Origin: a virus
Taxonomy: Duplodnaviria; Caudoviricetes
DNA: 63,991 bases
Strand: one strand, 5' to 3'
Virus record (IMG/VR): IMGVR_UViG_3300036780_000089
Coordinates: 1-63,991 of that record
Made by a program: the position numbers and the translations under genes
Notes under the pieces: model-generated
Database searches by the model: none
What the model saw: only the letters and a program-made list of their open reading frames with translations
Told to the model about the DNA's origin: nothing
In this document: in pieces, positions 1 through 63,991 of the stretch
Position numbering within the stretch: position 1 is the stretch's first letter
How the letters are laid out: every line of letters starts with the position of its first letter

Positions 1-1034
1 ATGGCGTAGTGCTCGCGCAGGTTCTCCTCGTGCCGCACCTCGAACCCGGTGTTGGTCATGATCGTCATGAGTTCACCGGGCCCTTCGAGTTCACCGTCCG
101 GGAACACGTACCGGTCGATGAAACCGCGGGTCCTGGCTTCCTCAAGGTTGTTCGGCCGGGTGATGCAGTGATTCAGCACCCGTGCGCCGGGCCGGATCTT
201 GTCGTAGAGGAACTTGAAGTAGCCGGGCAGGTTCGCCTGGCCGATGTGCTCGGTGAGTCCGATGGAACTGAGCGCGTCGAAGTTGCCCTCGGCCACGTCG
301 CGGTAGTCGCAGTGGCGTACCTCGGCGAGGTCGGTGAGGCCGCGTTCGACGATGGCCTTCTGCGCCCATTCGGCCTGCCGCTCGGACAGCGTGACGCCGA
401 GCGCCTTGACGCCGTAGTGCTGGGCCGCGTGCATGACCATGCCGCCCCAGCCGCAGCCGACATCCAGCAGGCGCATGCCGGGCCGCAGCCCGAGCTTGCG
501 GGCGACCAGGTCGAACTTGGTGTACTGCGCCTCTTCCAGGGTGGCCTGAGCTGTCGGGTAGACCGCGCAGGTGTAGGCCATGGACGGGCCGAGCACGTGC
601 TCGTAGAAGCGGTTCGACACGTCGTAGTGGTGCGAGATGGCGGTGGAGTCGCGCCGCTTGGAGTGCCGCCTGCCGCGTTGGTGGGATTCCTGTGGGGGCG
701 GCTTCACCGGCCACCACAACCGGGCGGCGAGAACCTTCCTGATCAAGCCGCCGCGCACGTCGGCGGGGATGTCCGCGATGCCGTTGAGCGGCAGGTTCAA
801 CAGCGTGGTCAGCGCGGTGTGCATGTCGCCGACGACTTCCAGCGAACCGCTCACGTAGGCCCGGGCGAAGCCGAGTTCACCAGGGGCGGACCCCAGGTGG
901 GACAGGGCGATCGGCGAACGCACCTCCAGTCGCACCGGCGCGTCGGCCGGGCCGCAACGGCTTCCGTCGTATGCGGTGAACTCGATCGGCATATCCGGCC
1001 CGACAACGCGGGCGAACACTTCGGCCAATCGCAC
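1..1034 (-). CDS. Cyclopropane-fatty-acyl-phospholipid synthase family SAM methyltransferase (BfaB/TmsB-like); runs off the window edge
   Basis: Not in the ORF track (no stop in window). GTG at 1034 with RBS GAGAGGAG. Reads MRLAEVFARVVG...HHYDVSNRFY...MAYTCAVY...LLDVGCGWGG...SIGLTEHIG, the hallmark cfa motifs. Confidence 0.9.
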   Translation of the reverse strand, partial: MRLAEVFARVVGPDMPIEFTAYDGSRCGPADAPVRLEVRSPIALSHLGSAPGELGFARAYVSGSLEVVGDMHTALTTLLNLPLNGIADIPADVRGGLIRKVLAARLWWPVKPPPQESHQRGRRHSKRRDSTAISHHYDVSNRFYEHVLGPSMAYTCAVYPTAQATLEEAQYTKFDLVARKLGLRPGMRLLDVGCGWGGMVMHAAQHYGVKALGVTLSERQAEWAQKAIVERGLTDLAEVRHCDYRDVAEGNFDALSSIGLTEHIGQANLPGYFKFLYDKIRPGARVLNHCITRPNNLEEARTRGFIDRYVFPDGELEGPGELMTIMTNTGFEVRHEENLREHYA

Positions 1035-1075
1035 GATCTGCTCCTCTCACTACCCTCGGCTCAACCGTTGAGTTT

Positions 1076-2479
1076 TCAGCTGTTGCGTACGCACTTGGCG
1101 TACAGGTCCGGCAGTCGTCCAGCCGGGTCGTATTCCTTTTTCAGCGCCTGGTAGGCGGCGCCGTTGTAGAGCCGGTCGAACTCGTCCCTTGAGTAGTAGG
1201 AATCCGAGTAGAGCGACTTGTGCCCGTCCAACTCGGTGACCTTCGCCTCGATCAACCGGTTGTAGTGGCCGTTGTCCTCGCCCGGCCGGTGCGGCACCGT
1301 CGACCAGAAGCCGACGTTCACGTACAGCCTGCCCGGCGCGAGCGGGTAGAGCGGCCACTGCTCCTGGGAGCGCAGCTTGAGCGGACACAGCCAGACCGGG
1401 CTGATGCCGATCTCGCGGTGGAAGAAGTCAAGGAACTCGGCGAGCCGCTCGACCGGCACCTCGACGTCCTGGATGACCGGTTCGTGTACGGGGGCGTCCA
1501 GGGAGCGGTAGAGCCGGTCGGACACCTTGTAGCGGCGATCCAGGGCGACGAGCTTGCGGTAGACGTCGGAGCGCAGGTAGCGCTTGGGCCAGAGCTTGCG
1601 CACCAGCGGCTGCTGCACACCGAACGCGCGTGAGCACCAGAACCAGTCGGTGTCCCAGCGCCACAGGTAGTCGTGGATGGTCAGGTAGTCGACCTCGCGC
1701 TCCGGGACGGACTTGTAGAAAATCTTCATCCCGGTGTAATCGCTGGTGTACGGCGCTTCGGTGACGTAATCACCGAGCGTGAGGTACGGACGCGGGTCGG
1801 GGTGGCCCGCGGTCTGATCGGCGGCGAACACGGTGCCGTCGATGAAGTCGACCGGCTCGCCCTGATAGCTCGCGTCCCGACAGATTTCGGCGATCGCCGC
1901 CGCGCATTCACCCGCGTCGGGGAACCGTACGTGGCGCAACCGGACGTAGGGCCGCACCCGCTCCAGTTCGATACGCAATCGCAATGAGTAGCCGAGGGTG
2001 CCGTAGGAGTTGGGGAAGCCCCGGAACAGGTCGGCGTGCTCACCCTCCGGAGTCGCCACCACGACCCGACCGTCACCGGTCAGGATTTCCGCTTCGAGCA
2101 GCGACTCGTGCGGCAGTCCGCTGCGGAACGAGGTCGCCTCGATACCGAGGCCGGCAACGGCCCCACCGAGGGTGATGGTCTTGAGCTGGGGAACCACGGT
2201 CGGCATGAGGCCGTGCGGGAGGGTGGCGGCGACCAGGTGCTCGTAGGTGGTCATCCCGCCGACGTCGGCGACGGCCGCGTCCGGGTCCACTCTCAGTACC
2301 GAGCCGAACTGGCTGACATCCAGGCCAGGGGCACCAGTGGGCTCCCGAAACCGGAACAAATTGGACGTCGGTTTGGCCAGCCTCACCGGCGAACCGGGCG
2401 GCAGCGCGGAGTACGCTGCCCGGAGCGTCGTCACGGCCGCGTGATGACTGTCCAAGCTCGGTTCCATTGCGGTACTCAT
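1076..2479 (-). CDS. FAD-binding oxidoreductase (BfaA/TmsA-like, 10-methyl fatty acid synthesis)
   Basis: VVPQLKTITLGGAVAGLGIE, FPNSYGTLGY, YLWRWDTDWFWCSRAFG, GHKSLYSDSYY; directly upstream of the cfa-like gene as in Rv3719-Rv3720-type operons. Confidence 0.88.
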   Translation of the reverse strand: MSTAMEPSLDSHHAAVTTLRAAYSALPPGSPVRLAKPTSNLFRFREPTGAPGLDVSQFGSVLRVDPDAAVADVGGMTTYEHLVAATLPHGLMPTVVPQLKTITLGGAVAGLGIEATSFRSGLPHESLLEAEILTGDGRVVVATPEGEHADLFRGFPNSYGTLGYSLRLRIELERVRPYVRLRHVRFPDAGECAAAIAEICRDASYQGEPVDFIDGTVFAADQTAGHPDPRPYLTLGDYVTEAPYTSDYTGMKIFYKSVPEREVDYLTIHDYLWRWDTDWFWCSRAFGVQQPLVRKLWPKRYLRSDVYRKLVALDRRYKVSDRLYRSLDAPVHEPVIQDVEVPVERLAEFLDFFHREIGISPVWLCPLKLRSQEQWPLYPLAPGRLYVNVGFWSTVPHRPGEDNGHYNRLIEAKVTELDGHKSLYSDSYYSRDEFDRLYNGAAYQALKKEYDPAGRLPDLYAKCVRNS

Positions 2480-2691
2480 GAGCACTGATGCTATTGGTCA
2501 GCGGCGTTTCGGTCATCGGATGACCATCCGACATCCGTGTGATCTCAGTGTCACCTGGTGGGAGCGAGTGCCCTGGGCACACAACCTTTGCCGCCCCACG
2601 GGCGTCTTGGAATGTGTAGGGCTTGGTGGATCGCCATCGGCGGCGCAGCCAGGAGCGGGCGCGCTGGACATTGAGAGCTAATGAGGAGCAC

Positions 2692-3972
2692 ATGCAGCAC
2701 GGCAACAGAGTGCAGGGCAGACACCGCGGTTTCACTTTTCGTCCGCTGACGGGCGCGCGCGCCCGCAGGGCGGTCATCGGTGTGGTCGGCTTCGCGGTAG
2801 CCGGTGTGATGCTCGCCGCATGCAGCTCCGGCAGCGGCAACGCGACCGGCGGCTCGGGTGGGTCCGGTTCGCAGAGCGCGCCCACCACGACCTCCGGTCC
2901 CCCGGTGAGCATCGCCATCACGCCGTCGGCCGCGGACGCGGCGGCGGTGAACCCGGGCACCCCGATCGTGGTGAAGGCGACCAACGGCACCTTGAAGAAC
3001 GTGACCGTGACCAACTCCAAGACCGGCACGGCCGTCACCGGTGCCTACTCCACGGACAAGGCGACCTGGACGTCGAACGTGGATCTCGGCTTCGGCGCGA
3101 GCTACGCGGTCGACGCGCAGGGTGCCAACCCGCAGGGCGCTCCCAGCGAGCAGAAGTCCACGCTGACCACGATCAACCCGTCGGTAAAGTCGTACACGAA
3201 CATGTTCCCGGCGCCCGCCGCGTACGCGGGCCCCGGCATCGGGGTCGGTATGCCGATCATCTTCCAGTTCTCCCACGCGGTGACGAACAAGAAGGCGGCC
3301 GAGGCCGGCATCACCATCACCACCACGCCGAGCCAGCCGGTCGGCTTCTACTGGATCTCCAGCACCGAGTTGGACGCCCGGCCGCAGAACTACTGGACGG
3401 CCGGCACGAAGGTGCACGTGGTCGCCAAGTTGTACGGCACCGATCTCGGCGGCGGCAACTTCGACCAGGAGGACCGGGACGAGACCTACCACGTGCACGA
3501 CGCCTGGGTCGCCAAGGCCGACGGCAACTCCGAGCAGATGCAGATCTTCGACAACGGCAATCTGGTCAAGACCATGAACATCAGCATGGGCAAGGACTCG
3601 ACGCCGACCTCGCTCGGGCCGCACGTGATCACCGACAAGAACCAGACCGTGCAGATGAACTCGTGCACCTACGGCGTCTGTCCGCCGGATCCGCGCGCCT
3701 ACAACGAGACCGAGTACTGGGCGGAGCGGATCACCAACGGTGGTGAGTTCGTGCACGAGAACCCGGACACCGTTGGCGTGCAGGGCCACAGCAACGTCTC
3801 GCACGGCTGCATCAACCTCAACCAGGCCGACGCGCAATGGTTCTTCACCAACCTCGGGGTCGGTGACGTGGTCGAGGTGACGAACTCGGGTGGGCCGACG
3901 ATCACACCCGGTGCCTTCATCGGCGACTGGGCGGTGCCGTGGTCCCAGTTCACCCCGGTGGCCACCGCCTGA
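2692..3972 (+). CDS. L,D-transpeptidase lipoprotein (Ig-like domains + YkuD)
   Basis: Lipobox LAAC; catalytic motif FVHENP...SHGCINL; RBS GAGGAG before ATG 2692. Confidence 0.93.
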   Translation: MQHGNRVQGRHRGFTFRPLTGARARRAVIGVVGFAVAGVMLAACSSGSGNATGGSGGSGSQSAPTTTSGPPVSIAITPSAADAAAVNPGTPIVVKATNGTLKNVTVTNSKTGTAVTGAYSTDKATWTSNVDLGFGASYAVDAQGANPQGAPSEQKSTLTTINPSVKSYTNMFPAPAAYAGPGIGVGMPIIFQFSHAVTNKKAAEAGITITTTPSQPVGFYWISSTELDARPQNYWTAGTKVHVVAKLYGTDLGGGNFDQEDRDETYHVHDAWVAKADGNSEQMQIFDNGNLVKTMNISMGKDSTPTSLGPHVITDKNQTVQMNSCTYGVCPPDPRAYNETEYWAERITNGGEFVHENPDTVGVQGHSNVSHGCINLNQADAQWFFTNLGVGDVVEVTNSGGPTITPGAFIGDWAVPWSQFTPVATA

Positions 3973-3996
3973 TCGATCCATTCCTGGCACGTAGCG

Positions 3997-4033
3997 GGGC
4001 CCGACCGGAGAACCGGTCGGGCCCTTCGGTTTT
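3997..4033 (+). terminator. Intrinsic terminator after ldt
   Basis: Perfect 12-bp stem GGGCCCGACCGG-AGAA-CCGGTCGGGCCC followed by TTCGGTTTT. Confidence 0.8.
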
Positions 4034-4117
4034 CCCACCTTGCTTCCCGGGCTCGAACGGGGTAAGAGCTGATAGGGGGCGGCTGGGCGAGGTATCGGGG
4101 TCAGCAGAGGGAGCGCC

Positions 4118-5116
4118 ATGGCGGTCCGGTTCCGGATACTGGGCAGTGTCGAGGCCGGCATCAACGGTGAGCTGGTTGATCTGGGCCCTCGGCAGCAGCA
4201 GTGTGTCCTGGTGGCGCTGTTGGTCAACGCGAACCGGCCGGTGTCCGGCGACGAGCTGATCGAACGGGCCTGGGGCGAGAGCCCGCCGCCCAGGGCGCGC
4301 AACACCCTGTACACGTACCTGTCCCGGCTGCGTCAGGCCCTGTCCGGCACGGACGAGGTGACCTTGCTGCGCAGGCCGGCCGGCTATCAGCTGGTCGTCG
4401 ACGAACAAGCCGTCGACCTGCACCTGTTCCGCTCGCTGACCGCGCGGGCGCGGGAAACGCCCGATCATGGCACCGCGGTCCGGTTGATCCGGCAGGCGCT
4501 TGACCTGTGGCGCGGCGAAGCCCTGCCCGGCCTGGACACGCCCTGGCTGCACGGGATCAGGGCGACCCTGCTCAAGGACCGGTTGGCCACCGAACTTGAG
4601 TACACCGACCTGGCCCTGGCCGGTGGCCGGCACGCGGATCTGCTGGCGACGCTGGCCAGCCAGACCGAGCAGCGGCCGCTGGACGAGCGGCTGGCCGGCC
4701 AGTTCATGCTCGCGCTCTATCGCAGTGGTCGGCAGGCCGATGCGCTCACCCACTATCAGCGCACTCAGGCCCGACTCGGCGATGAACTGGGTATCCGGCC
4801 GAGCGAACCGTTGCGTACCCTCTACCAGCAGATGCTCACCGCCGACCCGGCGCTGGCCGCACCGCGCACCGGGCCGGCGCCCGGCCGGGCCGGATCGGCG
4901 GGCGCGGAGCGGGGCGGGTCGGTGGGCGCACATCTCGCGGAGTTGCCGGCGCCACGGCAGTTGCCGGCCGCGCCGAGGGCGTTCGCGGGCCGGGCCGCGG
5001 AGATCGCGTTGCTGTCCAGGGCGATCGACGAGCACCCGGGCAACGTCAGCGGCACCGTGGTGATCTCCGCGATCGGCGGTGCCGGTGGGATCGGCAAGCC
5101 CACGCCCGAGTTATGA
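4118..5116 (+). CDS. AfsR/SARP-family regulator (wHTH + BTAD) truncated at the NB-ARC Walker A by prophage integration
   Basis: RFRILGSVE...LLVNANRPVS...ALDLWRGEAL...PLDERL...LYRSGRQADAL...PRQLP...FAGR; ends VVISAIGGAGGIGK then phage-derived PTPEL-stop. Confidence 0.92.
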   Translation: MAVRFRILGSVEAGINGELVDLGPRQQQCVLVALLVNANRPVSGDELIERAWGESPPPRARNTLYTYLSRLRQALSGTDEVTLLRRPAGYQLVVDEQAVDLHLFRSLTARARETPDHGTAVRLIRQALDLWRGEALPGLDTPWLHGIRATLLKDRLATELEYTDLALAGGRHADLLATLASQTEQRPLDERLAGQFMLALYRSGRQADALTHYQRTQARLGDELGIRPSEPLRTLYQQMLTADPALAAPRTGPAPGRAGSAGAERGGSVGAHLAELPAPRQLPAAPRAFAGRAAEIALLSRAIDEHPGNVSGTVVISAIGGAGGIGKPTPEL

Positions 5117-5121
5117 CACAC
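5072..5121 (+). other. attL (host B arm + AA crossover at 5096-5097 + phage P' arm)
   Basis: Sequence from 5091 on is identical to 63865 on; the right arm GCCCACGCCCGAGTTATGACACAC equals the attP right arm. Confidence 0.88.
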
Positions 5122-5174
5122 ACGTTACACAACTGTAACCTAGGGCCTGGGTTGACGCGTGACCTGGGAATCTC

Positions 5175-5504
5175 TCAGTGGCCGAGGCCGTGGCGCTCCC
5201 GGTCGCGGCGCACGTACGAGTGTGGGGTGATCAGGTGCGACGGGACGTAGTGCGTGATCAGCTCGGATGCGGCCTCGGCGTTCCGTGCCGGTAGTTGGTA
5301 GCTCACGCGGGCGAGCCATCCGCCGTCACCCCGCCTGGCCCACGCGTCGACCAAGCCGTGTACCTCGTGATCGAGTTCGAGGCCGCCCGGCGTGTCCCGG
5401 TAGATGTCGTGGACGTCGCGCGCCAACAGTCGGTGCACGTTCACCCAGACTCGGCGCGGTTCGTCCAGTTGACGGAACCATGACGGAGACACAGCCTCGA
5501 ACAT
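5175..5504 (-). CDS. Small hypothetical protein, probably LexA-regulated and leaderless
   Basis: 109 aa starting MFE; the start codon lies inside a perfect SOS box. Confidence 0.7.
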   Translation of the reverse strand: MFEAVSPSWFRQLDEPRRVWVNVHRLLARDVHDIYRDTPGGLELDHEVHGLVDAWARRGDGGWLARVSYQLPARNAEAASELITHYVPSHLITPHSYVRRDRERHGLGH

Positions 5505-5512
5505 GCGTTCGA
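5497..5512. promoter_or_regulatory. Actinobacterial LexA (SOS) box
   Basis: TCGAAC-ATGC-GTTCGA, exact match to TCGAAC-N4-GTTCGA; minus-strand TGTAAT 7 nt upstream of the ATG. Confidence 0.85.
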
Positions 5513-6448
5513 TTACACCACATCGTCACGCCTGAATTCGGCGCCAATCCGGTCGGGGAAGTGCCGTTCTAGCCGGTACTTGGCCCACAGTCGGGCGGCG
5601 TCGGTCAACGCTGCCCGGTGCGGCATCGGGCGGTTGTGCAACAGCCATTCCCACACCCCGAGCACTTCCACCGCGAACAGCGTCACGGCCGGTTCCGGCA
5701 TCGCCCCCCACGCGGGTGTACGCGCCGCCCACCGCTCCGCGTCCAGCGGGGAATGCCCGGCGCTGATGAGTCGGATCACGAGAAACGCGGCATCCACCCA
5801 CGGCGCGGCCCGACGCGACCACGCCCAATCGATCAGCCGCGCGCGGCCACCGTCGATCATGATGTTGAGCGGCTGTACGTCGGTGTGGGCGAGGCTGTCA
5901 CCGCGCATGATGCTGATCGCGGCGGACTCGGCGTCATACCCGTAGATGAGAAGATCCCGTGTCCACGGGTCGAGATCAGGCGGGGTGTGGTTCAGCAACC
6001 GTTGCCATGCGCCTAGCCGTTCCCACTGGTCGGCGAAACTGGGCAGTTCGACGGGCGGGCAGGGTGTGAGCGTCACCTGTACCTCTGTGACCGCCGTGAT
6101 GATCAGCGGCAGATCAGCCGACCCCGGCCCGATATCCGCGTGCCGACCCGGTACATGCTCGAACCCGAGTAGCAGCCACCCAGCCGCCTCTACCTCCCAG
6201 AGCATCCGGGGCGCGACCGTGACCGGCAAGTAGCTGTTCACCCGAGCCTCGGTCCGATGGGTGACCGCGTTCGCCGAGTCGAGCTGAACGCCTTTCACGA
6301 ACACGCGTCCGGTGGCCGTGGTCAGCGACGCCGTGAAATCGGCATTGATCCCGGCGGACGCGTGCTCCACGCGGGAAACCTCCCCGCAACGCTCGACAAT
6401 GGCATGCCAGGCGTCGCCGGGGAGGTCTCTCAGGGCAGGATTGGTCAC
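5513..6448 (-). CDS. Aminoglycoside-phosphotransferase/kinase-like protein
   Basis: GRVFVKG, LGFEHVPGRHAD, LAHTDVQPLNIMI, LIDWAW; GTG at 6448 overlaps the upstream stop (GTGA). Confidence 0.85.
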   Translation of the reverse strand: MTNPALRDLPGDAWHAIVERCGEVSRVEHASAGINADFTASLTTATGRVFVKGVQLDSANAVTHRTEARVNSYLPVTVAPRMLWEVEAAGWLLLGFEHVPGRHADIGPGSADLPLIITAVTEVQVTLTPCPPVELPSFADQWERLGAWQRLLNHTPPDLDPWTRDLLIYGYDAESAAISIMRGDSLAHTDVQPLNIMIDGGRARLIDWAWSRRAAPWVDAAFLVIRLISAGHSPLDAERWAARTPAWGAMPEPAVTLFAVEVLGVWEWLLHNRPMPHRAALTDAARLWAKYRLERHFPDRIGAEFRRDDVV

Positions 6449-6912
6449 GCGTCGCAGCTTAGTTTTCCGCCCTGGCCACAGTTCGTGCAGCCGCCATGGC
6501 ATTGCGAGCACTTACCCGACGCCTGCGCCCACAGTTCCTCGTTGACGACGAATCCCGCGCCCCGCATGGCTTCTACCGTGGGGTTCAGCATCGCGCCCGC
6601 GTCGACGGGTGGCGTGAATTCCTCGGGTTCGTGGTGAAGGAATCGGCCCGCGACCCGCTGACAGAAGATCGCATACTCGGCGGTGTTCAGGATGAATGTA
6701 TGCCACGCGACGTCAACAGACTTGGACGGCCGTAGCCGCCCTCCGGGATTGTCAGCACAGGTTTTGATGAACGCCAAGGCTTGATCAAGAATGGCCTCGG
6801 CGTAGTCCTGCTCTACCCCCTCGTTGGCCACGATTTGCCTTACCAGGCGGTCAAACACTTCCGGGCGTAGCAGAGATCGCCCGACTGTGAGAACTTCCAT
6901 GGTCGACGTCAT
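6445..6912 (-). CDS. Glycine-rich-domain (GRDP-like) protein with Cys-rich C-terminal tail
   Basis: PSKSVDVAWHTFILNTAEYAIFCQRVAGRFLHHEP motif; tail CSQCHGGCTNCGQGGKLSC. Confidence 0.75.
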   Translation of the reverse strand: MTSTMEVLTVGRSLLRPEVFDRLVRQIVANEGVEQDYAEAILDQALAFIKTCADNPGGRLRPSKSVDVAWHTFILNTAEYAIFCQRVAGRFLHHEPEEFTPPVDAGAMLNPTVEAMRGAGFVVNEELWAQASGKCSQCHGGCTNCGQGGKLSCDA

Positions 6913-6971
6913 CGACTTGAATCCTTTCCTACGGGGGGTTGAGTCCGAATGTCAGCCGCGCGCAACCTCGG

Positions 6972-7277
6972 TTACGCGATCACCCGGCAGCTTGCGACGA
7001 CGGGGCCGACGTGGCGCGCGTGCCGCGTGGTCTCGGTCTCGATTTGCTTGCCTGCCGGGCGCACTGTGTTCGCAAGCGTGGTGCACGGCACGCACAGGGG
7101 ACGGGCGACGGTCCGCGCCATGGCGTCCGGGTCGGGCGTGCATACCTCGCCGTGTGTGTCGACGTCGGGCGGCCGGTTGGTCGTCGGGTCCACGGCCACG
7201 ACGGTCACACACTCCAGACAGAACGTGAATGATCTACCACACGAGTAGCAACCGGCTATCCCGCTGACCACGTCCAT
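6972..7277 (-). CDS. Cys-rich hypothetical protein (leaderless)
   Basis: CxxC pairs; TACATT hexamer 6 nt before the ATG. Confidence 0.6.
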   Translation of the reverse strand: MDVVSGIAGCYSCGRSFTFCLECVTVVAVDPTTNRPPDVDTHGEVCTPDPDAMARTVARPLCVPCTTLANTVRPAGKQIETETTRHARHVGPVVASCRVIA

Positions 7278-7470
7278 GGGTGCAATGTAGCAGCGGACAC
7301 GTGACCAGTCTGCTACAGACGGTAGCGAAGTGATTTGCTACTCGTACGCGTAACGGCACACGCACCGTAACCGACACATACCCTTGAACCGCGCGCAGAA
7401 AACCACCCCGGACCCCGGTGGCCCGCGCGGTTCCACCGTCGCTTTCTATGCGCTACCCAGGGGAAACACC

Positions 7471-8220
7471 GTGACCACGCCGCCCATGCAACCGCCCACG
7501 CCGACACCTACCGAGCCGCCGACCCGTCGCCGTCCGTGGTGGCGCCGCTGGTGGGCCATCGTCTTGTACGTGGTCGTCGTCGGACTGATCATTGACGTTG
7601 CGACCCTCGGCCACGGCCAGCCGAGCAACACCGCCGCCCACACGGCGCCCTCGGCGTCGACTAGCGCCCCGGCGGCCACAACCGCCACGCCGAACACCGC
7701 GACGCCCGTACGGGCCACTGGACGGCCAGCGACGACCACCACGCACCCGGCCGCGCCCAACGTCCCCGCCGACACGCTCACCGGCTACGGCGCCACCGTC
7801 GCCCGGTGGAACGCGACACACCACGCGGACCCGAGCTATGCGGGCGGTTCGGCGTACAACCCGGACCCGTCGCTACCCCCGGCCAACGGGCGCACAGCGG
7901 ACACGTACGTGGCCGTTCAGCCGCTCGGCGGGCGCGTCACCGACTACATGATGAACATGGCGGCCACGTCGTTGTCCGGCGCGGAAACCGTTGTCGCACA
8001 CGAATTCCCCGCCGACACGCACGTGTTGTGGACCCAACCGCTGGCCGGATGCACCATCGTCGAATACGCCAGTGCCACCGTGCGCGGCGCCCTCGGCAAC
8101 ACCGACACCGGGGACGCGCAAGTGGTGTACGCCAGCCAGCAGCCCGGCGCGTCCACTGTGGATGAAGCGACGTTCAGCAACATTCCCGGCGCCGCACCGG
8201 ACCCGGCCGCATCCTGCTAG
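7471..8220 (+). CDS. Membrane-anchored extracytoplasmic protein
   Basis: RRPWWRRWW followed by one TM helix, Pro/Thr/Ala linker and a globular C-terminal domain. Confidence 0.8.
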   Translation: MTTPPMQPPTPTPTEPPTRRRPWWRRWWAIVLYVVVVGLIIDVATLGHGQPSNTAAHTAPSASTSAPAATTATPNTATPVRATGRPATTTTHPAAPNVPADTLTGYGATVARWNATHHADPSYAGGSAYNPDPSLPPANGRTADTYVAVQPLGGRVTDYMMNMAATSLSGAETVVAHEFPADTHVLWTQPLAGCTIVEYASATVRGALGNTDTGDAQVVYASQQPGASTVDEATFSNIPGAAPDPAASC

Positions 8221-8248
8221 CATCCCCGCTAGCGCCGGTTCGCACGAA

Positions 8249-8292
8249 CACCTCGGCCCCCGTCTCCTGTCACGGATTCGGGGGCCGAGGTG
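8249..8292. terminator. Bidirectional hairpin between convergent genes
   Basis: Perfect 14-bp stem CACCTCGGCCCCCG / CGGGGGCCGAGGTG. Confidence 0.75.
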
Positions 8293-8305
8293 CGTCGGGG
8301 CCGAG

Positions 8306-8509
8306 CTACACGGCGGCGAGCGCCTCACGGTTCCGCGCGTCGCAATCGGCCTGAGCGGCGCCGTAGCCGGTGGCCTCGAACAGCACCGGCAACGGGACGG
8401 TGCCTCGGCTGTTCGCGTGCGCCACCCACGCCGCGTGATCCACGACGCGGTGAAACTTGCTCGGGTTGGTGTTCGAGTGCGGTTGCAAGATCACGAATGA
8501 CATGGTCAT
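8306..8509 (-). CDS. Hypothetical protein
   Basis: ATGA-coupled to the GNAT gene; MTMSFVILQP... Confidence 0.55.
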   Translation of the reverse strand: MTMSFVILQPHSNTNPSKFHRVVDHAAWVAHANSRGTVPLPVLFEATGYGAAQADCDARNREALAAV

Positions 8510-8898
8510 CCTCTCGTCATGAGCGCGCGGACGAAATCGGCGCCGGGTTGCGTGTAGCGCTGTGCGTACGGGTCCACCGGCCATCGGGTCATGGCCTCAC
8601 GGACCAGCCGCGTTCCGATACCCCGGCGCTGCCGGTCTTCCCGCACGATCACCAAGACGTTGCCCGCCTGTTCGTACGGCGGGAAGTCCATCGGGTAGTG
8701 ATTCAGGATGCCGACCAGCACGCCGGACGCGTCCCGGAACAACAGGCAGTCAATGTGAGCGCCCGGCCCGAACCCGTCGGACATGTCGCCCCGGAAGTAG
8801 CTCACACCGGGCTGCCCGGTCGGCGGGTACTGCTCGGCCTGCGATTCCCACGTGAACCACGTGTCACCCTGGAATACCGGCAACTCTCTCACTGCCAT
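8506..8898 (-). CDS. GNAT-family acetyltransferase
   Basis: Acetyl-CoA motif A VIVREDRQRRGIGTRLV; YTQPGADF. Confidence 0.8.
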   Translation of the reverse strand: MAVRELPVFQGDTWFTWESQAEQYPPTGQPGVSYFRGDMSDGFGPGAHIDCLLFRDASGVLVGILNHYPMDFPPYEQAGNVLVIVREDRQRRGIGTRLVREAMTRWPVDPYAQRYTQPGADFVRALMTRG

Positions 8899-8901
8899 GG
8901 C

Positions 8902-9498
8902 TCACCGCCCCCGCTGGTCGTCGGAGAACTGGACGCCGGGCACGGTGCGCCGGGGAGCGCGGGCGCGGCCCGTGGTGGCCGAGCTGGACGCCCGCGCGGG
9001 CGTCTTACTGGTCGCCGCCGTGTCGAGCGCCGCCGAGCTGACCGCCGCCAGGTGGTGACTTGCCGCCGCCGAGCGGGCCGCTGAACGCGCGGGCGTCGCC
9101 GTACGCGTGGTGGCCTTGCCCGTCGCCTTACTGGCCGCTGGCTTGCCCGTGGCGCGCTTAGTCGGCGCCGGGGCACGCCGAGGCCGCATGAGTGGCGCGC
9201 CGAGCTGTGTCGCCACGTTGACGGCCACGTTGTACGCGCCCGCGTAGCGTCCGGCCGCCACCTTGGCCCACGGCTCATAGTCGGTGTCCAGCACCGCGAA
9301 CCCGCCGATACGTTCGGTCACCGCGCACGTGTGCCCACTGACGATGCGCACACCCACCGTCGTGCCGATCACGATCACGTCCCCGTCGCCGATGCTGTCC
9401 GCGTCGTCGGCTACCGCGTATGGGTCCGCGTCATCGGCGGCCGTGACCGTGTGGACGGCGGTATGGCCGATGGTGCGGGTTTCGATAGATCTCGACAT
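8902..9498 (-). CDS. Hypothetical protein with basic Ala/Lys/Thr low-complexity tail
   Basis: RBS GGAGAG; tail ATGKPAASKATGKATTR. Confidence 0.65.
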   Translation of the reverse strand: MSRSIETRTIGHTAVHTVTAADDADPYAVADDADSIGDGDVIVIGTTVGVRIVSGHTCAVTERIGGFAVLDTDYEPWAKVAAGRYAGAYNVAVNVATQLGAPLMRPRRAPAPTKRATGKPAASKATGKATTRTATPARSAARSAAASHHLAAVSSAALDTAATSKTPARASSSATTGRARAPRRTVPGVQFSDDQRGR

Positions 9499-9500
9499 GG

Positions 9501-10031
9501 TCAGCTCTCCACACTCGGGTCTCCGGTGACATGCTCGGCGATTTCCCGTGCGGCTTGGTCTCGGTCGTCGTACACGTTGAGTACTTGCGGGTTGTACTGG
9601 TACCGGCCATCGGGCATACCGTTACTCCAGTCGTGCGCCTCGGCGACGTAGGCAGGGCCGGTGCTGGTTTCGATTTCCCACATGTTGCCGATCGTGCGGC
9701 CGTATTCGTCGACAAACGTTGTTTGCGTCGCGGTGACTTCCGTAATTCCGCTGCTGCGCATTGCAATCCCTTTGCTGTGTTCGTGGACCGGTGAGCGCCT
9801 ATTTACGGCGTCGTCACCGTGCGATGGTCGGATGATGTCGGCTACGGCGGAACGCGGGAACAAGCTTTGTCCGCCCCGGCCCGGTTCGCGGCCGACAGCA
9901 TGGATTTCCGGGTGTCGGGTAAGCCATACGCCCGCTGAGCGGATGACGCGCGCCCGGTCACCCGAGTAGCCGAGCATCACCCCGATTTCGTATGTCGTGA
10001 TCGTGTCCGGTGCCGGTGCCTGATCGGACAT
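9501..10031 (-). CDS. Hypothetical protein; N-terminal HTH-like part, possible internal start at 9761
   Basis: RBS GAGGGAG; TITTYEIGVMLG...GREPGRGGQSLF; internal AAAGGG-ATG. Confidence 0.6.
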   Translation of the reverse strand: MSDQAPAPDTITTYEIGVMLGYSGDRARVIRSAGVWLTRHPEIHAVGREPGRGGQSLFPRSAVADIIRPSHGDDAVNRRSPVHEHSKGIAMRSSGITEVTATQTTFVDEYGRTIGNMWEIETSTGPAYVAEAHDWSNGMPDGRYQYNPQVLNVYDDRDQAAREIAEHVTGDPSVES

Positions 10032-10113
10032 GGTGTTGCGCTCCCTCGGTTCGGCGTGCGGCCTCGCGTTGAGCGGACGCTACCGCCCCCGCGTGAGGCG
10101 CGAACCGAGGCGT

Positions 10114-10359
10114 TTAGACGTCTGTCGGCCTGACCGTTTCCAAGTGGCGGCCGATCACCTCGGCGTGCGTGACCTGGTCGGGTCGGACGTCCTCCTGTAG
10201 CTCACCGTCGACATTGACGCCGAGCATGGAACCCATGCCGGTGACGGTGCCGGTGTGCGTCTTGCCGCCGCGTGTGAACGTCACCCGCATACGTAACGTG
10301 TGCGAGCCCTGAATGCCGCGCCACACGGCGTTGAGCGTGAGCAGGGACCAACCACTCAT
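10114..10359 (-). CDS. Small hypothetical protein (SH3-like beta-rich)
   Basis: RBS GAGGAG; 81 aa. Confidence 0.6.
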   Translation of the reverse strand: MSGWSLLTLNAVWRGIQGSHTLRMRVTFTRGGKTHTGTVTGMGSMLGVNVDGELQEDVRPDQVTHAEVIGRHLETVRPTDV

Positions 10360-10516
10360 GATCGTTTACTCCTCGGTAGGAAATGCCCGGCGGGGGCCGA
10401 GCGATGCCAGTATGTAGTACCGTACTACGGGCAGGCAATCGAGGGCCGGTCCCGGACTGGTAACAGGCACCGCGACCGGGCACGATGAACCCAGCGAACC
10501 GAGGGAGCACACCACC

Positions 10517-10891
10517 ATGACCGTCACGCACACGCCCACATTCCAGGACACCGACGACCACTTTCTCGGGTCGGGCGCGCTCGACTTTCACCCCTGGTAC
10601 ACGAACATTTCGACGACCGACGCCACCGACACCGAATCGTGGACACTCACCTTTACGGACCCGGCCGACGAACCGGCGGACGATGTGGCCGCGACAGAAC
10701 GCACCATCACCCACGCTGACATCATGCGCGCCGTTGGGCAGATTGCGGACGGGACGGTGGAAATGCGGGAGGAATACCGGGAGGAATGCCAACTGTTCGA
10801 GTCCGGCGAACTGGACGCGGTCGACTTTGACGCAATCTCGGCGGACGTCGTCATTCAGGTGGCCGCGTTCGGGAAAGTCGTCTACGGCTGA
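10517..10891 (+). CDS. Acidic phage hypothetical protein
   Basis: RBS GAGGGAG; C-terminal DFDAISADVVIQVAAFGKVVYG motif typical of phage early proteins. Confidence 0.75.
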   Translation: MTVTHTPTFQDTDDHFLGSGALDFHPWYTNISTTDATDTESWTLTFTDPADEPADDVAATERTITHADIMRAVGQIADGTVEMREEYREECQLFESGELDAVDFDAISADVVIQVAAFGKVVYG

Positions 10892-11194
10892 ATGAGCGCC
10901 AACGACACAGGCAACGTCACGCCGACAACTAGTTCGGCTCTTGCCCACACGTTGCGACGGGCCGGAATCATGACCGTGCCCACCCGATTGCGGGAAGGTG
11001 TCTACGTGACCGGCGGCGACCCCAACCGGCGCGGCCCCGTGTCGGTCAGCGTGCAAATCGACCACGACCAGCGCCACGCCGACAATCTCGCCGCCGCTGT
11101 GCGAGACGTGCTGGACGGCGCCGGTCTCGTGTACCAGTACAGACAAGACGACGACGGTTACCACTCGTTCACCGTGGAAGGACGCCGAGGCTAA
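10892..11194 (+). CDS. Hypothetical protein
   Basis: Abuts previous stop; followed by a hairpin at about 11211-11240. Confidence 0.65.
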   Translation: MSANDTGNVTPTTSSALAHTLRRAGIMTVPTRLREGVYVTGGDPNRRGPVSVSVQIDHDQRHADNLAAAVRDVLDGAGLVYQYRQDDDGYHSFTVEGRRG

Positions 11195-11259
11195 CCGCAC
11201 ACCGTCTCCCGGCCCCTTGCGCGCTAAGCGTGGGGGGTCGGTCTCGTGTCCGCCCAGGG

Positions 11260-11520
11260 TCACCAGCGCCGCCGATCCACGATCAGTAGAAACTCGTCGA
11301 CCGGCACGCACAACGTGTTCAGCATGTCGACCACGCGGACGGCCGCCGTGTGCATGTCAAGCTCACGGTGTTGGCCCGCGTACGTGTGCGCCTCGACCCA
11401 CCGGTTAGCGCTGCCCCCGTCGAACGCGCGACACTCCCACCGATGCACGTAGCGGCCGTACCGGTCGCGGACGTCGTCGGGTATGTCCTCGGCCTCGGCC
11501 AACCGCCGAGCCGCGCTCAC
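11260..11520 (-). CDS. Hypothetical protein
   Basis: GTGA-coupled to the upstream gene. Confidence 0.55.
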   Translation of the reverse strand: MSAARRLAEAEDIPDDVRDRYGRYVHRWECRAFDGGSANRWVEAHTYAGQHRELDMHTAAVRVVDMLNTLCVPVDEFLLIVDRRRW

Positions 11521-12167
11521 GACGCGGCAGGGACGTAGCGCAACGCCGCCTGTAGCCGCTCGTCCAGGTCGGCATGCGCCAACGGGCCGTCTTTGTCCGC
11601 CGCTTCCCGTAGCAGCGGCATACCCGACTCAATCGAGGCCATGACGTCCGCGTGCGTTGCCGGTTTCCCCTCGGCGAACCACAAGGTTTCGATCGGCTCA
11701 CCGACGTTGAACAACACGCCACCGTCCACAGTGAACGACGTGTGCGTTCGCGTCCGCCACACCAGCGCGACGCCCGGATTCCGTGCGATCATGACGCCGG
11801 GCGGGTCCACCTTGTCCACTGGTAGCCCGCGCTCTCGCCGGATCATGCTCGGCCTGGTCAGGAACGGACAGAACCGCGCCGAGTACACCGCACAATCCGT
11901 GTGACACGGCGGCTCGGCCGAGACGCGGTTGACCGCGCACATGGGACCGATCACGAACGCCGCGTCATCCATGCGCGGTTGCCCGCACACCCAACACAGC
12001 CCGAACCATAGGGCTTTGTGTAGGCGTCTCTCGTCGGCCACCCGGAAATCGGGCGTGTCGTTGTTGCCGTCTGACCGGTCCACAAAGTACGGGATCGGCC
12101 GCCCTTTCCGGTCACGCGGCAACGCCCGGATATGTCCCGGCATGTCTCGCGTCTTGAACATGATCAC
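11517..12167 (-). CDS. Conserved phage Zn-binding hypothetical protein
   Basis: LCWVCGQP...GPMC...EPPCHTDCAVYSARFCPFL. Confidence 0.75.
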   Translation of the reverse strand: MIMFKTRDMPGHIRALPRDRKGRPIPYFVDRSDGNNDTPDFRVADERRLHKALWFGLCWVCGQPRMDDAAFVIGPMCAVNRVSAEPPCHTDCAVYSARFCPFLTRPSMIRRERGLPVDKVDPPGVMIARNPGVALVWRTRTHTSFTVDGGVLFNVGEPIETLWFAEGKPATHADVMASIESGMPLLREAADKDGPLAHADLDERLQAALRYVPAAS

Positions 12168-12387
12168 TTCCTAGGACTGTTGATCTCCCGTGCCACTTGT
12201 CGCGTCCACGACGTCGCCGACACCGACACCGTGACATTGGCGACCGCTAGCGCCGCCCACATCTCGGCCGCCGCCGCGTGGCCGTGCATCATTGCTGCGA
12301 CCGTGCTCCATACGGCCGCGAATGCTGAAATAGACGCCGATACCCACATCACGCCCAGTCGTGCGCGGGTCGCGGTACTGCGCCGCG

Positions 12388-12663
12388 TCATGTCGTTGCG
12401 GTGTAAGCGGTTCCCGCACCCCCATGCGACCGGAACCGCGCGAATCGTGCATAGATGTCGTTCATGGCGACCGCCAGATATCGCGTCTTGTCCTGACTGG
12501 ACAGAGACTCGTCGACCACGATCACCGGCCGACCGTCCACAATGTCCCAACCCGCGCCCCGGAAACCCAAGTCCGTGAACAGTACGCGCGGAACGTCGCC
12601 GCCATCGCCGCCCGTGCCGTCACCGTCGCTGGTGTCATCTCTTGGTCTCAACTTGTGAGCCAT
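12388..12663 (-). CDS. Small protein resembling the N-terminal half of ImmA/IrrE metallopeptidases, no HEXXH
   Basis: GFRGAGW...PVIVVDESLSSQDKTRYLAVAM; RBS GGGAGA. Confidence 0.45.
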   Translation of the reverse strand: MAHKLRPRDDTSDGDGTGGDGGDVPRVLFTDLGFRGAGWDIVDGRPVIVVDESLSSQDKTRYLAVAMNDIYARFARFRSHGGAGTAYTATT

Positions 12664-12716
12664 GGTGTCAGTTCTCCCGGTGTCCGATGACTAAGAACTG
12701 AGTAAGAACGCGTGCG

Positions 12717-13079
12717 CTACATAGGCGCCCCCTGGCATCGCAGCGGGCCGCCGGTCGCGAACACTTCCGACACCAGGCCACGCCACCCTTGCGCCGACAG
12801 GTCGGACACGGGTTCACCGCGTTGGTAGCGGCACGCCGTCTGTTGCGACACTGTGAGCAGGGCGCCGAGGCGCGCTTGCCGATATGCCCCCTCGGCCTGC
12901 CATCGGTCGCACACCAGCGTGATCAGTTCGGTTGGGGTGCCCAGATAGGCGAGACCTTCCACGGTGGACGGTGGGTCAACACCGGGCGGACCGGTGAGCT
13001 TGAACCATCGTCCGTCGTCCGCTCCGTACACCGCGCGCCACGGAATCGCGGCAGGCCCTTGTGGTGTCCGGTCGTCCAC
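12717..13079 (-). CDS. Hypothetical protein
   Basis: RBS AGGAG before GTG; 120 aa. Confidence 0.55.
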   Translation of the reverse strand: MDDRTPQGPAAIPWRAVYGADDGRWFKLTGPPGVDPPSTVEGLAYLGTPTELITLVCDRWQAEGAYRQARLGALLTVSQQTACRYQRGEPVSDLSAQGWRGLVSEVFATGGPLRCQGAPM

Positions 13080-13258
13080 GTTCCGCGCTCCTGTACATGT
13101 CGTCCCGCCTCGCCGCCGTTTCCGATGGGACGCGCTAATGAGTACGTGCGCGTCACCTCTCCGGCGGCGAGATATCAGACCCTATGTACCCAGAGCAGCG
13201 TACGGCAACCGTCATCCCACGATTGTGCGAAATTTACTGTCAGTACCACGCGCGCTTG

Positions 13259-13642
13259 CTACTCCTGGTGATCTTTGTTGCGCGCTGCCCGGCGCACCCG
13301 CCGACCGTATTCCTCGGCCGTGTCGTGTGAAATGTGTTCATCTACGATCACCGTGGCGCCCGGCCGCCACAGTTGCGGGAATCCCAGTTCACGCGAACAC
13401 GCGTTCAACACTTGTTCATAGGACACGTCCAGCGCGGCGGCCATCGTCTCAATGGTTTTCGGCTTGGGATACTCTTTGATTCCCCGAATAACGAATGCGC
13501 TCAATTGCGCCTGGCTCAAGTCCTCTAGGCCACGTTCCCAGGCGCGTTTGAGTAGTTTATTGAACGACATTTTATCCCGCGTTTTGACGTAGTCAATCAG
13601 CTTGCCCAATGGCAGGGTGTTCACGGGATCGGCGTCGGACAT
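13259..13642 (-). CDS. Immunity repressor-like HTH protein
   Basis: LSQAQLSAF...YPKPKTIETMAAALDVSYEQV; divergent from a Cro-like gene. Confidence 0.75.
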   Translation of the reverse strand: MSDADPVNTLPLGKLIDYVKTRDKMSFNKLLKRAWERGLEDLSQAQLSAFVIRGIKEYPKPKTIETMAAALDVSYEQVLNACSRELGFPQLWRPGATVIVDEHISHDTAEEYGRRVRRAARNKDHQE

Positions 13643-13752
13643 GCTCTCCCCTAGCTAGGTGGTGGCCGTACTCAGCATTGAGTATCTAACCACCAGGCGT
13701 CTTACGCCAGACATCTACCGGCATCATCACCACACCGTGTGATAAACGGCGC

Positions 13753-13782
13753 TTGACGTGCGGCGATAGACAGACCTACGGT
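13753..13782 (+). promoter_or_regulatory. Candidate early rightward promoter
   Basis: TTGACG-N18-TACGGT; CGATAGACA occurs in the spacer and again about 50 bp downstream. Confidence 0.5.
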
Positions 13783-13862
13783 GACCCACACACGCCAACG
13801 GGCGGTGACCAGGGACGATAGACACTCTCCCGACCCTCACCGCGCACGACCACGGGGCGACC

Positions 13863-14132
13863 ATGGCCGTGTACGTCTCACTTCGCAGCGTGAGCGCTCT
13901 CCGAGACCGGATGGCCCTCACGCGGACCACACAAGCGGCGCTCGCACTCGCCGCACATACGAGTGCCGCTCGCATTTCACAAATTGTGTCGGGTCGCGTC
14001 ACGACAATTACGGTTGCCGCTGCCGCCGCCATTGAGCTTGCTCTTGGCGTGCCGCGCGGGGCGCTTTTTGCCGTGCCCGAACCGCCCGACCTGGTACAGC
14101 CCTACGTCACCTCGCAACAAGGGGTGGCGTGA
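13863..14132 (+). CDS. Cro-like XRE HTH protein
   Basis: TTQAALALAAHTSAARISQIVSG...AIELALGVPRGALF. Confidence 0.8.
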   Translation: MAVYVSLRSVSALRDRMALTRTTQAALALAAHTSAARISQIVSGRVTTITVAAAAAIELALGVPRGALFAVPEPPDLVQPYVTSQQGVA

Positions 14133-14228
14133 ACACCCACGCCATGCGAGAGAAAGCCGTCTGATTCGCGCAGGGAATGCAAATTCATGCGGCGAATTCT
14201 CCACGCACACACATTCAAAGGGTGAGCG

Positions 14229-14516
14229 ATGTCAGCACCGCAAAGGCATACCGTCCGCGTCACCAATCGGTACAGCGAGGCCGCCATGTGGGTAATGTGG
14301 CGGTTGTGCGCGCTGCCCACATGGGCTATAAGCGCCGCCGTCGTGATAGTCGGACCCCATCTGTCCACTGTGCCCGGATTCCTGTCCACCATGGCACGCC
14401 ATGTCGGTGATCGAGCCGCCGACGTGTGGAACCGGCCCACCACAACCTATGTCGGCGTGATCGCCGGGGTAGTTGGCCTCGCAATCTTTTCCGGTCTCAT
14501 CGGCCACGCGTCGTGA
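14229..14516 (+). CDS. Small membrane protein
   Basis: Two hydrophobic segments. Confidence 0.55.
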   Translation: MSAPQRHTVRVTNRYSEAAMWVMWRLCALPTWAISAAVVIVGPHLSTVPGFLSTMARHVGDRAADVWNRPTTTYVGVIAGVVGLAIFSGLIGHAS

Positions 14517-14806
14517 TGCACATGTCCCTGATCATTCATCGCTGCGCCGTGTGCGCACACCCGGACATCTACCACGACGGTGACCGCGCCCGTTCGTGCT
14601 GCTGGACGCAATGCCACATCGGACCCCACGTCATGCTGCCCGCACCGTCCGAACTCCTCACCACCTACACGCCGGACGGTGCCGCCGTGGCCCGAATCGA
14701 ACCACCCGGAACGGCGTTTCGCGGGTTCGGCCGGGGCACCGTCGACCTGTGCGGGTGCGCGAACTGTGAGGCGCTGTACGCGTCGGTGACAGGCGGTGCC
14801 GCGTGA
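14516..14806 (+). CDS. Cys/His-rich hypothetical protein
   Basis: CAVCAH...CC...C and LCGCANC; TGATG coupling. Confidence 0.6.
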   Translation: MHMSLIIHRCAVCAHPDIYHDGDRARSCCWTQCHIGPHVMLPAPSELLTTYTPDGAAVARIEPPGTAFRGFGRGTVDLCGCANCEALYASVTGGAA

Positions 14807-15240
14807 CGCCCACGGCCACCGTCGACCGGCCCGCCGCCGAGCTGCCCGCCCGTGCCCCCGGTGGCCTGCCGGACGTGCTCAGCCACTACACGTGCGTACA
14901 CAGCGCCCTCGGCATCGACCAGGACCGGTTGATCCGGCCCCGTCGACACCCCCTGTTCGGTGCCGCCCTGGTGTGGCTGACCGACCTCTACCCGCCCGAC
15001 CGGTACGCACTCGGCCTCACCTCGGCGTGGATTCGATGCGACCGGACGGCCGCCCGTGTCCGCGTCCACCCCGGACCCGACATTGTCCCGTGGGGACGGT
15101 GGGCGCACGAGCACCGCGTGCCCCGCACCATCCGCGAACTACTGGAAGAGGGCGCCATGCCTGCCCACTGGTGGGTGTCCGTCGCGCCCGTGCCCGTCCT
15201 GACCGTGCACACCTATTCGCAGGAACAACCCCATGGCTGA
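14803..15240 (+). CDS. Putative ADP-ribosyltransferase-fold protein
   Basis: LSHYT...GI...LIRP...VWLTDLYP resembles the HYT / VYLT strands of HYD1-type ARTs. Confidence 0.45.
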   Translation: MTPTATVDRPAAELPARAPGGLPDVLSHYTCVHSALGIDQDRLIRPRRHPLFGAALVWLTDLYPPDRYALGLTSAWIRCDRTAARVRVHPGPDIVPWGRWAHEHRVPRTIRELLEEGAMPAHWWVSVAPVPVLTVHTYSQEQPHG

Positions 15241-15583
15241 ACCCACACCCGAATCCACGCCCGACCCCGTGGCCGTCCCCCTCGACACCGACATGGCCGG
15301 ATGGCTCGCCGCGTACCGGCGCGCCCGCGACAAAGTCAAGCATTGGGCCGCCACCGCCGAGGCCGCACAGAAACACGTCACCGACCTGTTGGACGCGCAC
15401 GGCGCCGGAATCGGCACTGTCGACGGACACCCCGCCGTGCGCTGGACGCGGGTCGAAAGCCGCCGGGTCGACGGTGCCCGGTTGCGCGCCGATCACCCCG
15501 ACCTTGCCGACGAATACAGCAGCGTCGTCGTGTCGCGCCGGTTCAGCACGCCCAACGTCCCCACCGAACGGACCGTGTCATGA
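15233..15583 (+). CDS. Coiled-coil recombination-associated phage protein
   Basis: Helical N-terminus then VRWTRVESRRVDGARLRADHPDL...SRRF, typical of genes preceding phage exonucleases. Confidence 0.65.
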   Translation: MAEPTPESTPDPVAVPLDTDMAGWLAAYRRARDKVKHWAATAEAAQKHVTDLLDAHGAGIGTVDGHPAVRWTRVESRRVDGARLRADHPDLADEYSSVVVSRRFSTPNVPTERTVS

Positions 15584-15828
15584 CCGGTTTCAGCAAAGCC
15601 GAATGCCCCTGGTGTGGGCGCGCGCTCACACTCAGCCGCTCCGGTGTGTCCCCTCGGCACAAGCGTGTCACCGGAACGCACATCGTCACCGGCGCCCCCG
15701 TCCGCGCCTGGTGCCCCGGTTCCTCCGAGCTGCCGTGGGCGCTCCACGCCGAACAGCGTCGGCAACTCCGTAGCCAATGGCGGGATGACGCCGGGGAATT
15801 GCGCGGCGGTGACGACGGATGGAACTAA
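15580..15828 (+). CDS. Zn-finger hypothetical protein
   Basis: CPWCGR...H...CPGS; ATGA coupling. Confidence 0.6.
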   Translation: MTGFSKAECPWCGRALTLSRSGVSPRHKRVTGTHIVTGAPVRAWCPGSSELPWALHAEQRRQLRSQWRDDAGELRGGDDGWN

Positions 15829-16595
15829 CCACCCTTGCCCCGCCGAGCATTCCCGCGCCGCCAAGCGGTACGGCCGCCCTCGCCGAGGACATTCGCGGCG
15901 TCGTCATCGACGCGGCCCGCCGCGCGCCACGCAGCCAGCAAACCGCCCTCGGCCCGTCCGAGATCGGCGAGGCGTGCGCCCGCAAGCTCAGTTACAAGCT
16001 CATGGCGCACACGGAATACAACGCCGGTTCCGACCCGTGGCCCTCGATAGTCGGCACCGCTGTGCACGCCTGGCTAGCCGACGCGTTCCTTGCCGTCAAC
16101 GAACGATTGGGCCGGATTCGCTATCTCGTTGAGCAGCGGCTCACGATCAGGGACGGCCTCACCGGCACGTGCGATTTGTACGACGTCGACCGGGGCATGG
16201 TCATTGATCACAAAGTGCCCGGCACCACGTCCATGACCAAGACGAAAAAAGACGGCCCGTCACCCACCTACCGGGCGCAAGCACACCTCTACGGCCTCGG
16301 CTATGCGCGGCTCGGCCTGCCCGTGCGTGACGTCGCGTTGGCGCTGTATCCGCGCGGCGGGATGCTGTCCGGTCTGTGGATATGGTCGCAGCCCTACGAC
16401 GAAACCGTGGCGCTCCAAGCACTCGCGCGGCATGACGCGATCCTCGAAGCCGCGTGCGCGCTGGACGTGGCGCACCATCCCGAGCGGTACCGGCAGATTC
16501 CGCGCACGGTCGGTCACGCGTGCACCTATTGCCCGTACTGGCGTCCCGGCCGTGATACCGGCGACGGATGCCCCGGCCACCTGGAAGACGAATGA
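15819..16595 (+). CDS. Cas4/RecB-like PD-(D/E)XK exonuclease with Fe-S cysteines
   Basis: GPSEIGEAC, GTAVH, TGTCDLYD, VIDHK, QAHLYG, CTYCPY...C. Confidence 0.88.
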   Translation: MELTTLAPPSIPAPPSGTAALAEDIRGVVIDAARRAPRSQQTALGPSEIGEACARKLSYKLMAHTEYNAGSDPWPSIVGTAVHAWLADAFLAVNERLGRIRYLVEQRLTIRDGLTGTCDLYDVDRGMVIDHKVPGTTSMTKTKKDGPSPTYRAQAHLYGLGYARLGLPVRDVALALYPRGGMLSGLWIWSQPYDETVALQALARHDAILEAACALDVAHHPERYRQIPRTVGHACTYCPYWRPGRDTGDGCPGHLEDE

Positions 16596-16783
16596 CGATG
16601 GATGCAAGGCAACGGGCGGTAGCTCGCGCTACCGAGGCCGCTCAGTCGCTGCCGGAAAACCAGCGGTTGAACTACATGGCAGATGCGGCTCAGCGGTTTC
16701 ACCATGCGGCAGGACAGTCCACGGTCACCACGAACGCCGACGATACCGGCGACGGATGCCCCGGCCACCTGGAAGACGAATGA
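16554..16783 (+). repeat. Exact 42-bp direct repeat (16554-16595 and 16742-16783)
   Basis: GATACCGGCGACGGATGCCCCGGCCACCTGGAAGACGAATGA twice, 146 bp of unique sequence between. Confidence 0.95.
16592..16783 (+). CDS. 63-aa protein sharing its last 13 aa with the exonuclease
   Basis: Starts in the ATGA of repeat 1 and ends DTGDGCPGHLEDE in repeat 2. Confidence 0.65.
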   Translation: MTMDARQRAVARATEAAQSLPENQRLNYMADAAQRFHHAAGQSTVTTNADDTGDGCPGHLEDE

Positions 16784-17106
16784 ACCACGTTTACCGCACG
16801 GGCAGTCACAACGCCCGCAACATCTACCGGTGCGGCCGAGACCGCGACACAGACGAACACGTGGGCGTCACGTTCGCACCGGAATTCGCGCGCTACATCG
16901 TGCGCACCCTCAACCTGTACACGAATCACGCCAACGCCTATGACGCGTTGCACCGCATCGCCGAGGCGCACCGGCAAGTCGTGGACGCCGCTGGTGGCGT
17001 GTCTGGCTATTGCTGCGAATGCGATCAGGTGTGGCCGTGCCCTACCCGCAAGTGGGCCACGCTGTCCGTCGGCAGCCCCTTGGAACCATGGGACGCCGAC
17101 ACGTGA
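16780..17106 (+). CDS. Hypothetical protein with H...CxxC...WPC motif
   Basis: Starts in the ATGA of repeat 2. Confidence 0.65.
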   Translation: MNHVYRTGSHNARNIYRCGRDRDTDEHVGVTFAPEFARYIVRTLNLYTNHANAYDALHRIAEAHRQVVDAAGGVSGYCCECDQVWPCPTRKWATLSVGSPLEPWDADT

Positions 17107-17265
17107 CCAGCACGGCGGAAGCGCTCGAATGTCCACGATGCCAACGCGGCGCCGAACTGTGGCCCTGTCCACGATGCGCCCGTGAGATGTGCTGGTGGTG
17201 TCTGTGGGCGCACGCCGACGATGCCCCTGACGACCCGACCGACGATGACAACGGGAGTCCCGACG

Positions 17266-17481
17266 ATGACCACTCACGATTGCCCCGGTGGATGCGGCGC
17301 GCCCGTCGTGCGGCATCGGTTCGCGTGCGGCGTGTGTTGGCGTCGCCTGCCCGCACAGCTGCGCCGCGCGATCACCAGCACCTACAACGTTGACCACACC
17401 GCACACGCCCGCGCCATGGTGCGCGCCATGCACTGGTACTGCGACATTCCGCTACAACGCAAGGGAGCACCGTCCCAATGA
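17266..17481 (+). CDS. Zn-finger hypothetical protein
   Basis: HDCPGGC...FACGVCWRRLP; RBS GGGAG. Confidence 0.65.
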   Translation: MTTHDCPGGCGAPVVRHRFACGVCWRRLPAQLRRAITSTYNVDHTAHARAMVRAMHWYCDIPLQRKGAPSQ

Positions 17482-18164
17482 ATCTGGACACATTCACCCC
17501 GCCTATCCGTGAGGAAGGCGACCGGGTGCCCGCCAAGGAAATGGTGGGACGTCCGCTCGTCGTCCAAGTGCGCGAACACCGGACCGGCGTCAAAACCACA
17601 TTCAACTCAGACCCGGCCGACACCAAGCGGTTTAAGCCCGAGGGCGGCGAGGCCGTACACCTCGATATGGTCGACCTCACCACGGGCGCCGTCTACATCG
17701 GCGTGTTGTGGTTCAACGGCGCCATTGTAGACAGTCTCAAGCCCTACGTGGCGCAGACGTTGCCGGTGAAACTGTTCTATGACACCCCCAAGGGCGGCGG
17801 AACCAATCCCTACCTGAACGTGGAACCGCTCACCGCCAATGAGCTTGCCGCCGCGCAACAGTGGGCCAACGCCAACCCGGACCGGTTCGAGCGGGAACGT
17901 GCCGCGCGGGCCGCACAGGCAGCGCAGAACGCCGCCAACGGCACCAACGGAACCGCCCCGGCCGCCGCGCCACTGGCCACCCTGCCCGCCGCCGCACCGA
18001 CCTACGCGCCACCCGCACCCGCACCCGTGCAACAGTTCGCGCCGCTCGGCAACGCGCCCGCCGCAGCGCCGCCGAGCGTCCCGGCCGCCGCGCCCACCGT
18101 GGACGTCAACGACCCGGCGATTCAAGCGCTGTTGGCCCAAATCGCCGGGCAACAGCAACGATAG
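17478..18164 (+). CDS. Putative ssDNA-binding/recombination protein
   Basis: OB-like beta-rich N-terminal domain plus Pro/Ala-rich tail; located between exonuclease and primase. Confidence 0.55.
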   Translation: MNLDTFTPPIREEGDRVPAKEMVGRPLVVQVREHRTGVKTTFNSDPADTKRFKPEGGEAVHLDMVDLTTGAVYIGVLWFNGAIVDSLKPYVAQTLPVKLFYDTPKGGGTNPYLNVEPLTANELAAAQQWANANPDRFERERAARAAQAAQNAANGTNGTAPAAAPLATLPAAAPTYAPPAPAPVQQFAPLGNAPAAAPPSVPAAAPTVDVNDPAIQALLAQIAGQQQR

Positions 18165-18174
18165 CGCGGTCACC

Positions 18175-18405
18175 ATGACATTCGCGGCATCCACGACCAC
18201 GCTGTACGCGCTGCGACACACCGTCTGTGGACACGTGGTCGGCGTCGGCAACAGCCCGGCCATTCTCGAACGCGTCCAAGCGAGGTCGGCGCCCGGTTGG
18301 GCGTGCGACTGGCGGATCACGCCGAACCCGACCGACGCCGACCTAGCTCAACTTATCCGTGGCGAACGGTGCTCCTACTGCGCATCCGTTGCCGACAACC
18401 GATAG
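18175..18405 (+). CDS. Small Cys-containing hypothetical protein
   Basis: HTVCGH...CSYC. Confidence 0.5.
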   Translation: MTFAASTTTLYALRHTVCGHVVGVGNSPAILERVQARSAPGWACDWRITPNPTDADLAQLIRGERCSYCASVADNR

Positions 18406-18430
18406 GTACGAAAGGAAACCGTATTACCGA

Positions 18431-18841
18431 ATGACTGACACCACTCCCGTAGAAGTGATCGAACCGACCGAGACCGATCCGACCGAGGCACCGACCGAGG
18501 CCGAGCCGACCGAGGCACCGACCGAGGCGCCAAGCGAGACCGAATCGCCCGACGCGCCGAGTGAGCCGACCACTGGACAGACCAATCCGACCGTTCAGCT
18601 CGGTGACGGCGTGGCGTACATGCTCAGCGAGTACGACGTGCAGTTGATCAACTCGGCGGACCCGGCAGGAAACCACCGCAACACCGTCTATGCCGGACAG
18701 CGTTATCCGGCCCTGGTGACCGCCGTGTTTTCCCCGTCGTGCGTCAACCTGCGCGTGTTCCTCGACGGTGCCGGGCCAGGCTCCGACTACTGGGCTACGT
18801 CCCGGCAGTCCGGTGACCAGCCGTCACAGTGGCGCGTCTGA
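18431..18841 (+). CDS. Hypothetical protein with acidic PTE repeats and an SH3-like C-terminal domain
   Basis: CCGACCGAG units at about 18464-18527 encode EPTETDPTEAPTEAEPTEAPTEA; YPALVTAV...VNLRVFLDG. Confidence 0.7.
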   Translation: MTDTTPVEVIEPTETDPTEAPTEAEPTEAPTEAPSETESPDAPSEPTTGQTNPTVQLGDGVAYMLSEYDVQLINSADPAGNHRNTVYAGQRYPALVTAVFSPSCVNLRVFLDGAGPGSDYWATSRQSGDQPSQWRV

Positions 18842-19015
18842 GCATTGCCCCTGGTGGCCGACCCGTAGGTAAGAGCGGGCAACACGTCACGCAACCCCCA
18901 GAGTCCGTGACACGGGTTTCACAGCAGAGAACGGGTGGACCCACCCGCCGCCACCACCAGCCGCGCACCGCGCGACACACCCCGAGGCACCAGCCACCCC
19001 GAGCGGAGGTCTGTC

Positions 19016-21508
19016 GTGGACGACCCCGAACGTCCAACTACCACCGACACGGCCACCGTCCGCGCTGCTGCTCTCGCGTGGTGCGCGGCCGGATGCTCCG
19101 TTGTCCGCGTCGCCGTGGACGGCAGTAAAGCGCCCCTCGGCGCCTGGAAAGCCGCCCAATCGCAGCGCGCCGACACCACCACCGTCACCCGCTGGTTTGC
19201 CAGCGGACACCCCGGCGTCGGCGTCGTGTGCGGCGCCATATCCGGCAACCTCGAAATGCTCGAAATCGAGGGGCGCGGCGTCATCGACCACACCGCCGAG
19301 CATTTCCTCCGCGCATTCGCCGAGCACGACGTGACCGAGCTGCGCGACCGGATTGTGTCCGGCTACACGGAAGCATCCCCGGCCGGTGGTCTACACCTGT
19401 ACTACCGGGTAGCCGACGCGCCCGCGTTGGGCAACGTGAAACTTGCTCAGCGGCCCACCCCGGACGGCGGCGTGACACCGTTGATCGAAACACGCGGTGA
19501 GGGCGGTTTCGTGATCGTCGCGCCCTCACACGGACCCGTGCACCCCACCGGCCGACCCTGGCGGCGCGTCACCGGCAGTCCCGTCACCATCGCCACCGTC
19601 ACCGCCGAGGAACGCGACGCGGTACACGAGATAGCGCGCACGTTCGACGAAACGCCGCCACCCGACCCGCTACCCGACCCGGTGACACTGGACAAACGCG
19701 ACGGTCGCACGCCACCCGGCGCCGACTACAACCAACGCGCCACGTGGGATGACGTACTCACCCCGGCAGGCTGGACGACGGTAGCGCGACACGGCGGACG
19801 GACACTGTGGCGGCGCCCCGGCAAACGCCTCGGTGTCAGCGCCGCGACCGGTGGCCCCGGCGGCGACTACCTCTATGTGTGGTCGACGTCAACCGAGCTG
19901 CCCGCCGAAACCGGGCTGTCCAAGTGGCGCGCGTACACCATGCTGCGCCACGGCGGGGACTTCCACGCGGCAGCGAAAGCGCTCAACGCGGCCGGGTACG
20001 GCGAGAAGACGTCGCCGCCACAACCGCACCGGCCCGTGCGGCTCACTGTCCTACCGGGCTACGGCGGCGGCAGCGTGAACGGCAGCACGCCGAACGGTGC
20101 CCTAGCGGCCACGCTGCCCGCCGAGGCCGCGCCCGTCGGGGCGACCACCCACGCGCGCACCGATGACGCCGTGGCGCTCGCCCTGGTCGACACGTACGGG
20201 TCGACGCTGCGCTACTGCCCGGAACGCGGTCGATGGTTGCATTGGGACGGCCACCTGTGGCGCTGGTGTGAGCGTGAGGGCGGCGTGGTACGTGAGCACG
20301 TCAAGGCCGTGGCGCGTGGGCTGGCCGAGGATGACGCCGCCGACGTTCGGCACAAGGTGCGCGCCCTGTCCGGGCAAGGCACCTCGGCCATCGTCCAGCA
20401 AGCCAGCAGTGACCCGCGCGTGGTCGTCCGCCTGGCCGAGCTGGACGCCCGACCGTTCGAGCTGAACACGCCGAGCGGCATCGTGGACCTACGGACCGGG
20501 GCGCTCATGCCGCCCGACCCGTCACACCTGCACACCCGGTCCACCACGACCGCCCCCGGCCCGGCCGCCCGGACCGATGCGTGGCACGCGTTCCTCGGCG
20601 CCACGTTCGCGGGGCACGCCGACGACCTCACCGGCTACGTGCAACGCCTGGTGGGCTACTCGGCGACCGGCGCCGTCCGAGATCACATACTGCCGTTCGC
20701 CTACGGTTCCGGCGCCAACGGCAAAAGCGTGTTGCTCGGCGCCGTGGCCAGCGTGCTCGGCGACTACGCCACGGTGGCGCCGAGCGGCTTTCTCATGGCC
20801 CAACAGAATGCGAAACATGAGACCGAAATAGCCGACCTCGCCGGGGCCCGATTCGTCGTCTGCTCCGAGCTGAACGAGGGCGACCAGTTCGACGAAGCAC
20901 GCGTCAAACTATTGACCGGCAAAGACACCATCAAAGCACGCTACATGCGACAGGACTATTTCTCGTTTGCGCCCACACATCACCTATGGCTCATGGGCAA
21001 CCATCAACCCACCATCGCATCCGGTGGCCCCGCATTCTGGCGGCGGTTGAGAATCATTCCATTCACTAACATTGTCCCACTCGGCGAACAAGACCCCGAC
21101 CTAGCCGACACATTGGCGAGCGAACACGGTTCGGCGGTGTTGGCGTGGATTGTGGCGGGTGCCGTGGATTACCTCGGCGGCGGCTTGCGGGAACCGGCCA
21201 GCGTGCACGCTGCGACCGAGGGATACGAACGTGATCAGGACACGGTGAGCCAATTCGTTTCGGAATGCTGTCGTGTGGGCGGCGGTGACAGTGTGCGAAT
21301 CCAGGTCGGAACGTTGCGGGGAATGTACGAGAAGTGGTGCCGTACCGAGGGATACGCGCCCGTGTCCGCCAAGGCGCTCGGCATGGCGTTGTGCCGAATC
21401 GAGGGCGTCGGCCCGGCCCGCTCGAACGGTGTGCGGCTCTACACCGGACTGTCACTGAGCGGACCGGCGGCCGATGACGCGTACGGCACTGGTTGGGGCG
21501 ACCGATGA
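19016..21508 (+). CDS. Bifunctional primase/polymerase fused to a D5/P4-type SF3 helicase
   Basis: GVGVVCGAISGNLEMLEIE, SPAGGLHLYYR, IETRGEGGFV; Walker A GSGANGKS; RYMRQDYF; RRLRIIPF. RBS GGAGG before GTG 19016. Confidence 0.92.
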   Translation: MDDPERPTTTDTATVRAAALAWCAAGCSVVRVAVDGSKAPLGAWKAAQSQRADTTTVTRWFASGHPGVGVVCGAISGNLEMLEIEGRGVIDHTAEHFLRAFAEHDVTELRDRIVSGYTEASPAGGLHLYYRVADAPALGNVKLAQRPTPDGGVTPLIETRGEGGFVIVAPSHGPVHPTGRPWRRVTGSPVTIATVTAEERDAVHEIARTFDETPPPDPLPDPVTLDKRDGRTPPGADYNQRATWDDVLTPAGWTTVARHGGRTLWRRPGKRLGVSAATGGPGGDYLYVWSTSTELPAETGLSKWRAYTMLRHGGDFHAAAKALNAAGYGEKTSPPQPHRPVRLTVLPGYGGGSVNGSTPNGALAATLPAEAAPVGATTHARTDDAVALALVDTYGSTLRYCPERGRWLHWDGHLWRWCEREGGVVREHVKAVARGLAEDDAADVRHKVRALSGQGTSAIVQQASSDPRVVVRLAELDARPFELNTPSGIVDLRTGALMPPDPSHLHTRSTTTAPGPAARTDAWHAFLGATFAGHADDLTGYVQRLVGYSATGAVRDHILPFAYGSGANGKSVLLGAVASVLGDYATVAPSGFLMAQQNAKHETEIADLAGARFVVCSELNEGDQFDEARVKLLTGKDTIKARYMRQDYFSFAPTHHLWLMGNHQPTIASGGPAFWRRLRIIPFTNIVPLGEQDPDLADTLASEHGSAVLAWIVAGAVDYLGGGLREPASVHAATEGYERDQDTVSQFVSECCRVGGGDSVRIQVGTLRGMYEKWCRTEGYAPVSAKALGMALCRIEGVGPARSNGVRLYTGLSLSGPAADDAYGTGWGDR

Positions 21509-21566
21509 CCGATGCGACCCGACCCGCAGTGCCTCATCTGGCCGGTAGGGACGTGTATCCGAGGCG

Positions 21567-21730
21567 CTGTGACGCGTTTTCGACCGGATGCGTCCGACAC
21601 GTAGTGCCGCGTTTTCGCGTTCCCCCCTTCGCGTGCGCGCGCGAAGCCACGAAGCAGGAAAAGCGGCACTACGCGTCACTAGGAACACATAGTGTCGTGT
21701 TTTCCCACCATATAAAGCTATACGTACGCA
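21567..21730. promoter_or_regulatory. Probable replication origin (iterons + AT-rich patch)
   Basis: GTGNCGYGTTTTC at 21569, 21604 and 21692; inverted copies at 21658-21681; then CATATAAAGCTATA. Confidence 0.6.
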
Positions 21731-21787
21731 CACAGATAGGCCGTTATATGTCGACGCGGGCACTATCCGACCCTGCCGAGGCGGTTC

Positions 21788-22216
21788 ATGATCCACTTTG
21801 AGACGACCCGGCCACGCGGCGACCGGTGCCCCCGATGCGGCCGACTCAGGCTCACCGGACTCGCCGAGGGCATCCCGTACCGCGCCGAACCGGCGCCGCT
21901 CAACGCACGCGCCGAATTGCTCGCTCGTGTCGGCGGCCGAGCGTCCTACGCGATATGCGGCGGCATGCTGGTGTGGCGCACCCCGGAACGCATACGCGGC
22001 GACTTCCGGGGACGACCGATTGTGTTCGCGGATCACCGTTGCGCCACGCCCGCCGAGGCCACCGACATTGACCCGCGATTCCTGCCCGCCGTGGCCGAAT
22101 TCCTCGCCAAGCTCGCCGACGCCGGTCGGTGGTCCGATGTGGAAATCGACGCATTCACGGTGTTGGCGTGTCAGCTCGGCGCCCGCGTCGTCGCCACCGA
22201 TGAACCACCGTTCTAA
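21788..22216 (+). CDS. Hypothetical protein
   Basis: CPRCG...HRC; ends DEPPF. Confidence 0.65.
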   Translation: MIHFETTRPRGDRCPRCGRLRLTGLAEGIPYRAEPAPLNARAELLARVGGRASYAICGGMLVWRTPERIRGDFRGRPIVFADHRCATPAEATDIDPRFLPAVAEFLAKLADAGRWSDVEIDAFTVLACQLGARVVATDEPPF

Positions 22217-22230
22217 GGGAACGAATACAC

Positions 22231-22503
22231 ATGGACCATTCCGCATCGCAGTACCGGGCGCGCCACACGCCGTGCCGGTGCGACACGTGCAAGGCCGACC
22301 ACCGACGACGCCACGCCGCCGAGCGTGCCGCACGCTACGCCGAACGCATTGTCAGGAATGGCCGTCCATTCGCCACGAATCCCGTCGTGCGGCACGGCAC
22401 GCACACCGCGTACGGCTACTACGGGTGTCGCTGCGATGAATGCATAGCGTTCAACACCGATGCCAGTCGCCGCTATCGACTACACCGTCAACGCAAAGGC
22501 TGA
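22231..22503 (+). CDS. Zn-finger protein with two H...Y...CRCxxC units
   Basis: HGTHTAYGYYGCRCDEC. Confidence 0.7.
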   Translation: MDHSASQYRARHTPCRCDTCKADHRRRHAAERAARYAERIVRNGRPFATNPVVRHGTHTAYGYYGCRCDECIAFNTDASRRYRLHRQRKG

Positions 22504-22507
22504 TTTG

Positions 22508-23194
22508 ATGAGCACTTCCCGTTCGTTCGCCGACCCGTTGAATCCATCGGGGGACGGCAGCGCCTACTACGCCGACGCCGCCGAGCTGCCCGCCGAGGCG
22601 CTGAGCGCCCCTGTGAGCGCCGAGACGCCCCCGGTGGACCCAACCGACGACCCGGACGCCGCCGAGGCCGCAGAGAGCCGCACAGCGGCCCGCAACGCCA
22701 ACGCTCGCCGAGGCAAGGCGAACGGGGATCGGGGCAAGCGGGCCGAACGCGCCCTAGTCGCATGGCTGCGCGCCCACGGGTGGCCCGGCGCCGAGCGGAC
22801 CGTGCGCACCGGCCACCGGACGCGGCAGCGCGTGAGCGTCGACAAGGGCGACGTGGACGGCACCCCCGGCGTGTGCTGGCAGCTCAAAGACGTGGCGGAC
22901 GCCGCGTTGCATCGGGTGCCGGTGTGGCTCAACGAGACCGAGCGGCAACGCATGGCGGCCGGGGCCGACCTCGGCGTGTTGGTCGTCAAGCGGCGCGGGC
23001 ACTCCGACCCCGGCGACTGGTGGGCGTGGGTGCCGCTCGTCACGCTCATGCACGGCGTGATGACACCGGCCGCCGCCAGCGGGATCGGCGCCGCGCGCAT
23101 GTTCACCGTGCCCGTCCGCCTGGCCGTGGCCGACCTCGCGCCGATCCTGCGCCACCAGGGTTACGGGACACCGTTCGACGGGGACGCGGCGTGA
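22508..23194 (+). CDS. Holliday junction resolvase (PD-(D/E)XK type)
   Basis: RGKRAERALVAWLRAHGWPGAER...DKGDVDG...WQLKD...VVKRRG. Confidence 0.8.
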   Translation: MSTSRSFADPLNPSGDGSAYYADAAELPAEALSAPVSAETPPVDPTDDPDAAEAAESRTAARNANARRGKANGDRGKRAERALVAWLRAHGWPGAERTVRTGHRTRQRVSVDKGDVDGTPGVCWQLKDVADAALHRVPVWLNETERQRMAAGADLGVLVVKRRGHSDPGDWWAWVPLVTLMHGVMTPAAASGIGAARMFTVPVRLAVADLAPILRHQGYGTPFDGDAA

Positions 23195-23853
23195 TCACCG
23201 TGTGCGCGTTGGGCTGCACCACCCGCGACGGTCACCCGGTCGCCGCCCCTACCGGATACCGGCTGTGCGACCGGTGTTCGCTGCGCATGCGGGACACCTT
23301 CGCCGACATTGTCGACCGGTGGTGCCGGATCGTGCCGACAACCGCATTGTTGCTGACCTCGCCGACCACCGGCCGACGTGCGCCCGGATTCGCGTCGACA
23401 CCACCCGGAAACGTGCATCTCATGGCCATGCGTGATCCGCGTACACGTGCCGCTGAGCAGGGCGATATCCGGTCACCACTGGAAGTGACGCATTGGTGGG
23501 CGAGCTTTGTTCGGGACCAACGCGGAATACGTGCGCCGGAATTCGCCACGGTCACCACGGAGATATCCACCCTGTCCTTCCACTGGGATTGGATCACGCG
23601 CGAATTCGAGGCCGATCACCTGGTCGGCCTGGCGTACGAATTGGGCGCCGTGCGTGCACAGTTGCACGTCGTCACCGACGACCCGCCGCCGCCGACCGTG
23701 GGCTATTGCACGGCCATCGTGGACGGTCGGCGCTGCGCCGCGCCGTTGTCGCTGCCGCCGCGTGGCGGGACGATGATTCGCTGCCCGGCGTGTCCGGCGA
23801 GTTACGATGGTGTCAAGTTGATCAGGCTGTATCAGGAGGACAGCTCGGCATGA
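23191..23853 (+). CDS. Zn-binding hypothetical protein preceding the late region
   Basis: LCDRC; C-terminal C...C...CPAC; GTGA coupling. Confidence 0.7.
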   Translation: MITVCALGCTTRDGHPVAAPTGYRLCDRCSLRMRDTFADIVDRWCRIVPTTALLLTSPTTGRRAPGFASTPPGNVHLMAMRDPRTRAAEQGDIRSPLEVTHWWASFVRDQRGIRAPEFATVTTEISTLSFHWDWITREFEADHLVGLAYELGAVRAQLHVVTDDPPPPTVGYCTAIVDGRRCAAPLSLPPRGGTMIRCPACPASYDGVKLIRLYQEDSSA

Positions 23854-24026
23854 TTCCGGTGACGGCGGCGCTCGCCGTGCTCATGGTCCACCAATCGGGC
23901 GAGCCGTGTACGCCCGCGACGTTGCGGCAGTGGGTGCGGCGCGGCCACATTCGCCGCACTCCCAAGGGATATGACCTCGCGTCCATCGCGGACTACCTCG
24001 AACACCGGGCCGTAAACCGCGTTTAA
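23850..24026 (+). CDS. Small MerR-like HTH DNA-binding protein
   Basis: TPATLRQWVRRGHIRR...YDLASI. Confidence 0.7.
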   Translation: MIPVTAALAVLMVHQSGEPCTPATLRQWVRRGHIRRTPKGYDLASIADYLEHRAVNRV

Positions 24027-24029
24027 GCG

Positions 24030-24059
24030 TTGACAGCGTGGCCGGTGACGTGTCACGGT
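24030..24059 (+). promoter_or_regulatory. Candidate late promoter/operator
   Basis: TTGACA at 24030; palindrome GTGACGTGTCAC at 24045-24056. Confidence 0.45.
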
Positions 24060-24197
24060 CCGTGGCGGATCACTCTGCGCACCGGACGGTGACGGTTCCG
24101 GTTCCGTCGTGACACACAACCCGTGGGGAACGCCGCTGCTGGCCTGTGCCGACACGGTGCGGGTTGTGTGTTGCACTCTCGCGATCGGACAGACGCC

Positions 24198-24446
24198 GTG
24201 ACGTTTGCGACGGTCCAGTACGGCGCGGTCGGCGCCGTGGCCACACTCGCACTGGCGGGAATCGGCGTGCTCTTTCGACGCGGCGTCAAGATCTTGGATC
24301 GCGAACAAGCGCGCGCCGATCGGCTGGAAGCGGAGCTAAAGGCGCTCAACGAGGCTGTGCGCGGCCAGTACACACAGGTCGTCGCGGAGGCGACACGGGC
24401 GATCGGGGATGCGATTGCGTTGGTTCGCGGCACGCGCCGCCGATAA
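24198..24446 (+). CDS. Membrane protein (holin-like)
   Basis: QYGAVGAVATLALAGIGVLF TM plus coiled coil. Confidence 0.6.
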   Translation: MTFATVQYGAVGAVATLALAGIGVLFRRGVKILDREQARADRLEAELKALNEAVRGQYTQVVAEATRAIGDAIALVRGTRRR

Positions 24447-24598
24447 GCGTCCCAACCGGAGTGACGCTGTTCTCGCCGAGTCCGAAAGCGTGCGGCGGCA
24501 ACTCCTGGTGACCACTGACAAACTGGCGGCCTACACGGAATCGCTGCAAGTCGAAATCGCGCGTCTCAAAAAGCTTGCGGACCAAGTGAAGGACGACA

Positions 24599-24994
24599 AT
24601 GGACAAACCCGGTGACACGACCGAGCTGGAAGCACGCGCCGAGGCGCTTACCCGTTCGGTGGCAGATCTGACCGGCGCGGCGGACCGTCTGAGCAAACGC
24701 ACGCGTCGCTCGGAAATCGCCATCGGCTTGACCATTCTCAGCTTCCTTTTCGATATCACCTTGACCGTTCTCCTGTACGTCGGGTTGCACAATCAGCAGA
24801 GCGCGACAGAAGCGATCCAAGCCGTTCAGGCCAACGGTGCCATCGTCCGACAGCAAGTCCTGTGTCCGCTCTACCAATTGCTGATCTCGTCCGAGTCGCC
24901 GCAAGCGCGTGCCAAGTATCCGCGTGGCCCTGCCGCATATGACCAAGCGTTCGCAACGCTCCACGCCGGACAGAAAGCGCTCGACTGCAAATAG
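24599..24994 (+). CDS. Single-pass membrane protein
   Basis: IAIGLTILSFLFDITLTVLLYV; two Cys in the outer domain. Confidence 0.7.
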   Translation: MDKPGDTTELEARAEALTRSVADLTGAADRLSKRTRRSEIAIGLTILSFLFDITLTVLLYVGLHNQQSATEAIQAVQANGAIVRQQVLCPLYQLLISSESPQARAKYPRGPAAYDQAFATLHAGQKALDCK

Positions 24995-25015
24995 AGACCG
25001 GAAAGGACAGACGCC

Positions 25016-25204
25016 ATGGGTGGCAAGCCAAGCACGGGCACACCAGCCGACCAGCGACTGAGCGAAAACCAGAACAGCGGCTCATCGTCGCGCTCGTCCA
25101 GTTCGGACAGTGGAACCCGCGTCACCGCGTCCAGCAAGCCGAGCGACAACGTCGGCGGCAATGACCGTCCCTTTGACACGTTCATGCCTTGGGCTAGCCA
25201 GTAG
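25016..25204 (+). CDS. Small Ser-rich protein
   Basis: RBS AAAGGA; MGGKPSTGTPADQRLSEN. Confidence 0.55.
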   Translation: MGGKPSTGTPADQRLSENQNSGSSSRSSSSDSGTRVTASSKPSDNVGGNDRPFDTFMPWASQ

Positions 25205-25206
25205 CG

Positions 25207-25506
25207 ATGCCCGGCCGATGGGTCGGCAGCACCCGCGCACAGCGCCTACCGCCCGGCTGGTCGACGCGCATCGTGCCGCGCATCCTCGCCCGCGACCGGG
25301 GCGTGTGCTACCTGTGTGGCTACCTCGGCGCCGACACGGTCGACCACGTGAATCCCGGCGACGACCACTCAGACGCCAACCTTGCCGCCGTCCACGACGC
25401 CAATCCGCCGCACTGCCACCGACACAAGAGCGCCGCCGAGGGCAACGCCGCACGGTGGAAAGCACGCGAGAAACGCCCACCGGAGCGTCATCCCGGACTG
25501 ACCTAA
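25207..25506 (+). CDS. HNH endonuclease (packaging-associated type)
   Basis: RDRGVCYLCG...TVDHV...DANLAAVH...CHRHKSAAEG. Confidence 0.9.
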   Translation: MPGRWVGSTRAQRLPPGWSTRIVPRILARDRGVCYLCGYLGADTVDHVNPGDDHSDANLAAVHDANPPHCHRHKSAAEGNAARWKAREKRPPERHPGLT

Positions 25507-25531
25507 CCCGTTGAAAGGACACCATCTCACC

Positions 25532-25867
25532 GTGGCCACGTTGACCGACTCCGCCAATTTCGCTGACAACACCGACATTCGCTTGCCCATGATGGCCGGT
25601 ATCGTCGCCGCCGCCGTGAACATCATGGCCGAGGATGGTTCGACCGCCTACCATGATCAGCGGGTGTCGTTGGCGATTCAGGCAATCCGCAACCCTAATT
25701 CCGTTGTGGACGCGTTCTGTTGGGCCGTGTCGACCAACGCGACCGTGGTAGACGAGTGGACGTCCGACAACCGAACCGGTGCGATTTCCGATTTCGCGTT
25801 CACGATTTCGTCCGTGTGGAACGCCGTAGCCGGTGCGGCGGCGCCGAGCACCACCCCGGCCGCCTGA
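25532..25867 (+). CDS. Hypothetical helical protein
   Basis: RBS AAAGGA; ends SSVWNAVAG plus low-complexity tail. Confidence 0.65.
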   Translation: MATLTDSANFADNTDIRLPMMAGIVAAAVNIMAEDGSTAYHDQRVSLAIQAIRNPNSVVDAFCWAVSTNATVVDEWTSDNRTGAISDFAFTISSVWNAVAGAAAPSTTPAA

Positions 25868-25922
25868 TCACCCACCCACACACGCGCGACGGACACAGCT
25901 CACCACGGGGGAGGTGTCCGCG

Positions 25923-26525
25923 TTGACGTTGAGCAGCGTCATAGTCACCGGCCATTGGGTCGACGCGGACGGCGGCGCAGCACAAGGGATGGTGGCGTTC
26001 ACGCCGATTGCGTCCACCAGCAACGGCGGCTACATCGTGACCGCAGCGCCCGTGTACGCCATGCTGGACAACGGCAGTATCAGCGAATCACTCGTCAGCG
26101 ACGTTGACGTGCCCGACCTGCAATACCAAGTGGTAGAGCGGATTATCGGGCAACCACTGGACAGTTACGTGATCACGCCGACCGGCAGCACTGTTGACCT
26201 GAACAGCATCCCGCGCGGTGACCCGATTTTCGCGTTGTCCGCCAGCATCGGTCAGCCCAACGGGCTCGCCACACTGGACGCGCAAGGGCAACTGTCCATC
26301 GGTCAGCGGGTCAACGGTGGTGGTGGCGCCACCTACATCTACCAACAGTCGGACGCCGCTCCACAGTGGACGATTGAGCACAACCTAGGCTATCCGCCAC
26401 ACGGAATCACCGTCATCACCAACGAATACGGCCTCACCGAAGCCGATATTTCGTGGCCGGTACCGGAAACGACCGTCGTGATCGACTTCAACGGACACGC
26501 GCGAACCGGTGTCGCCTATCTCTAA
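25923..26525 (+). CDS. Virion fibre/adaptor-like protein
   Basis: GQPNGLATLDAQGQL; WTIEHNLG...GVAYL; RBS GGAGGT. Confidence 0.6.
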   Translation: MTLSSVIVTGHWVDADGGAAQGMVAFTPIASTSNGGYIVTAAPVYAMLDNGSISESLVSDVDVPDLQYQVVERIIGQPLDSYVITPTGSTVDLNSIPRGDPIFALSASIGQPNGLATLDAQGQLSIGQRVNGGGGATYIYQQSDAAPQWTIEHNLGYPPHGITVITNEYGLTEADISWPVPETTVVIDFNGHARTGVAYL

Positions 26526-26538
26526 AGGAGATTGACCG

Positions 26539-27228
26539 ATGACGCGTATCTTTGAAACACCGATCGATTTGCGCGGGTTCGAGCTGCGCAACGCGGCGGC
26601 GGCCAACCTGTCCGGTGCGCCGAGCGGCCCCACCGTCGGACAGATCTACTTTGACACCACACTGAACCGGCTGGCCGTGTGGGACGGTACGGCGTGGCGG
26701 GTGTGGGCTGACCGGGCAAACACGTTGTGGGATGGCAGCACCGACCACGCGGTGAGTGACCTGGTGAACCGGGCCAACGCCACCGGAACCCAGACACGGG
26801 CCACGATCAGTGATCTGTTTACCGCGACGCTGGACGAATTCACCGCGCCCGCTGGCAACGTCGGCATGAACGGGCACAAGCTCACCGGGATGGCCGCCGC
26901 CAGTGCTGCCGGTGACGCCGTGGAATACGCACAGTTCGAGGCCGCGCTAGCGACCGGCGTGGTACACAAGCTCACCGCCGTGGCGCCCTCGGCGACAACC
27001 GGGGCGTTCACCGTCACCCCCGGCACGCCGTGCACCGTGGTATGGACTCACGGCCTCGGCAACAGCGCCGCCGACCTGGTGTGCCGCTACTACACGTCGC
27101 CCGGCAGCGGCAACACCCAAGGTGCCCGCGTCGAACTGGACGACGTCGCCACCGACCCGAACAATCTCACCATCACGTTCCCGACCACCCCGGCCGCGAA
27201 TCAGTACTACCTGTCCGTGACCGGCTGA
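26539..27228 (+). CDS. Virion fibre-like protein
   Basis: GQIYFDTT, RANATGTQ, MNGHKLTGMA...DAV fibre motifs; THGLG domain. Confidence 0.65.
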   Translation: MTRIFETPIDLRGFELRNAAAANLSGAPSGPTVGQIYFDTTLNRLAVWDGTAWRVWADRANTLWDGSTDHAVSDLVNRANATGTQTRATISDLFTATLDEFTAPAGNVGMNGHKLTGMAAASAAGDAVEYAQFEAALATGVVHKLTAVAPSATTGAFTVTPGTPCTVVWTHGLGNSAADLVCRYYTSPGSGNTQGARVELDDVATDPNNLTITFPTTPAANQYYLSVTG

Positions 27229-27240
27229 TCGGGGGTTGAC

Positions 27241-29118
27241 GTGGCGCGCAAGTTCGATTTCGGCGTTGACCTGAATCTGAACCGCGCTGTCAACGTCGCC
27301 ACCGGCATAGCGGCCTCGGACGCCGCCACCGTCGCGCAAACCGTGGCAACCGGTGCCCTGGTGCTCAACGTCCACGACTACGGCGCCACCGGCAACTACC
27401 GCAGCGCCACCACGGGCGCCATGACAGCCGGATCGGCCGTGCTCACCGACGCGTCCGGCACGTTCAGCGCGGCAGACGTCGGCAAGCTCATCACCGTTGT
27501 GGGCGCCGGGTCCAGTGCTGACCTGTCCACCACCATTGCGAGCGTCCAGAACGCCACACAAGCCACGTTGACCGTGTCCGCGTCCACGACAGTCAGCGGC
27601 GCCGGATACGGCTACGGCAGCGATGACGGCGCCGCGCTCAACGCTGCGATCACAGCGGCCGGAACCCTCGGCGCCACCGTGTACCTACCGCCCGGTGGCT
27701 ACGCGGTCGGCTCGGCCATCGCACCGGCCAGCAACGTTGCGGTTGTCGGCGCGGGAATCGGTGCCAGCATCGTGTACCCGTTCGGCACCGTCGCCGCGTT
27801 CCAATTCCTCGCGTCGCTGGCCTCACCGCTCACCTCGTTCACGCTGGCACACCTGAGCATTGACGGTGTCCGCCAAGTCGGGCCGTACAACGTGAGCATC
27901 AAAGGCGTGTTCACCCAATACTGCTCGGCGTGCACGTTTGAAGATCTCATCATCCGCAACACCGTTGCCACCGGCATGGGCGCCGACTTCCTCACCAACG
28001 GCACCGTCATACACGCGGTACGTGTCGTCAACTGTGGACGGCTCAACCAAGGCGGCGTGTCCGGTGGCGGCGGCAACGGGATCGGTGTCGGCACCGGCAA
28101 GTCAACCGTTGAAGCGTTTTCGATCAGCCAATGCTACGCGTACGGCAACGGCCGATACGGGATCATGGTCGAATCGCAGACCGGTACGACGTCGCGCGGC
28201 GCGCGAATCAGCAACTGTTTCAGTCAAGGCAACTACAACCACGGGTACGGCGACGCTGGCACGTCACACGCCGCGTGGTTCAACAATGTGGCCTACGCTA
28301 ACAGCTTTGACGGATTCAGCATCGACAATGGCACCGTGGGCGTCACAGCCGTTCCCAGCGACAACAGCGTGTACAACGGATGCGTGGCGCTGTCCAACTC
28401 CCGCTATGGGTTCAGCTATCAGCCATCGGCAGGCACCAATCCCGGTGGCGGCAACATTGCGTACGTCGGATGCCGGTCCGTGTCCAACACGTCATTGGGG
28501 TTCCAAAGCAACTCGATAGCAAGTCATCCGGTCACCGGAATCAGCTACCTTGCGTGCGAGGCCGTGAATAACGGCGCGTCCGGTATCCAAGTGTCCAACC
28601 CGATGAACGATCTCAAGATCTCGGGTTGTCGACTGGCCAGCAACGGACAGACCAGCAGCACCAGCAAGACCGGCGTACAACTCAACGCCAATGTCACCGG
28701 ACTACAGATAGATCACAACCGGATTTACGACGATGCCGGTACGCAGAAACAAACCTATGCAATCGTCGTGCCATCCGGTGTCACACTCACTACCGGACAT
28801 GTCAGCGGCAACGATGTACGCGGCAACCTCACCGGTACGGTGAGCCAAAGCGGCACACTGTCCGGTGTGGTGTTGCGCGACAACGTTGGTTACACACCCG
28901 CCATTACACAGCCCGGTGTGCCAACGTCCACAACCGTGTACACCAACAACCTTGGTGTTGACTGCGAAGTACACATCACTGGTGGCACGGTCACAGTGGT
29001 TGCTGTCAACGGCATCACAACCGGTGCCACATCAGGCACGTTCATCGTCCGTGCACTGTCCACCATCACCATCACGTATTCGGTCGCACCAACATGGGTG
29101 TGGATACCGCAAGGATGA
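27241..29118 (+). CDS. Right-handed beta-helix (pectate-lyase-like) tailspike/depolymerase
   Basis: LNVHDYGATG...DDGAALNAAI...VYLPPGGY followed by repeated NxxxGF/YG beta-helix rungs. Confidence 0.82.
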   Translation: MARKFDFGVDLNLNRAVNVATGIAASDAATVAQTVATGALVLNVHDYGATGNYRSATTGAMTAGSAVLTDASGTFSAADVGKLITVVGAGSSADLSTTIASVQNATQATLTVSASTTVSGAGYGYGSDDGAALNAAITAAGTLGATVYLPPGGYAVGSAIAPASNVAVVGAGIGASIVYPFGTVAAFQFLASLASPLTSFTLAHLSIDGVRQVGPYNVSIKGVFTQYCSACTFEDLIIRNTVATGMGADFLTNGTVIHAVRVVNCGRLNQGGVSGGGGNGIGVGTGKSTVEAFSISQCYAYGNGRYGIMVESQTGTTSRGARISNCFSQGNYNHGYGDAGTSHAAWFNNVAYANSFDGFSIDNGTVGVTAVPSDNSVYNGCVALSNSRYGFSYQPSAGTNPGGGNIAYVGCRSVSNTSLGFQSNSIASHPVTGISYLACEAVNNGASGIQVSNPMNDLKISGCRLASNGQTSSTSKTGVQLNANVTGLQIDHNRIYDDAGTQKQTYAIVVPSGVTLTTGHVSGNDVRGNLTGTVSQSGTLSGVVLRDNVGYTPAITQPGVPTSTTVYTNNLGVDCEVHITGGTVTVVAVNGITTGATSGTFIVRALSTITITYSVAPTWVWIPQG

Positions 29119-29132
29119 ACAGGCGGTGACAC

Positions 29133-29378
29133 GTGAGCATGCGTCGACCAGCCATCGGCGACATGGTGCACTACACCAGCTATGGCACACCGCACGGTGA
29201 ATACACTTCCCAATGTCGTGCTGCTGTTGTTGCTGGTATCCCTGATATCAATGACACCACTACCATTGAGCTGTGCGTGTTGAATCCAACAGGGATATTC
29301 TTTCATGAATCAATACATCATGATGTGTCATTGAATAAAGAATATCGTGGTGGCACATGGCATTGGACATGCACATGA
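29133..29378 (+). CDS. Small SH3-like hypothetical protein
   Basis: PAIGDMVHYTSYGTP...CRAAVV...LCVLNPTGIFF...GGTWHW. Confidence 0.75.
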   Translation: MSMRRPAIGDMVHYTSYGTPHGEYTSQCRAAVVAGIPDINDTTTIELCVLNPTGIFFHESIHHDVSLNKEYRGGTWHWTCT

Positions 29379-29551
29379 CACACCAGCAGACAGAGCACGT
29401 CACGGTTGCCGAGGCAGTCAGCAACGCGGCACGACTACTGCACCACGCCGAACTAGAAACCAACCTCGCCACCGTCGAACGGCTCGATTCACTCGCCGAC
29501 TCATGGCTGAACATGGCCGCATTGCTTTCACAATGCGACACGATCACTTGA
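29375..29551 (+). CDS. Small helical hypothetical protein
   Basis: ATGA coupling; 58 aa. Confidence 0.6.
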   Translation: MTHQQTEHVTVAEAVSNAARLLHHAELETNLATVERLDSLADSWLNMAALLSQCDTIT

Positions 29552-29587
29552 TCCACGATCCAATAAAGGCGCAGGTCGAAACGGACA

Positions 29588-29835
29588 TAGGGGGGTATAA
29601 CCTCCCAACAATGTGCCCGCGGAACCGGGAGTTTCCGAGGGTCGCGGTGCGCACTATGAATTCAGTAAATCCGGTTTAATATACGGGTATTACTGGCATT
29701 CTTCGCGGAATTCGGCATGAAAGGTGGTGAATTGCTCATGCTTTCTTGTATTCTCCAGTTTCTTCAAACTGTTCTCGGTGCCCTCTGACTATCCGTGCTA
29801 TTCACCATGACATTTTCTCGATGGGAGGTGAATTC
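29588..29835. other. Probable cos/packaging-site region
   Basis: Non-coding, visibly AT-richer, directly upstream of terS; GGGGGGTATAACCTCCC; GAATTC at 29658, 29708 and 29830. Confidence 0.45.
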
Positions 29836-29837
29836 CG

Positions 29838-30290
29838 ATGGTGGCGCGTGGCAATGCGACGCCGGGGAAGCGCAGCCGACCCCGCGATCAGGCTCGACTC
29901 ATCGCCGCGTTTCAAGATCTTGAGTGGGACGGCCACATTCGCGGCTTCCCGCTTCCCAAGGGTGCCCTACTGGACGGCGAGGAATGGCACCCCATGACGG
30001 TGTCGTGGTGGGATACGTGGCGCCGCTCGGCGCAGGCCATGAAAATGGTCGAGACCGACTGGCAAGAGCTGTTGGCCACGGCGGTGTTGCATCACGACAT
30101 GTGGGCGCACGGCCGAATGAACATGGCGGCCGAGATCAGGCAGCGCGTGAAACGGTTCGGCGCGACCGTCAGCGACCGCGTGACCCTGCGCATGAACCTG
30201 ATGGAACCGGGCACGTCGGAGGACAACGACGCGGCCAGTTCGGACACGGTCACCGACATTGCGTCCCGCCGGTCGCGGTTGTCGAGTTAG
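29838..30290 (+). CDS. terS: Terminase small subunit
   Basis: WHPMTVSWWDTWRRSAQA...TDWQEL...AAEIRQRVKRFGATVSDR actinophage TerS signature. Confidence 0.88.
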   Translation: MVARGNATPGKRSRPRDQARLIAAFQDLEWDGHIRGFPLPKGALLDGEEWHPMTVSWWDTWRRSAQAMKMVETDWQELLATAVLHHDMWAHGRMNMAAEIRQRVKRFGATVSDRVTLRMNLMEPGTSEDNDAASSDTVTDIASRRSRLSS

Positions 30291-30302
30291 GAGCGTGGCC
30301 TG

Positions 30303-30509
30303 ATGCGGTTGCCGTTGAGCACCGATCCGGAGATTCGCGCCATTCAGACCGAACCGTGTAGCCGGTGCGGCCACGGCGGACACTGGCACCGGCTAGACGA
30401 CGCCACCAACCTTGGCCCGTGTGATCCGGGCGCGCGGTTCCGTTGTCTCGGCCCGGCATTCGTCGGGTGCCCGTGCCCGGACATGGTGCGCGCGTCCATC
30501 GTGGGGTGA
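30303..30509 (+). CDS. Small Zn-finger protein
   Basis: CSRCGHGGHWH...C...CPC. Confidence 0.6.
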   Translation: MRLPLSTDPEIRAIQTEPCSRCGHGGHWHRLDDATNLGPCDPGARFRCLGPAFVGCPCPDMVRASIVG

Positions 30510-30512
30510 CCC

Positions 30513-30800
30513 ATGTGGGCATTCCTTGCGCACGTGCTCGGCGTGGACGACGTGTCGGGCCGCTGGTATGCGTGGTGGTCCGGGTTCGCCGGGGACCTGT
30601 CGAGTTTCGCGCTGTTCGGCGGCGCCTACGCGCTGATACGGCGCCACAACTGTGACGTTCACGGGTGTTGGCGCCTCGGCGTGCTCCCGACCGACGTCGG
30701 CGGCATGGTCCACCACGTGTGCAAGCGGCATCATCCGGGCGCGCCGACCGCCGACGACGTGTGCCGAGCTGCCGACGCGCCCGGTTCAGCCGACACCTGA
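30513..30800 (+). CDS. Small membrane protein with Cys/His tail
   Basis: WYAWWSGFAGDL...HNCDVHGCWRLG...CKRHHP. Confidence 0.7.
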   Translation: MWAFLAHVLGVDDVSGRWYAWWSGFAGDLSSFALFGGAYALIRRHNCDVHGCWRLGVLPTDVGGMVHHVCKRHHPGAPTADDVCRAADAPGSADT

Positions 30801-30837
30801 AATTCGCTGAACCCGCCTGAACTTCCGGGGGCGCGTC

Positions 30838-32481
30838 ATGCCGAGGTCACTGGTTACGGCACCCCGCCATAGCCGCTCACGCTCCCTCGGGTGGCTGGTG
30901 TTGGCGTGGTTGGAACATTGGACGGTCCACGGCCCCGGCGACGTTCAGGGCGAACCTGTGACACACGGCGATGAGTTGAGCGGTTTCGTCGCCGACTGCT
31001 ACGCGTTGGACGACGACGGGCGGCGCCTGTATGACTCGGCGTTCCTGTCCCGGCCCAAGGGTGCCGACAAGAGCGGCCTAGCGGCCCGCCTGGCGCTTGT
31101 CGAGGCGCTAGGGCCAGTCCGGTTCGGCGGATGGGCGCAGGGCGGCGAGCTGTTCTCCTGGCACGGTTTCCGGTACCGCTACGGCCCCGGTGAGCCGATG
31201 GGGCAGGCCGTCACCGTGCCCTACGTCCGATGCCTGGCCACTGAGGAACAACAGGTTGGCAACGTCTATGACGCGGTGCACTTCAACTTGACGGACGGCC
31301 CGCTGTCCGAGGTGCCCGGCATTGACTGTGGCCTCACGCGGACCCTGCTCCCCGATGGCGGGGAAATCACGCCGTCCACGGCGGCGTCCAGTTCCAAGGA
31401 CGGCGGCAAAGAGACCTTTTGCGTATTCGACGAAAGCCACCTGTACAACACCGCCGAGCTACGGCAGATGTACAAGACCGTGACCCGAAACCTGGTCAAG
31501 CGCCGCCGGGTCGCCGAACCGTGGTACATCGAAACCACCACGATGTTTATGCCCGGCCAAAACTCCATTGCGGAATCCACGTACGAACTGGCCGAGGCAA
31601 TTCGGGAAGGACGCGCCCGCCGCACCCGCGCACTGTTTGATCACCGTTGGGGCGAATGCGGGGACCTGACCAACGAACCCGCGTTGCGCGCCGCCGTCCA
31701 GGATGCCTACGGCGACGCCATGGACTGGATCGACCTGTCCGCCGTGGTGGACGAGTTTTACGATCCGCGCGCCGACGTCATCGACAGCCGCCGCTACTTT
31801 CTCAACGCGCGCACCTCGGCCTCGGACGCGTGGATTGCCGCCGATGAGTGGGCGTCGTGCGCCGATCCGACGTCCACATTGCACGACGGTGACACGATCA
31901 CGCTCGGGTTTGACGGCGCCGTACGGTCAGACAGTACCGCGCTGGTCGCGGCCCGCGTCGCCGACGGCCACATTTTCCTGTTGGGGTGCTGGGAAAAGCC
32001 CGTCACGCAACGGGAATCGTGGGAGGTCGACCGGGAAGCGGTTGACGCCACCGTGTCCGCCGCGTTCGACCGGTACGACGTCGTGGGTTTCTACGCGGAC
32101 CCGCCGCATTGGCAGGACTATGTGGACCGTTGGGCGCGCGAATTCGGGGAACGGTTGCGTATCAAGGCATCCGCGCAACGTCCAATCGAATGGTGGACCA
32201 ACCGTCCCAAAGTGATGGTGGACGTGCTGTCCCGCTTTCATGACGCCGTGATCGAAGGCCGGCTTGTCCACGACGGTGGCAGTGTCCTTACGCGACACGT
32301 ACTCAACGCGCGGCGTCGGCTCGGCCGATCCGGCATCACGATCGCCAAGGAACACCCTCAATCCGACCGGAAAATCGATGCGGCCGTGGCCGCCGCACTC
32401 GCGTACGAGGCACGCGCCGACGCCGTGGCAACCGGTGTGCGCACAGAGAAACGCCGTACCCGCAAGCTCTACAGGTTCTAG
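30838..32481 (+). CDS. terL: Terminase large subunit
   Basis: SRPKGADKS Walker A, FCVFDESH Walker B, LGFDGAVRSDSTALV, KIDAAVA. Confidence 0.95.
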   Translation: MPRSLVTAPRHSRSRSLGWLVLAWLEHWTVHGPGDVQGEPVTHGDELSGFVADCYALDDDGRRLYDSAFLSRPKGADKSGLAARLALVEALGPVRFGGWAQGGELFSWHGFRYRYGPGEPMGQAVTVPYVRCLATEEQQVGNVYDAVHFNLTDGPLSEVPGIDCGLTRTLLPDGGEITPSTAASSSKDGGKETFCVFDESHLYNTAELRQMYKTVTRNLVKRRRVAEPWYIETTTMFMPGQNSIAESTYELAEAIREGRARRTRALFDHRWGECGDLTNEPALRAAVQDAYGDAMDWIDLSAVVDEFYDPRADVIDSRRYFLNARTSASDAWIAADEWASCADPTSTLHDGDTITLGFDGAVRSDSTALVAARVADGHIFLLGCWEKPVTQRESWEVDREAVDATVSAAFDRYDVVGFYADPPHWQDYVDRWAREFGERLRIKASAQRPIEWWTNRPKVMVDVLSRFHDAVIEGRLVHDGGSVLTRHVLNARRRLGRSGITIAKEHPQSDRKIDAAVAAALAYEARADAVATGVRTEKRRTRKLYRF

Positions 32482-32492
32482 GAGGTACCGCC

Positions 32493-32840
32493 GTGCCGGT
32501 GGAAACCAAAGTGTCGGCGGCGTCGGTCGCATCCACGCTGACCGGTCTCGTGGTGATGCTGATCGGCACGTTGGTGTTCCACGGCGCCGACGTGCCCGCC
32601 CTGGTGGTGAGCATCGCCGGGGCACTCGTCACGGGCGCCGTGACGTTCATTGCCGGATGGGTAGCGCGACACACACCCCGTCCACCCGAGACAACCGGCA
32701 CGGGCAACTCGGCGCCGCTCACCACGTCGCCGCCCACTGTGGCGCCCGCGTCGGCCAGCTCGGCGACGCCACCGGCTGACCTCCCGGTGACGCCGCCGAG
32801 CGTCCCGCCGAGCACGCCGCCGACGTCGGGGAGCGCGTGA
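32493..32840 (+). CDS. Holin-like two-TM protein
   Basis: PVETKVSAA...TFIAGWVARHTPRP. Confidence 0.65.
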   Translation: MPVETKVSAASVASTLTGLVVMLIGTLVFHGADVPALVVSIAGALVTGAVTFIAGWVARHTPRPPETTGTGNSAPLTTSPPTVAPASASSATPPADLPVTPPSVPPSTPPTSGSA

Positions 32841-33005
32841 GTGTTCTCCCAAGATTGGTGCGTGGCAATCAGTATCGGTCTGCTGTTCTACGTCCTAGCC
32901 GACCTCGTTTCGCACCGTACGTGGCATATCGCCGTGCTGGTCGTCGCCCTGGTGGCGTTCACGGCCGCCGTTGTGCTGTCCGTGACGGTCATTCCCGCGC
33001 CCTGA
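32841..33005 (+). CDS. 54-aa two-TM membrane protein (not in ORF track)
   Basis: MFSQDWCVAISIGLLFYVLADLVSHRTWHIAVLVVALVAFTAAVVLSVTVIPAP. Confidence 0.55.
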   Translation: MFSQDWCVAISIGLLFYVLADLVSHRTWHIAVLVVALVAFTAAVVLSVTVIPAP

Positions 33006-33035
33006 CACGGTCGCTGACACCCTGGGAGGCTCGCC

Positions 33036-34460
33036 GTGTTGGATGACACCACCACGCCCGGTGCGCCCGGCTGGTGGCTGCTACGGCTCGGCCGCCGACT
33101 GGACGCGCAACGGCAGCGGTTCGACCGGCTGTCCCAATACCACCGTGGCGAGCACCCGCTACCGTTCGGCAACCGCAAGATGCGGGAAGCGTATAAGCGC
33201 CTGCAAAAGCAATCGCGGTCGAACTACGTCGGACTGATCGCTGAGACGCTGCTGGAAAGGATGAAAGTCACAGGCTTTCGGGCCGGTGGCGCGGCAACGG
33301 ACGCGACGGACAACCAGGCGTGGGGATGGTGGCAGGCCAACAAAATGGATGCCAACAGCGGCCTAGTTCACCGGGCCGCCGTGGTCATGTCTCGCGCGTA
33401 CGTCATCGTCGGGGACAACGGCCAAGGGCAACCGCTGGTCACCGGGGAAGACCCCCGGCAGGTCATCCACGAAAGTGACCCGGCCGACCGGTATTCGATC
33501 CGGGCCGCACTCAAAGTCTGGGCGGACGACGTCGAAAACCGGGCGTTCGCGGTGCTGTACTTGCCTGACACGATCCACTACTACCGGTCCACGGTCCCCA
33601 TTAACAACTTGGCGACCGCGTGGCATCCGGCCACTTGGGACGTTGACTCGTCCAACGAGTTTGCGCCGTTCGGGACGGCCATCAACACGTTGGGCGTGGT
33701 ACCGGTGGTGCCGTTCATCAACCGGCCCGACCTTGCCGGGAACGGACTCGGCGAATTCGAGGACGTGACCGACGTACAGGACCGAATCAACACGATCACC
33801 CTTGACCTGTCAGTGATATCCGGCATGCAAGCCTACCGGCAACGGTGGGTGAAAGGCGTGGACCCGGAAGACGACAAGGGCAACCCGCAAACCCTGTTCG
33901 ACCCTGGCGCCGATCTACTGTGGATCACACCAGAGGATGACGCACAGTTCGGCGAATTCGGCGCAACCGACCTGTCACCACTGATCGCCGCGATTGAGTC
34001 GTCGGTGCAAACCCTGTGCGCCATCACTCGTTGTCCGCCGCACTATCTCATCGGGCAAATTGTGAACGTGTCCGGTGACGCCCTGGCGGCGGCAGAAACT
34101 CCGCTCACGATGAAAGTCGTTGAGAGAGAACAGGAATTCGGCGAGTCGTGGGAGGCCGTCTACCGGCTAGCGGGGAAGGTGCTCGGCATCGACATATCCG
34201 ACGACGCCGAGGTGATCTGGAAAGATCCGCAGTTCCGCACGCTCACGGAAATGGCTGCCGCGTCGGTGCAACTAGAGGCCGCCGGGGTGCCGTGGCGGAC
34301 GCGCATGTTCATGTTGGACAAGACCCCGCCGGAAATCGACCGGATGCAAAAAGAGCGGGAAACCGACGCCACGCTGAACGCGCCGATACCGGTCATGCCG
34401 CCCGCGCTCGCCGCGTCGGTGCACCCGCCGAACGCCAAGATTCCGACCGCCAACGTGTAA
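33036..34460 (+). CDS. Portal protein (SPP1 gp6-like)
   Basis: YHRGEHPLP, SNYVGLI, GVVPVVPFINR, QDRIN, NVSGDAL, FGESWE. Confidence 0.93.
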   Translation: MLDDTTTPGAPGWWLLRLGRRLDAQRQRFDRLSQYHRGEHPLPFGNRKMREAYKRLQKQSRSNYVGLIAETLLERMKVTGFRAGGAATDATDNQAWGWWQANKMDANSGLVHRAAVVMSRAYVIVGDNGQGQPLVTGEDPRQVIHESDPADRYSIRAALKVWADDVENRAFAVLYLPDTIHYYRSTVPINNLATAWHPATWDVDSSNEFAPFGTAINTLGVVPVVPFINRPDLAGNGLGEFEDVTDVQDRINTITLDLSVISGMQAYRQRWVKGVDPEDDKGNPQTLFDPGADLLWITPEDDAQFGEFGATDLSPLIAAIESSVQTLCAITRCPPHYLIGQIVNVSGDALAAAETPLTMKVVEREQEFGESWEAVYRLAGKVLGIDISDDAEVIWKDPQFRTLTEMAAASVQLEAAGVPWRTRMFMLDKTPPEIDRMQKERETDATLNAPIPVMPPALAASVHPPNAKIPTANV

Positions 34461-34475
34461 CCGAGGGGCGGAACG

Positions 34476-34742
34476 ATGAGCACACCCGCCAACGATGAAA
34501 TGCGACGCCTTGTCCAGCAAGGCAAAGCAATGCCTGCCCCGAACCAGGATCGGCCGGGACGATTTCAGATCCGCAACGGTGATGATCTCGCGAGCGCGAT
34601 CAGGGCGGTAGGCCGTGTACGCCCCAACACCGACGAAGCGCGCGGAAAAGTGCGCCGTTTCATCATCTCACGGGCACGCGCGCTGAACCTGTCCAGTCGC
34701 ATCCCGGACAACTGGAACGCGGACGGCAGCTTGAAATCCTGA
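34476..34742 (+). CDS. Small basic head-associated protein
   Basis: GRFQIRNGDDLASAIRAVGR...FIISRARAL...IPDNW. Confidence 0.7.
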   Translation: MSTPANDEMRRLVQQGKAMPAPNQDRPGRFQIRNGDDLASAIRAVGRVRPNTDEARGKVRRFIISRARALNLSSRIPDNWNADGSLKS

Positions 34743-34800
34743 ATTCCCTTGCTGGTAGCCGAAACGGTCCCACCAGCGCACCCGAAACGGGGAAACACTC

Positions 34801-35334
34801 ATGTCAGACGACAGTACCGACGCTCAACAGCTTCTCACGGACGCGGTCAACGCCAACCAGCAGGACACGGCGCCCAAGCCCACCGACACCACGCCGAAAG
34901 CCGCAACGGCTACGCCGTGGGATGACCTGGGATCGTTCGACGACGTGAAAAAGCGGCTCGAACACTCGCGCACGTGGGAAAAGCGAGCCAAAGAGAACGC
35001 CGACGCGGCGAAAAAGCTTGCCGATATCGAGGAAGCGAGCAAGACCGAGGCGCAAAAGCTGCAAGACCGGTTGGCAGCGGCCGAAACGGAGCTGACCGAG
35101 CACCGCGTGCGTGACATTCGCGCCCGCGCGGCCCGCGAAGCCGGTCTTGACACCGATATGGCGGAGTTTTTGACCGCGTCGGAGCCTGACACCGCACTTG
35201 CGCAAGCAAAAGCGCTCGCCAAGCGCGTACAACCGGCAAAGCCCGACCTACGCCAAGGCGCACGCACTGCCACGCAGACCAAAGAGGACCCGAACGCGTG
35301 GCTACGCCGCGCCGCTGGCTACACCACCCCCTGA
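34801..35334 (+). CDS. Head scaffolding protein
   Basis: SRTWEKRAKEN...KTEAQKL coiled coil; PDLRQGAR; precedes the capsid gene. Confidence 0.85.
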   Translation: MSDDSTDAQQLLTDAVNANQQDTAPKPTDTTPKAATATPWDDLGSFDDVKKRLEHSRTWEKRAKENADAAKKLADIEEASKTEAQKLQDRLAAAETELTEHRVRDIRARAAREAGLDTDMAEFLTASEPDTALAQAKALAKRVQPAKPDLRQGARTATQTKEDPNAWLRRAAGYTTP

Positions 35335-35395
35335 CTGAGCCGATTCCTGCCGGGCCAGTGGGGTTCTTTTAGCTCACATTCACGGAGGAAACCCC

Positions 35396-36355
35396 ATGGC
35401 CGACTACGGCGACATTATTTCGCGGGCGTCGACCGGTTCCGATCCCCTTGTGCCGGAACCGGTCAGCACCGCCATCATCGAGGAACTTCCCAAGCAATGC
35501 GCGGTACTTCAGCGCGCCCGCAAAGTCCAGATGAGCGCCAAGACTCAGCGTATGGCCGTTCTGGACGTGCTCCCGGTCGCCTATTTCGTCAACGGTGACA
35601 CCGGAATGAAGCAGACTTCTTCCCAGAAGTGGAAGAATGTTTCCCTGGTCGCCGAGGAAATCGCCACCATCGTGCCGATTCCCGAATCGTACCTTGCGGA
35701 CGCCGACGTTCCCGTGTGGGACGAAGTCAAGCCGCGCATGACCGAGGCTATCGGCGCGCTCATCGACGGTGCGTGCCTGTTCGGCGTGGGCCGTCCGTCC
35801 ACCTGGAACACCAGCATTTACGAGGGCGCCACGGCGGCGGGCAACATCGTGACCGAGGGCACCGGCATCGACTTCGCCCAAGACGTGACGGCTGTTGGCG
35901 AGCTGTTGGCCAAGGACGGCTATTCGGTGGACGGGTTCGTGGCTCGGCCTGGCCTGAATTGGCGGCTGACCGGCATGCGTTCGCAGGGTACGAACCTGCC
36001 GATTTACCAGCCGAATTTGCAAGACGGCAAGCCCGGCGGGAACCTCTACGGCTACCCACTGGCCGAAGTGGACAACGGTTCGTGGAACGAGTCCGAGGCG
36101 CAGCTCATCGCGGGTGACTGGGATGACGCGCTGCTCGGCATGCGTGCCGATATCTCGTTCAAGCTGTTCACGGAAGGCGTTATCTCGGACGACACGGGCA
36201 AGATCGTGTTGAACTTGATGCAACAGGACAGTGTGGCCATGCGCGTGACCATGCGGCTTGCGTGGGCCACGGCGAACCCGGTCACCCCGTTGAATCTCAA
36301 CGATGCCACCCGGTACCCGTTCGCGGTGCTCAGCTCTGCCGGGCCGAACAGCTGA
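35396..36355 (+). CDS. Major capsid protein (HK97 fold)
   Basis: LVPEPVSTAIIEE, AEEIATIVPIPE, IAGDW, NLMQQDSVAMRVTMRLAW. Confidence 0.93.
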   Translation: MADYGDIISRASTGSDPLVPEPVSTAIIEELPKQCAVLQRARKVQMSAKTQRMAVLDVLPVAYFVNGDTGMKQTSSQKWKNVSLVAEEIATIVPIPESYLADADVPVWDEVKPRMTEAIGALIDGACLFGVGRPSTWNTSIYEGATAAGNIVTEGTGIDFAQDVTAVGELLAKDGYSVDGFVARPGLNWRLTGMRSQGTNLPIYQPNLQDGKPGGNLYGYPLAEVDNGSWNESEAQLIAGDWDDALLGMRADISFKLFTEGVISDDTGKIVLNLMQQDSVAMRVTMRLAWATANPVTPLNLNDATRYPFAVLSSAGPNS

Positions 36356-36408
36356 CCGAGCGGAACCGCATCGGCGCCCGCGAACCCGTGATGCGACAAG
36401 GGGAATCA

Positions 36409-37458
36409 GTGCGCGTACTCGCCATGCTGCACCTGTACACGCCGCATCACAACGCGGGCGCCGAAATGGCCGCACACGCCCTGTTGCGTGGCCTGGTCGA
36501 CCGGGGCCACCGGGTCGACGTCATCCTGTCCCGCCACCATCCCGAGATCACCGGTCCGTACACGGTGGACGGGGTGCACGTACACCCGCGACACAACAAG
36601 GGTGACCCGCCCCGGTGGCTCTCCGACCCGGCCACACACCCGCACGTCATCGTCACCCACCTGGAAAACACCGACCGGGCAACTATCCTCGGCGCCTTGC
36701 ACCGCGTGCCGGTAGTGCACCTCGCACACAACACGCACCCGCAAACCAAGTGGTCGATACTGCGCCGCCCCGCCCTGGTGGTCGCTAACTCGGCGTGGAT
36801 GGCCGAGGACTTGTCTCACTGGTGGGACCTGGCCAGGCCGAAACGGCATATGCCCCCGGTGATCGTGATTCACCCGCCGATCCACGCCGAGGACTACCGG
36901 ACGAAACCCGGTCAGCACGTGACGTTGATCAACGTGACCGCCGACAAGGGCGCGGACATGTTCTATGCCCTGGCCGACCGGCACCCCCGGACGCGGTTCC
37001 TTGGCGTCGAGGGTGCCTACGGCGTCCAGGATCGCCGCCAACGGCCAAACGTGACGTGGGTGGACCACGTGGCAGGGGACCGGATGCGCAGCGCCGTGTA
37101 CCGCCGTACGCGGGTGCTGCTCATGCCGAGCGTGTACGAGTCCTACGGCCGCGCGGCGGTCGAGGCCGCATGCTCCGGTATCCCCACCATCGCCGCGCCC
37201 ACGCCCGGACTACGGGAAGCACTCGGACCCGCCGGGGTGTTCGCCCCACGTGACGACGTGGACGCCTGGACGGCCCACCTAGAGCGGTTGCTCACCCCGT
37301 CCGGCTGGTCCGCCGCGTCCGAGGCCGCGCTAGCCCGCGCCGCCGAGCTGCACACCGACGCCGACCTAGACCGATGGGCCACGGCCGTAGAGGGGGTGTC
37401 CCGGTGGATGCCCTCGCCGCGCTCTCTGACGTCACTGCCCGCTATCCCGGCACGCTGA
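36409..37458 (+). CDS. GT-B (family 4-like) glycosyltransferase
   Basis: YTPHHNAGAE, KGADMF, LLMPSVYESYGRAAVEAACSGIPTIA. Confidence 0.9.
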   Translation: MRVLAMLHLYTPHHNAGAEMAAHALLRGLVDRGHRVDVILSRHHPEITGPYTVDGVHVHPRHNKGDPPRWLSDPATHPHVIVTHLENTDRATILGALHRVPVVHLAHNTHPQTKWSILRRPALVVANSAWMAEDLSHWWDLARPKRHMPPVIVIHPPIHAEDYRTKPGQHVTLINVTADKGADMFYALADRHPRTRFLGVEGAYGVQDRRQRPNVTWVDHVAGDRMRSAVYRRTRVLLMPSVYESYGRAAVEAACSGIPTIAAPTPGLREALGPAGVFAPRDDVDAWTAHLERLLTPSGWSAASEAALARAAELHTDADLDRWATAVEGVSRWMPSPRSLTSLPAIPAR

Positions 37459-38024
37459 GCGGCGACCAGGTAGCCCGCGTGCCCGGTCTGCTCGGCGACG
37501 CGTCGACCGTGGTCCGCAGCTACACGCGGCAGACGTTCACCCCGGCCACGGTCACAGAGAACGTGCGGCCGATCGGTGACCGGGTCCGGCTACGGCAGGC
37601 ACCCGTCACCGCCGTCACCGCCGTGTCCCTGGTGGACACGCTCACCGCCGGGAGCTTGCTTGCGCTGCCGATGGGTGCGTGGATGTGGGACGGTGGCCAA
37701 GAGATCTGGCTAGGCGCCATTAACACGGTGATCAATCTGCCCGATGACATCACCGAACTGTTGCAATATCAGACGCCGCTGGTCCAAGTCGTGTACGCGT
37801 TCGGGTATGACGTGATGCCCGACCCGGTGGTGACCGTGGTGTGTTCGATGGTGATTCGCGCACTCGACATGCCCGGCCCGGTGTCGGTCGCCAGTTCCAC
37901 CGTGGGCGGACTGTCCTACCGTCTCGGGACCGCCGCGCAAGACGGCATTCTCGGCCTGACACCGTCTGAGATGCGCATGCTTGCCCAGTACCGCCGGGTG
38001 GCGACCACGGTAGAGCTGCGATGA
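37404..38024 (+). CDS. Head-to-tail adaptor
   Basis: LLGDASTVVRSYTRQTF...VVYAFGY...PDPVVTVVCSMV; position in head-tail cluster. Confidence 0.8.
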   Translation: MDALAALSDVTARYPGTLSGDQVARVPGLLGDASTVVRSYTRQTFTPATVTENVRPIGDRVRLRQAPVTAVTAVSLVDTLTAGSLLALPMGAWMWDGGQEIWLGAINTVINLPDDITELLQYQTPLVQVVYAFGYDVMPDPVVTVVCSMVIRALDMPGPVSVASSTVGGLSYRLGTAAQDGILGLTPSEMRMLAQYRRVATTVELR

Positions 38025-38356
38025 GTACGCCGCTGATCGGACGGCAGACGGTCACCGTCGTACATCGGACGGACGGGCCGCCGGACAGTCTCGGCGTACC
38101 GAGCGTGGTCGAAACCGAGACCGCTGTCACGGGGTGCTCGGTACAACCGGTCAGCACCGCCGAGGAACTATCCGACGTCGACCAGGTGATTACCCGGTGG
38201 CAACTGTTCATGCCCGCTGGGATCACGGTCACCGCCACCGACAACGTGATCGCGGACGGCGTCGTGTACGGCGTGGACGGCGACCCGCAAACGTGGACCG
38301 ACCTCGGCGGCCGTCCACACCACACAGAGTGCTATCTGCGGCGTGCCACTGGCTAG
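38021..38356 (+). CDS. Head-to-tail stopper
   Basis: GCSVQPVSTAE...YGVDGDPQTW...HHTECYLRRATG. Confidence 0.82.
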   Translation: MSTPLIGRQTVTVVHRTDGPPDSLGVPSVVETETAVTGCSVQPVSTAEELSDVDQVITRWQLFMPAGITVTATDNVIADGVVYGVDGDPQTWTDLGGRPHHTECYLRRATG

Positions 38357-38368
38357 GAGGTGTTCGCC

Positions 38369-38818
38369 GTGGCCGACACCGTCGAATTCAGCTACAACTT
38401 TGCCGAGATCGGCCTGTTTCTGCGGACTAGTCCCGAGTTGCGCGCCTACCTGGAAGATCTCGGACGTAAAGGCGTGGAATACGCCCGATCGATCGCACCC
38501 GTAGGCACGCGGACTACCAAGCACAGCAAGCCGGGGCAGTACCGGGATTCGATCAAATTCGAGGTCACCGCAAGCAAAACGCGGCTGTACTTGCGGATTT
38601 TCTCGGACGATTTCACCGCCTGGTGGATCGAATACGGGTCGATCAAGATGCCGAAATCAGCCGTGTTGCGTCGCACACTCGACTATCTGGCGTCCGGTCA
38701 CGCGCAAGCGGCGTCCGGGTATGCCGGTGTCAGCGAGTACGACGCGGGAAACCTCGGCACGCAAACGAAACGCCGCGCGCGGCGAGTCCAACGCGCCATT
38801 GCGAGCGTGCGCCGGTAG
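38369..38818 (+). CDS. HK97 gp10-like neck protein
   Basis: ARSIAPV...GQYRDSI...AWWIEYGS. Confidence 0.75.
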   Translation: MADTVEFSYNFAEIGLFLRTSPELRAYLEDLGRKGVEYARSIAPVGTRTTKHSKPGQYRDSIKFEVTASKTRLYLRIFSDDFTAWWIEYGSIKMPKSAVLRRTLDYLASGHAQAASGYAGVSEYDAGNLGTQTKRRARRVQRAIASVRR

Positions 38819-38833
38819 TCGAGGGGGTGCCCG

Positions 38834-39217
38834 GTGTACGCGGACGTAGAGACATTGCTTGTCACCTATCTGGCATCGATTCCCACTGTCACAGGGGTTT
38901 CCGTCGACCTCCCGCACAACGTCCTGACACGCCTGCCGTTCATTCAAGTGAACCGTGTCGGCGGGTCGGACAACTACATCACCGACTCGGCCACCGTTGA
39001 CGTGGACACGTTCCACGCCACGCGGGCCGGGGCGAGCGCACTAGCGCGCGCGGTGCACGCCGCGATGATGCGCCTACGGCACACCGCCGTGAACGGTGTG
39101 TTGGTGGATTCGGTCGAAACCATCACCGGTCCACTGTGGATCAATTACGACGACGAAAACCTTGAGCGCTACGTGGCCACGTATTCAATCGACTCCCGCG
39201 TGTGCGCCGTGCCCTAA
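38834..39217 (+). CDS. Tail terminator
   Basis: ADVETLLVTYL...PFIQVNRVGG...VDVDTF. Confidence 0.8.
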   Translation: MYADVETLLVTYLASIPTVTGVSVDLPHNVLTRLPFIQVNRVGGSDNYITDSATVDVDTFHATRAGASALARAVHAAMMRLRHTAVNGVLVDSVETITGPLWINYDDENLERYVATYSIDSRVCAVP

Positions 39218-39241
39218 TCGTACTGATAAGGAGATATCGCA

Positions 39242-40183
39242 ATGGCCGGTGTCACCTGGGATAGCATCTTTCCTGGCAATACCGCACTTGTCCGTAAGGC
39301 GCTGTATGGCTCTGTGCTCGTACAGGACTACGACGCCGACAACAGCTTTGCCACGTACAGCCCGTTTGATCCCACTACGGGTTTGCTCAGCTCGTCTCTG
39401 CTCACATCGGACGGTTGGTCTGACTGTGGCTACCTGGACGAAAACGGTGTCGAGTTCACGCCGACGTACAGCACGGCGGACACAAACTCTTGGCAGACAA
39501 GGCAACCGCTGCGCACCGACGTCACGGCGGACACCGAACAGGCCAAGATCACGGCCTTGCAGTCTACGCCGCTGATCGACTGCCTGTACAACAGCCTGCC
39601 GCTGTCGAGCGCCGGTAGCCTCGGCGCCGCCGGGTACTCCTACGCCAAGCCCAAGACACCGTCCATTATCTACCGGTCGCTGTTGTTCCTCGGCGTTGAC
39701 GGTTCGTCGGGTGAGTATTCTTTCCTGGCGACGCTGTACCCGCGCGCGTTGATGATCAAGCCCGATAAGCAGGATTGGGTTGCGAAGACGGAAATCCAAA
39801 CTCCGTTGACTTTCCAGGCGTATCCCGACACGCAAGCCGGATTCACGATCAAGCGATTCCGCGACGGTCCCGCGTGGCGTTCGCTGGCCGTACCGAACCC
39901 GCCGACCGCGCTCACCGTGGGCGCCAAGACCACGACCACGCTCCCCGTGTCGTGGACCGCCCCGGCCAGTGGCCCGACGCCGACCGGCTACACGGTGTCC
40001 GTGGTGCTCACCTCTACCGGTGTCCCGGTTGCGGGCGCCACGTTCACGCCGAGCAACCCGAACACCACCACGGCCGCCACGGTCGGTGGCCTGGTCACCG
40101 GCACCCAGTACACGGTGTCCGTGGTCAGCGATGGCACCAACGGCAACAGCACGGCCGCCACCGTCACGGCCACCACCAACTGA
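39242..40183 (+). CDS. Major tail tube protein with C-terminal fibronectin type III domain
   Basis: GWSDCGYLDENGVEF; PNPPTAL...VSWTAP...TGYTV...GLVTGTQYTVSV. Confidence 0.88.
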   Translation: MAGVTWDSIFPGNTALVRKALYGSVLVQDYDADNSFATYSPFDPTTGLLSSSLLTSDGWSDCGYLDENGVEFTPTYSTADTNSWQTRQPLRTDVTADTEQAKITALQSTPLIDCLYNSLPLSSAGSLGAAGYSYAKPKTPSIIYRSLLFLGVDGSSGEYSFLATLYPRALMIKPDKQDWVAKTEIQTPLTFQAYPDTQAGFTIKRFRDGPAWRSLAVPNPPTALTVGAKTTTTLPVSWTAPASGPTPTGYTVSVVLTSTGVPVAGATFTPSNPNTTTAATVGGLVTGTQYTVSVVSDGTNGNSTAATVTATTN

Positions 40184-40347
40184 GCAGAGCAGGCGGGCAG
40201 AGCGGCCCCACGTCGCCGAGCTGCCCGCCGCCACGCTCCCCACGCCGGGCGTCTCCTGCGCCCGTCCGAGGGCACGCGGGGAGGCGTTGACGGTCGCGCC
40301 CCGCGTGTCCCTCTTACACCCCACCGTCACACCGAACAGAGGAATCT

Positions 40348-40665
40348 ATGCCGTCCCCTAATCGTCGCCGTATGCGGCTCGAAGAAATGCGCACGCAAGC
40401 CGTCGAGGCACTGGGCATGGACCCCGGAATGGAATTGGAGCTAGACGACGGGGAAACCGTCACCATTCCAAACCCCATGTTTGTGACCGAGGAAGCACAA
40501 GAGCTGATCGAGGCCGCGCAAGGCACCATCGCCTCGGCGAAAGCCATTCTCGGCGAGGAAGACCATAAGCGCCTGATCGCGGGTGGCGGCCACTCGGCGG
40601 ACGTCATGCTTGCGTGGCGTCTCATGGCGGAAGACGTCCAAAAGGACCCAAAACTGCCGAGGTAG
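40348..40665 (+). CDS. Tail assembly chaperone (G)
   Basis: Between tail tube and tape measure genes; ends DPKLPR. Confidence 0.85.
   Translation: MPSPNRRRMRLEEMRTQAVEALGMDPGMELELDDGETVTIPNPMFVTEEAQELIEAAQGTIASAKAILGEEDHKRLIAGGGHSADVMLAWRLMAEDVQKDPKLPR
40647..40653 (+). other. -1 programmed frameshift slippery site
   Basis: C CCA AAA (X XXY YYZ in frame 0); the -1 frame continues KTAEVVSILR to 41090. Confidence 0.82.
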
Positions 40666-41090
40666 TGTCGATATTGCGCGCCTACCCGGAAGAAGTTGAA
40701 GCGGACATCGCCCGCTTTTATCCGGGCCGCGACATCGGCCAATTCTGGCGTGGTGACCTGTCCGGGCGGGCGCTCGGCGTGCTCATCCGCTATCTGCCGG
40801 AAGACTCGGCCACTGTGCGCGCCATGCGCGGCACGCCGTGGTCAGAGCTGATGTACCTGTTGGCGCACATCGCCGACACGGTGGCGTACAGCCGCGCCGA
40901 CTACGCCAATGTGCACGGCGGCAAGACACGTCCCGAACCGGTACAGCGGCCCGACACGGCCGAGCAGCGCGACCAGCGCGACCACGTCCGGCACGTGCAC
41001 GACGCGCTCACCGCCGCCATGGGTGGAACGTTCGTTGTGGACGCACCCACGGACGGCCGCCGCCACGAACCGGAAACCGAGACCGTGTGA
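40647..41090 (+). CDS. Tail assembly chaperone frameshift extension (T part of G-T)
   Basis: EVEADIARFY...LIRYLPEDSATVRA...WSELMYLLAHIAD. Confidence 0.82.
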   Translation, partial: PKTAEVVSILRAYPEEVEADIARFYPGRDIGQFWRGDLSGRALGVLIRYLPEDSATVRAMRGTPWSELMYLLAHIADTVAYSRADYANVHGGKTRPEPVQRPDTAEQRDQRDHVRHVHDALTAAMGGTFVVDAPTDGRRHEPETETV

Positions 41091-41106
41091 GCGCAAGGGG
41101 GACGTC

Positions 41107-44100
41107 GTGGGCAACGCCGCGTCCCTCGGAATCAACGTTTTCCCCACCACCAAAGACTTTGCGGCGTCGCTGCAAGCTCAGGTGATGCCCTCGGCGACCG
41201 AGGTAGGCGCCAAGACCGGCCGCTCATTCTCGGCGGCGTTCAGTGCCGAGGCCGTCAAAGGTGGCGACGGTGCCGACCTTGCTATCGCGAACATGGCGCG
41301 CACCTCGCAACTGGCTATCGAGTCGGCGGCGGCCAAGGTTGTTGCCGCGCGGGCGCGGGAAAGCGACGCCGCCGGACGGGTGCGTATCGCCGAGCAGCAA
41401 CTAGCCGAGGCGCGCGCCAAGTATGCCGCCGACAGCTCTCAGGTGGTCGCCGCCGAGGAACGACTAGCTACCGCACAGCGCAATGTCGAGGTGCGCGCCG
41501 ACGCGTCCGGCGTCGCCGAGGGCAAGCTCTCCGCTGTACGTCAGGAATCCCGCACCGCCGCGTTGTCCTCGGCCGCCGCCACTGACACCGAAAGTGCCTC
41601 GCTCGGCAAGTTCAAGACGTTGGCCGCCGACACCAGCACCACGGCCGGTGGACTGATGAGCCAGTACGGCAAGCTCGGCGCGCTCATCGGTGTGGCTATC
41701 GGCGTTGACATGGGAATCAAGGGCGTACAGGCGGCCTCGGCGTTTCAGCAGAGCCAAGAGCGGTTGGTGACCACGGCTGGTGAGCTGCAAACGAACTTGA
41801 CCGGTGTCAGCAACGGCATCCTTGCCATGGCCGGACAGGTCGGCTACAGCGCACAGGACTTGTCCACCGGAATGTACACAGTGGAGAGTGCTGGCTATCA
41901 CGCGAGCGACGCACTGACGGTTCTGAAAGCATCGGCGCAGGGCGCGAAAGAGGAAAACGCCGACCTCTCCAACGTCACCGACGCGGTTACCTCGGCCATG
42001 CGTGACTATCACTTGCCCGTCGACCAGGCGGCCACGGTCACGTCCAAGCTGATCACGGCCGTATCGGACGGCAAGACCAACTTTCAGGACCTTACGGGCG
42101 CCATGTCGGCGGTGCTGCCCAAGGCAAGCGCCGTGGGTATCAGCCTGAATGACGTGTTGGGCGACCTCGCCGGAATGACGCTGCACGGTGTGAGCGCCGA
42201 GCAGGCATCCCAGAACCTCGCCGACGCGATCAGCCACCTGTCTAACCCCACCGTGGCCATGACCAAGGAAATGGCGTCGCTCGGCCTATCCAGCGCCGAC
42301 CTGTCGAAAAACCTTGGCAAGACTGGTGTTCAGGGCACGATGGAAGAGGTTTCGCAAGCGATCTTGCAACACATGGGGCCAGCGGGCACGACGCTTCTCA
42401 ATGCTTTCAACCAATCCAAGGTGGCCGCCGCCGACGCCAAGGCGGAATTCAACGCTATGCCAGCGAGTTTGCAGAAGGTCGCTCAGGCGTACAGCAACGG
42501 ACAACTGACGCTTGCCCAGTGGCGGACACAGCTCAAAGGCATCCCGGCTGACCAGCAAGCGTTGTTGACCTCGTACAAGTCCGCAACGGACAGTGCTAAC
42601 GGGTTCAATGCTGCGCTGAAATCGGGCGGGAACGCGTCGCAGACGTACAGCCAGGCGTTGGCGAAAGCGACCGGTGACAGTTCGTCGATGAATGTCGCGC
42701 TCATGTTGACGGGCGAGAATGCCGCGAAAGTCCAGCAGAACATTAGCGACGTCGCGCGCGCGTCCACAGAGGCAGGCGGCAACGTCAAGGGCTGGTCGGA
42801 CATTCAGCAGACATTCAATCAGCGGGTAGCCGAGGTGAAAGCGTCGCTCGGCGCGTTCGCTATTGAGATTGGGCAAAAGCTGCTACCGGTGCTCACGGGC
42901 ATGATTGGCGGCTTGCAGAACGCCGTAGGGTGGCTCATCCAAAACCGCGTGTGGATTGGCCTGGTTGCTGCCGTGGTTGGTGGCCTGGTCGGGCCGATCG
43001 TGGCTGTACGCCTAGCCGTGATGGCGTGGGAAGCGGTACGCATCGTCGTACTCAACTTGCGCGTGGCCATGTGGCTATTGAATTCGGCAATATTGGCTAA
43101 TCCGGTTGTCGCTCTCAGTCTCGCTATTGCCGCGCTGGTCGCGGGTATCGTGTATGCCTACTTCCACTTTCAGACGTTCCGCAACATCATCAACGACATC
43201 GGCAATTTCTTCAAAGTCGTTTTCCTCGCCGTCATTCACGCGGTCGGCGACGCCATAGGCTGGCTCGTTGACCACTGGAAAATCTTCGCCGGGATTCTCG
43301 CCGTGATCTTCGCGCCGATCTCCATTGCCATTGGCTTGTTCGTGCTGATCGTGACCCATCTCCACCAGATCGGCGACGCGTTCGTATGGTTGTGGCAAAA
43401 CATCATCCAGCCCACGTTGAACGTGATCGGCGTCGCGATTCGCATCGTAGCCGCGATTCTGTATATCGTGCTCGTGCTGCCGTGGGTCGAGCTATTCCAG
43501 CACGTCCTAGCGCCGCTGTTTACCTGGCTGTACAACACGGTGATCAAGCCAGCGTTCGAGGGCATCGCGGTGATCGCGAAATGGCTCTACGACAACGGAA
43601 TCAAGCCGGTGTTCGACGCTATCGGCGCCGTGTTCGCGTGGATCAACAACAACGTGATTCAGCCGTGGGTTGTCGTCGCGAAAATCGCGTTTCAGCTTTT
43701 CATGGATGCCGTGCACGCGGTGTACGACAACGCGATTAAGCCCGTGTTCGACTTGATCAACAACATCTTTACGTGGGTCCACGATCACGTCATTCAGCCT
43801 TTCGTTACCGGCTGCAAGATCGAATTCGAGCTGTTCAAGGAAGCGTTTAAAGCCGTCTACGACAACGTGATCAAGCCCGTAGGTGACGCGATCGGTTCGG
43901 CCGTCTCCGGCATCAAAAACGCTTTCACCGACGCCGTCAACGCGATCAAAACCGCGTGGGGCACCATCGAAAACATCGTCAAGGTACCCGCGAAATTCGT
44001 GGTCGACTTGGTGTACAACAAGGGCATCGTTCCACTGTGGAATAGTGTTGCCGGGATTTTCGGCCTCGGCAAGCTCGGCGCGGTCGACGTGTCTAGTTGG

Positions 44101-45180
44101 GCCGGTGGCGGCATCCTCCCCGGCTACGCGCCCGGACAGGACAGCATCCCGGCGATGCTTTCGCCTGGTGAATCCGTGCTCACACCGGAAGCAACACGAT
44201 TCCTTGGCGCGCAAACGATCCTGGCTCTCAACGCGATGTCCGGGCGGCCGAGTGGCAACGACACCAACGGAATGCCGATCCACGCGGCCGGTGGCTTTTT
44301 CGGCGACGTGTGGGGCGCACTGTCCAGCGGCGCAAAAGCCGTGTGGGGCGGGATCACCGACGCCGCGCATTGGGCGGCCAGTATCGCGGGCGACGTCGCG
44401 GGCGGCATCACCAAGCTATTCCAATCGGCCATTGACCAGAACAAGTCAACACCCGGTGGCGCCGACTCGTGGAAAACCATGATCACAGACATTCCGGGCG
44501 ACGTGATTCAAGGTGCCATCAACACTGTCAAGTCGTGGTTTAGTTCCTCGGCCGGGCAGAAAGTCGTTGCCAGCGCACAAGGCGGCGGCGCGATCGGTGG
44601 CACCATCCCCACCGGGCAACGTCTGGCAATCCTGACGCAAGCGCTACAGGCGGACAACGTGCCGCAAACATCCTGGGGCGTATGGGAAGCCGGGTTGAAC
44701 ACGCTGATCACGCGTGAGTCCGGCTGGAACCCCAACGCTGTCAATAACACTGACAGCAACGCGAAGGCTGGTCACCCGTCGACCGGTCTCATGCAAACGA
44801 TTATCGGCACGTTCGAGGCGTATCGAAACCCAGCGTTCCCGGATTCGATGGTGAACCCGGTGGCCAACGTCGCCGCCGGAATCAAGTACATCATTTCCCG
44901 ATACGGGGATATCACGCGGGTTCAGCAAGCCAACGCCAACCTGCCGCCCAAAGGCTATGACAACGGCGGCATGCTGCCTATCGGCATGTCGTTGGCCTAC
45001 AACGGAACCACGCGGCCCGAACCGGTGTTGACCGGCGACCAGTGGGACACGCTACGGTCCCGCGCCGCGCCCGAACAGGCCGGTTCGACACACCACTATC
45101 ACATCACCTCGCATGATCCCGCGTCCGTAGCGCATGAAATCGAGCGTCGCGAGACCGCGAACATGCGGGCGCGGCTGTAG
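41107..45180 (+). CDS. Tape measure protein with C-terminal lytic transglycosylase
   Basis: TP901-type core, W/F-periodic repeats, RESGWNPNAVNNTDSNA...GLMQTI...ANVAAGIKYI; GTG 41107 after AAGGGGG. Confidence 0.95.
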   Translation: MGNAASLGINVFPTTKDFAASLQAQVMPSATEVGAKTGRSFSAAFSAEAVKGGDGADLAIANMARTSQLAIESAAAKVVAARARESDAAGRVRIAEQQLAEARAKYAADSSQVVAAEERLATAQRNVEVRADASGVAEGKLSAVRQESRTAALSSAAATDTESASLGKFKTLAADTSTTAGGLMSQYGKLGALIGVAIGVDMGIKGVQAASAFQQSQERLVTTAGELQTNLTGVSNGILAMAGQVGYSAQDLSTGMYTVESAGYHASDALTVLKASAQGAKEENADLSNVTDAVTSAMRDYHLPVDQAATVTSKLITAVSDGKTNFQDLTGAMSAVLPKASAVGISLNDVLGDLAGMTLHGVSAEQASQNLADAISHLSNPTVAMTKEMASLGLSSADLSKNLGKTGVQGTMEEVSQAILQHMGPAGTTLLNAFNQSKVAAADAKAEFNAMPASLQKVAQAYSNGQLTLAQWRTQLKGIPADQQALLTSYKSATDSANGFNAALKSGGNASQTYSQALAKATGDSSSMNVALMLTGENAAKVQQNISDVARASTEAGGNVKGWSDIQQTFNQRVAEVKASLGAFAIEIGQKLLPVLTGMIGGLQNAVGWLIQNRVWIGLVAAVVGGLVGPIVAVRLAVMAWEAVRIVVLNLRVAMWLLNSAILANPVVALSLAIAALVAGIVYAYFHFQTFRNIINDIGNFFKVVFLAVIHAVGDAIGWLVDHWKIFAGILAVIFAPISIAIGLFVLIVTHLHQIGDAFVWLWQNIIQPTLNVIGVAIRIVAAILYIVLVLPWVELFQHVLAPLFTWLYNTVIKPAFEGIAVIAKWLYDNGIKPVFDAIGAVFAWINNNVIQPWVVVAKIAFQLFMDAVHAVYDNAIKPVFDLINNIFTWVHDHVIQPFVTGCKIEFELFKEAFKAVYDNVIKPVGDAIGSAVSGIKNAFTDAVNAIKTAWGTIENIVKVPAKFVVDLVYNKGIVPLWNSVAGIFGLGKLGAVDVSSWAGGGILPGYAPGQDSIPAMLSPGESVLTPEATRFLGAQTILALNAMSGRPSGNDTNGMPIHAAGGFFGDVWGALSSGAKAVWGGITDAAHWAASIAGDVAGGITKLFQSAIDQNKSTPGGADSWKTMITDIPGDVIQGAINTVKSWFSSSAGQKVVASAQGGGAIGGTIPTGQRLAILTQALQADNVPQTSWGVWEAGLNTLITRESGWNPNAVNNTDSNAKAGHPSTGLMQTIIGTFEAYRNPAFPDSMVNPVANVAAGIKYIISRYGDITRVQQANANLPPKGYDNGGMLPIGMSLAYNGTTRPEPVLTGDQWDTLRSRAAPEQAGSTHHYHITSHDPASVAHEIERRETANMRARL

Positions 45181-45199
45181 TCGGCCGAGGGGGGACACG

Positions 45200-46069
45200 G
45201 TGCGGTACGACCCGGCGTTTTACGGCTCAACGTTCACCCTCGGCGGGATCACCATCAACGGGGGGACCGACGCCAACGGGTGCGACTGGATCTTGACCAA
45301 AGAGACCGGCTGGTTTGGTTCCCCCGCAATCAAAACCGCGCGGGTCGACAAGCCAGCGTCCCGAGGATTGTTTCGTGGCAACGAATTCCGTGGCGGCCGG
45401 GTGATGACGCTAGAGGGCACGTTGTCGGCGCCGAACGTGAACGCGCTCCGCGCCGCGCAACGTGCCATCGGCGGTATCTGCCCGAACCCGCACCTGCAAT
45501 ACCCGCTGACCGTGGTCGAGGAATCCGGGCTGAGCCTGTACGCGAACGTGGCCCTAGACGGCGAGATCCTGACGACGCCGATCAGTGCGCTGTCCGTGGA
45601 TTTCAGCATTCAGCTTGTGGCGCCCGACCCGCGCAAGTTCAGCGCCAACCCCACCACCTTGTCCACACTGTTGGCGTCCGGCGGCGTCGGCGGCGTCCTG
45701 TACCCCGTCATGTACCCGGTGAGCTACGGCCCTGCCGGTGTGCCGGGTGCGTTGACGCTCACCAATCACGGCACCGCCGACGCCGACCCGGTGTGTGTCC
45801 TCACGGGACCACTCACCAATCCCGCACTGATTCGCGCCGACACCGGGGACACCGTCACCTATCACGACACGCTCGGCGCCACCGACACGGTCACGATCGA
45901 TTTCGGGACCGGCGACGTGACCTTGAACGGTGAGAACCGGCGCCCGCTGGTGTCGGCGCTGCAATGGTTCGAGGTACCGGCGCAATCGTCCATCAATCTG
46001 CTGTTCCGCTCCGCGAATGTGGCTGACACGGGGACGTTGTCGGTGACGTTCGGGGACTGCTGGTATTAG
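45200..46069 (+). CDS. Distal tail protein
   Basis: GWFGSP...RVMTLEG...IQLVAPDPRKF...LTNHGTA. Confidence 0.8.
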   Translation: MRYDPAFYGSTFTLGGITINGGTDANGCDWILTKETGWFGSPAIKTARVDKPASRGLFRGNEFRGGRVMTLEGTLSAPNVNALRAAQRAIGGICPNPHLQYPLTVVEESGLSLYANVALDGEILTTPISALSVDFSIQLVAPDPRKFSANPTTLSTLLASGGVGGVLYPVMYPVSYGPAGVPGALTLTNHGTADADPVCVLTGPLTNPALIRADTGDTVTYHDTLGATDTVTIDFGTGDVTLNGENRRPLVSALQWFEVPAQSSINLLFRSANVADTGTLSVTFGDCWY

Positions 46070-46080
46070 GAGTCGACCCT

Positions 46081-47181
46081 ATGGCGTGGAGCGGAACACC
46101 CGTACAAGCCGCATCCGCAATCCCCATGCTCACCGCGTCCGGCGCCGCCATGAACACCGCCGCCAACTATCGGTACGGGTTCATCGGCGCACTGGTCGCC
46201 GCCAACCCCGGCGGCCCCATGGCATGGCGGCCCGGCATCATCCCGTCCGCTGGTGGCAGCACGCCACCGAACACCGATCTAGCGGTGACACAGACAGCCA
46301 CGGCAAGCAACCAAGTATTGGTGGCGCCCGGAACACTCGTCATACCCAAGGCGGGATTGGCGGCCGGTCCGTACCTGGTCGGGTTCCCCACCGTGTCCAC
46401 GCTCACCACCGACCCGGCGTCCAGCACCAACCCCCGTATCGACGTCGTGGCCGCTCAGGTCATCGACAACGCGATCGGCGACAGCGGGACACAGGGCGGG
46501 CAGCTTTTCATCGTCAACGGCACACCCGGCGCCACACCCGCGATTCCCGCGCCACCGCCCGGCGCTATCCAAGTCGCGCAGCTCTACCGCGCTACCAACG
46601 TCAACACGGTGACCGCCGCCAACATCACCGACGCGCGCACCTCGGCGGGTGTCGCGGGTGGTGTGCGCGCGCTGTTGCCCGGTGACCCATGGAACGGGGC
46701 GGGCGCCTACATCGGTGAATGCACGTTCGACGCGGTGACCTCGTTCAAGAGCGGACTCCGCTACTGGGACGGGACACAGTGGCGGGGTGTCGCCACCAAG
46801 ATTGTCCCCTACACGTTGAATATCGCACTGGCCGCCAGTATTGATGCGGCACACAGCCCGTACACCTGTTGCACGGCAACGGTTGCTGACCCTGGATACC
46901 CGTACTACCTGTCTGTCAGCGCCAAGGCGGGCGGCTCGAACGCGAGTAGTACTACGTCCATGCTCACGCGGCTCAATGTGGACGGCAACCTGATCTCAAT
47001 CGCGTGGTCGACACTCGGCGCAAACACAATCTGGGAAAGCAACAACCCGAGCGTCATCGTCGGCCCCTACACCGGTTCGCACACAGTGACACACACCCTG
47101 ACCGTGGACACCGGAGGCCCGGCGGCGACGTCCAATAACGCGGACGACATTTACCTGTCCACTCAACTGATTCCGTACTGA
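46081..47181 (+). CDS. Minor tail protein
   Basis: NPRIDVVAAQVID...VNGTPGATP...ITDAR. Confidence 0.8.
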   Translation: MAWSGTPVQAASAIPMLTASGAAMNTAANYRYGFIGALVAANPGGPMAWRPGIIPSAGGSTPPNTDLAVTQTATASNQVLVAPGTLVIPKAGLAAGPYLVGFPTVSTLTTDPASSTNPRIDVVAAQVIDNAIGDSGTQGGQLFIVNGTPGATPAIPAPPPGAIQVAQLYRATNVNTVTAANITDARTSAGVAGGVRALLPGDPWNGAGAYIGECTFDAVTSFKSGLRYWDGTQWRGVATKIVPYTLNIALAASIDAAHSPYTCCTATVADPGYPYYLSVSAKAGGSNASSTTSMLTRLNVDGNLISIAWSTLGANTIWESNNPSVIVGPYTGSHTVTHTLTVDTGGPAATSNNADDIYLSTQLIPY

Positions 47182-47187
47182 GAGCGG

Positions 47188-48366
47188 GTGGGCATGCCGC
47201 TACAGGACTGGTCGGTGTACGTGTTCGAGACCGTGACGGGCCGCATGGTCGCGGAGGTCCCTTTTGTCAACACGCTGGGCTACACGTCCGCGATCAACGA
47301 CGCTGGAACCGGCTCGGTCATGGTTCCGCTCGGCGGCAACGGAATGTCCACGGCGGACATTGAAGAACTGACACAGCCGTGGCGCTGGACGTGGGCTATC
47401 GCGTTCCGCAACTACATTTGCCAAGCGGGACCGGTCATCAGTGAACAGATGTCCGACACGCAGAACTACACGCAAGTGACGTTCGCGGGTGTCTGGAAAC
47501 TGTTGACCAAGCGGCTGGTGTTCCCGGCGACGTTCACGGGCGGCAACCCGGCAGTGTCCGCAGTAGACACCACGTACACCAACGTGACGTACTTGCAAGC
47601 GGCGAAAAACCTGGTGGCCGCGACGCTTGCGCGTGGTGCGCTGCCGATCGTGTTGCCCCCGGACGACCCGACCGGTACCAACACGCTCACCTACTACGGC
47701 TATGACATGAACGTGGTGTCCGACGCGCTGACCAACCTGACCGCGCTGGTGGGTGGCCCCGAAGTCGAATTCCGCCCACAGTTCAACCCGGCCCAACCTG
47801 GCTATCTGCAATGGGTGATGCGTATCGGTGCACCCCGGCTCGGCCAGGTGGGTAGCCCGTGGACATGGGATTACGGTCCGCGCGGCGCCGTCCAACAGCT
47901 CGGTTTCAACCGTGACGGCTCAACAATGACGTTCAGCGACTACACGCGGTGCGCGGGCAGCCAGTACACACTACTGGTCGGTAATGGACAGTCCCTCGGA
48001 CTGGTCGCCGCCGACTACCCGCTGTTGGAAGACGTCAACGGCGACCACACCACGGTCACCGACCAGGCTACGGCCGATTCGTACGCGCAACAGTGGGTGG
48101 CCACGTACGACAACGTGATCGATACCCCCGGCCCGCAAGTGCGGGTGGACGCGTTGGACGTGTCCGGGCGGCGCACCGGTAGCCCAACCCTCGATCAGAT
48201 CTCGGTCGGGGACGCTGCCGTGATCAACGTGCAAGGGCATCGCCGGATGCCGGACGGCACCTATACGGGCCGGATAACCGGTGTCGGCAACGGGTCCACG
48301 TTCGACGTCGCCGCGCTCACGCTACAGCCGATTTCGCGGGTACTGGCCACCACGGGGGCGTCATGA
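47188..48366 (+). CDS. Minor tail/baseplate hub protein (Gp37-like)
   Basis: INDAGTGSV, QAGPVI, GGPEVEFRP. Confidence 0.78.
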   Translation: MGMPLQDWSVYVFETVTGRMVAEVPFVNTLGYTSAINDAGTGSVMVPLGGNGMSTADIEELTQPWRWTWAIAFRNYICQAGPVISEQMSDTQNYTQVTFAGVWKLLTKRLVFPATFTGGNPAVSAVDTTYTNVTYLQAAKNLVAATLARGALPIVLPPDDPTGTNTLTYYGYDMNVVSDALTNLTALVGGPEVEFRPQFNPAQPGYLQWVMRIGAPRLGQVGSPWTWDYGPRGAVQQLGFNRDGSTMTFSDYTRCAGSQYTLLVGNGQSLGLVAADYPLLEDVNGDHTTVTDQATADSYAQQWVATYDNVIDTPGPQVRVDALDVSGRRTGSPTLDQISVGDAAVINVQGHRRMPDGTYTGRITGVGNGSTFDVAALTLQPISRVLATTGAS

Positions 48367-49280
48367 CCGTGCCCGCCGCTGGGATGGTGCCCCGGCCCAA
48401 CGCGACCGTGATAGACCGTCTGGCGGCCATTGAGCGCCGTCTACGCACCATGCAACAGGCCACGGCCGGGGCGACCACCGCCGAGGGCGGCGTGCCGCTG
48501 GCAGGCACCTACCCGGCCGCCATCGGCCGCGCCGCCGTGGTGGGCAGCTCGGCGACGTCCGCGCACGCCGACCACGTCCACACGTCCACCCTGGCCGCAC
48601 AGATAGACGTGGCGCTGAGCAGCCCGGTACAGGGACAGTCACTCATCTACAGCGGGTCGACGTGGGCCAACCTCGGCGTGCCGTTCGTGGTGTCCGCGTT
48701 GAGTCAGCTCACCACGCCATTCGTCGGCGAGTTTGCCTATTGCACCACGGACGGTTTGCTGTACAAGTACGGCGCGACCGGGTGGGTAGGCGTGGCCGCG
48801 CTCGGCCCCGACTCGCCGAGCTTCCCGAGTGCCGTGCAAGCACACGAAGCCCGGTATCGCGCGATCACCAGCGCCACGGCGCAAGGGCCGCTCTCTGCTG
48901 GCTCGACCGCCGTCCAGTTCGGCAGCGCCGACTACACGTCCAACGATGTGAGCGTGTCCGGCACCGGCAACACGGTCTTTACGTTGGTGCGCGGCGGCTT
49001 GTGGACCATTACCGCGTGCGTGCGCATCGCGGACACCACGGCGGGCGTCACGCGCTACGTGCAACTGACTGATTCGACGTTCGCCACCGTGTACCAGTCG
49101 CAAGCCCTACCCGTGGCGAACACGTCCACCGTCGACATGGGCTTGACATGCACGATGCGGCTCCCCGCGTCGACCTCGCTATCGGTCAACGCCGTATCCA
49201 GTTCCACCGGGAGTATTGACCGGTCACTAGCGACGTTCGCCGGTCGCACCTCGATATCGCTTGCATGGCTGAGGCCGTAA
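48363..49280 (+). CDS. Minor tail protein/fibre
   Basis: DRLAAIERRLR coiled coil; SAHADHVH; C-terminal beta sandwich. Confidence 0.72.
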   Translation: MTVPAAGMVPRPNATVIDRLAAIERRLRTMQQATAGATTAEGGVPLAGTYPAAIGRAAVVGSSATSAHADHVHTSTLAAQIDVALSSPVQGQSLIYSGSTWANLGVPFVVSALSQLTTPFVGEFAYCTTDGLLYKYGATGWVGVAALGPDSPSFPSAVQAHEARYRAITSATAQGPLSAGSTAVQFGSADYTSNDVSVSGTGNTVFTLVRGGLWTITACVRIADTTAGVTRYVQLTDSTFATVYQSQALPVANTSTVDMGLTCTMRLPASTSLSVNAVSSSTGSIDRSLATFAGRTSISLAWLRP

Positions 49281-49286
49281 GGAAGT

Positions 49287-49508
49287 GTGCCCGTGTATCA
49301 CCACCTGTGCATCACGCCGAGGGCCGCGCTGTGCGGACTAGTCGGTGTCGCGTCCGGCGTCGTGGCGACCATTGTTCTGGCCCTGGCCATTGACCGGTTG
49401 CGCGGCATACCCATGGCCGAGGGCACCGGCCCGGAAACCGGCGCCATCGTCGACGAACCGGGCGAGGCCAGCGAGGACAATCCTGGATTCTTCGCACCGC
49501 CACGCTAA
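49287..49508 (+). CDS. Small membrane protein
   Basis: One TM helix, acidic tail, upstream of the lysin. Confidence 0.55.
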   Translation: MPVYHHLCITPRAALCGLVGVASGVVATIVLALAIDRLRGIPMAEGTGPETGAIVDEPGEASEDNPGFFAPPR

Positions 49509-49539
49509 CCGTTCGCGTACAAGGGAAAGAGGGTGCGTC

Positions 49540-50406
49540 GTGCTCGGAATCGACTTGTATCAACGCTACAACCTGGTGTCCGACTGGCACACCGTCTACG
49601 CCGATGGTGTACGCGAGTGCTACGTCAAGCTGACCGATGGTGGCGGCCCGGCCGTGGTGCACGGTGACGCGTATGTGGCCGGGGCGCGCGCCGCCGGAAT
49701 CAAAGTCGGTGGCTACCACTTTATGGAACCGACGCCGAGCCCGGAAACTCAGGCCGAGGTGTTCGCGGCCGAACTGCGCCGACTGAACGCGCTGGACATC
49801 GCACCGGCTCTTGATCTTGAAGCACCGGCCATCCCGGTCGGTTCCCGTGTGGACTATGCGAAACGCTTCCTCACGCACCTACAGGCGACACTGAACATGT
49901 CCAAAGTGGTGCTGTACGCCTCGGCATCGTGGATGACCACACTTAAGCCGGACACGTGGGGAATCAGTGGCCTAATCGATTGGGTGGCGTCCTACGGGAC
50001 CAACAGCGGCGCCGAGCAAGCCGTGACCGCCTACACCGGACACGTGGACGTCCACCAGTACACGTCAGCCGGGCACCTCGCCGGAATCAGCGGCGCCGTC
50101 GACCTAGACGACGTGCTGGGAGATATCAGCGAATCGGCGCCCCTGCCCGGCGCCCCTTCGCCGCCGCCCTCGGCGCCCGGCAAGATCCCCCCTGGGACGA
50201 TTCTCCGGCTCGGCAGTCGCGGCGCGGACGTCGCGCTCATGCAAGCCGCACTCAACCACCAGTACCCGGCGTACTCGCATCTTGCCACTGACGGCATTTA
50301 CGGTCCGCAGACCGAGGCGACCGTGAAAGAGTTTCAGCGCCGTGATCACCTCACTGTGGACGGCGTCGCCGGTCCGCAGACGCTCGGCGCCTTGCACGTG
50401 ACGTGA
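49540..50406 (+). CDS. Endolysin: GH25 muramidase + peptidoglycan-binding domain
   Basis: LGIDLY, YVKLTDG, GGYHF, ALDLE, HQYTSAG; LRLGSRGADV...DGIYGPQT...FQRR...VDGVAGPQT. Confidence 0.92.
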   Translation: MLGIDLYQRYNLVSDWHTVYADGVRECYVKLTDGGGPAVVHGDAYVAGARAAGIKVGGYHFMEPTPSPETQAEVFAAELRRLNALDIAPALDLEAPAIPVGSRVDYAKRFLTHLQATLNMSKVVLYASASWMTTLKPDTWGISGLIDWVASYGTNSGAEQAVTAYTGHVDVHQYTSAGHLAGISGAVDLDDVLGDISESAPLPGAPSPPPSAPGKIPPGTILRLGSRGADVALMQAALNHQYPAYSHLATDGIYGPQTEATVKEFQRRDHLTVDGVAGPQTLGALHVT

Positions 50407-50414
50407 TCAGCGGC

Positions 50415-50954
50415 CTAGCAACCGTACCCGTACCCCAATTCGCGCCCCTCGTGCTGATCCTGGCTTGACGCCGGGACGGCGCGGGGGGCGCTTTTCTGTG
50501 TTTCCGGGGTGTCGGCGTCGGCCTGGTCGTCGGCCTGGTCGTCAGCCTGGTCGTCAGCCTCGGCCACCATGTCGCCGAGCACTGCGCCCATCCGGTCCGC
50601 GTGCGCGGTCAGCTCGGCGGCCATGAGCGTGAGCGTACGGGCGTTACGCGAAAGCCGCGCTTGCATCTCCCGCACGGCAACGATGGACGGTGTGGGCGGC
50701 TGAAAGGGACGGTCGCCCAACAACAGCCACGCCACGTCACAGTCCAGCGCGGCGGCCAGGCGGGCGACATCATCCGCGTGCGGGCGCAGCGCGGCACGTT
50801 CCACCTTGTCCAGCCACGCCCGCGTAAATCCGATCAGGTGGGCTAGCTCGGTTTGCGTGAGGTTCCCTTGCGCCCGTGCGTACTTGACGCGCTCGGCGAA
50901 CTCACGGGTCCATTCGCGTGACTGCTCGGCGCGGGCGTCGTCGGGCGCTTTCAT
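50415..50954 (-). CDS. XRE-family HTH protein
   Basis: RVKYARAQGNLTQTELAHLIGFTRAWLDKVER...LAAALDCDVAWLL; ATG 50954. Confidence 0.85.
   Translation of the reverse strand: MKAPDDARAEQSREWTREFAERVKYARAQGNLTQTELAHLIGFTRAWLDKVERAALRPHADDVARLAAALDCDVAWLLLGDRPFQPPTPSIVAVREMQARLSRNARTLTLMAAELTAHADRMGAVLGDMVAEADDQADDQADDQADADTPETQKSAPRAVPASSQDQHEGRELGYGYGC
50442..50498 (+). terminator. Terminator of the late operon
   Basis: GCGCCCCTCGTGCTG...CGGCGCGGGGGGCGC followed by TTTTCT. Confidence 0.7.
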
Positions 50955-51454
50955 TGAGCGCACCACACGGCCATGTCCGCGTCCGCCAGTTCGCCGCGCA
51001 ACACGGTCTCGTCCATCGCCGCCGCGTGCGCCGTGTCGACGTCCGCAATGTAGCGGCGTGCCGTGGACGGTGCGAGGGCGCCGCATAGGACGGTGCCTGC
51101 GACGGTGACCGCACACACGTAGATGCACCACGTCAGGGCGGCGGTCATCAGATCGGCGTCCCACAGGTCCACGGCAGCGTTGAGCGCGTACACCACGGGC
51201 ACCGTGGCAATGGCGCGGCGGGTCAACGCACGCGGCGGCCGAGGCATCATCGCGAGGTGTGCGTGCGCACTCCACATGCGCGCCATGGCTTGTGTCAGCG
51301 GCGGCGCCGTCCACCGGGCCAGGGCGGTAGCGTTCAGGCTCGCCACGGCGGCGGTAGCGCCGATGACGGGGCCGCCGACAAACGCGACCAGTGCGCACAG
51401 TACGGCGACCAGCCCGGCGCATACCGTGGCGTCACGCGTCCACCATTCCACCAT
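50951..51454 (-). CDS. Multi-pass membrane protein
   Basis: About four hydrophobic helices; RBS GGAGG. Confidence 0.7.
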   Translation of the reverse strand: MVEWWTRDATVCAGLVAVLCALVAFVGGPVIGATAAVASLNATALARWTAPPLTQAMARMWSAHAHLAMMPRPPRALTRRAIATVPVVYALNAAVDLWDADLMTAALTWCIYVCAVTVAGTVLCGALAPSTARRYIADVDTAHAAAMDETVLRGELADADMAVWCAQ

Positions 51455-51558
51455 CGCGGGTCACCTCCTTTGTCTCTGTAGGTTCCGGTCCATCCGGCTA
51501 CTTAAGCACCGTTTATCATGCGGCGCATGTCGTGCGGCAGGCGAATTTTGCACTTGAA

Positions 51559-51873
51559 TCACTCCAGTTTGGCGGCGCGCGGGAACGCCCGACACCGGGC
51601 GCACAACACGATCATGGCCTGCTCGGCACACCCGCGTTGCTGCGCGCAATCCTTGCAATAGCTCAGAAACCGGGCCGCCAAGTCCGGCACGCCATACACG
51701 GTCAGGATGCCGCGCACCTCGGCCACGCTCGGCGGCGGCTCACGCGTGTTGTCCTCCACGGCGGCCAACTCGTCCGGCGACATGCCCAACGCCGAGGCCG
51801 CCCGATCCAAGCTCATGCGCGCCGCGCCGAGGCGCAGCACCCGCAACTCGTGGCCGAGTGACATCGTGGTCAC
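51559..51873 (-). CDS. XRE HTH protein with Cys-rich C-terminus
   Basis: LGHELRVLRLGAARMSLDRAASALG; CKDC...C...CARC. Confidence 0.75.
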   Translation of the reverse strand: MTTMSLGHELRVLRLGAARMSLDRAASALGMSPDELAAVEDNTREPPPSVAEVRGILTVYGVPDLAARFLSYCKDCAQQRGCAEQAMIVLCARCRAFPRAAKLE

Positions 51874-52349
51874 GCCGCCGATGCCACGGCCACGTCCGCC
51901 AACACCACGGTGAGATCAGTCGGCGGCATGTCGACCAGTCCAGCCAGGCGCCCTATTTCGTCCGTGGACAGGCGAACCGTGCACCGGCCACCGTTGACCA
52001 CTGTGCGCGCCCAACGGGCCACGGAGGCCAGCTCGGGTACCTCTACGTCGGCGAGCTTGACCAGGTCCACCGTGATGTCCACGACGGTGGTATCCCCCAA
52101 CAGTGCGCGATCGACCTCGGCGAGCAGGGCATGCGGCGTCGTCCCGAGTGCGCTCGCTACCAACGGCAGCTTGGACACCGGCATGTTGCGCTCGCCCAAT
52201 TCCCAACTCCGGTACGCCTGAATCCCGACGTCCGGCACGCGTTCCGACACGAACGCCTTGCGGCTACGGTGTGTCCCGTGACGGTGTGCCTTCAACACCT
52301 TTCCCAACGCGCGAACGTAGGCAATCGCCAACGCATCCGTGTTATCCAT
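51870..52349 (-). CDS. XRE HTH protein with BldD-like C-terminal domain
   Basis: LGKVLKAHR...YRSWELGERNM...VASALGTTPHALL; VDLVKL...VARWA...VRLS. Confidence 0.75.
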   Translation of the reverse strand: MDNTDALAIAYVRALGKVLKAHRHGTHRSRKAFVSERVPDVGIQAYRSWELGERNMPVSKLPLVASALGTTPHALLAEVDRALLGDTTVVDITVDLVKLADVEVPELASVARWARTVVNGGRCTVRLSTDEIGRLAGLVDMPPTDLTVVLADVAVASAA

Positions 52350-52351
52350 GA

Positions 52352-52786
52352 TCAGGACTCCGTCCGTTTGAACCTGGTACCCAAGGTTTCCGGCGCACGC
52401 AGATGATGCGTGTGCAGCTCGGAACGCACATACGCGGCCGACAGGTCAAAGTCCTTAGCCAGACTCCGAATCGTGTCGGTCGCGCTCAGACCCGTTGACA
52501 GGTAAGCGGCAAGCGCCGCCTCGGCCTGTTCGCTGTCCGTGAGGGACGGCGCGGGCGCCGGTGCCGGACGTGGACGCGGCCTCGCCCCCGCCGCCGGGAA
52601 CAACGTCGCCGCCCGGACACGTAGCCGCGCCTCCCGGTACTGCTGTTGCACGTATGTCGCGGACACGTGCGCGTGGGCGCTCAGCCACTCATCGATCGGC
52701 GTCCACGCGTGCGGCGGCTCATTGAGCATGTCCGCCAACGCTTCCGCGTCCAGCTCGGCCGGTGTCCTGGGAGCAAAAGTGTTCAT
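52352..52786 (-). CDS. Hypothetical protein
   Basis: RBS AGGACA; C-terminal HTH-like TIRSLAKDFDLS. Confidence 0.55.
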   Translation of the reverse strand: MNTFAPRTPAELDAEALADMLNEPPHAWTPIDEWLSAHAHVSATYVQQQYREARLRVRAATLFPAAGARPRPRPAPAPAPSLTDSEQAEAALAAYLSTGLSATDTIRSLAKDFDLSAAYVRSELHTHHLRAPETLGTRFKRTES

Positions 52787-52799
52787 CGTCGTTGTCCTG

Positions 52800-53132
52800 T
52801 CACGCAATGACTTCCGTGGGCCACTCCGGTTGCGGCGCGGTGCCGCCGTAGTTCCCGCATAACAGCCTCGGCTGACCTTTCGGTGCGATCAGGCGAGTGT
52901 CCGAGTCGGACACGTCCGTCACGTGCGGCGTGGTGACGCGCGCCATGGCCTGCCGGTGCGATTGTTCGTCGTGTACGCGGTTGTCTTCCAACTCGACCTT
53001 GAGCACGTCAACCGAGTAGTTCGGGTCATAACGGCCATGCGCGCCCCGTTTGCGAGGCCACCAGACGTTGACGAAGTAACCCGCCGGTCCAACTACGGCG
53101 GCGGTGATGAACACGGCAATGATGATTGGCAT
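52800..53132 (-). CDS. Membrane-anchored hypothetical protein
   Basis: N-terminal TM then RGAHGR. Confidence 0.6.
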   Translation of the reverse strand: MPIIIAVFITAAVVGPAGYFVNVWWPRKRGAHGRYDPNYSVDVLKVELEDNRVHDEQSHRQAMARVTTPHVTDVSDSDTRLIAPKGQPRLLCGNYGGTAPQPEWPTEVIA

Positions 53133-53170
53133 AATCCGCCCCTCGATTGAATTGTGTTCTCCGAAAAGTG

Positions 53171-53683
53171 TTAGCCCTTCGCCGGGCGAATGATGTTCGG
53201 GCGTCGCCTCGGCAAGTGAATCGACTCCGGGATCGGTACGCCCGGCGTGTCCGTGTAATCGAGATCTTTCACGCCGTCCAGCGTGCGCGCCGTGTCGTGG
53301 ATATAGCCGCTGTAATACCAGGCAACGTCACCCGGCATTGTCGGGTCGGGCGTATCCGCCAACGTGAGGTAGGCGGCCGACGCAACCGCGTAGAGCGTTC
53401 CGTGTGTGCTTCCGGCGCGGCGGGAGAACAGGCAGAACACCCGCCACTGATTCGAGCCTGAGCCCAACGCTAGGGGCCGAATGTATGCCACGGCGTCCGC
53501 ATCCTCGGCGCGCCCGTACACGTATTGGGTCCACGTGCCGAATAGCTCTTGCACAAGATCCACGTCTTGGCGCGCCGTCCGCGTGGTGGGCGTCAACGCC
53601 ACCGGGGGAGGCACCACGGGCGGCGGCCCCACGGGCGCGGCGGTGACGGGGGGCAACGGCGTGGCCGGGCGGCGCTCAGTCAT
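53171..53683 (-). CDS. Hypothetical protein
   Basis: Pro-rich N-terminus then a globular domain. Confidence 0.6.
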   Translation of the reverse strand: MTERRPATPLPPVTAAPVGPPPVVPPPVALTPTTRTARQDVDLVQELFGTWTQYVYGRAEDADAVAYIRPLALGSGSNQWRVFCLFSRRAGSTHGTLYAVASAAYLTLADTPDPTMPGDVAWYYSGYIHDTARTLDGVKDLDYTDTPGVPIPESIHLPRRRPNIIRPAKG

Positions 53684-54108
53684 CAGACGTCATCTCGGAT
53701 CGTGTGCGAATGTGAATGACCGGGGAGGATGGAACGCGGCAGCGCCGAGGGACGCATGTCGGGGGAAGACCACCCGGCGCCGCCGCAGTCAGGGGCCGAG
53801 CCGAGGGCGCCACCGGAGGCGCTGGCGGGCGTGGGTAGCGCCCTCGGCCGGGTGAGCGGACACCGGGGCGCGTGGGGGTCCACAGTGCGCCGCTCAGTGC
53901 CGCTCGGTGGGCCACCGGGTCCGTGATCAGTCGGACAAGGTGGCCAGGGGTGCCCTCGGCGGCGGGAGGCTTGCCGGGGGCGTTGGTCAAGGTCAACGAC
54001 GCGGCGGGGCGCTGGAAACCGGGGGGCGTGTCTCCAGCGCCCAACCGCAGGCCAGAGGTGATCTACGGCACGCACGCGCACCTCGGCACCTCCGGTCACC
54101 TAGGGCCG

Positions 54109-54291
54109 GGGGGACTATCCCCCGACCACGTGTCAGCGGCGCCGACGGGGCCACGGAGCGGAGTCACCGCCCGCAAGGCGAGGGACACTCCCCTGCGACG
54201 TGCGGTTACTTCCCATGGCCCCGCCGACAAGAGGGGAATGTACCAAGGGGGGATACTCCCCCGCCATGCATCCAACGGGTGACTATTCCCT
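54109..54291. promoter_or_regulatory. Array of four operator-like palindromes GGGGGA-N3-TCCCCC
   Basis: 54109-54123 and 54248-54262 perfect; 54180-54194 and 54277-54291 degenerate. Confidence 0.7.
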
Positions 54292-54318
54292 TTTGGCGGC
54301 TACGGCTAGTGTGTGTGC

Positions 54319-55179
54319 ATGCCGAGCACACCGACCAAGCGACGCAAGCGCCTCGGCGCCTACCTGGCGAAGCTCCGGGACGACGTCGAGCGGACCGCCG
54401 ACGACGCGGCCGAGCTGCTGCACAAGCGGCAGAGTCAGGTCTCCAAGATCGAACTTGGCTACGTCCGGCCCGCGCACGCCGAGATGGTTGCTTTGCTGGC
54501 TTTCTACGGCGCCGATAAGGCTCAACGCGACCACGCGGAGACCTTGTGGAATGACGCCGGGCAAGATTCCCGACGAATTCAGGGGTCATCGGCAGTGCCA
54601 CCAAAGTTCCGCGCATTCTTGCGCAACGAGGCCGAGGCAGACTCCGAGGATGAACTAAACCGAATCACGGTACCTGGAATGCTGCAAACTCCGCGCTTTG
54701 CGAAAGCGTCGCGCGCAGCCGGTCACCGAATCGCCAACCCAAATGTCGGAGAGGAACGGGCAACGGCCGCTCGAATCGCTCGCCAAGATCTACTTCGCGG
54801 GTCGAGTCCGATTGAGTTTCGCGCCGTGGTCGATCAGGCGGTCATTGCCCGCGAGGTCGGCGGCCGAGATGTTATGGCCGAACAATTGGCCTACATTCTC
54901 GAAACGATGAACCTTGGCAATGTCAACGTTCATATCGTGCCGTTCGGCGCGGGGGCATACGGGGGAATGTCCGGCTCGTTCACGATCTTGGGGTACTCGG
55001 CACCAGAGGACCCCGACACCGTGTATTGCGAATACGAAGGAGGCGGCGACTGGTTTGATACGCCAAGCGACGTTGAGAAATTCAAGCTGATTTTTGAAGA
55101 CGCTAAAGAATTGGCGCTGTCTTCTGCGGAGTCGGCTGCGCTGATCGAACAAACGATGCGAAAGCTAGAGGGACGATGA
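54319..55179 (+). CDS. XRE HTH + DUF5753 regulator (WhiJ/Scr1-like), leaderless
   Basis: RRKRLGAYLAKLR, VSKIELG, VPGMLQTPRFA, VGGRDVMAEQL, VHIVPF, GSFTILGY; TAGTGT 6 nt before ATG. Confidence 0.92.
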   Translation: MPSTPTKRRKRLGAYLAKLRDDVERTADDAAELLHKRQSQVSKIELGYVRPAHAEMVALLAFYGADKAQRDHAETLWNDAGQDSRRIQGSSAVPPKFRAFLRNEAEADSEDELNRITVPGMLQTPRFAKASRAAGHRIANPNVGEERATAARIARQDLLRGSSPIEFRAVVDQAVIAREVGGRDVMAEQLAYILETMNLGNVNVHIVPFGAGAYGGMSGSFTILGYSAPEDPDTVYCEYEGGGDWFDTPSDVEKFKLIFEDAKELALSSAESAALIEQTMRKLEGR

Positions 55180-55388
55180 CCGTCTATAGCCCGTGGCACC
55201 GGAGTACCTACAGTGGCACTGACAACAATTGCGTGGAGACACGTTCGGCCGCCCACGACGATGGCTCAACCGAGGAACAAGTGCAAGACAGCAAAAACCC
55301 CGGTGGTGGCCACCTGTCATTTCACCCCAATCAATGGGCCGCTTTCCTTGACACTGTGACGCCAGTGCGGAAGCGACGTATCCGGTAA
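55176..55388 (+). CDS. DUF397 protein (BldB/Scr2-like)
   Basis: WHRSTYSG..NNCVE...VQDSKNP...WAAFL. Confidence 0.92.
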   Translation: MTVYSPWHRSTYSGTDNNCVETRSAAHDDGSTEEQVQDSKNPGGGHLSFHPNQWAAFLDTVTPVRKRRIR

Positions 55389-55403
55389 CGCTTAACACCG
55401 GCA

Positions 55404-55447
55404 CCACGGCCCCCGCATCGGACAACCCCCCGACGCGGGGGCCGTGG
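55404..55447. terminator. Long hairpin between convergent operons
   Basis: 18-bp stem with one A.C pair (G.U on the minus strand). Confidence 0.7.
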
Positions 55448-55679
55448 CATACCTCCCCCTTGGGATGGTGGACGGGAAGCGAGTCAGGGGCTAGGTTCCC
55501 GGCCCGCTCCCCGTCCACCGTGCGCGGCTCACGTCGGCATGCCCGTGTCGGCTCCCCGGTAGGACCCAACGGGCGCGACGGTGCCGCGCTGCCGCCGAGC
55601 AGGGATGACGTGGCTTACCCACGCGGCGGCGGTTTCTCTCTGTGAATCCACTGTGGAATTCTCAAAGGTCGGTATTCGG

Positions 55680-56054
55680 TTAGAAACGGTTCGCGACCGC
55701 CAGAAAATCGTGCTCGGCGGTGCTGATCGCGAGTAGTTGCGCCACCATGGACAACTCGATGTCCGCGTCTCGATAGATCGGGATATGTGCGCACAACTGT
55801 TGGCCGCTCGGCATCATGACCACGTTGCCGGTGACCCCGTGCCGAATCAGGTACATGCCGCCGTCGCTGCCGGTGCACAGAAACTCTTTGGTCGCGCCGT
55901 AGCGTTCCCGTTCGGACGATGGCAGCAACGAGAGCAACAGCGCCTCGGCGTGCGAGGTGTCGTGGTATGCCGCGTGCCGTTGCCGGTCGCGTTCCTCCCA
56001 CATGGCCATCAGATCGGCCCACCAAAACGTCGGCACCTTCACCGGGCCGGTCAC
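55680..56054 (-). CDS. Putative minimal E2-like (Cys88) protein
   Basis: GNVVMMPSGQQLCAH followed by two helices; GTGA-coupled to the GG-ending gene. ORF is secure, function inferred. Confidence 0.55.
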   Translation of the reverse strand: MTGPVKVPTFWWADLMAMWEERDRQRHAAYHDTSHAEALLLSLLPSSERERYGATKEFLCTGSDGGMYLIRHGVTGNVVMMPSGQQLCAHIPIYRDADIELSMVAQLLAISTAEHDFLAVANRF

Positions 56055-56350
56055 CCGCCCTGTAGCGGCCGGGATAGGACAATCGTCGGCGCCGACGCGT
56101 CGAACGCGTGCAACGTCACGTTCTCACCCGGTGCGCGGGTCGCGTAGGCGAGATATCCCCACTGCTTGCGGGATTGGAACACCTTGGCGGCCTCGGCCTC
56201 TGTGTTCGGGTCGCCGTAGGTCCACGTGACGACCGAGTGGTTTCCCTGGTCGCACACGTGCATGGTGTGTGTGCCGGTGTCGGCCTCGGCCGGTGTCGGC
56301 GGCGTTGGCGGCGGCGGGATCGTGTCTTCACGGTCAAGAGTGACGGTCAT
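56051..56350 (-). CDS. Putative ubiquitin-like (beta-grasp) protein ending in Gly-Gly
   Basis: RBS AGGAGA, ATG 56350, 99 aa; C-terminus TIVLSRPLQGG-stop resembles MoaD/ThiS VAFFPPVxGG. Confidence 0.65.
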   Translation of the reverse strand: MTVTLDREDTIPPPPTPPTPAEADTGTHTMHVCDQGNHSVVTWTYGDPNTEAEAAKVFQSRKQWGYLAYATRAPGENVTLHAFDASAPTIVLSRPLQGG

Positions 56351-56376
56351 TGTCCGGTTGTCTCCTGTCTTCCGGC

Positions 56377-56511
56377 TTACCCGGCCGCGAACAAGTCGCC
56401 GCAGTCGGTGCAACAGCACACACACGCCCGCAAGTCATGTAACGGGTTGCGCTGTTGCCGTTGCTCGTGTCTGTGTTGGCGCACAAGCGGATCGGTCGTT
56501 GGCACGGTCAC
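56377..56511 (-). CDS. 44-aa Cys-cluster microprotein
   Basis: GTGA-coupled; ACVCCCTDC. Confidence 0.55.
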   Translation of the reverse strand: MTVPTTDPLVRQHRHEQRQQRNPLHDLRACVCCCTDCGDLFAAG

Positions 56512-56849
56512 AGTGGCCCCAAATTCTGGTTGTGGCGCACGCGGTTGATCTCGTCGAGTATCCGTAGCGCTTCCTCTCGATAGGTTCCCCGCCACGACCC
56601 GGCCGTGATGCCCAGCAGCGGCGCGACGCCGCCGACCGCGCACCGTAGGGCGCATTCCATATGCACGGGCGCCGGGGCCGTGGTGAGCACGCCGCCCTGT
56701 ATCCGCAAGCCCGTAGTCAGGGCGCCGCGATCGTGCGGCATGATCGGCTCGGCGCACTGCACACACCGTTGCCCTACCGGCGTGGCGACCACGACGACGC
56801 CCGTGGTGTGCGCGTCCCACGGTCGGCCGAAGTAGGCGCGGGCGCTCAC
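56508..56849 (-). CDS. Zn-binding hypothetical protein
   Basis: YFGRPWDA...TPVGQRCVQCAEPI...HMECALR; GTGA-coupled. Confidence 0.7.
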   Translation of the reverse strand: MSARAYFGRPWDAHTTGVVVVATPVGQRCVQCAEPIMPHDRGALTTGLRIQGGVLTTAPAPVHMECALRCAVGGVAPLLGITAGSWRGTYREEALRILDEINRVRHNQNLGPL

Positions 56850-57028
56850 AACGCGTCCCAACCGTGCACCGGGCAATCCAGCCGCGTCACGTACACGGTG
56901 CGGCCCTCGGCATCGTGGACGTCATCACCGGCAGCCCTACCACCCGCGAACGTCATCCCTGAGCACACACAGCCCTGTGTATCGGCCGCCGTGCTGCCCG
57001 GCGCTGGCACCTCGGCGGGCGCCGTCAC
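56846..57028 (-). CDS. 60-aa CxC...CPxHG microprotein, paralog B
   Basis: PGS..A..QGCVC.GM...DAEGRTVYV.R.DCPVHGW. Confidence 0.75.
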   Translation of the reverse strand: MTAPAEVPAPGSTAADTQGCVCSGMTFAGGRAAGDDVHDAEGRTVYVTRLDCPVHGWDAL

Positions 57029-57207
57029 GGCGTTGTCCAGCCGTGTAGCGGGCAGTCTTCCCGCATCACGTACAGCGTGCGCCCCTCGGCATCGCGTGCG
57101 CCGCCCATGCACCCCCGGCCGTACGCGTTGTCCATACCGGGGCACAAACAGCCCTGAGCGTGGGCGTCGTCGCTGCCGGGCGGCGGCGGCTCAGTGGACA
57201 CCGTCAT
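57025..57207 (-). CDS. 60-aa CxC...CPxHG microprotein, paralog A
   Basis: PGS..A..QGCLC.GM...DAEGRTLYV.R.DCPLHGW. Confidence 0.75.
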   Translation of the reverse strand: MTVSTEPPPPGSDDAHAQGCLCPGMDNAYGRGCMGGARDAEGRTLYVMREDCPLHGWTTP

Positions 57208-57434
57208 GGCGTCTGCCTCCCTGCGAGACGGTGCGACGGTGCCACCGACGCGGACACCACGATCAGCCGGTCGTCACCGGGCAGCATCACGACCGCGCAC
57301 CATCCCCGGCGCCGTTTCAGCGGCGTGTACGTCACCGGCAGCGCGCGGCCATCCGGCCCGGTGATCGTGACCCGAGGCATCGGCGCCGCCGCGCGCTGCC
57401 GACGCCCGAACCACGGCCACCCTCGGCCGGTCAC
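57204..57434 (-). CDS. Hypothetical protein
   Basis: GTGA/ATGA coupling at both ends. Confidence 0.5.
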   Translation of the reverse strand: MTGRGWPWFGRRQRAAAPMPRVTITGPDGRALPVTYTPLKRRRGWCAVVMLPGDDRLIVVSASVAPSHRLAGRQTP

Positions 57435-57547
57435 GACCGCCGCCGGGACGTGTCGCCGCAGTAGACACAGTGCATTCGGCCGCCGTCCCATTTCGTCCAG
57501 TGGCGGCCGAGCCGACACAACACGGTGCGATGCCACCACCAGATCAC
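57431..57547 (-). CDS. 38-aa Zn-finger microprotein
   Basis: LCRLGRHW...HCVYCG; GTGA-coupled. Confidence 0.55.
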   Translation of the reverse strand: MIWWWHRTVLCRLGRHWTKWDGGRMHCVYCGDTSRRRS

Positions 57548-57915
57548 GACGACGCTCCCTTGCGGCGGCGGCCGGTCTTGCGTGGCGGGTCGGCCTCGGC
57601 GGCGAGCATGCGTTGAATCTCCCAACGCCGCACCTCGCCCCGATTGATCGTGACGCCGGGCTCGGCCTTGTATCCGTCCGGGTAGACGTACTGACTGTGC
57701 AGCCGTTCGAACCGCGCGTTGACTCGGTCCACGCGTTGCGTGTCGCACACCGGGCAACGCCGCGTCTTTCGGTAGACGCGTTGCGCCCCGGCGCCCTCGA
57801 TAAACCAGTCGTGGGTTTCGGTGATCCACGGGTGGCCTAGCTCCCGACAGTCCACAAACCCATACCGGTCAAGGAAGTTGTCGACGGTCGCGGCGAGTGA
57901 GTGTCCAGCAGTCAT
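57544..57915 (-). CDS. Zn-binding hypothetical protein
   Basis: DCRELGHPW...RCPVCDT...YVYPDGY. Confidence 0.75.
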   Translation of the reverse strand: MTAGHSLAATVDNFLDRYGFVDCRELGHPWITETHDWFIEGAGAQRVYRKTRRCPVCDTQRVDRVNARFERLHSQYVYPDGYKAEPGVTINRGEVRRWEIQRMLAAEADPPRKTGRRRKGASS

Positions 57916-58514
57916 GACGCCACCCGGACGGGCGCCGAGGTGCGCGTGCGGCTAGCGGGTTTCTTCGCGGGCGCCTTGCGCGGCTTATGGTCGGAGAAAC
58001 GCGGCGCCATGTCCAACTCGGCTTGACCCGGATCGGTGTCCGACTCGGACGCCTCGGCGTCGGCATCCTCGGGTTCCGGCTCACGATGCCGATAGTTGGA
58101 CTGATGAGCCTTGCGCCACTTCGCGTACAGCGCACGGGGCAGCTTGCCGCGCTCACCCAAGCTTGGGTAGCCGTGGCCGATACCCCACTCGCGAATCTCT
58201 TGCCGCATCTCGTGATACCGCTTCTGTTCGGCCGGACTCGCGTCGTCCGGTGTACGCCACCATTCGTCATCCGTGCTGGTGTCGTCGTCAACGTGCGCGT
58301 GTGCCTCGGCGGCCTGGCGCGCGGACAACATCTTGGGCACCGTCCCGCGTTTGCGTGCGTGGGTAATCCAGAACGCCATTTCTTCCGTGATCTGTTCGGC
58401 GTTCCGCTCGCACAGGTCAATGTCGTACTCTTTACCGGCAAACGCGAACGAGATTGTTCGATCCGCGTCTGAGACCTTGTCGACGTCGTCGACCAGGCGC
58501 ACCATTTGTGCCAT
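57912..58514 (-). CDS. lsr2: Extended Lsr2-like protein
   Basis: LVDDVD...ISFAFAGKEYDIDL; EIREWG...GERGKLP. Confidence 0.82.
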   Translation of the reverse strand: MAQMVRLVDDVDKVSDADRTISFAFAGKEYDIDLCERNAEQITEEMAFWITHARKRGTVPKMLSARQAAEAHAHVDDDTSTDDEWWRTPDDASPAEQKRYHEMRQEIREWGIGHGYPSLGERGKLPRALYAKWRKAHQSNYRHREPEPEDADAEASESDTDPGQAELDMAPRFSDHKPRKAPAKKPASRTRTSAPVRVAS

Positions 58515-58574
58515 GGGAAAATAAACCCCCGCGTCTGATTGTCTACGGTGGTGTTGCTGAACGTCTGTCGTGGG

Positions 58575-58922
58575 TTAGGCGGCGTTCTGGTTCAGGCGCC
58601 GGTACCGTTCCACCACATGCTCAGGGATACGTCCCCGAGGGGACAGTGAAATTCCCTGAGTGGCGGCCCACTCGCGAATTGCTTGCGCGTCACCCTGTGT
58701 ACCGCGCCGACGTCGCGCGCCCGGTTCCTTGTGTGCGCGTGTCTTGGTGGCGCGTCGGGCGTGTTCGATCCAGCGGCCGATGTCCGCGCGCAGCTCGGCG
58801 GCGTGTGGCCCGTTCACGTCAATGTTGTAGGTGATCCCGTCCAGTCCGAACACGACGGTTTCCTCGGCGGTGCTGCTGCCGTCAATGTCATCGGTCAGCC
58901 GGACGGTGACTTCCTGCCCCAT
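58575..58922 (-). CDS. lsr2: Lsr2 nucleoid-associated protein
   Basis: LTDDIDG...ETVVFGLDGITYNID; AIREWA...SPRGRIP. Confidence 0.93.
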   Translation of the reverse strand: MGQEVTVRLTDDIDGSSTAEETVVFGLDGITYNIDVNGPHAAELRADIGRWIEHARRATKTRAHKEPGARRRRGTQGDAQAIREWAATQGISLSPRGRIPEHVVERYRRLNQNAA

Positions 58923-59386
58923 ACGGTTGTTCTCCTGTGCGCTCTCCCGTGATGTCTTGCGCCGTATGTCGCGTGGCGCTTGTTGCCTGGCATTTAACTA
59001 CTGGCGCTGATAGTCCGCAACCAGACAAGCCCCGTTCGCCGATAACCGCCCGATCGGGTGACGGCTTGTTCGGTCGACGGGACGCCGAGGCCGACAATTC
59101 GTGATCACTCGGACGTCTGATCAGACACGATGCGCGCCGAGGGTGCCCCGTCCCGGTTGGCCGGTCAGAGTGGACCGGTGCGCTCATAGCAGCGCGCACA
59201 CCTCGGCCCACTGCGACATTCGGGTGAGGCGTATCCCGAACGGCCGCACGGCGCTATCGGCCTGGTCGACCGAATTTCAGGCGAGAATGCGGCGCCATGG
59301 ACATTGCTCCGGTGATCGCTATGGTTCGCCCCGAACGGTCACGTTCAACCGGAAAAGCATTCACGAATGACGGGGAGACATTCAGC

Positions 59387-60079
59387 GTGACAACGCGACC
59401 ACTATTCACAATCGACCTCGGCGGCACATTCGGCCACGTCGTCGGTGACGGCGCCGATCCCGCCGAAATCCTGGCCAGACTCGCGCCACGCGGCTACAAC
59501 CGACAGACTCTTGATTTCCACGTCAAGCGCATCCTGAACACCGCCGCTGTCACCGACGACGTGATCCGGCAACTGTGTGACGTGCTGTTGATCAACGAAG
59601 ACCAGTGGCCCGACCCGTGGCCGGGCGTCACGTTCGAGTTTTTCGAGGCCGCATGGACCGTGCTCCGCGAACTGAGCGACCTCGGAACCGTTGTCGCACT
59701 GACCAATCAGAACGCCACCACGAAACCGGCCATGGATTACATCATGAACCGGTGCGGCCAGTACGTGAAAACGCTCTACGCCAGTTACGACCTCGGCGAC
59801 GTGAAACCCGCCCGGTGGCTATGGAAAAGCGTCGCAGAGTCCGAGGGATACAAGGTCGGTGACATCGTCCACATTGGAGACCGCTACACGCAAGACGTTC
59901 GAGGCCCGTTGAGCGCGGGCGCCCGTGGCGCGGTGTGGGTGCACGGCGGTTCGACCGTGTTTGCCGACCTGGACGACCGCACCGCGTGCGTCACCACACT
60001 GGCCGAGGTGCCCGGCGCCGTGCGGCGGTTGCTCGGCGAGGTCGACACGGGACACACGTTTACCGGCGGCGGCGTATGA
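59387..60079 (+). CDS. HAD-family hydrolase
   Basis: TIDLGGT, ALTN, VKP, HIGDRYTQDVRG motifs I-IV. Confidence 0.88.
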   Translation: MTTRPLFTIDLGGTFGHVVGDGADPAEILARLAPRGYNRQTLDFHVKRILNTAAVTDDVIRQLCDVLLINEDQWPDPWPGVTFEFFEAAWTVLRELSDLGTVVALTNQNATTKPAMDYIMNRCGQYVKTLYASYDLGDVKPARWLWKSVAESEGYKVGDIVHIGDRYTQDVRGPLSAGARGAVWVHGGSTVFADLDDRTACVTTLAEVPGAVRRLLGEVDTGHTFTGGGV

Positions 60080-60186
60080 CCGGCAGCTACCACGACCCCT
60101 ACGGCATCGTGTCGTTGCTGCGCCTACTGGTGCTGGTGATGATGATGTGCGGGGCACCGATTTCGTTCGTATGGCCACTCATCTAG
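60076..60186 (+). CDS. 36-aa membrane micropeptide
   Basis: ATGA-coupled to the HAD gene. Confidence 0.55.
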   Translation: MTGSYHDPYGIVSLLRLLVLVMMMCGAPISFVWPLI

Positions 60187-60198
60187 GGAGATATAACC

Positions 60199-60285
60199 GT
60201 GACTACGCACGCTATCGACACCACCGAACCCAAAAAATCCCGATGGGCGCGGTTCCTTCTCGTCATCCTCGCAATCGCGCTGTGA
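60199..60285 (+). CDS. 28-aa membrane micropeptide
   Basis: RBS AGGGAG; MTTHAIDTTEPKKSRWARFLLVILAIAL. Confidence 0.5.
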   Translation: MTTHAIDTTEPKKSRWARFLLVILAIAL

Positions 60286-60410
60286 GCGCGGACCGGACGC
60301 CGGAACGGCCCCACGGCATCGGATCGTTGCTACGTCTGGTGGCGTTGGTGATGGTGGCGACCGGGGCGCCCGTTCTGGTGGCGCTGGGCATGCACTGGCG
60401 CTTGGCCTGA
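60282..60410 (+). CDS. 42-aa membrane micropeptide, paralog of 60076-60186
   Basis: GTGA-coupled; PHGIGSLLRLVALVM...GAP. Confidence 0.55.
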   Translation: MSADRTPERPHGIGSLLRLVALVMVATGAPVLVALGMHWRLA

Positions 60411-60425
60411 AAGGACAACTCGACG

Positions 60426-60605
60426 ATGGGCCTGTTCAGCGGCCGGAAGAAATCCGACAACTCTAGTGGCTCCAACGCTGATTGCTCGCATCCGGGGACG
60501 TGGGACTCCGAGGGGCCGGTCAAAGACGACAACGGTCGATCGTGCAACAAGTTCTATTGCCCTCGTTGCCGCAGGCTCATGCGCACGACGTACCCGTACG
60601 ACTAG
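60426..60605 (+). CDS. 59-aa Zn-finger microprotein
   Basis: RBS AAAGGA; MGLFSGRKK...CSH...C...CPRC. Confidence 0.6.
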   Translation: MGLFSGRKKSDNSSGSNADCSHPGTWDSEGPVKDDNGRSCNKFYCPRCRRLMRTTYPYD

Positions 60606-60838
60606 GCCACTCGGCGCCCTACCGGGTCGAACAGGGCGCGCAGCTCGGCCACCTGTTCACAGGTCAGCGGCGGCCAGTCGTCCACCATGTGTGCGATGTA
60701 TTCGGCGAGTGACGCGGCGGCGTAGTCGCGGCGGGCGTTGGTCAGCTCGGCGGCGGCGTCCGGGTCGGCGGCAGCACGACGGGCCGCTTTCGCTGCCCTA
60801 GCAACGCGCGCACGGGCTTCACGGCGTGGTGCGTCCAT
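60602..60838 (-). CDS. Recombination directionality factor, phiRv1 Rv1584c-like
   Basis: ARRDYAAASLAEYI...WPPLTCEQVAELRALF resembles the Rv1584c pattern; lies just downstream of the integrase. Confidence 0.7.
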   Translation of the reverse strand: MDAPRREARARVARAAKAARRAAADPDAAAELTNARRDYAAASLAEYIAHMVDDWPPLTCEQVAELRALFDPVGRRVA

Positions 60839-61004
60839 TGGGGTATCCCCACGGGTGACAACGCGTCCAGCGCGCGGAGAGCGGTTCGTCCGGGCGTGGT
60901 TCTGCGGGTCGGTGACGGTGTCCTCGACCTTAGAAGCAGAGGAAAGCCCGGCGCAACACGTAAATCAGATTTACGGTGCGCCGGGCTGACCGGGGCGGGA
61001 CGTT

Positions 61005-62612
61005 CTACGCGGCGGCGGACACCACCACGTCCGGCCGCGTGCGCGTCGGCACCTTGGGGCGAATCTCAATCGTTTCCGGGTAAAACCCGCTGCCACGCTG
61101 CCCGGACGGGTGGATCTTGACCGTCACCATGGTGTCGATCACCGCTCGCTTGATCGCCAACGGTTGCGCGTCCCACGCGGCGGCCACGTCCCGAGCGGCC
61201 AATAGCGGTAGCACGGGCGAGTCCTGCTCTACCGACGCGGCCAACGTCGTGTTGATCTCCTCTAGGCGGTTGTTCCCGCGCTCGATACCGTGCAAGTACT
61301 GCTCACGGGTAATGATCCGCGCGCCCCGGTCTGCGGCCAGTTCGTTCAGGCCGTCCCTGATCGCCGCCGCTTCCGCGTGCAACGCGCGGGCGTCCACCGC
61401 CGGGCCGGTCTCCACCGTGAACACCTCGGCCGCGTCCGGGCGCGACAGACGCTCAATGATCACGTCGCGTACAAACAAGTCGAGCCGTTCCGCGTTGCGC
61501 GTCAAGTGATTCTTGCCCTTGCACGCGTAGCGCGGCGAACGGCCCTTACCGCCCGACACCCAACACGTCGTGCCATCGTCACAGATACCGCACCGGTAGA
61601 TGCCGGAACCCTGCCAGCGCGGCGTAGCGCCCTGCTCAGCGTTCGTGCGCCGACTCGGGTCGGTCAGCACCCGCACCACGGCCCGGAAGACCGGTTCCGG
61701 CACGATCGGCAACCACGGCGCCGGGCCGATTTCCTCGCCCCGGTGTTCCATGATCCCGGCGTTGCGCGGGCGCAACAGAATGTCCCGTAGCGTCGCCGCC
61801 GTCCACGCTGCGCCGGTCACGGTCGGCACCTCGGCCGCGCGCAACTCGGCGGCCAACAGGCGCAGCGACGTCAGCTTGCCCGCCCGGTGTGCGCGTCCGT
61901 CGATTTTCAGCACGCGGTGCGACGCCACGTTAATGATCATGCATTCGTCCCACCGTTTGGTGATCCCGTCCGACTCGAATCCGAACCGGCGCGGGCCACC
62001 ACCGAATTCGTTCGCGCGCGCCTTGCGTTCCCGGCCCTCGGCGACCCGCCGCGACGTGTCCAAGCTGGACTTGTTCGCGATCGTGACCAGGAACCGTGCC
62101 ATCGTGATCTCGGAATCCGTGCCGCCATCGGTCAAGGTCAGCGAACTGGACACCGAACGCGCGTTCGCTTTCGTCGTGCGCACGGCCGCGATCAGATCTT
62201 CACAGTCGTACGGGTCACGCATCGTCCGGTCAAGATCTTCCGTGAGCAGCGCGTCATACGTACCGTCCGCGATACCGCGCACGATCCGCTGAAAACCCGG
62301 ACGGATCACGCGGAAGATGACCGACCCGTCCGCTTGGGTGATCTTGCGCCGCTTGAACGCGGACGCGTTGCGCTGCTTGCCGCCCTCACGTCGTGCGACG
62401 TCGTTTTCAATGATCACGTCAACAACGGTCCAGCCGTGGCGCGCGGCCAGTTCGCGGACAGCGGACTCACGGGCGCCGAACGTCTTGGCCTCGCCCTGGT
62501 CGTTCAGGTCGGCGTCATCAAGATCACTCAGACGCAGGTAGATGACGCACCGCTGCCCCGGACGGGTGAGCAGGGTCGTTGCGGCGGCGGCGGGCCGACG
62601 TGTGCGAGACAT
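61005..62612 (-). CDS. int: Large serine recombinase (integrase)
   Basis: IYLRLS catalytic Ser, RPGFQRIV, DLDRTMRD, RRFGF, LLRPRNAG, Zn ribbon CGIC...YAC...H, coiled coil. Confidence 0.95.
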   Translation of the reverse strand: MSRTRRPAAAATTLLTRPGQRCVIYLRLSDLDDADLNDQGEAKTFGARESAVRELAARHGWTVVDVIIENDVARREGGKQRNASAFKRRKITQADGSVIFRVIRPGFQRIVRGIADGTYDALLTEDLDRTMRDPYDCEDLIAAVRTTKANARSVSSSLTLTDGGTDSEITMARFLVTIANKSSLDTSRRVAEGRERKARANEFGGGPRRFGFESDGITKRWDECMIINVASHRVLKIDGRAHRAGKLTSLRLLAAELRAAEVPTVTGAAWTAATLRDILLRPRNAGIMEHRGEEIGPAPWLPIVPEPVFRAVVRVLTDPSRRTNAEQGATPRWQGSGIYRCGICDDGTTCWVSGGKGRSPRYACKGKNHLTRNAERLDLFVRDVIIERLSRPDAAEVFTVETGPAVDARALHAEAAAIRDGLNELAADRGARIITREQYLHGIERGNNRLEEINTTLAASVEQDSPVLPLLAARDVAAAWDAQPLAIKRAVIDTMVTVKIHPSGQRGSGFYPETIEIRPKVPTRTRPDVVVSAAA

Positions 62613-63547
62613 CAGCGCTCACCCCCGGCGCGGTTGACCTCGGCGGTGTGCACCGTGATCATGGACGACGCCGCAGACATCGGCGCTTCCGAGTGGGACA
62701 GGTGGTAAGCGTCGACCAGGGCGATACACCGCGCGCTGAGAGCCGCGATCAGCTCGGCGTCCTGCTCGGCGGCGGGGCGCCGCTCGGCCTCGGTCAGCTT
62801 CGCCTGAGCGTCGGCCACCATGGCACTCAACGCCGCCGTGACGCGGTCAAGCGGCGTCGCGCCGCCCCAATGCCCGGCGAGGCCGTCACACCGGCCGTAC
62901 GCGTCCAGCGGGCGCCCACACACGCCGTCCCCGGCGTCCGCGCGGCACGTGCCGTAGTCGTCGTGCGCCCGGCGGGCGGCCTCGCGACGCGTGATCGACG
63001 CATGGTGCATGTCGTCCAACAGGTTGGTAAGGGACGCCTCGGCCTTGCGCTGAGCGGCCTCGGCGGCGTCGGCCTCGGCAGGGTCGGCCTCGGCGGCGGG
63101 CGCCGGGACGGTGACGTAATGCAACCGCGTCCAGTAGTAGTCAAAATTCGGTGCACCGTGCGGCCCGTCAAAGCGGCTGACCGAGTAGCGCCGCTCACCG
63201 CTGGGCATGAGTACGGCGGTGAACGAGTAGCGCTTGCCGGACAGGGTGCGCGTCCAGTGGCGGGACGTGCCGTTGCCGGGGCGGTTCGGCTCGGTGACCC
63301 GCACGGCGCTGCGCGGGCCGACCGGCGCCGAGGCAAGGCGCTTGGCCTGCGCGGCGGCTCCCGCGTCCGTGAGGTACCAGCGGGCGAACTCCAGTGCGTC
63401 GCCGTTGGCGTCGCGGTGCTGTTCGCACCGGATCACGCCGCGCCGCTCCAACGCCTCTAGCGTGACGCCCTTGACACCGGGGGCGTGCACGTCGCCCGTG
63501 ATCGCGTCCAGCGCCGCCCACATGGCCGGGGTGAGTTTGATCGACAT
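62612..63547 (-). CDS. Multi-domain hypothetical protein
   Basis: MSIKLTPAM wHTH-like start; TGATG-coupled to int. Confidence 0.65.
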   Translation of the reverse strand: MSIKLTPAMWAALDAITGDVHAPGVKGVTLEALERRGVIRCEQHRDANGDALEFARWYLTDAGAAAQAKRLASAPVGPRSAVRVTEPNRPGNGTSRHWTRTLSGKRYSFTAVLMPSGERRYSVSRFDGPHGAPNFDYYWTRLHYVTVPAPAAEADPAEADAAEAAQRKAEASLTNLLDDMHHASITRREAARRAHDDYGTCRADAGDGVCGRPLDAYGRCDGLAGHWGGATPLDRVTAALSAMVADAQAKLTEAERRPAAEQDAELIAALSARCIALVDAYHLSHSEAPMSAASSMITVHTAEVNRAGGER

Positions 63548-63771
63548 CAGAACAGCCCCCCGATCGCGGTCACCAGGCCGGTCACCAGGCCGGTCAGGAA
63601 GCGCAACGGCGATTCGGTCACGGCGAGCATGACGGGCCGGGTGGCGGGCAGCACGAACGCGACGACCAGCGCCACGACCAGGGCGGCCACGACGGTGCCG
63701 GTGATCAATGCCGCGCGGCGGGATGGGGGCGCCGGGTCGGCGTCCGGGGCGGGTGACGGTTGGGTGTTCAA
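63547..63771 (-). CDS. Small membrane protein
   Basis: Two hydrophobic helices; RBS AGGAGA. Confidence 0.6.
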   Translation of the reverse strand: MNTQPSPAPDADPAPPSRRAALITGTVVAALVVALVVAFVLPATRPVMLAVTESPLRFLTGLVTGLVTAIGGLF

Positions 63772-63845
63772 CGTGACATCTCCTGGTCAACGCGGGTTCA
63801 AGCGGCGGTAGTCGCTTGGCGCTAGTCAACTGGCGCATGTCAATA

Positions 63846-63895
63846 GTGTGTTATAACCCTGGTGTCGGCAAGCCCACGCCCGAGTTATGACACAC
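63846..63895. other. attP
   Basis: GTGTGTTATAAC-CCTGGTGTCGGC-AA-GCCCACGCCCGA-GTTATGACACAC: outer arms 11/12 inverted, inner arms 8/12, symmetric about AA (63870-63871). Confidence 0.9.
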
Positions 63896-63991
63896 ACGTT
63901 ACACAACTGTAACCTAGGGCCTGGGTTGACGCGTGACCTGGGAATCTCTCAGTGGCCGAGGCCGTGGCGCTCCCGGTCGCGGCGCACGTAC
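63865..63991 (+). repeat. 127-bp exact repeat of 5091-5217
   Basis: Identity starts at TCGGCAAG and runs to the window end. Confidence 0.95.

What the first reader, a model, noticed from the sequence alone, without database searches (positions are those of the whole stretch)
4118..5121. Serine integrase targets the Walker A codons of an AfsR-type SARP gene and leaves a clean DNA-binding-only regulator
Seen: the crossover AA (5096-5097) is the Lys codon of GAGGIGK; phage DNA adds PTPEL and a stop, giving a 332-aa wHTH+BTAD protein without ATPase/TPR. Known: small SARPs consist of just these two domains, and NB-ARC P-loop sequences recur in many paralogous regulators in actinomycetes. Inference: (i) integration/excision could toggle the host regulator between a signal-dependent full-length form and a signal-independent short form; (ii) attB is a conserved multi-copy motif, giving many potential sites across hosts.
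Basis: partly seen in the sequence, partly recalled or inferred. Interest (0 to 1): 0.75.

Follow-up and report, generated by a model that had tools for sequence, protein, structure and literature searches.

The report
Prophage splits regulator at ATPase motif
A temperate phage of a soil actinomycete sits exactly in the ATP-binding-loop codons of a large AfsR-type regulator gene, and related phages do the same in sister genes: a new target habit for a known kind of integrase.

Summary
ORF 4118-5116 encodes 332 aa: wHTH + BTAD, a linker, then ...GGAGGIGK + PTPEL + stop. Host DNA 1-5097 is collinear at 84-88% identity with five Pseudonocardiaceae genomes, and the match stops at 5097. Their genes run on as 946-953 aa SARP-NB-ARC-TPR proteins.

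The record is a single contig: attL, a 58,774-bp tailed phage, attP, then a 127-nt assembly overlap. attR is not in it. The attP dyad is centred on AA.

Among 11 integrated elements whose integrases are 48-55% identical to this one (the window included):
- 6 lie in NB-ARC Walker A codons. Four of these target genes are SARP-type, one TIR-type, one has a short N-terminus.
- 1 lies in an ABC-ATPase Walker A.
- 4 lie elsewhere.

A 41%-identical metagenome relative also sits at an NB-ARC P-loop. The 17-nt P-loop DNA motif occurs 15-22 times per related genome.

Motif-directed integration is therefore well supported. The regulatory "toggle" is untested. The stub's folded part is a SARP domain, but it carries a low-confidence tail of about 85 aa. 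For AfsR, the isolated SARP domain is active in vitro, yet the NOD is reported essential in vivo.

The parts
1..4117 (.). Host chromosomal flank (Pseudonocardiaceae-like). It carries an FAD-binding oxidase gene (1076-2485, -) and an L,D-transpeptidase gene (2623-3972, +).
   Evidence: Collinear at 84-88% identity with L001-L005. Pfam domains.
3996..4025 (+). Terminator-like hairpin after the upstream gene. The SARP gene therefore probably has its own promoter in 4026-4117.
   Evidence: 1 site found; shuffles give a mean of 0.8, so the evidence is weak.
4118..5116 (+). Truncated SARP gene, 332 aa. It comprises wHTH (20-92), BTAD (99-240), a linker, the first NB-ARC strand with Walker A up to Lys, then 5 phage-encoded residues (PTPEL) and a stop.
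   Evidence: (residues 2-329 align to AfsR 24-338, E 5.8e-42).
5063..5131 (.). attL: host B arm, central AA (5096-5097), phage P' arm.
5098..63871 (.). One phage genome unit (58,774 bp). It encodes primase/polymerase, large terminase, portal, major head protein, tape measure and a repressor-like protein.
   Evidence: Repeat spacing of 58,774. PHROGs matches. Synteny with the G179 prophage.
61005..62612 (-). Large serine integrase, 535 aa (P0002).
   Evidence: Resolvase and Recombinase domains. Profile hits to the SPbeta and phiC31 integrases. YLRLSD is invariant in alignment A1.
62612..63838 (-). Open frame(s) of unknown function lying between the integrase gene and attP.
   Evidence: No Pfam or PHROG match.
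63836..63905 (.). Intact attP: an imperfect inverted repeat centred on AA at 63870-63871.
   Evidence: 21 of 30 symmetric matches against a background of 8.2 +/- 2.6.
63865..63991 (.). Terminal 127-nt copy of 5091-5217. This is an assembly overlap showing that the phage end joins the phage start.

Best explanation
The window is a soil-metagenome contig of a Pseudonocardiaceae-like bacterium lysogenised by a 58.8-kb tailed temperate phage.

The phage's large serine integrase (61005-62612, minus strand) recombined attP with an attB made of the DNA that encodes the Walker A loop (GGxGGxGK|T) of a ~950-aa AfsR-like SARP-NB-ARC-TPR regulator. Strand exchange occurred at the central AA, the first two bases of the Lys codon.

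Integration separates the SARP output domain, left as a 332-aa stub with a phage-encoded PTPEL tail, from its NB-ARC/TPR switch.

The integrase belongs to a clade in which Walker A codons of NB-ARC genes are the commonest target. These codons are highly conserved and present in many paralogues per genome. The most likely reason for the choice is a reliable and redundant landing site. The effect on the host regulator (loss of the switch, possibly an unregulated SARP stub, restored on excision) is a consequence rather than a demonstrated purpose.

Shown: the junction, attP, the integrase family, uninterrupted orthologues, and parallel insertions by relatives. Inferred: catalysis by this integrase, AA as the exact crossover, the existence of attR, and any host phenotype.
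For: Junction and attP.

Uninterrupted orthologues: 946-953 aa with Trans_reg_C + BTAD + NB-ARC + TPR and DNA reading ...GGCAAGAC(G/C).

Integrase family.

Parallel insertions with both junctions found:
- G179: TIR_2 5' half, NB-ARC/TPR 3' half, a ~61.7-kb prophage syntenic with this phage.
- G905: HTH_3 + SARP 5' half, NB-ARC/TPR 3' half.
- G923: SARP 5' half; 3' half called NB-ARC by tblastn, 40% to the L005 SARP, E 2.6e-81 (its Pfam NB-ARC score is below the cut-off).
- G833: ABC_tran Walker A.
(G905, G923 and G833.)

Parallel insertions with one junction found:
- G182. Its target is intact in G834 at 93% identity and is SARP-NB-ARC-TPR.
- G883.
- L082/L083.

Tally: 7 of 11 integrated close relatives lie in Walker A codons, 6 of them in NB-ARC genes.

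Free-phage attP cores resemble the P-loop DNA: L103 TTCGGCAA, L104 GGGCAAGACC, L085 GGCCAAGACC.

The G182, G905 and G923 phages have P arms identical at 37-39 of 42 positions. They occupy three different paralogues whose attB sites share only 33-38 of 52 positions.

The P-loop motif is multi-copy.
Against: - attR, attB and the 3' half of this particular gene were not seen. The assembly is one contig, and exact scans for the P arm found nothing in metagenome contigs or viral contigs.
- 4 of 11 close relatives integrate elsewhere, including the relative with the highest pairwise identity (G037, 55-56%), which sits in a REP-like intergenic repeat.
- Two phages of the G182 sublineage have other central dinucleotides (CA, TT) and other targets. 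P-loop targeting is therefore frequent but labile.
- No recombination assay and no expression data exist.
Confidence: 0.85

Rival explanations
1. Adaptive regulatory switch. Lysogeny converts a signal-gated AfsR-like regulator into a constitutively active SARP-only activator, and excision restores it. The phage thereby reprogrammes host secondary metabolism or development.
For: - The cut falls exactly between the output domain and the switch in 4 SARP-type targets: the window, G182/G834, G905 and G923.
- The folded part of the stub is a complete SARP domain, with pLDDT >90 over about residues 1-247.
- Passages of PMC10936776: the isolated SARP domain is more active in vitro than full-length AfsR, and NOD/TPR are inhibitory.
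- attL and attP coexist in the sample.
Against: - The same paper states that the NOD is essential for AfsR function in vivo.
- The same clade also hits TIR-type, short-N-terminus and ABC-ATPase P-loops as well as unrelated genes. This fits a DNA-motif preference better than a regulator-specific purpose.
- The stub carries a low-confidence tail of about 85 aa.
- No biosynthetic genes were seen next to the gene or its orthologue.
Confidence: 0.2
2. Anti-defence. The integrase clade homes on STAND (NLR-like) NTPase genes in order to knock out sensors that could act against phages.
For: - One target (G179) is TIR_2 + NB-ARC + TPR, an architecture like immune NLRs.
- Passages of PMC13581612 say many STAND clades are defence-associated and interspersed with non-defence clades.
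Against: - PADLOC models give only weak generic hits for 5 targets or halves: ThsB-like TIR at E 1.6e-5, plus TPR matches.
- 4 of the 6 NB-ARC targets among the close relatives are SARP transcription factors.
- Durrant et al. (PMC10083194, passages) report no enrichment of serine-recombinase targets in or near defence genes.
Confidence: 0.08
3. Assembly chimera. Host and phage DNA were joined by the assembler, and there is no integration.
For: - The record comes from a metagenome.
- It ends in a 127-nt repeat typical of a graph loop.
- attR was not found.
Against: - Host and phage share only 8 nt (TCGGCAAG) at the join, far too short for a 127-mer graph to bridge.
- The join lies exactly at the attP dyad centre.
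- It lies at the same codon pair used by six other NB-ARC insertions, three of which have both junctions in isolate or MAG contigs.
Confidence: 0.02

Closest known systems
Actinophage large serine integrases that integrate inside host genes (phiC31, phiBT1, TG1, R4, SV1, phiJoe, Bxb1)
   Same: - Domain make-up is the same: Resolvase plus Recombinase.
- attP is a short imperfect palindrome with a 2-bp centre.
- attB lies inside a coding sequence.
- The A1 profile matches the phiC31 integrase (E 3.4e-4) and SPbeta YokA/SprA (E 9e-9).
   Different: - Identity to any integrase in 50,697 phage records is at most 31.3%, and in the best full-length matches it is <=29.4%.
- Here the attB is a protein-motif-coding segment shared by many paralogues.
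- The target genes of the named phages are recalled from memory, not checked here.
Conserved-site and multi-targeting serine recombinases catalogued by Durrant et al. (PMC10083194, passages read)
   Same: - Distantly related recombinases converge on one conserved site within a gene family, for example a Mg-chelatase/ATP-dependent protease gene (12.4% of site-specific integrases) or a prolyl isomerase gene.
- Some clusters use several target gene clusters.
   Different: - No DUF4368 domain is listed for P0002 even up to E = 5.
- The integrases compared here are 46-77% identical, not >=90% as in that paper's multi-targeting test.
- NB-ARC or AfsR-like targets are not mentioned in the passages I read. 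The paper's supplementary target tables could not be opened.
Prophage or element 'regulatory switches' that split a host gene and restore it on excision (SPbeta in spsM; skin in sigK)
   Same: A serine recombinase and a mobile element interrupt a functional gene, and precise excision would rebuild it (abstracts of PMC5499854 and PMC5025042 seen in the listing).
   Different: - Those cases tie excision to sporulation. No host-programmed excision is known here.
- Here the 5' stub is itself a complete effector domain.
AfsR and AfsR-like large SARPs
   Same: - Residues 2-329 align to AfsR 24-338 (PDB 8k60, E 5.8e-42).
- Orthologues have the SARP + NB-ARC + TPR architecture.
- AfsR-like genes are multi-copy and enriched in Pseudonocardiaceae genera (preprint 10.64898/2026.09.02.748808, section 8).
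   Different: - The window's copy ends at the Walker A lysine.
- It is not the AfsR orthologue itself, and its regulon is unknown.

Membership tests
Large serine recombinase (phage serine integrase) | N-terminal resolvase-type catalytic domain with the active-site serine | tested here: met
   Pfam Resolvase at E 7.9e-10. YLRLSD, with S29, is invariant in the 5-sequence alignment A1.
Large serine recombinase (phage serine integrase) | Recombinase domain (PF07508) | tested here: met
   E 8.8e-7 and 29.6 bits against a cut-off of 21.1.
Large serine recombinase (phage serine integrase) | Zinc-ribbon / coiled-coil domain | tested here: inconclusive
   Zn_ribbon_recom scores only E 0.18 and 12.6 bits, below the cut-off, at residues 336-368. 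C341 and C364 are invariant in A1.
Large serine recombinase (phage serine integrase) | attP is an imperfect inverted repeat around a 2-bp centre, and attL and attR share only a short core | tested here: met
   21 of 30 symmetric matches at AA. The att table of relatives agrees.
Large serine recombinase (phage serine integrase) | Catalyses attP x attB recombination without host factors | not testable with these tools
   Needs a recombination assay.
Large SARP (AfsR-like) | OmpR-type wHTH plus BTAD (the SARP domain) | tested here: met
Large SARP (AfsR-like) | NB-ARC NTPase plus C-terminal TPR | tested here: not met
   Absent from the window's ORF because of the truncation. Present in the uninterrupted orthologue L005. 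The gene was therefore a large SARP before insertion, and its product is now of small-SARP size.
Prophage regulatory switch (active lysogeny) | Prophage interrupts an otherwise intact host gene | tested here: met
Prophage regulatory switch (active lysogeny) | Precise, host-programmed excision restores the gene without lysis | not testable with these tools
   Only the coexistence of attL and attP junctions is seen.
Multi-targeting serine recombinases (Durrant et al.) | DUF4368 domain, or >=90%-identical recombinases found in more than 3 target gene clusters | tested here: not met
   No DUF4368. The integrases compared are 46-77% identical.

The most novel reading that the evidence does not exclude
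A lineage of actinophage serine integrases has evolved to read the DNA that encodes the Walker A loop of STAND/NB-ARC proteins. Each lysogenisation then reversibly cuts an NLR-like protein between its effector domain (SARP DNA-binding domain, or TIR) and its nucleotide switch. This would release unregulated effector stubs, or silence the sensor, and so put host antibiotic regulation or immune-like signalling under phage control.
Probability: 0.2. Interest if true: 0.85.

Novelty: new variant of a known kind. Interest (0 to 1): 0.62.

Why it matters
- It shows a way for a site-specific integrase to gain many landing sites. The attB is the coding DNA of a protein motif that selection keeps nearly constant across paralogues and genera.
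- It offers a set of natural attP/attB pairs and new integrases for rare actinomycetes. These integrases are at most about 31% identical to those of cultured phages.
- It points to naturally occurring 'SARP-only' versions of AfsR-like regulators, the kind of de-repressed regulator that people engineer to wake silent antibiotic clusters.
- If the stubs are active, lysogeny would be a hidden variable in the secondary metabolism of Pseudonocardiaceae.

Tried and rejected
I laid no reads, so attB/attR/attP proportions are unknown.
- Sequencing runs. The look-up of sequencing runs listed four soil-metagenome DNA runs, one of them probably the source. No RNA holder was listed.
- attR of this element. 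An exact scan for the 28-nt P arm gave 0 hits in metagenome contigs and 0 in viral contigs.
- Phage identity. megablast of 40000-63866 against 50,697 phage records found no match.
- Wider taxonomic reach. The class-level sample gave 0 of 401 genomes at E <= 1e-70, and the tool warns that this blank shows nothing.
- Unresolved junctions. I could not resolve L081, L084/L092, L086/87/93/97/99, L088/95, L089, L090/91 and L105-L113. L084 and the L086 group carry GGCAAGACC-like cores, but I could not tell whether these are attP or junctions.
- G182's attL was not on its contig.
- Defence families. PADLOC gave no convincing match.
- Expression signals. The promoter scan found 0 sites. RNA folding of 5085-5185 gave z = -0.03, so there is no terminator-like structure after the stub.
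- Solved structures. A single-sequence PDB search with the integrase was blank. Only the profile search hit.
- Literature. Searches found no paper describing an attB in an NB-ARC or AfsR-like gene. Supplementary tables of PMC10083194, which may list such targets, could not be seen.

Full report
WHAT IS IN THE WINDOW

The ORF 4118-5116 (+) translates to 332 aa ending ...VVISAIGGAGGIGKPTPEL*. Pfam finds Trans_reg_C at 20-92 and BTAD at 99-240, and no NB-ARC or TPR. Residues 2-329 align to residues 24-338 of Streptomyces coelicolor AfsR (PDB 8k60, E 5.8e-42), ending at AfsR's GIGGVGKT loop. AA at 5096-5097 is the start of the AAG Lys codon.

The held 'genome' is this one contig, flagged as a virus record.

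The last 127 nt (63865-63991) are identical to 5091-5217, with a repeat spacing of 58,774 nt. The contig therefore reads: host flank, attL, one complete phage genome, attP, then the start of the phage again. A terminal overlap of exactly 127 nt looks like the k-mer overlap of a de Bruijn graph loop. That reading is my inference.

It means the sample held both the integrated junction and a phage-end-to-phage-start junction. The second could come from an excised circle, a replicating concatemer or a tandem prophage, and I cannot tell which. attR is not in the record.

IS THE JUNCTION REAL?

- Host DNA 1-5097 is collinear at 84.2-87.5% identity with five Pseudonocardiaceae MAG loci (L001-L005), and every alignment stops at 5097.
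- In those five genomes the gene continues to 946-953 aa. Their DNA reads ...GG(C/G)AT(G/C)GGCAAGAC(G/C)TC... in four of the five (GTC in place of ATG/ATC in L004), encoding GGAGG(M/I/V)GKTSLALHWAH.
- L005 has Trans_reg_C + BTAD + NB-ARC + TPR.
- In attP, the 30 nt on either side of AA (63870-63871) match as an inverted repeat at 21 of 30 positions. Across the window the background is 8.2 +/- 2.6, maximum 19.
- Host and phage share only TCGGCAAG at the join. That excludes a k-mer-driven misjoin.

THE PHAGE AND ITS INTEGRASE

PHROGs identifies primase/polymerase, large terminase, portal, major head protein, tape measure and a repressor-like protein.

The 535-aa product of 61005-62612 (-) has Resolvase and Recombinase domains. 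It also has a sub-threshold zinc-ribbon match. A five-sequence profile hits the SPbeta (E 9e-9) and phiC31 (E 3.4e-4) integrases in the PDB.

All 212 matching records among 50,697 phage records are below 60% identity, and the best listed are 29-31%. The phage DNA has no megablast match there.

DO RELATIVES USE THE SAME KIND OF SITE?

I searched three sets of genomes with the integrase.
- 401 genomes of the host family: four strong hits, G037, G179, G182 and G033 (49-56% identity).
- 147 genomes of G182's genus: six more, G883, G905, G889, G833, G866 and G923 (51-53%).
- 401 genomes sampled across the class: none at E <= 1e-70.

With the window, that makes 11 integrated elements.

Six of the 11 lie at the Gly-Lys codons of an NB-ARC Walker A.
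- The window: SARP-type target.
- G179: the 5' half is TIR_2 and ends GGTAGVGK+TKPGLRHRL*. The 3' half is NB-ARC + TPR. The ~61.7-kb prophage is syntenic with this phage. Intact paralogues of 851-857 aa exist in that genus.
- G182: attR plus an NB-ARC/TPR 3' half. Its orthologue in G834 is intact, 93% identical, with Trans_reg_C + BTAD + NB-ARC + TPR.
- G905: HTH_3 + Trans_reg_C + BTAD 5' half, NB-ARC + TPR 3' half, both junctions found.
- G923: Trans_reg_C + BTAD 5' half. The 3' half is 40% identical to the L005 SARP by tblastn (E 2.6e-81), although its Pfam NB-ARC score is below the cut-off. Both junctions found.
- G883: a short N-terminus with no Pfam domain, ending VISAVDGTAGVGK. The NB-ARC call here rests on motif resemblance only.
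(G905, G923 and G883.)

One of the 11, G833, splits an ABC-type ATPase at its first Walker A (GENGVGK|STLL). Both halves flank a ~59-kb prophage.

Four of the 11 lie elsewhere.
- G033: an FMO-like gene, at GGGCAA|GGCG.
- G037: a REP-like intergenic repeat beside a response-regulator gene, whose kdpE-like identity I read by eye. Junctions were inferred from arm similarity and a neighbouring intact repeat copy.
- G889: a Caa3_CtaG gene.
- G866: an adh_short gene.

In addition, two metagenome contigs, L082 and L083, apparently the same element, carry an integrase 41% identical. It lies 51 nt from an NB-ARC + TPR 3' half that begins at GK|T.

Three contigs with intact palindromic attP sites have P-loop-like cores: L103 ...TTCGGCAA|AACC, L104 ...GTGGGCAA|GACC, and L085/L096 ...TGGCCAA|GACC.

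THE CROSSOVER

Where both attP and attB can be compared, the shared core is:
- TCGGCAAG for the window;
- GGCAAGACGA for G179;
- only GGCAA for G833;
- only AAGG for G037.

If the crossover position relative to the arms is conserved, the intersection is AA. This agrees with the dyad centre of the window's attP.

G889 and G866 carry CA and TT at that position in both of their junctions, and they have new targets. This is what one expects if the central dinucleotide must match between attP and attB, which is an established property of serine integrases (recalled, not tested here).

ONE SITE OR A MOTIF?

The targets are different genes.
- The NB-ARC parts are only 34-40% identical to the window's orthologue.
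- The N-termini differ: SARP, HTH + SARP, TIR, or none.
- The G182, G905 and G923 phages have integrases 73-77% identical and P arms identical at 37-39 of 42 positions. Yet their attB sites share only 33-38 of 52 positions.

The motif is multi-copy.
- GGNGGNRTNGGNAAGAC occurs 17, 16, 18, 15 and 22 times in five related genomes. The reversed-pattern control occurs 0, 1, 0, 0 and 0 times.
- In G005, 6 of the 18 sites are NB-ARC-type (GKT[WSA]L.L.WA). Against the window B arm plus the L005 B' arm they score 49/52 for the orthologue and 38-45/52 for five paralogues. The other 12 sites score <=36/52 and are ParA-like and other P-loops.

In a 27-row integrase tree:
- the window pairs with G179 (support 88/88);
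- these sit in a five-row group with G182, G037 and L104 (83/80);
- L082 lies outside that group.

P-loop use is therefore spread over the clade rather than confined to one twig. The deeper forks are unresolved, and I did not test ancestry.

CONSEQUENCES FOR THE HOST GENE

An AlphaFold2 model of the 332-aa product (22-row alignment, mean pLDDT 83.6) is confident (>90) for about residues 1-247. It is poor (<50) for 253-282 and 311-332. The stub is thus a complete SARP domain with a probably disordered tail, not a tidy two-domain protein.

From passages of PMC10936776:
- full-length AfsR, a form lacking the TPR, and the SARP domain alone all bind the afs box and activate afsS in vitro;
- the isolated SARP domain is the most active;
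- NOD and TPR are inhibitory until ATP binds;

From the preprint 10.64898/2026.09.02.748808 (abstract and section 8): AfsR-like regulators are multi-copy, enriched in genera such as Amycolatopsis, Lentzea and Saccharothrix, and 58% are not next to biosynthetic clusters.

The window's gene and its orthologue have ordinary neighbours: L,D-transpeptidase, FAD oxidase, an S53-type peptidase and PNPOx.

An active constitutive stub is therefore possible but not shown. I put it near one in three, and an adaptive 'toggle' near one in five.

VERDICT

The best-supported reading is a genuine serine-integrase insertion at the Walker A codons of an AfsR-like gene. The integrase clade often uses this motif as attB, but not always.

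Integration into conserved gene sites, convergent targeting and gene-splitting prophages are all known (PMC10083194 passages; abstracts in the listing). An attB made of NB-ARC P-loop codons was not found in my literature searches. The supplementary tables of PMC10083194 could not be opened and might list such targets.

I file it as a new variant of a known kind.

Noticed in passing
G833:C159 (L151 about 1300-1450; L164 18088-19881): A related prophage of about 59 kb splits a two-domain ABC-type ATPase gene at its first Walker A (GENGVGK|STLL). The clade's P-loop habit therefore reaches beyond NB-ARC genes.
   Followed up: yes
G889:C1 (L150, L167) and G866:C13 (L152, L168): Two phages of the G182 sublineage carry CA and TT instead of AA at the attP centre. 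They sit in a ctaG-like gene and a short-chain dehydrogenase gene: natural retargeting that goes with a changed central dinucleotide.
   Followed up: yes
G037:C2 (L066 about 15860-15940; about 75.7 kb into the stitched region): The relative with the highest pairwise identity to the window integrase is integrated in a REP-like palindromic intergenic repeat (GGTGCC...GGGCACCTTCATGACGC). The repeat is present in at least two further copies nearby.
   Followed up: partly
window 5513-6511 (-): An APH-family phosphotransferase-like gene (Pfam APH, E 1.4e-6) is the second ORF inside the prophage next to attL. The G182 prophage region has two related copies (30-35% identity).
   Followed up: no
window 16554-16595 and 16742-16783: An exact 42-nt direct repeat 188 nt apart within the phage early region.
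   Followed up: no
window 40909-45180 (+): The 1,423-aa tape measure protein also matches an endolysin PHROG family over residues 889-1380.
   Followed up: no
window 28000-30000 and 43000-44000: G+C drops to 0.54-0.59 against about 0.65-0.70 elsewhere. One dip lies at and just beyond the 3' end of a pectin-lyase/tail-spike-like gene (27241-29118), the other inside the tape measure gene.
   Followed up: no
L085 / L096 (metagenome contigs), about 390 nt upstream of the integrase: An almost perfect 18-nt inverted repeat flanks ACTGGCCAAGACCGAC. This is a textbook attP of a more distant relative (38% identity).
   Followed up: partly

Follow-up and report, generated by a model that had tools for sequence, protein, structure and literature searches.

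Can a phage carry a ubiquitin-type tagging module that comprises a Gly-Gly-terminated small protein and a cysteine-bearing partner and nothing else? This question is raised by two overlapping genes in a 63,991-base viral record (the whole stretch of DNA that was analysed, hereafter the window). To our knowledge, the characterised bacterial ubiquitin-like (Ubl) conjugation systems, i.e. Bil, Bub and CBASS Cap2, all have their own E1 and act in anti-phage defence. The original prediction read the two genes as a phage Ubl and a stripped-down E2, with neither an E1 nor a JAB protease encoded by the phage.

The coupled gene pair and its two families

Both ORFs and their stop/start overlap were found on the minus strand, together with the ...RPLQGG-stop end of ORF A and the N77...C88 segment of ORF B, and the features are located as follows.

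55680..56054, minus strand: ORF B, 124 aa, GTG start, member of a large uncharacterised family
56051..56350, minus strand: ORF A, 99 aa, ATG start, member of a GG-terminated small-protein family
56051..56054, minus strand: GTGA overlap of the stop of A and the start of B, translational coupling
55791..55793, minus strand: Cys88 codon of B, computed from the ORF B start at 56054
56054..56059, minus strand: Gly98-Gly99 codons of A, immediately 5' of the stop

ORF A runs from 56350 to 56051, has an AGGAGA a few bases 5' of its ATG and ends in ...TIVLSRPLQGG followed by TGA; a GTG at 56425 offers an alternative start, giving an open 124-aa reading. P0003, the nearest homologue of ORF B, starts four codons further downstream. 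An Lsr2 gene (57912-58514) lies upstream on the same strand, in keeping with the placement claimed for the pair, and a convergent DUF5753/DUF397 pair faces A and B. The observation of a coupled GG/Cys gene pair in the prophage is therewith confirmed. Spurious ORFs are plentiful in high-GC DNA; nevertheless, the explanation that these are spurious frames, or two genes that share no function, was ruled out by the GC3 of ORF A and ORF B (0.78 and 0.82, values typical of real genes), by the large size of both families and by their conserved adjacency, so that this explanation has practically no probability left.

In ORF A, a Pro-rich leader that is not conserved (about residues 1-25) precedes the conserved core (about 26-99), which ends in a free LQGG. 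Direct searches with A (k-mer protein search; tblastn and blastn against 50,697 phage records; IMG/VR pattern scan) returned only A itself, and its link to a family came solely via the neighbours of B homologues. An HMM built from the small ORFs upstream of B homologues, with A left out, matched A at E 1.2e-13 (46.7 bits), by which A as an orphan was rejected, and the neighbour at locus L004 shares 37% identity with ORF A (BLASTP, E 6e-13). The A family holds at least 363 proteins or clusters at E<=1e-3, and its statistics were taken from the best 120 of the 363 matches: an exact GG C-terminus was present in 115 of the 119 best members, the others ending in AG (2), SG (1) or GGV (1). The A-like neighbours of B homologues likewise end in GG at 10/12 viral and 11/11 genomic loci (21/23 in total), so the terminal GG is conserved among homologues, as had been expected of a Ubl. 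As a chance background, 11 of 953 six-frame ORFs of at least 40 aa in the window end in GG, and the terminal GG on ORF A is thus uncommon by chance. ORF A carries the free C-terminal Gly-Gly of Ubl modifiers and carriers. The idea that A is a detached N-terminal region of the long B proteins was rejected, because an A-like gene also adjoins the long B forms.

The B family amounts to 986 representative clusters, of which the best 150 matches were examined. The alignment of the close set (A2) comprised 133 sequences, drawn from P0002-P0155 (154 proteins) by leaving out the 21 that are longer than 260 aa. Cys88 occurs in 133/133 of these and in all more distant homologues with an A-like partner, which bears out its predicted invariance, and it is the only residue retained in every examined B homologue with a GG partner. 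N77 (133/133) and H90 (126/133) are conserved in the close set, but both are lost in distant subfamilies that retain the Cys. L025, the sole B-like ORF with Ser at the Cys88 position, is also the sole one to lack an A-like ORF beside it. The C-x-H of B was considered as a SWIM-like zinc site, but this was rejected, as B lacks a second Cys pair and the His is not conserved throughout the family. An Atlas (language-model) search with B gave unnamed clusters only (0.90-0.91, low recognition), and peptide-pattern searches with B, P0006 and P0013 in phage records, IMG/VR, JGI metagenome contigs and GTDB contigs gave no match.

To follow the pair beyond the window, loci were found with our own degenerate DNA patterns for the B motif and the A motif. 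The former yielded 12 viral loci with a B-family ORF in 12/12, and the latter three further loci with B directly downstream in 3/3. An A-like ORF lies upstream of B on the same strand at 12 of these 15 viral loci, the remaining three being cut upstream. In an Actinomycetota genome sample, a B homologue was present in 26/301, and 11 of the 12 Actinomycetota genome loci examined had an A-like ORF upstream of B; the predicted co-inheritance was hence observed in both settings. The B frame is open at, or a few bases from, the A-like stop in all paired loci except L002/L010 and G012:C368. Among 25 loci compared for common genes, only A and B were widespread, with no third gene widely shared and the next gene cluster present in four loci. 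The pair occurs in phages, MAGs and chromosomes, and it is in viral records that the family is most frequent; syntenic chromosomal copies in three Actinomycetota genomes adjoin groEL, an NlpC/P60 gene, SCP2, glyoxalase and SDR genes, and one contig of G012 carries tandem B paralogues. The pair is common to many uncultured phages and some Actinomycetota, and we consider with high confidence that A and B interact as a conserved module.

Folds of A and B and their predicted complex

The beta-grasp fold is a mixed sheet of order 2-1-5-3-4 across a helix, and requires strand 1 to pair parallel and strand 3 antiparallel with strand 5. The strand-strand-helix-strand-strand-strand pattern that had been read from A was reproduced in its order by single-sequence AlphaFold2, with a low confidence however (pLDDT 57.5). 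Within the A family, co-variation at 30-92 and 32-94 points to strand 1 parallel to strand 5, and that at 71-91/71-93 to strand 3 antiparallel to strand 5, each pair appearing in both the MI and the mean-field DCA top lists from a noisy alignment (Neff about 91). The claimed beta-grasp fold itself received no confident model, and no fold search listed a beta-grasp protein: Foldseek with the low-confidence model gave nothing in the PDB at E<=1e-3, and a VIA-wide search had no ubiquitin, ThiS or MoaD in its top 50, which were mostly split-barrel flavin-binding proteins and tail-tube proteins. Because of the low pLDDT, the VIA list is read as uninformative and not as support for another fold. At the sequence level, Pfam and PHROGs returned chance-level rows only for A and B, 0/120 A-family members matched a ubiquitin-clan Pfam (ubiquitin, ThiS, Prok_Ub) at E<=1, and a PDB profile search with the A family found no ubiquitin-clan protein; the nearest named cluster to an A-family member in the Atlas search was ThiS (0.77), which is a lead only. 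In our leading reading, A is a small ubiquitin-like protein, probably with a beta-grasp fold.

In the AlphaFold2 model of B, built from 133 sequences (pLDDT 89.7), helices precede a meander of four strands (57-61, 67-71, 78-81, 85-88), and a long helix (99-120) follows it. The original prediction had placed two helices after Cys88, where the confident model has the one long helix. Cys88 sits in a CAH(I)P turn and is modelled at the end of strand 4, ahead of the loop and helix 99-120. The catalytic cysteine of a canonical E2 is found between strand 4 and the crossover helix; by strand layout, Cys88 is near, but not at, this site, and the E2-like placement that had been proposed is not reproduced, as the residue ends strand 4 and does not follow an HPN turn. 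The HPN motif is absent from B, and an HPN-like reading of N77 fails in the distant subfamilies, which have lost the Asn while retaining the Cys and the GG partner.

The designation of B as an E2 by sequence could not be upheld either, since none of the sequence methods used connected B with an E2 family. Pfam searches with B and 133 members detected no UQ_con, Prok-E2_A-E, RWD or UEV, even at E up to 1-10; no PADLOC model matched the pair, a PDB profile search with B gave no match, and hhalign of the B domain against two Prok-E2_B sequences returned a probability of 1.3%, a weak test in view of the shallow template. Prok-E2_B matches were encountered three times among 201 genomes, and two of them served as the template, L037 being set aside as its extended translation ran across a stop. 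Foldseek with the B model found nothing in the PDB at E<=1e-3, nor did its top 50 include an E2. The modelled arrangement of helix, four-stranded meander and long helix nonetheless looks UBC/RWD-like, and we infer that B might be homologous to E2/RWD domains, beyond mere likeness.

A complex of A and B was predicted with an ipSAE of 0.70 in three runs, versus 0.01 for the best control; the mark of 0.70 was reached by 58/80 solved complexes and 2/110 mismatched pairs, and it expresses model confidence, not a measurement. At least 86% of the contacts agreed between runs, with a partner pLDDT of 85-86. In the predicted complex, a face of A's sheet lies on the long C-terminal helix of B and the tail enters a groove ending at Cys88, with the interface including A 93-99 and B 88-92, and Leu96 of A set against B residues 89-91, 102, 105-106, 109, 117 and 120. 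The expected docking of the GG tail at Cys88 is thereby recovered at the level of a model.

Proposed activation of the tail and rival explanations

A free carboxylate is converted into a thioester only through ATP-dependent activation. The absence of an E1 and a JAB protease from the phage, as originally predicted, was upheld: neither a ThiF-type E1 nor a Prok-JAB was detected in the 63,991-base window. ThiF was found in one of ten other viral records (1/11 counting the window's own), never adjoining the pair, and in five genomes with the pair the ThiF genes either lay on a different contig or were separated from it by 0.5 Mb or more. Among the 25 loci, neither an E1 nor a JAB/Ubl protease was a conserved neighbour, so that the operon-encoded E1 and JAB/Ubl protease that define membership of Bil, Bub or CBASS-Cap2 are missing from the pair.

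Our leading model, to which we give a probability of about 45%, is that A is a Ubl and B its E2-like covalent carrier. A ThiF/MoeB/MoeZ-type adenylating enzyme of the cell would act in trans to activate the C-terminal glycine of A, activated A would then be transferred to Cys88 of B as a thioester, and A would finally be delivered to a target, which in long-form homologues would be picked by the variable N-terminal region of B. The host-E1 step is purely what we infer, because no activating enzyme was linked to the pair wherever searched, and any covalent step is likewise conditional. It is possible, though rather doubtful, that A/B is a real conjugation system without a dedicated E1, in which the Cys protein receives the Gly-Gly protein from a housekeeping host E1 of a sulfur pathway or uses a novel activation route, and which phages spread widely to tag host or phage proteins. 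A non-covalent pair, a contender of limited likelihood, would have B as an enzyme, receptor or toxic protein, with the slim Gly-Gly tail of A filling the groove and cysteine site and forming no C-terminal bond; A would then be an inhibitor or antidote, a chaperone or a regulatory subunit, akin to a toxin-antitoxin or enzyme-immunity pair. Such an arrangement agrees with a small upstream gene translationally coupled to a larger downstream one, with mobility between phages, MAGs and chromosomes, with the strong predicted interface, with the lack of an activating enzyme anywhere near the pair and with the tandem B paralogues in G012. It accounts less well for the exact terminal GG of the A family, a far stricter constraint than is usual for binding, since GG exactly at the carboxyl end is a hallmark of proteins with a reacting terminal carboxylate; moreover, the single universal residue of B is a cysteine, which lies beside the tail of A in the predicted complex, and neither PADLOC nor Pfam matched a toxin or antitoxin family.

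The same tail could instead serve sulfur transfer by a carrier or Urm1-like route, in which a host E1-rhodanese of the MoeZ type turns A into a thiocarboxylate and Cys88 takes the sulfur or forms an acyl-disulfide leading to conjugation, so that B would resemble the partners MoaE, ThiG and CysM or the Urm1 targets rather than an E2. The tail of MoaD is inserted into MoaE, much as the GG tail of A occupies its partner's pocket in the predicted complex; the ThiS lead from the Atlas search and the chromosomal copies amid housekeeping genes in Actinomycetota fit as well, and PMC9574740 reports E2/E3-independent Urm1 conjugation coupled to cysteine persulfidation. We nevertheless consider this route improbable, as B has no match to the MoaE, ThiG, CysM or rhodanese families, no conserved sulfur-metabolism gene lies beside the pair, and no reason is evident for its frequent carriage by phages. 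Less probable still is counter-defence, an option raised originally, by which the phage Ubl or E2-like protein would absorb or misdirect a host Ubl defence such as Bil. The pair does follow Lsr2 in the early, accessory part of the prophage, the family is commonest among viruses, and phage defence is the role of known bacterial Ubl systems according to 10.1101/2024.11.21.623953 and PMC10557695. A decoy is however a poor fit with the syntenic chromosomal copies near groEL and the other housekeeping genes in three Actinomycetota genomes; A and B partner each other everywhere, which points to an autonomous function, and neither resembles a Bil, Bub or Cap2 component in sequence.

Comparison with known systems

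Under the covalent carrier model, A/B may be an undescribed minimal protein-tagging module. As against Bil, Bub and CBASS Cap2, the pair comprises only a GG protein and a cysteine partner, mainly phage-carried and also syntenic in some Actinomycetota, and its two large families, with 986 clusters for B and at least 363 for A, have no Pfam or PADLOC match. A literature search of main texts and abstracts, not extending to the supplementary tables that accompany the Bil and Bub papers, turned up no description of a phage pair of Ubl and E2-like protein that lacks an E1. If the pair conjugates, it would represent a minimal design of a new kind, in which phages put ubiquitin-type chemistry to their own use, and would render the origin of the E2 step testable; an E1-less conjugation, if true, would be the smallest ubiquitin-type system known, and the pair could then exemplify the first addition of an E2 step to ThiS/MoaD-type chemistry. 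If the two proteins only bind, they still form a widespread unnamed two-protein module with a structural hypothesis, namely a tail predicted to lie in a groove beside one cysteine.

Bil (BilABCD) reportedly corresponds to types 6C/6D of Iyer, Burroughs and Aravind 2006. According to PMC10557695, BilB has a catalytic Cys138 with a nearby His151 and is devoid of the C-terminal helices of canonical E2s, every operon encodes both an E1 and a JAB protease, and the Gly of BilA has to be exposed by trimming. Bil resembles A/B, as read here, in combining a small Ubl that uses its C-terminal glycine with a minimal E2-like protein having one Cys and a His nearby, and the close subfamily of B likewise has C-x-H (H90 in 126/133), a His that is not universal across the B family. 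Unlike Bil, A/B has neither E1 nor JAB, the GG of A is already terminal, and no sequence relation is detectable. Bub, for which 10.1101/2024.11.21.623953 describes a peptidase-E1 fusion and oxyester (serine) intermediates, similarly pairs a bacterial Ubl with a diverged E2-like protein, whereas B retains a cysteine and has no linked E1. The stand-alone-E2 type of CBASS (CdnG-E2) also works without an E1, but the conjugated end there is the C-terminus of the CD-NTase itself, with no separate GG protein; no CD-NTase lies beside A/B, and PADLOC recorded no match.

RWD and UEV domains are without a catalytic cysteine and mostly eukaryotic. The B model resembles them in its helix, four-stranded meander, Pro-containing turn and helix, yet the one universal residue of B is a Cys. 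The pairs MoaD-MoaE, ThiS-ThiG and CysO-CysM, as well as SAMP/Urm1, share with A/B a small protein with a GG end that inserts its tail into a pocket of the partner, as is predicted for A, and in them the E1 is shared and encoded elsewhere; in contrast to these, B belongs to none of the partner families and A has no ThiS/MoaD Pfam match. A phage-encoded beta-grasp Ubl has been described before in the lambda-type tail assembly protein I, according to PMC1779556. That protein is encoded in a tail gene cluster with a JAB-NlpC/P60 peptidase, whereas A/B, which has no JAB, lies in an early/accessory region and has a Cys partner instead.

The two genes and their protein families

Both ORFs were located where the original prediction had placed them in the 63,991-base IMG/VR virus record (G+C = 65.6%), and the Gly-Gly end of ORF A and its GTGA overlap with ORF B were borne out by the sequence:

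56350 to 56051, minus strand: ORF A, 99 aa, ATG start preceded by AGGAGA, C-terminus ...TIVLSRPLQGG followed by TGA
56054 to 55680, minus strand: ORF B, 124 aa, GTG start

The overlap consists of the G of A's last Gly codon plus the TGA stop, shared with the GTG of B, and the third-position G+C of A (0.78) and B (0.82) is like that of the remaining genes of the record.

Direct searches with A (protein search, phage records and an IMG/VR pattern scan) returned A itself only, and neither Pfam nor PHROGs gave a match. Small ORFs upstream of viral B homologues, however, align with A residues 26–99 without real gaps; an HMM trained on eight of these ORFs, A excluded, retrieved A among 953 ORFs of the record (six-frame, at least 40 aa) at E 1.2e-13, versus 0.086 for the runner-up, and by BLASTP A shares 37% identity with the neighbour of B at viral locus L004 (E 6e-13). 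Judged by sequence, A is a family member and no orphan. A joint A-family profile search yielded 363 proteins at E ≤ 1e-3, none with a Pfam domain on record. The terminal Gly-Gly is conserved as had been expected: 115 of the best 119 of these 363 matches end exactly in GG (the others in AG, 2; SG, 1; GGV, 1), versus a chance level of 11 in the 953 ORFs. The commonest endings (LVGG, MVGG, MQGG, HQGG and LQGG) comprise a hydrophobic residue, any residue and Gly-Gly, recalling the LRGG C-terminus of ubiquitin.

B has three close relatives, and its profile matched 986 proteins among 1.84 billion representatives at E ≤ 1e-3, 59 of them at E ≤ 1e-10, mostly of ~200 aa with the domain at the C-terminus. 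Across 133 aligned members, which form the top of the match list and to which the invariance applies, N77 and C88 are invariant and G62, G65, Y68, G73, H90, Q106, L108, E114, F117 and A121 nearly so (consensus LLxSLL...Y....F.V.GS.GG.Y.I..G..GN[VI]....G....CAHP....LP..D.M.AQ.L.L.TDE..FL..AN). Distant genomic subfamilies have lost the Asn and His (e.g. ...G--VVRL...CIEA and ...RPVAVYE...CIRP) and keep the Cys, the Pro-containing turn after it, the last helix and the GG partner. The earlier equation of N77...C88 with the HPN...C of E2 enzymes is thus unsupported, whereas the weight laid on Cys88 was well placed, this residue being retained even where the Asn is missing.

Co-occurrence of the A-like and B-like genes

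Viral loci were collected over IMG/VR by a degenerate DNA pattern back-translated from a motif conserved in the last helix of B. All 12 loci matched contain a B-family ORF; in nine, a small same-strand ORF ending in GG, SG or AG lies just upstream, and in the remaining three the sequence breaks off at the B gene or close by. Scanning in the opposite direction, with an A-family motif, added three further viral loci, in all of which a B-family ORF immediately follows. B is therefore found in 15 viral loci, with an upstream A-like gene in 12 (GG end, 10; SG, 1; AG, 1) and the other three cut. The same B pattern matched only two contigs in GTDB species genomes, one in a Mycobacterium MAG and one, with a fragment only, in an uncultured Actinomycetota MAG. 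Among 301 Actinomycetota genomes sampled around the former, 26 had B profile matches, and 12 loci were fetched from 12 genomes; an upstream A-like ORF is present in 11, all ending in GG (one, L029, comes from a genome flagged unpublished). The co-inheritance of A and B foreseen in the original prediction thus holds in viral and genomic loci, and A/B is genuinely a two-gene module, both conserved and widespread. The sole complete genomic locus without an upstream A-like ORF (L025, G292:C129) also has the sole B-like ORF (E 1.6e-17) in which Ser replaces the Cys, a single case.

In an all-against-all ORF comparison of 25 loci, B (25 loci) and A (22) were the only clusters shared widely; the next-largest covers 4 loci. 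The B frame is open at the A-like stop in nearly all pair loci, the exceptions being L002/L010 and G012:C368. Four viral loci contain a small third gene that encodes a product ending in ...GWPP..:

L002, 9382–9741: between the A-like and B genes
L010, 1942–2301: between the A-like and B genes
L005, 59–538: upstream of B
L004, 81–587: downstream of B

Three genomes (L032, L033 and L035 in G150, G020 and G136) carry a distant pair subfamily (A end RPLAGG, B with CIRP) at a syntenic chromosomal site, neighboured by tsaD, groES/groEL, NlpC/P60 hydrolase, SCP2, glyoxalase, SDR/dehydrogenase and metallo-beta-lactamase-fold genes; therefore, the module is not solely a phage accessory. Separately, three tandem B-family paralogues lie on contig C617 (5649–7431, minus strand) of a Mycobacterium MAG (G012), where the A-family profile had no match on the contig as assembled.

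Predicted folds and predicted complex

The B model built with 133 sequences (pLDDT 89.7) has helices at 10–31, 35–43 and 46–55, strands at 57–61, 67–71, 78–81 and 85–88, and one long helix at 99–120, where two helices after Cys88 had been proposed. Pfam on the 133 members and PADLOC gave nothing relevant, a PDB profile search with B had no match, and hhalign against two Prok-E2_B sequences, a template of only two, gave a probability of 1.3%. B's fold recurs in two unnamed viral proteins of BFVD, A0A1P8DIP4 (268 aa; Foldseek E 6.7e-6, TM 0.63 by query) and A0A1P8DIR1 (245 aa; 1e-3, 0.58), which may be paralogues of one sequenced virus because their accession numbers are close.

The single-sequence model of A, ordered β-β-α-β-β-β, reached pLDDT 57.5, a confidence at which fold searches are uninformative (no beta-grasp protein among the matches listed); within the modelled complex, the fold of A itself scored 85–86. 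Co-variation over 120 sequences (Neff ~91), a noisy signal counted where MI and mean-field DCA both ranked a pair among their top 40, placed strand 1 parallel to strand 5 (30-92, 32-94), strand 3 antiparallel to strand 5 (71-91/71-93) and strand 3 beside strand 4 (69-79 or 70-81), suggestive of the 2-1-5-3-4 sheet of ubiquitin-like proteins. Together with the complex-run pLDDT, this suggests a beta-grasp fold for A. The Atlas model of the A-family member P0213 (pTM 0.72) has ThiS as its nearest named cluster by features (0.77), a lead only.

With the 133-member alignment for B and the A-family alignment for A residues 24–99, three complex runs gave ipSAE 0.71, 0.70 and 0.69 versus 0.00–0.01 in three controls; 58 of 80 solved complexes score that high, as do 2 of 110 mismatched pairs, counts that are only rough here because custom alignments were used. 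Contacts agreed by at least 86%, with partner pLDDT of at least 85. The predicted interface comprises A residues 31, 33, 35–38, 67, 69, 71, 74–75, 77–79, 89, 91 and the full tail 93–99, and B residues 35–45 (partly), 60, 75–76, 88–92, 94–98, 101–113, 117 and 120–122, with A Leu96 against B 89–91, 102, 105–106, 109, 117 and 120. Thus A's sheet face would lie on B's long helix, and its tail would reach the Cys88-Ala-His-Ile-Pro turn. In closed E2~ubiquitin, the Ile44 face of ubiquitin rests on the crossover helix, and the predicted arrangement would resemble this. The modelling supports binding of A and B; being a non-covalent prediction, it says nothing on a covalent bond.

Activation, alternative readings and gene neighbourhood

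Neither a ThiF-type E1 nor a Prok-JAB was found in the record, in agreement with the absence of both stated in the original prediction. One of ten other pair-bearing viral records has a ThiF-type E1:

G002 (record of locus L003), 141756–142286, plus strand: ThiF-family ORF, E 4.3e-15

ThiF genes occur in all five pair-bearing genomes examined, always either on a different contig from the pair or separated from it by 0.5 Mb or more. An activating enzyme was found beside the pair at none of the loci examined.

The most constrained features are the free Gly-Gly end, the universal partner cysteine and the predicted geometry uniting both, which suggest that A reacts through its carboxylate; such a group, left free, requires ATP-dependent activation. 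In the best-supported model, to which we give a probability of about 0.45, A would be a ubiquitin-like protein whose carboxylate is activated by a borrowed cellular ThiF/MoeB/MoeZ-type E1, and B would serve as its E2-like carrier. A and B might instead form a pair by non-covalent contacts alone, with a plug, inhibitor or subunit role; this would agree with the predicted binding and call for no E1, and would leave the free Gly-Gly and universal cysteine aside; we consider it somewhat unlikely. A thiocarboxylate or Urm1-like sulfur route would also act at the carboxylate, with the ThiS lead in its favour, and is improbable. Still less credible is a decoy against host Ubl defences, which would suit a phage-borne pair and fits poorly with the chromosomal copies. 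Chance ORFs or chance pairing can hardly be reconciled with the conserved pairing and are extremely improbable.

Among described systems, the pair comes nearest to Bil (types 6C/6D), Bub, and CBASS with Cap2 or a stand-alone E2. The characterised Ubl-conjugating systems Bil, Bub and Cap2 all come with an E1 of their own, and a protease is present in most (PMC10557695, PMC1779556, 10.1101/2024.11.21.623953), whereas no E1 was found beside the A/B pair. The Cys-then-His of type 6d and BilB E2-like proteins (PMC1779556, PMC10557695) has a counterpart in the C-x-H of B's close subfamily, where it is not universal. By sequence, A did not match the ubiquitin clan nor B the E2 clan, so neither is assigned there; in appearance, and probably in function, the two resemble a Ubl-E2 pair. 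The Ubl-E2 interpretation is borne out in part: it keeps its Gly-Gly, cysteine, pairing and missing E1, and loses its HPN-like motif. A literature search, with supplements outside its coverage, found no E1-less Gly-Gly protein with a Cys partner described in phages; if the pair conjugates, it is a new form of ubiquitin-like system.

Around the pair, the record carries:

54313–55388, plus strand: DUF5753-HTH regulator (288 aa) and DUF397 protein (70 aa), stop/start overlapping, downstream of B and convergent with the pair
56508–56876, minus strand: 122-aa ORF directly upstream of A, C-x2-C ... H-x2-C-x3-C (CVQC ... HMECALRC)
57912–58514, minus strand: Lsr2 gene, upstream of the pair along with several small ORFs
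61005–62612: serine integrase

The DUF5753-HTH and DUF397 pair is typical of Streptomyces-like actinomycetes. The 122-aa ORF, which has no Pfam match and is not common to other pair-carrying loci in the ORF comparison, may be a small zinc-binding protein. At 56846–57207 (minus strand), two adjacent small ORFs without a Pfam match encode paralogous Cys-rich peptides (...QGC[LV]C...AEGRT[LV]YV...DCP[LV]HGW) and look like a tandem duplication within the early operon.
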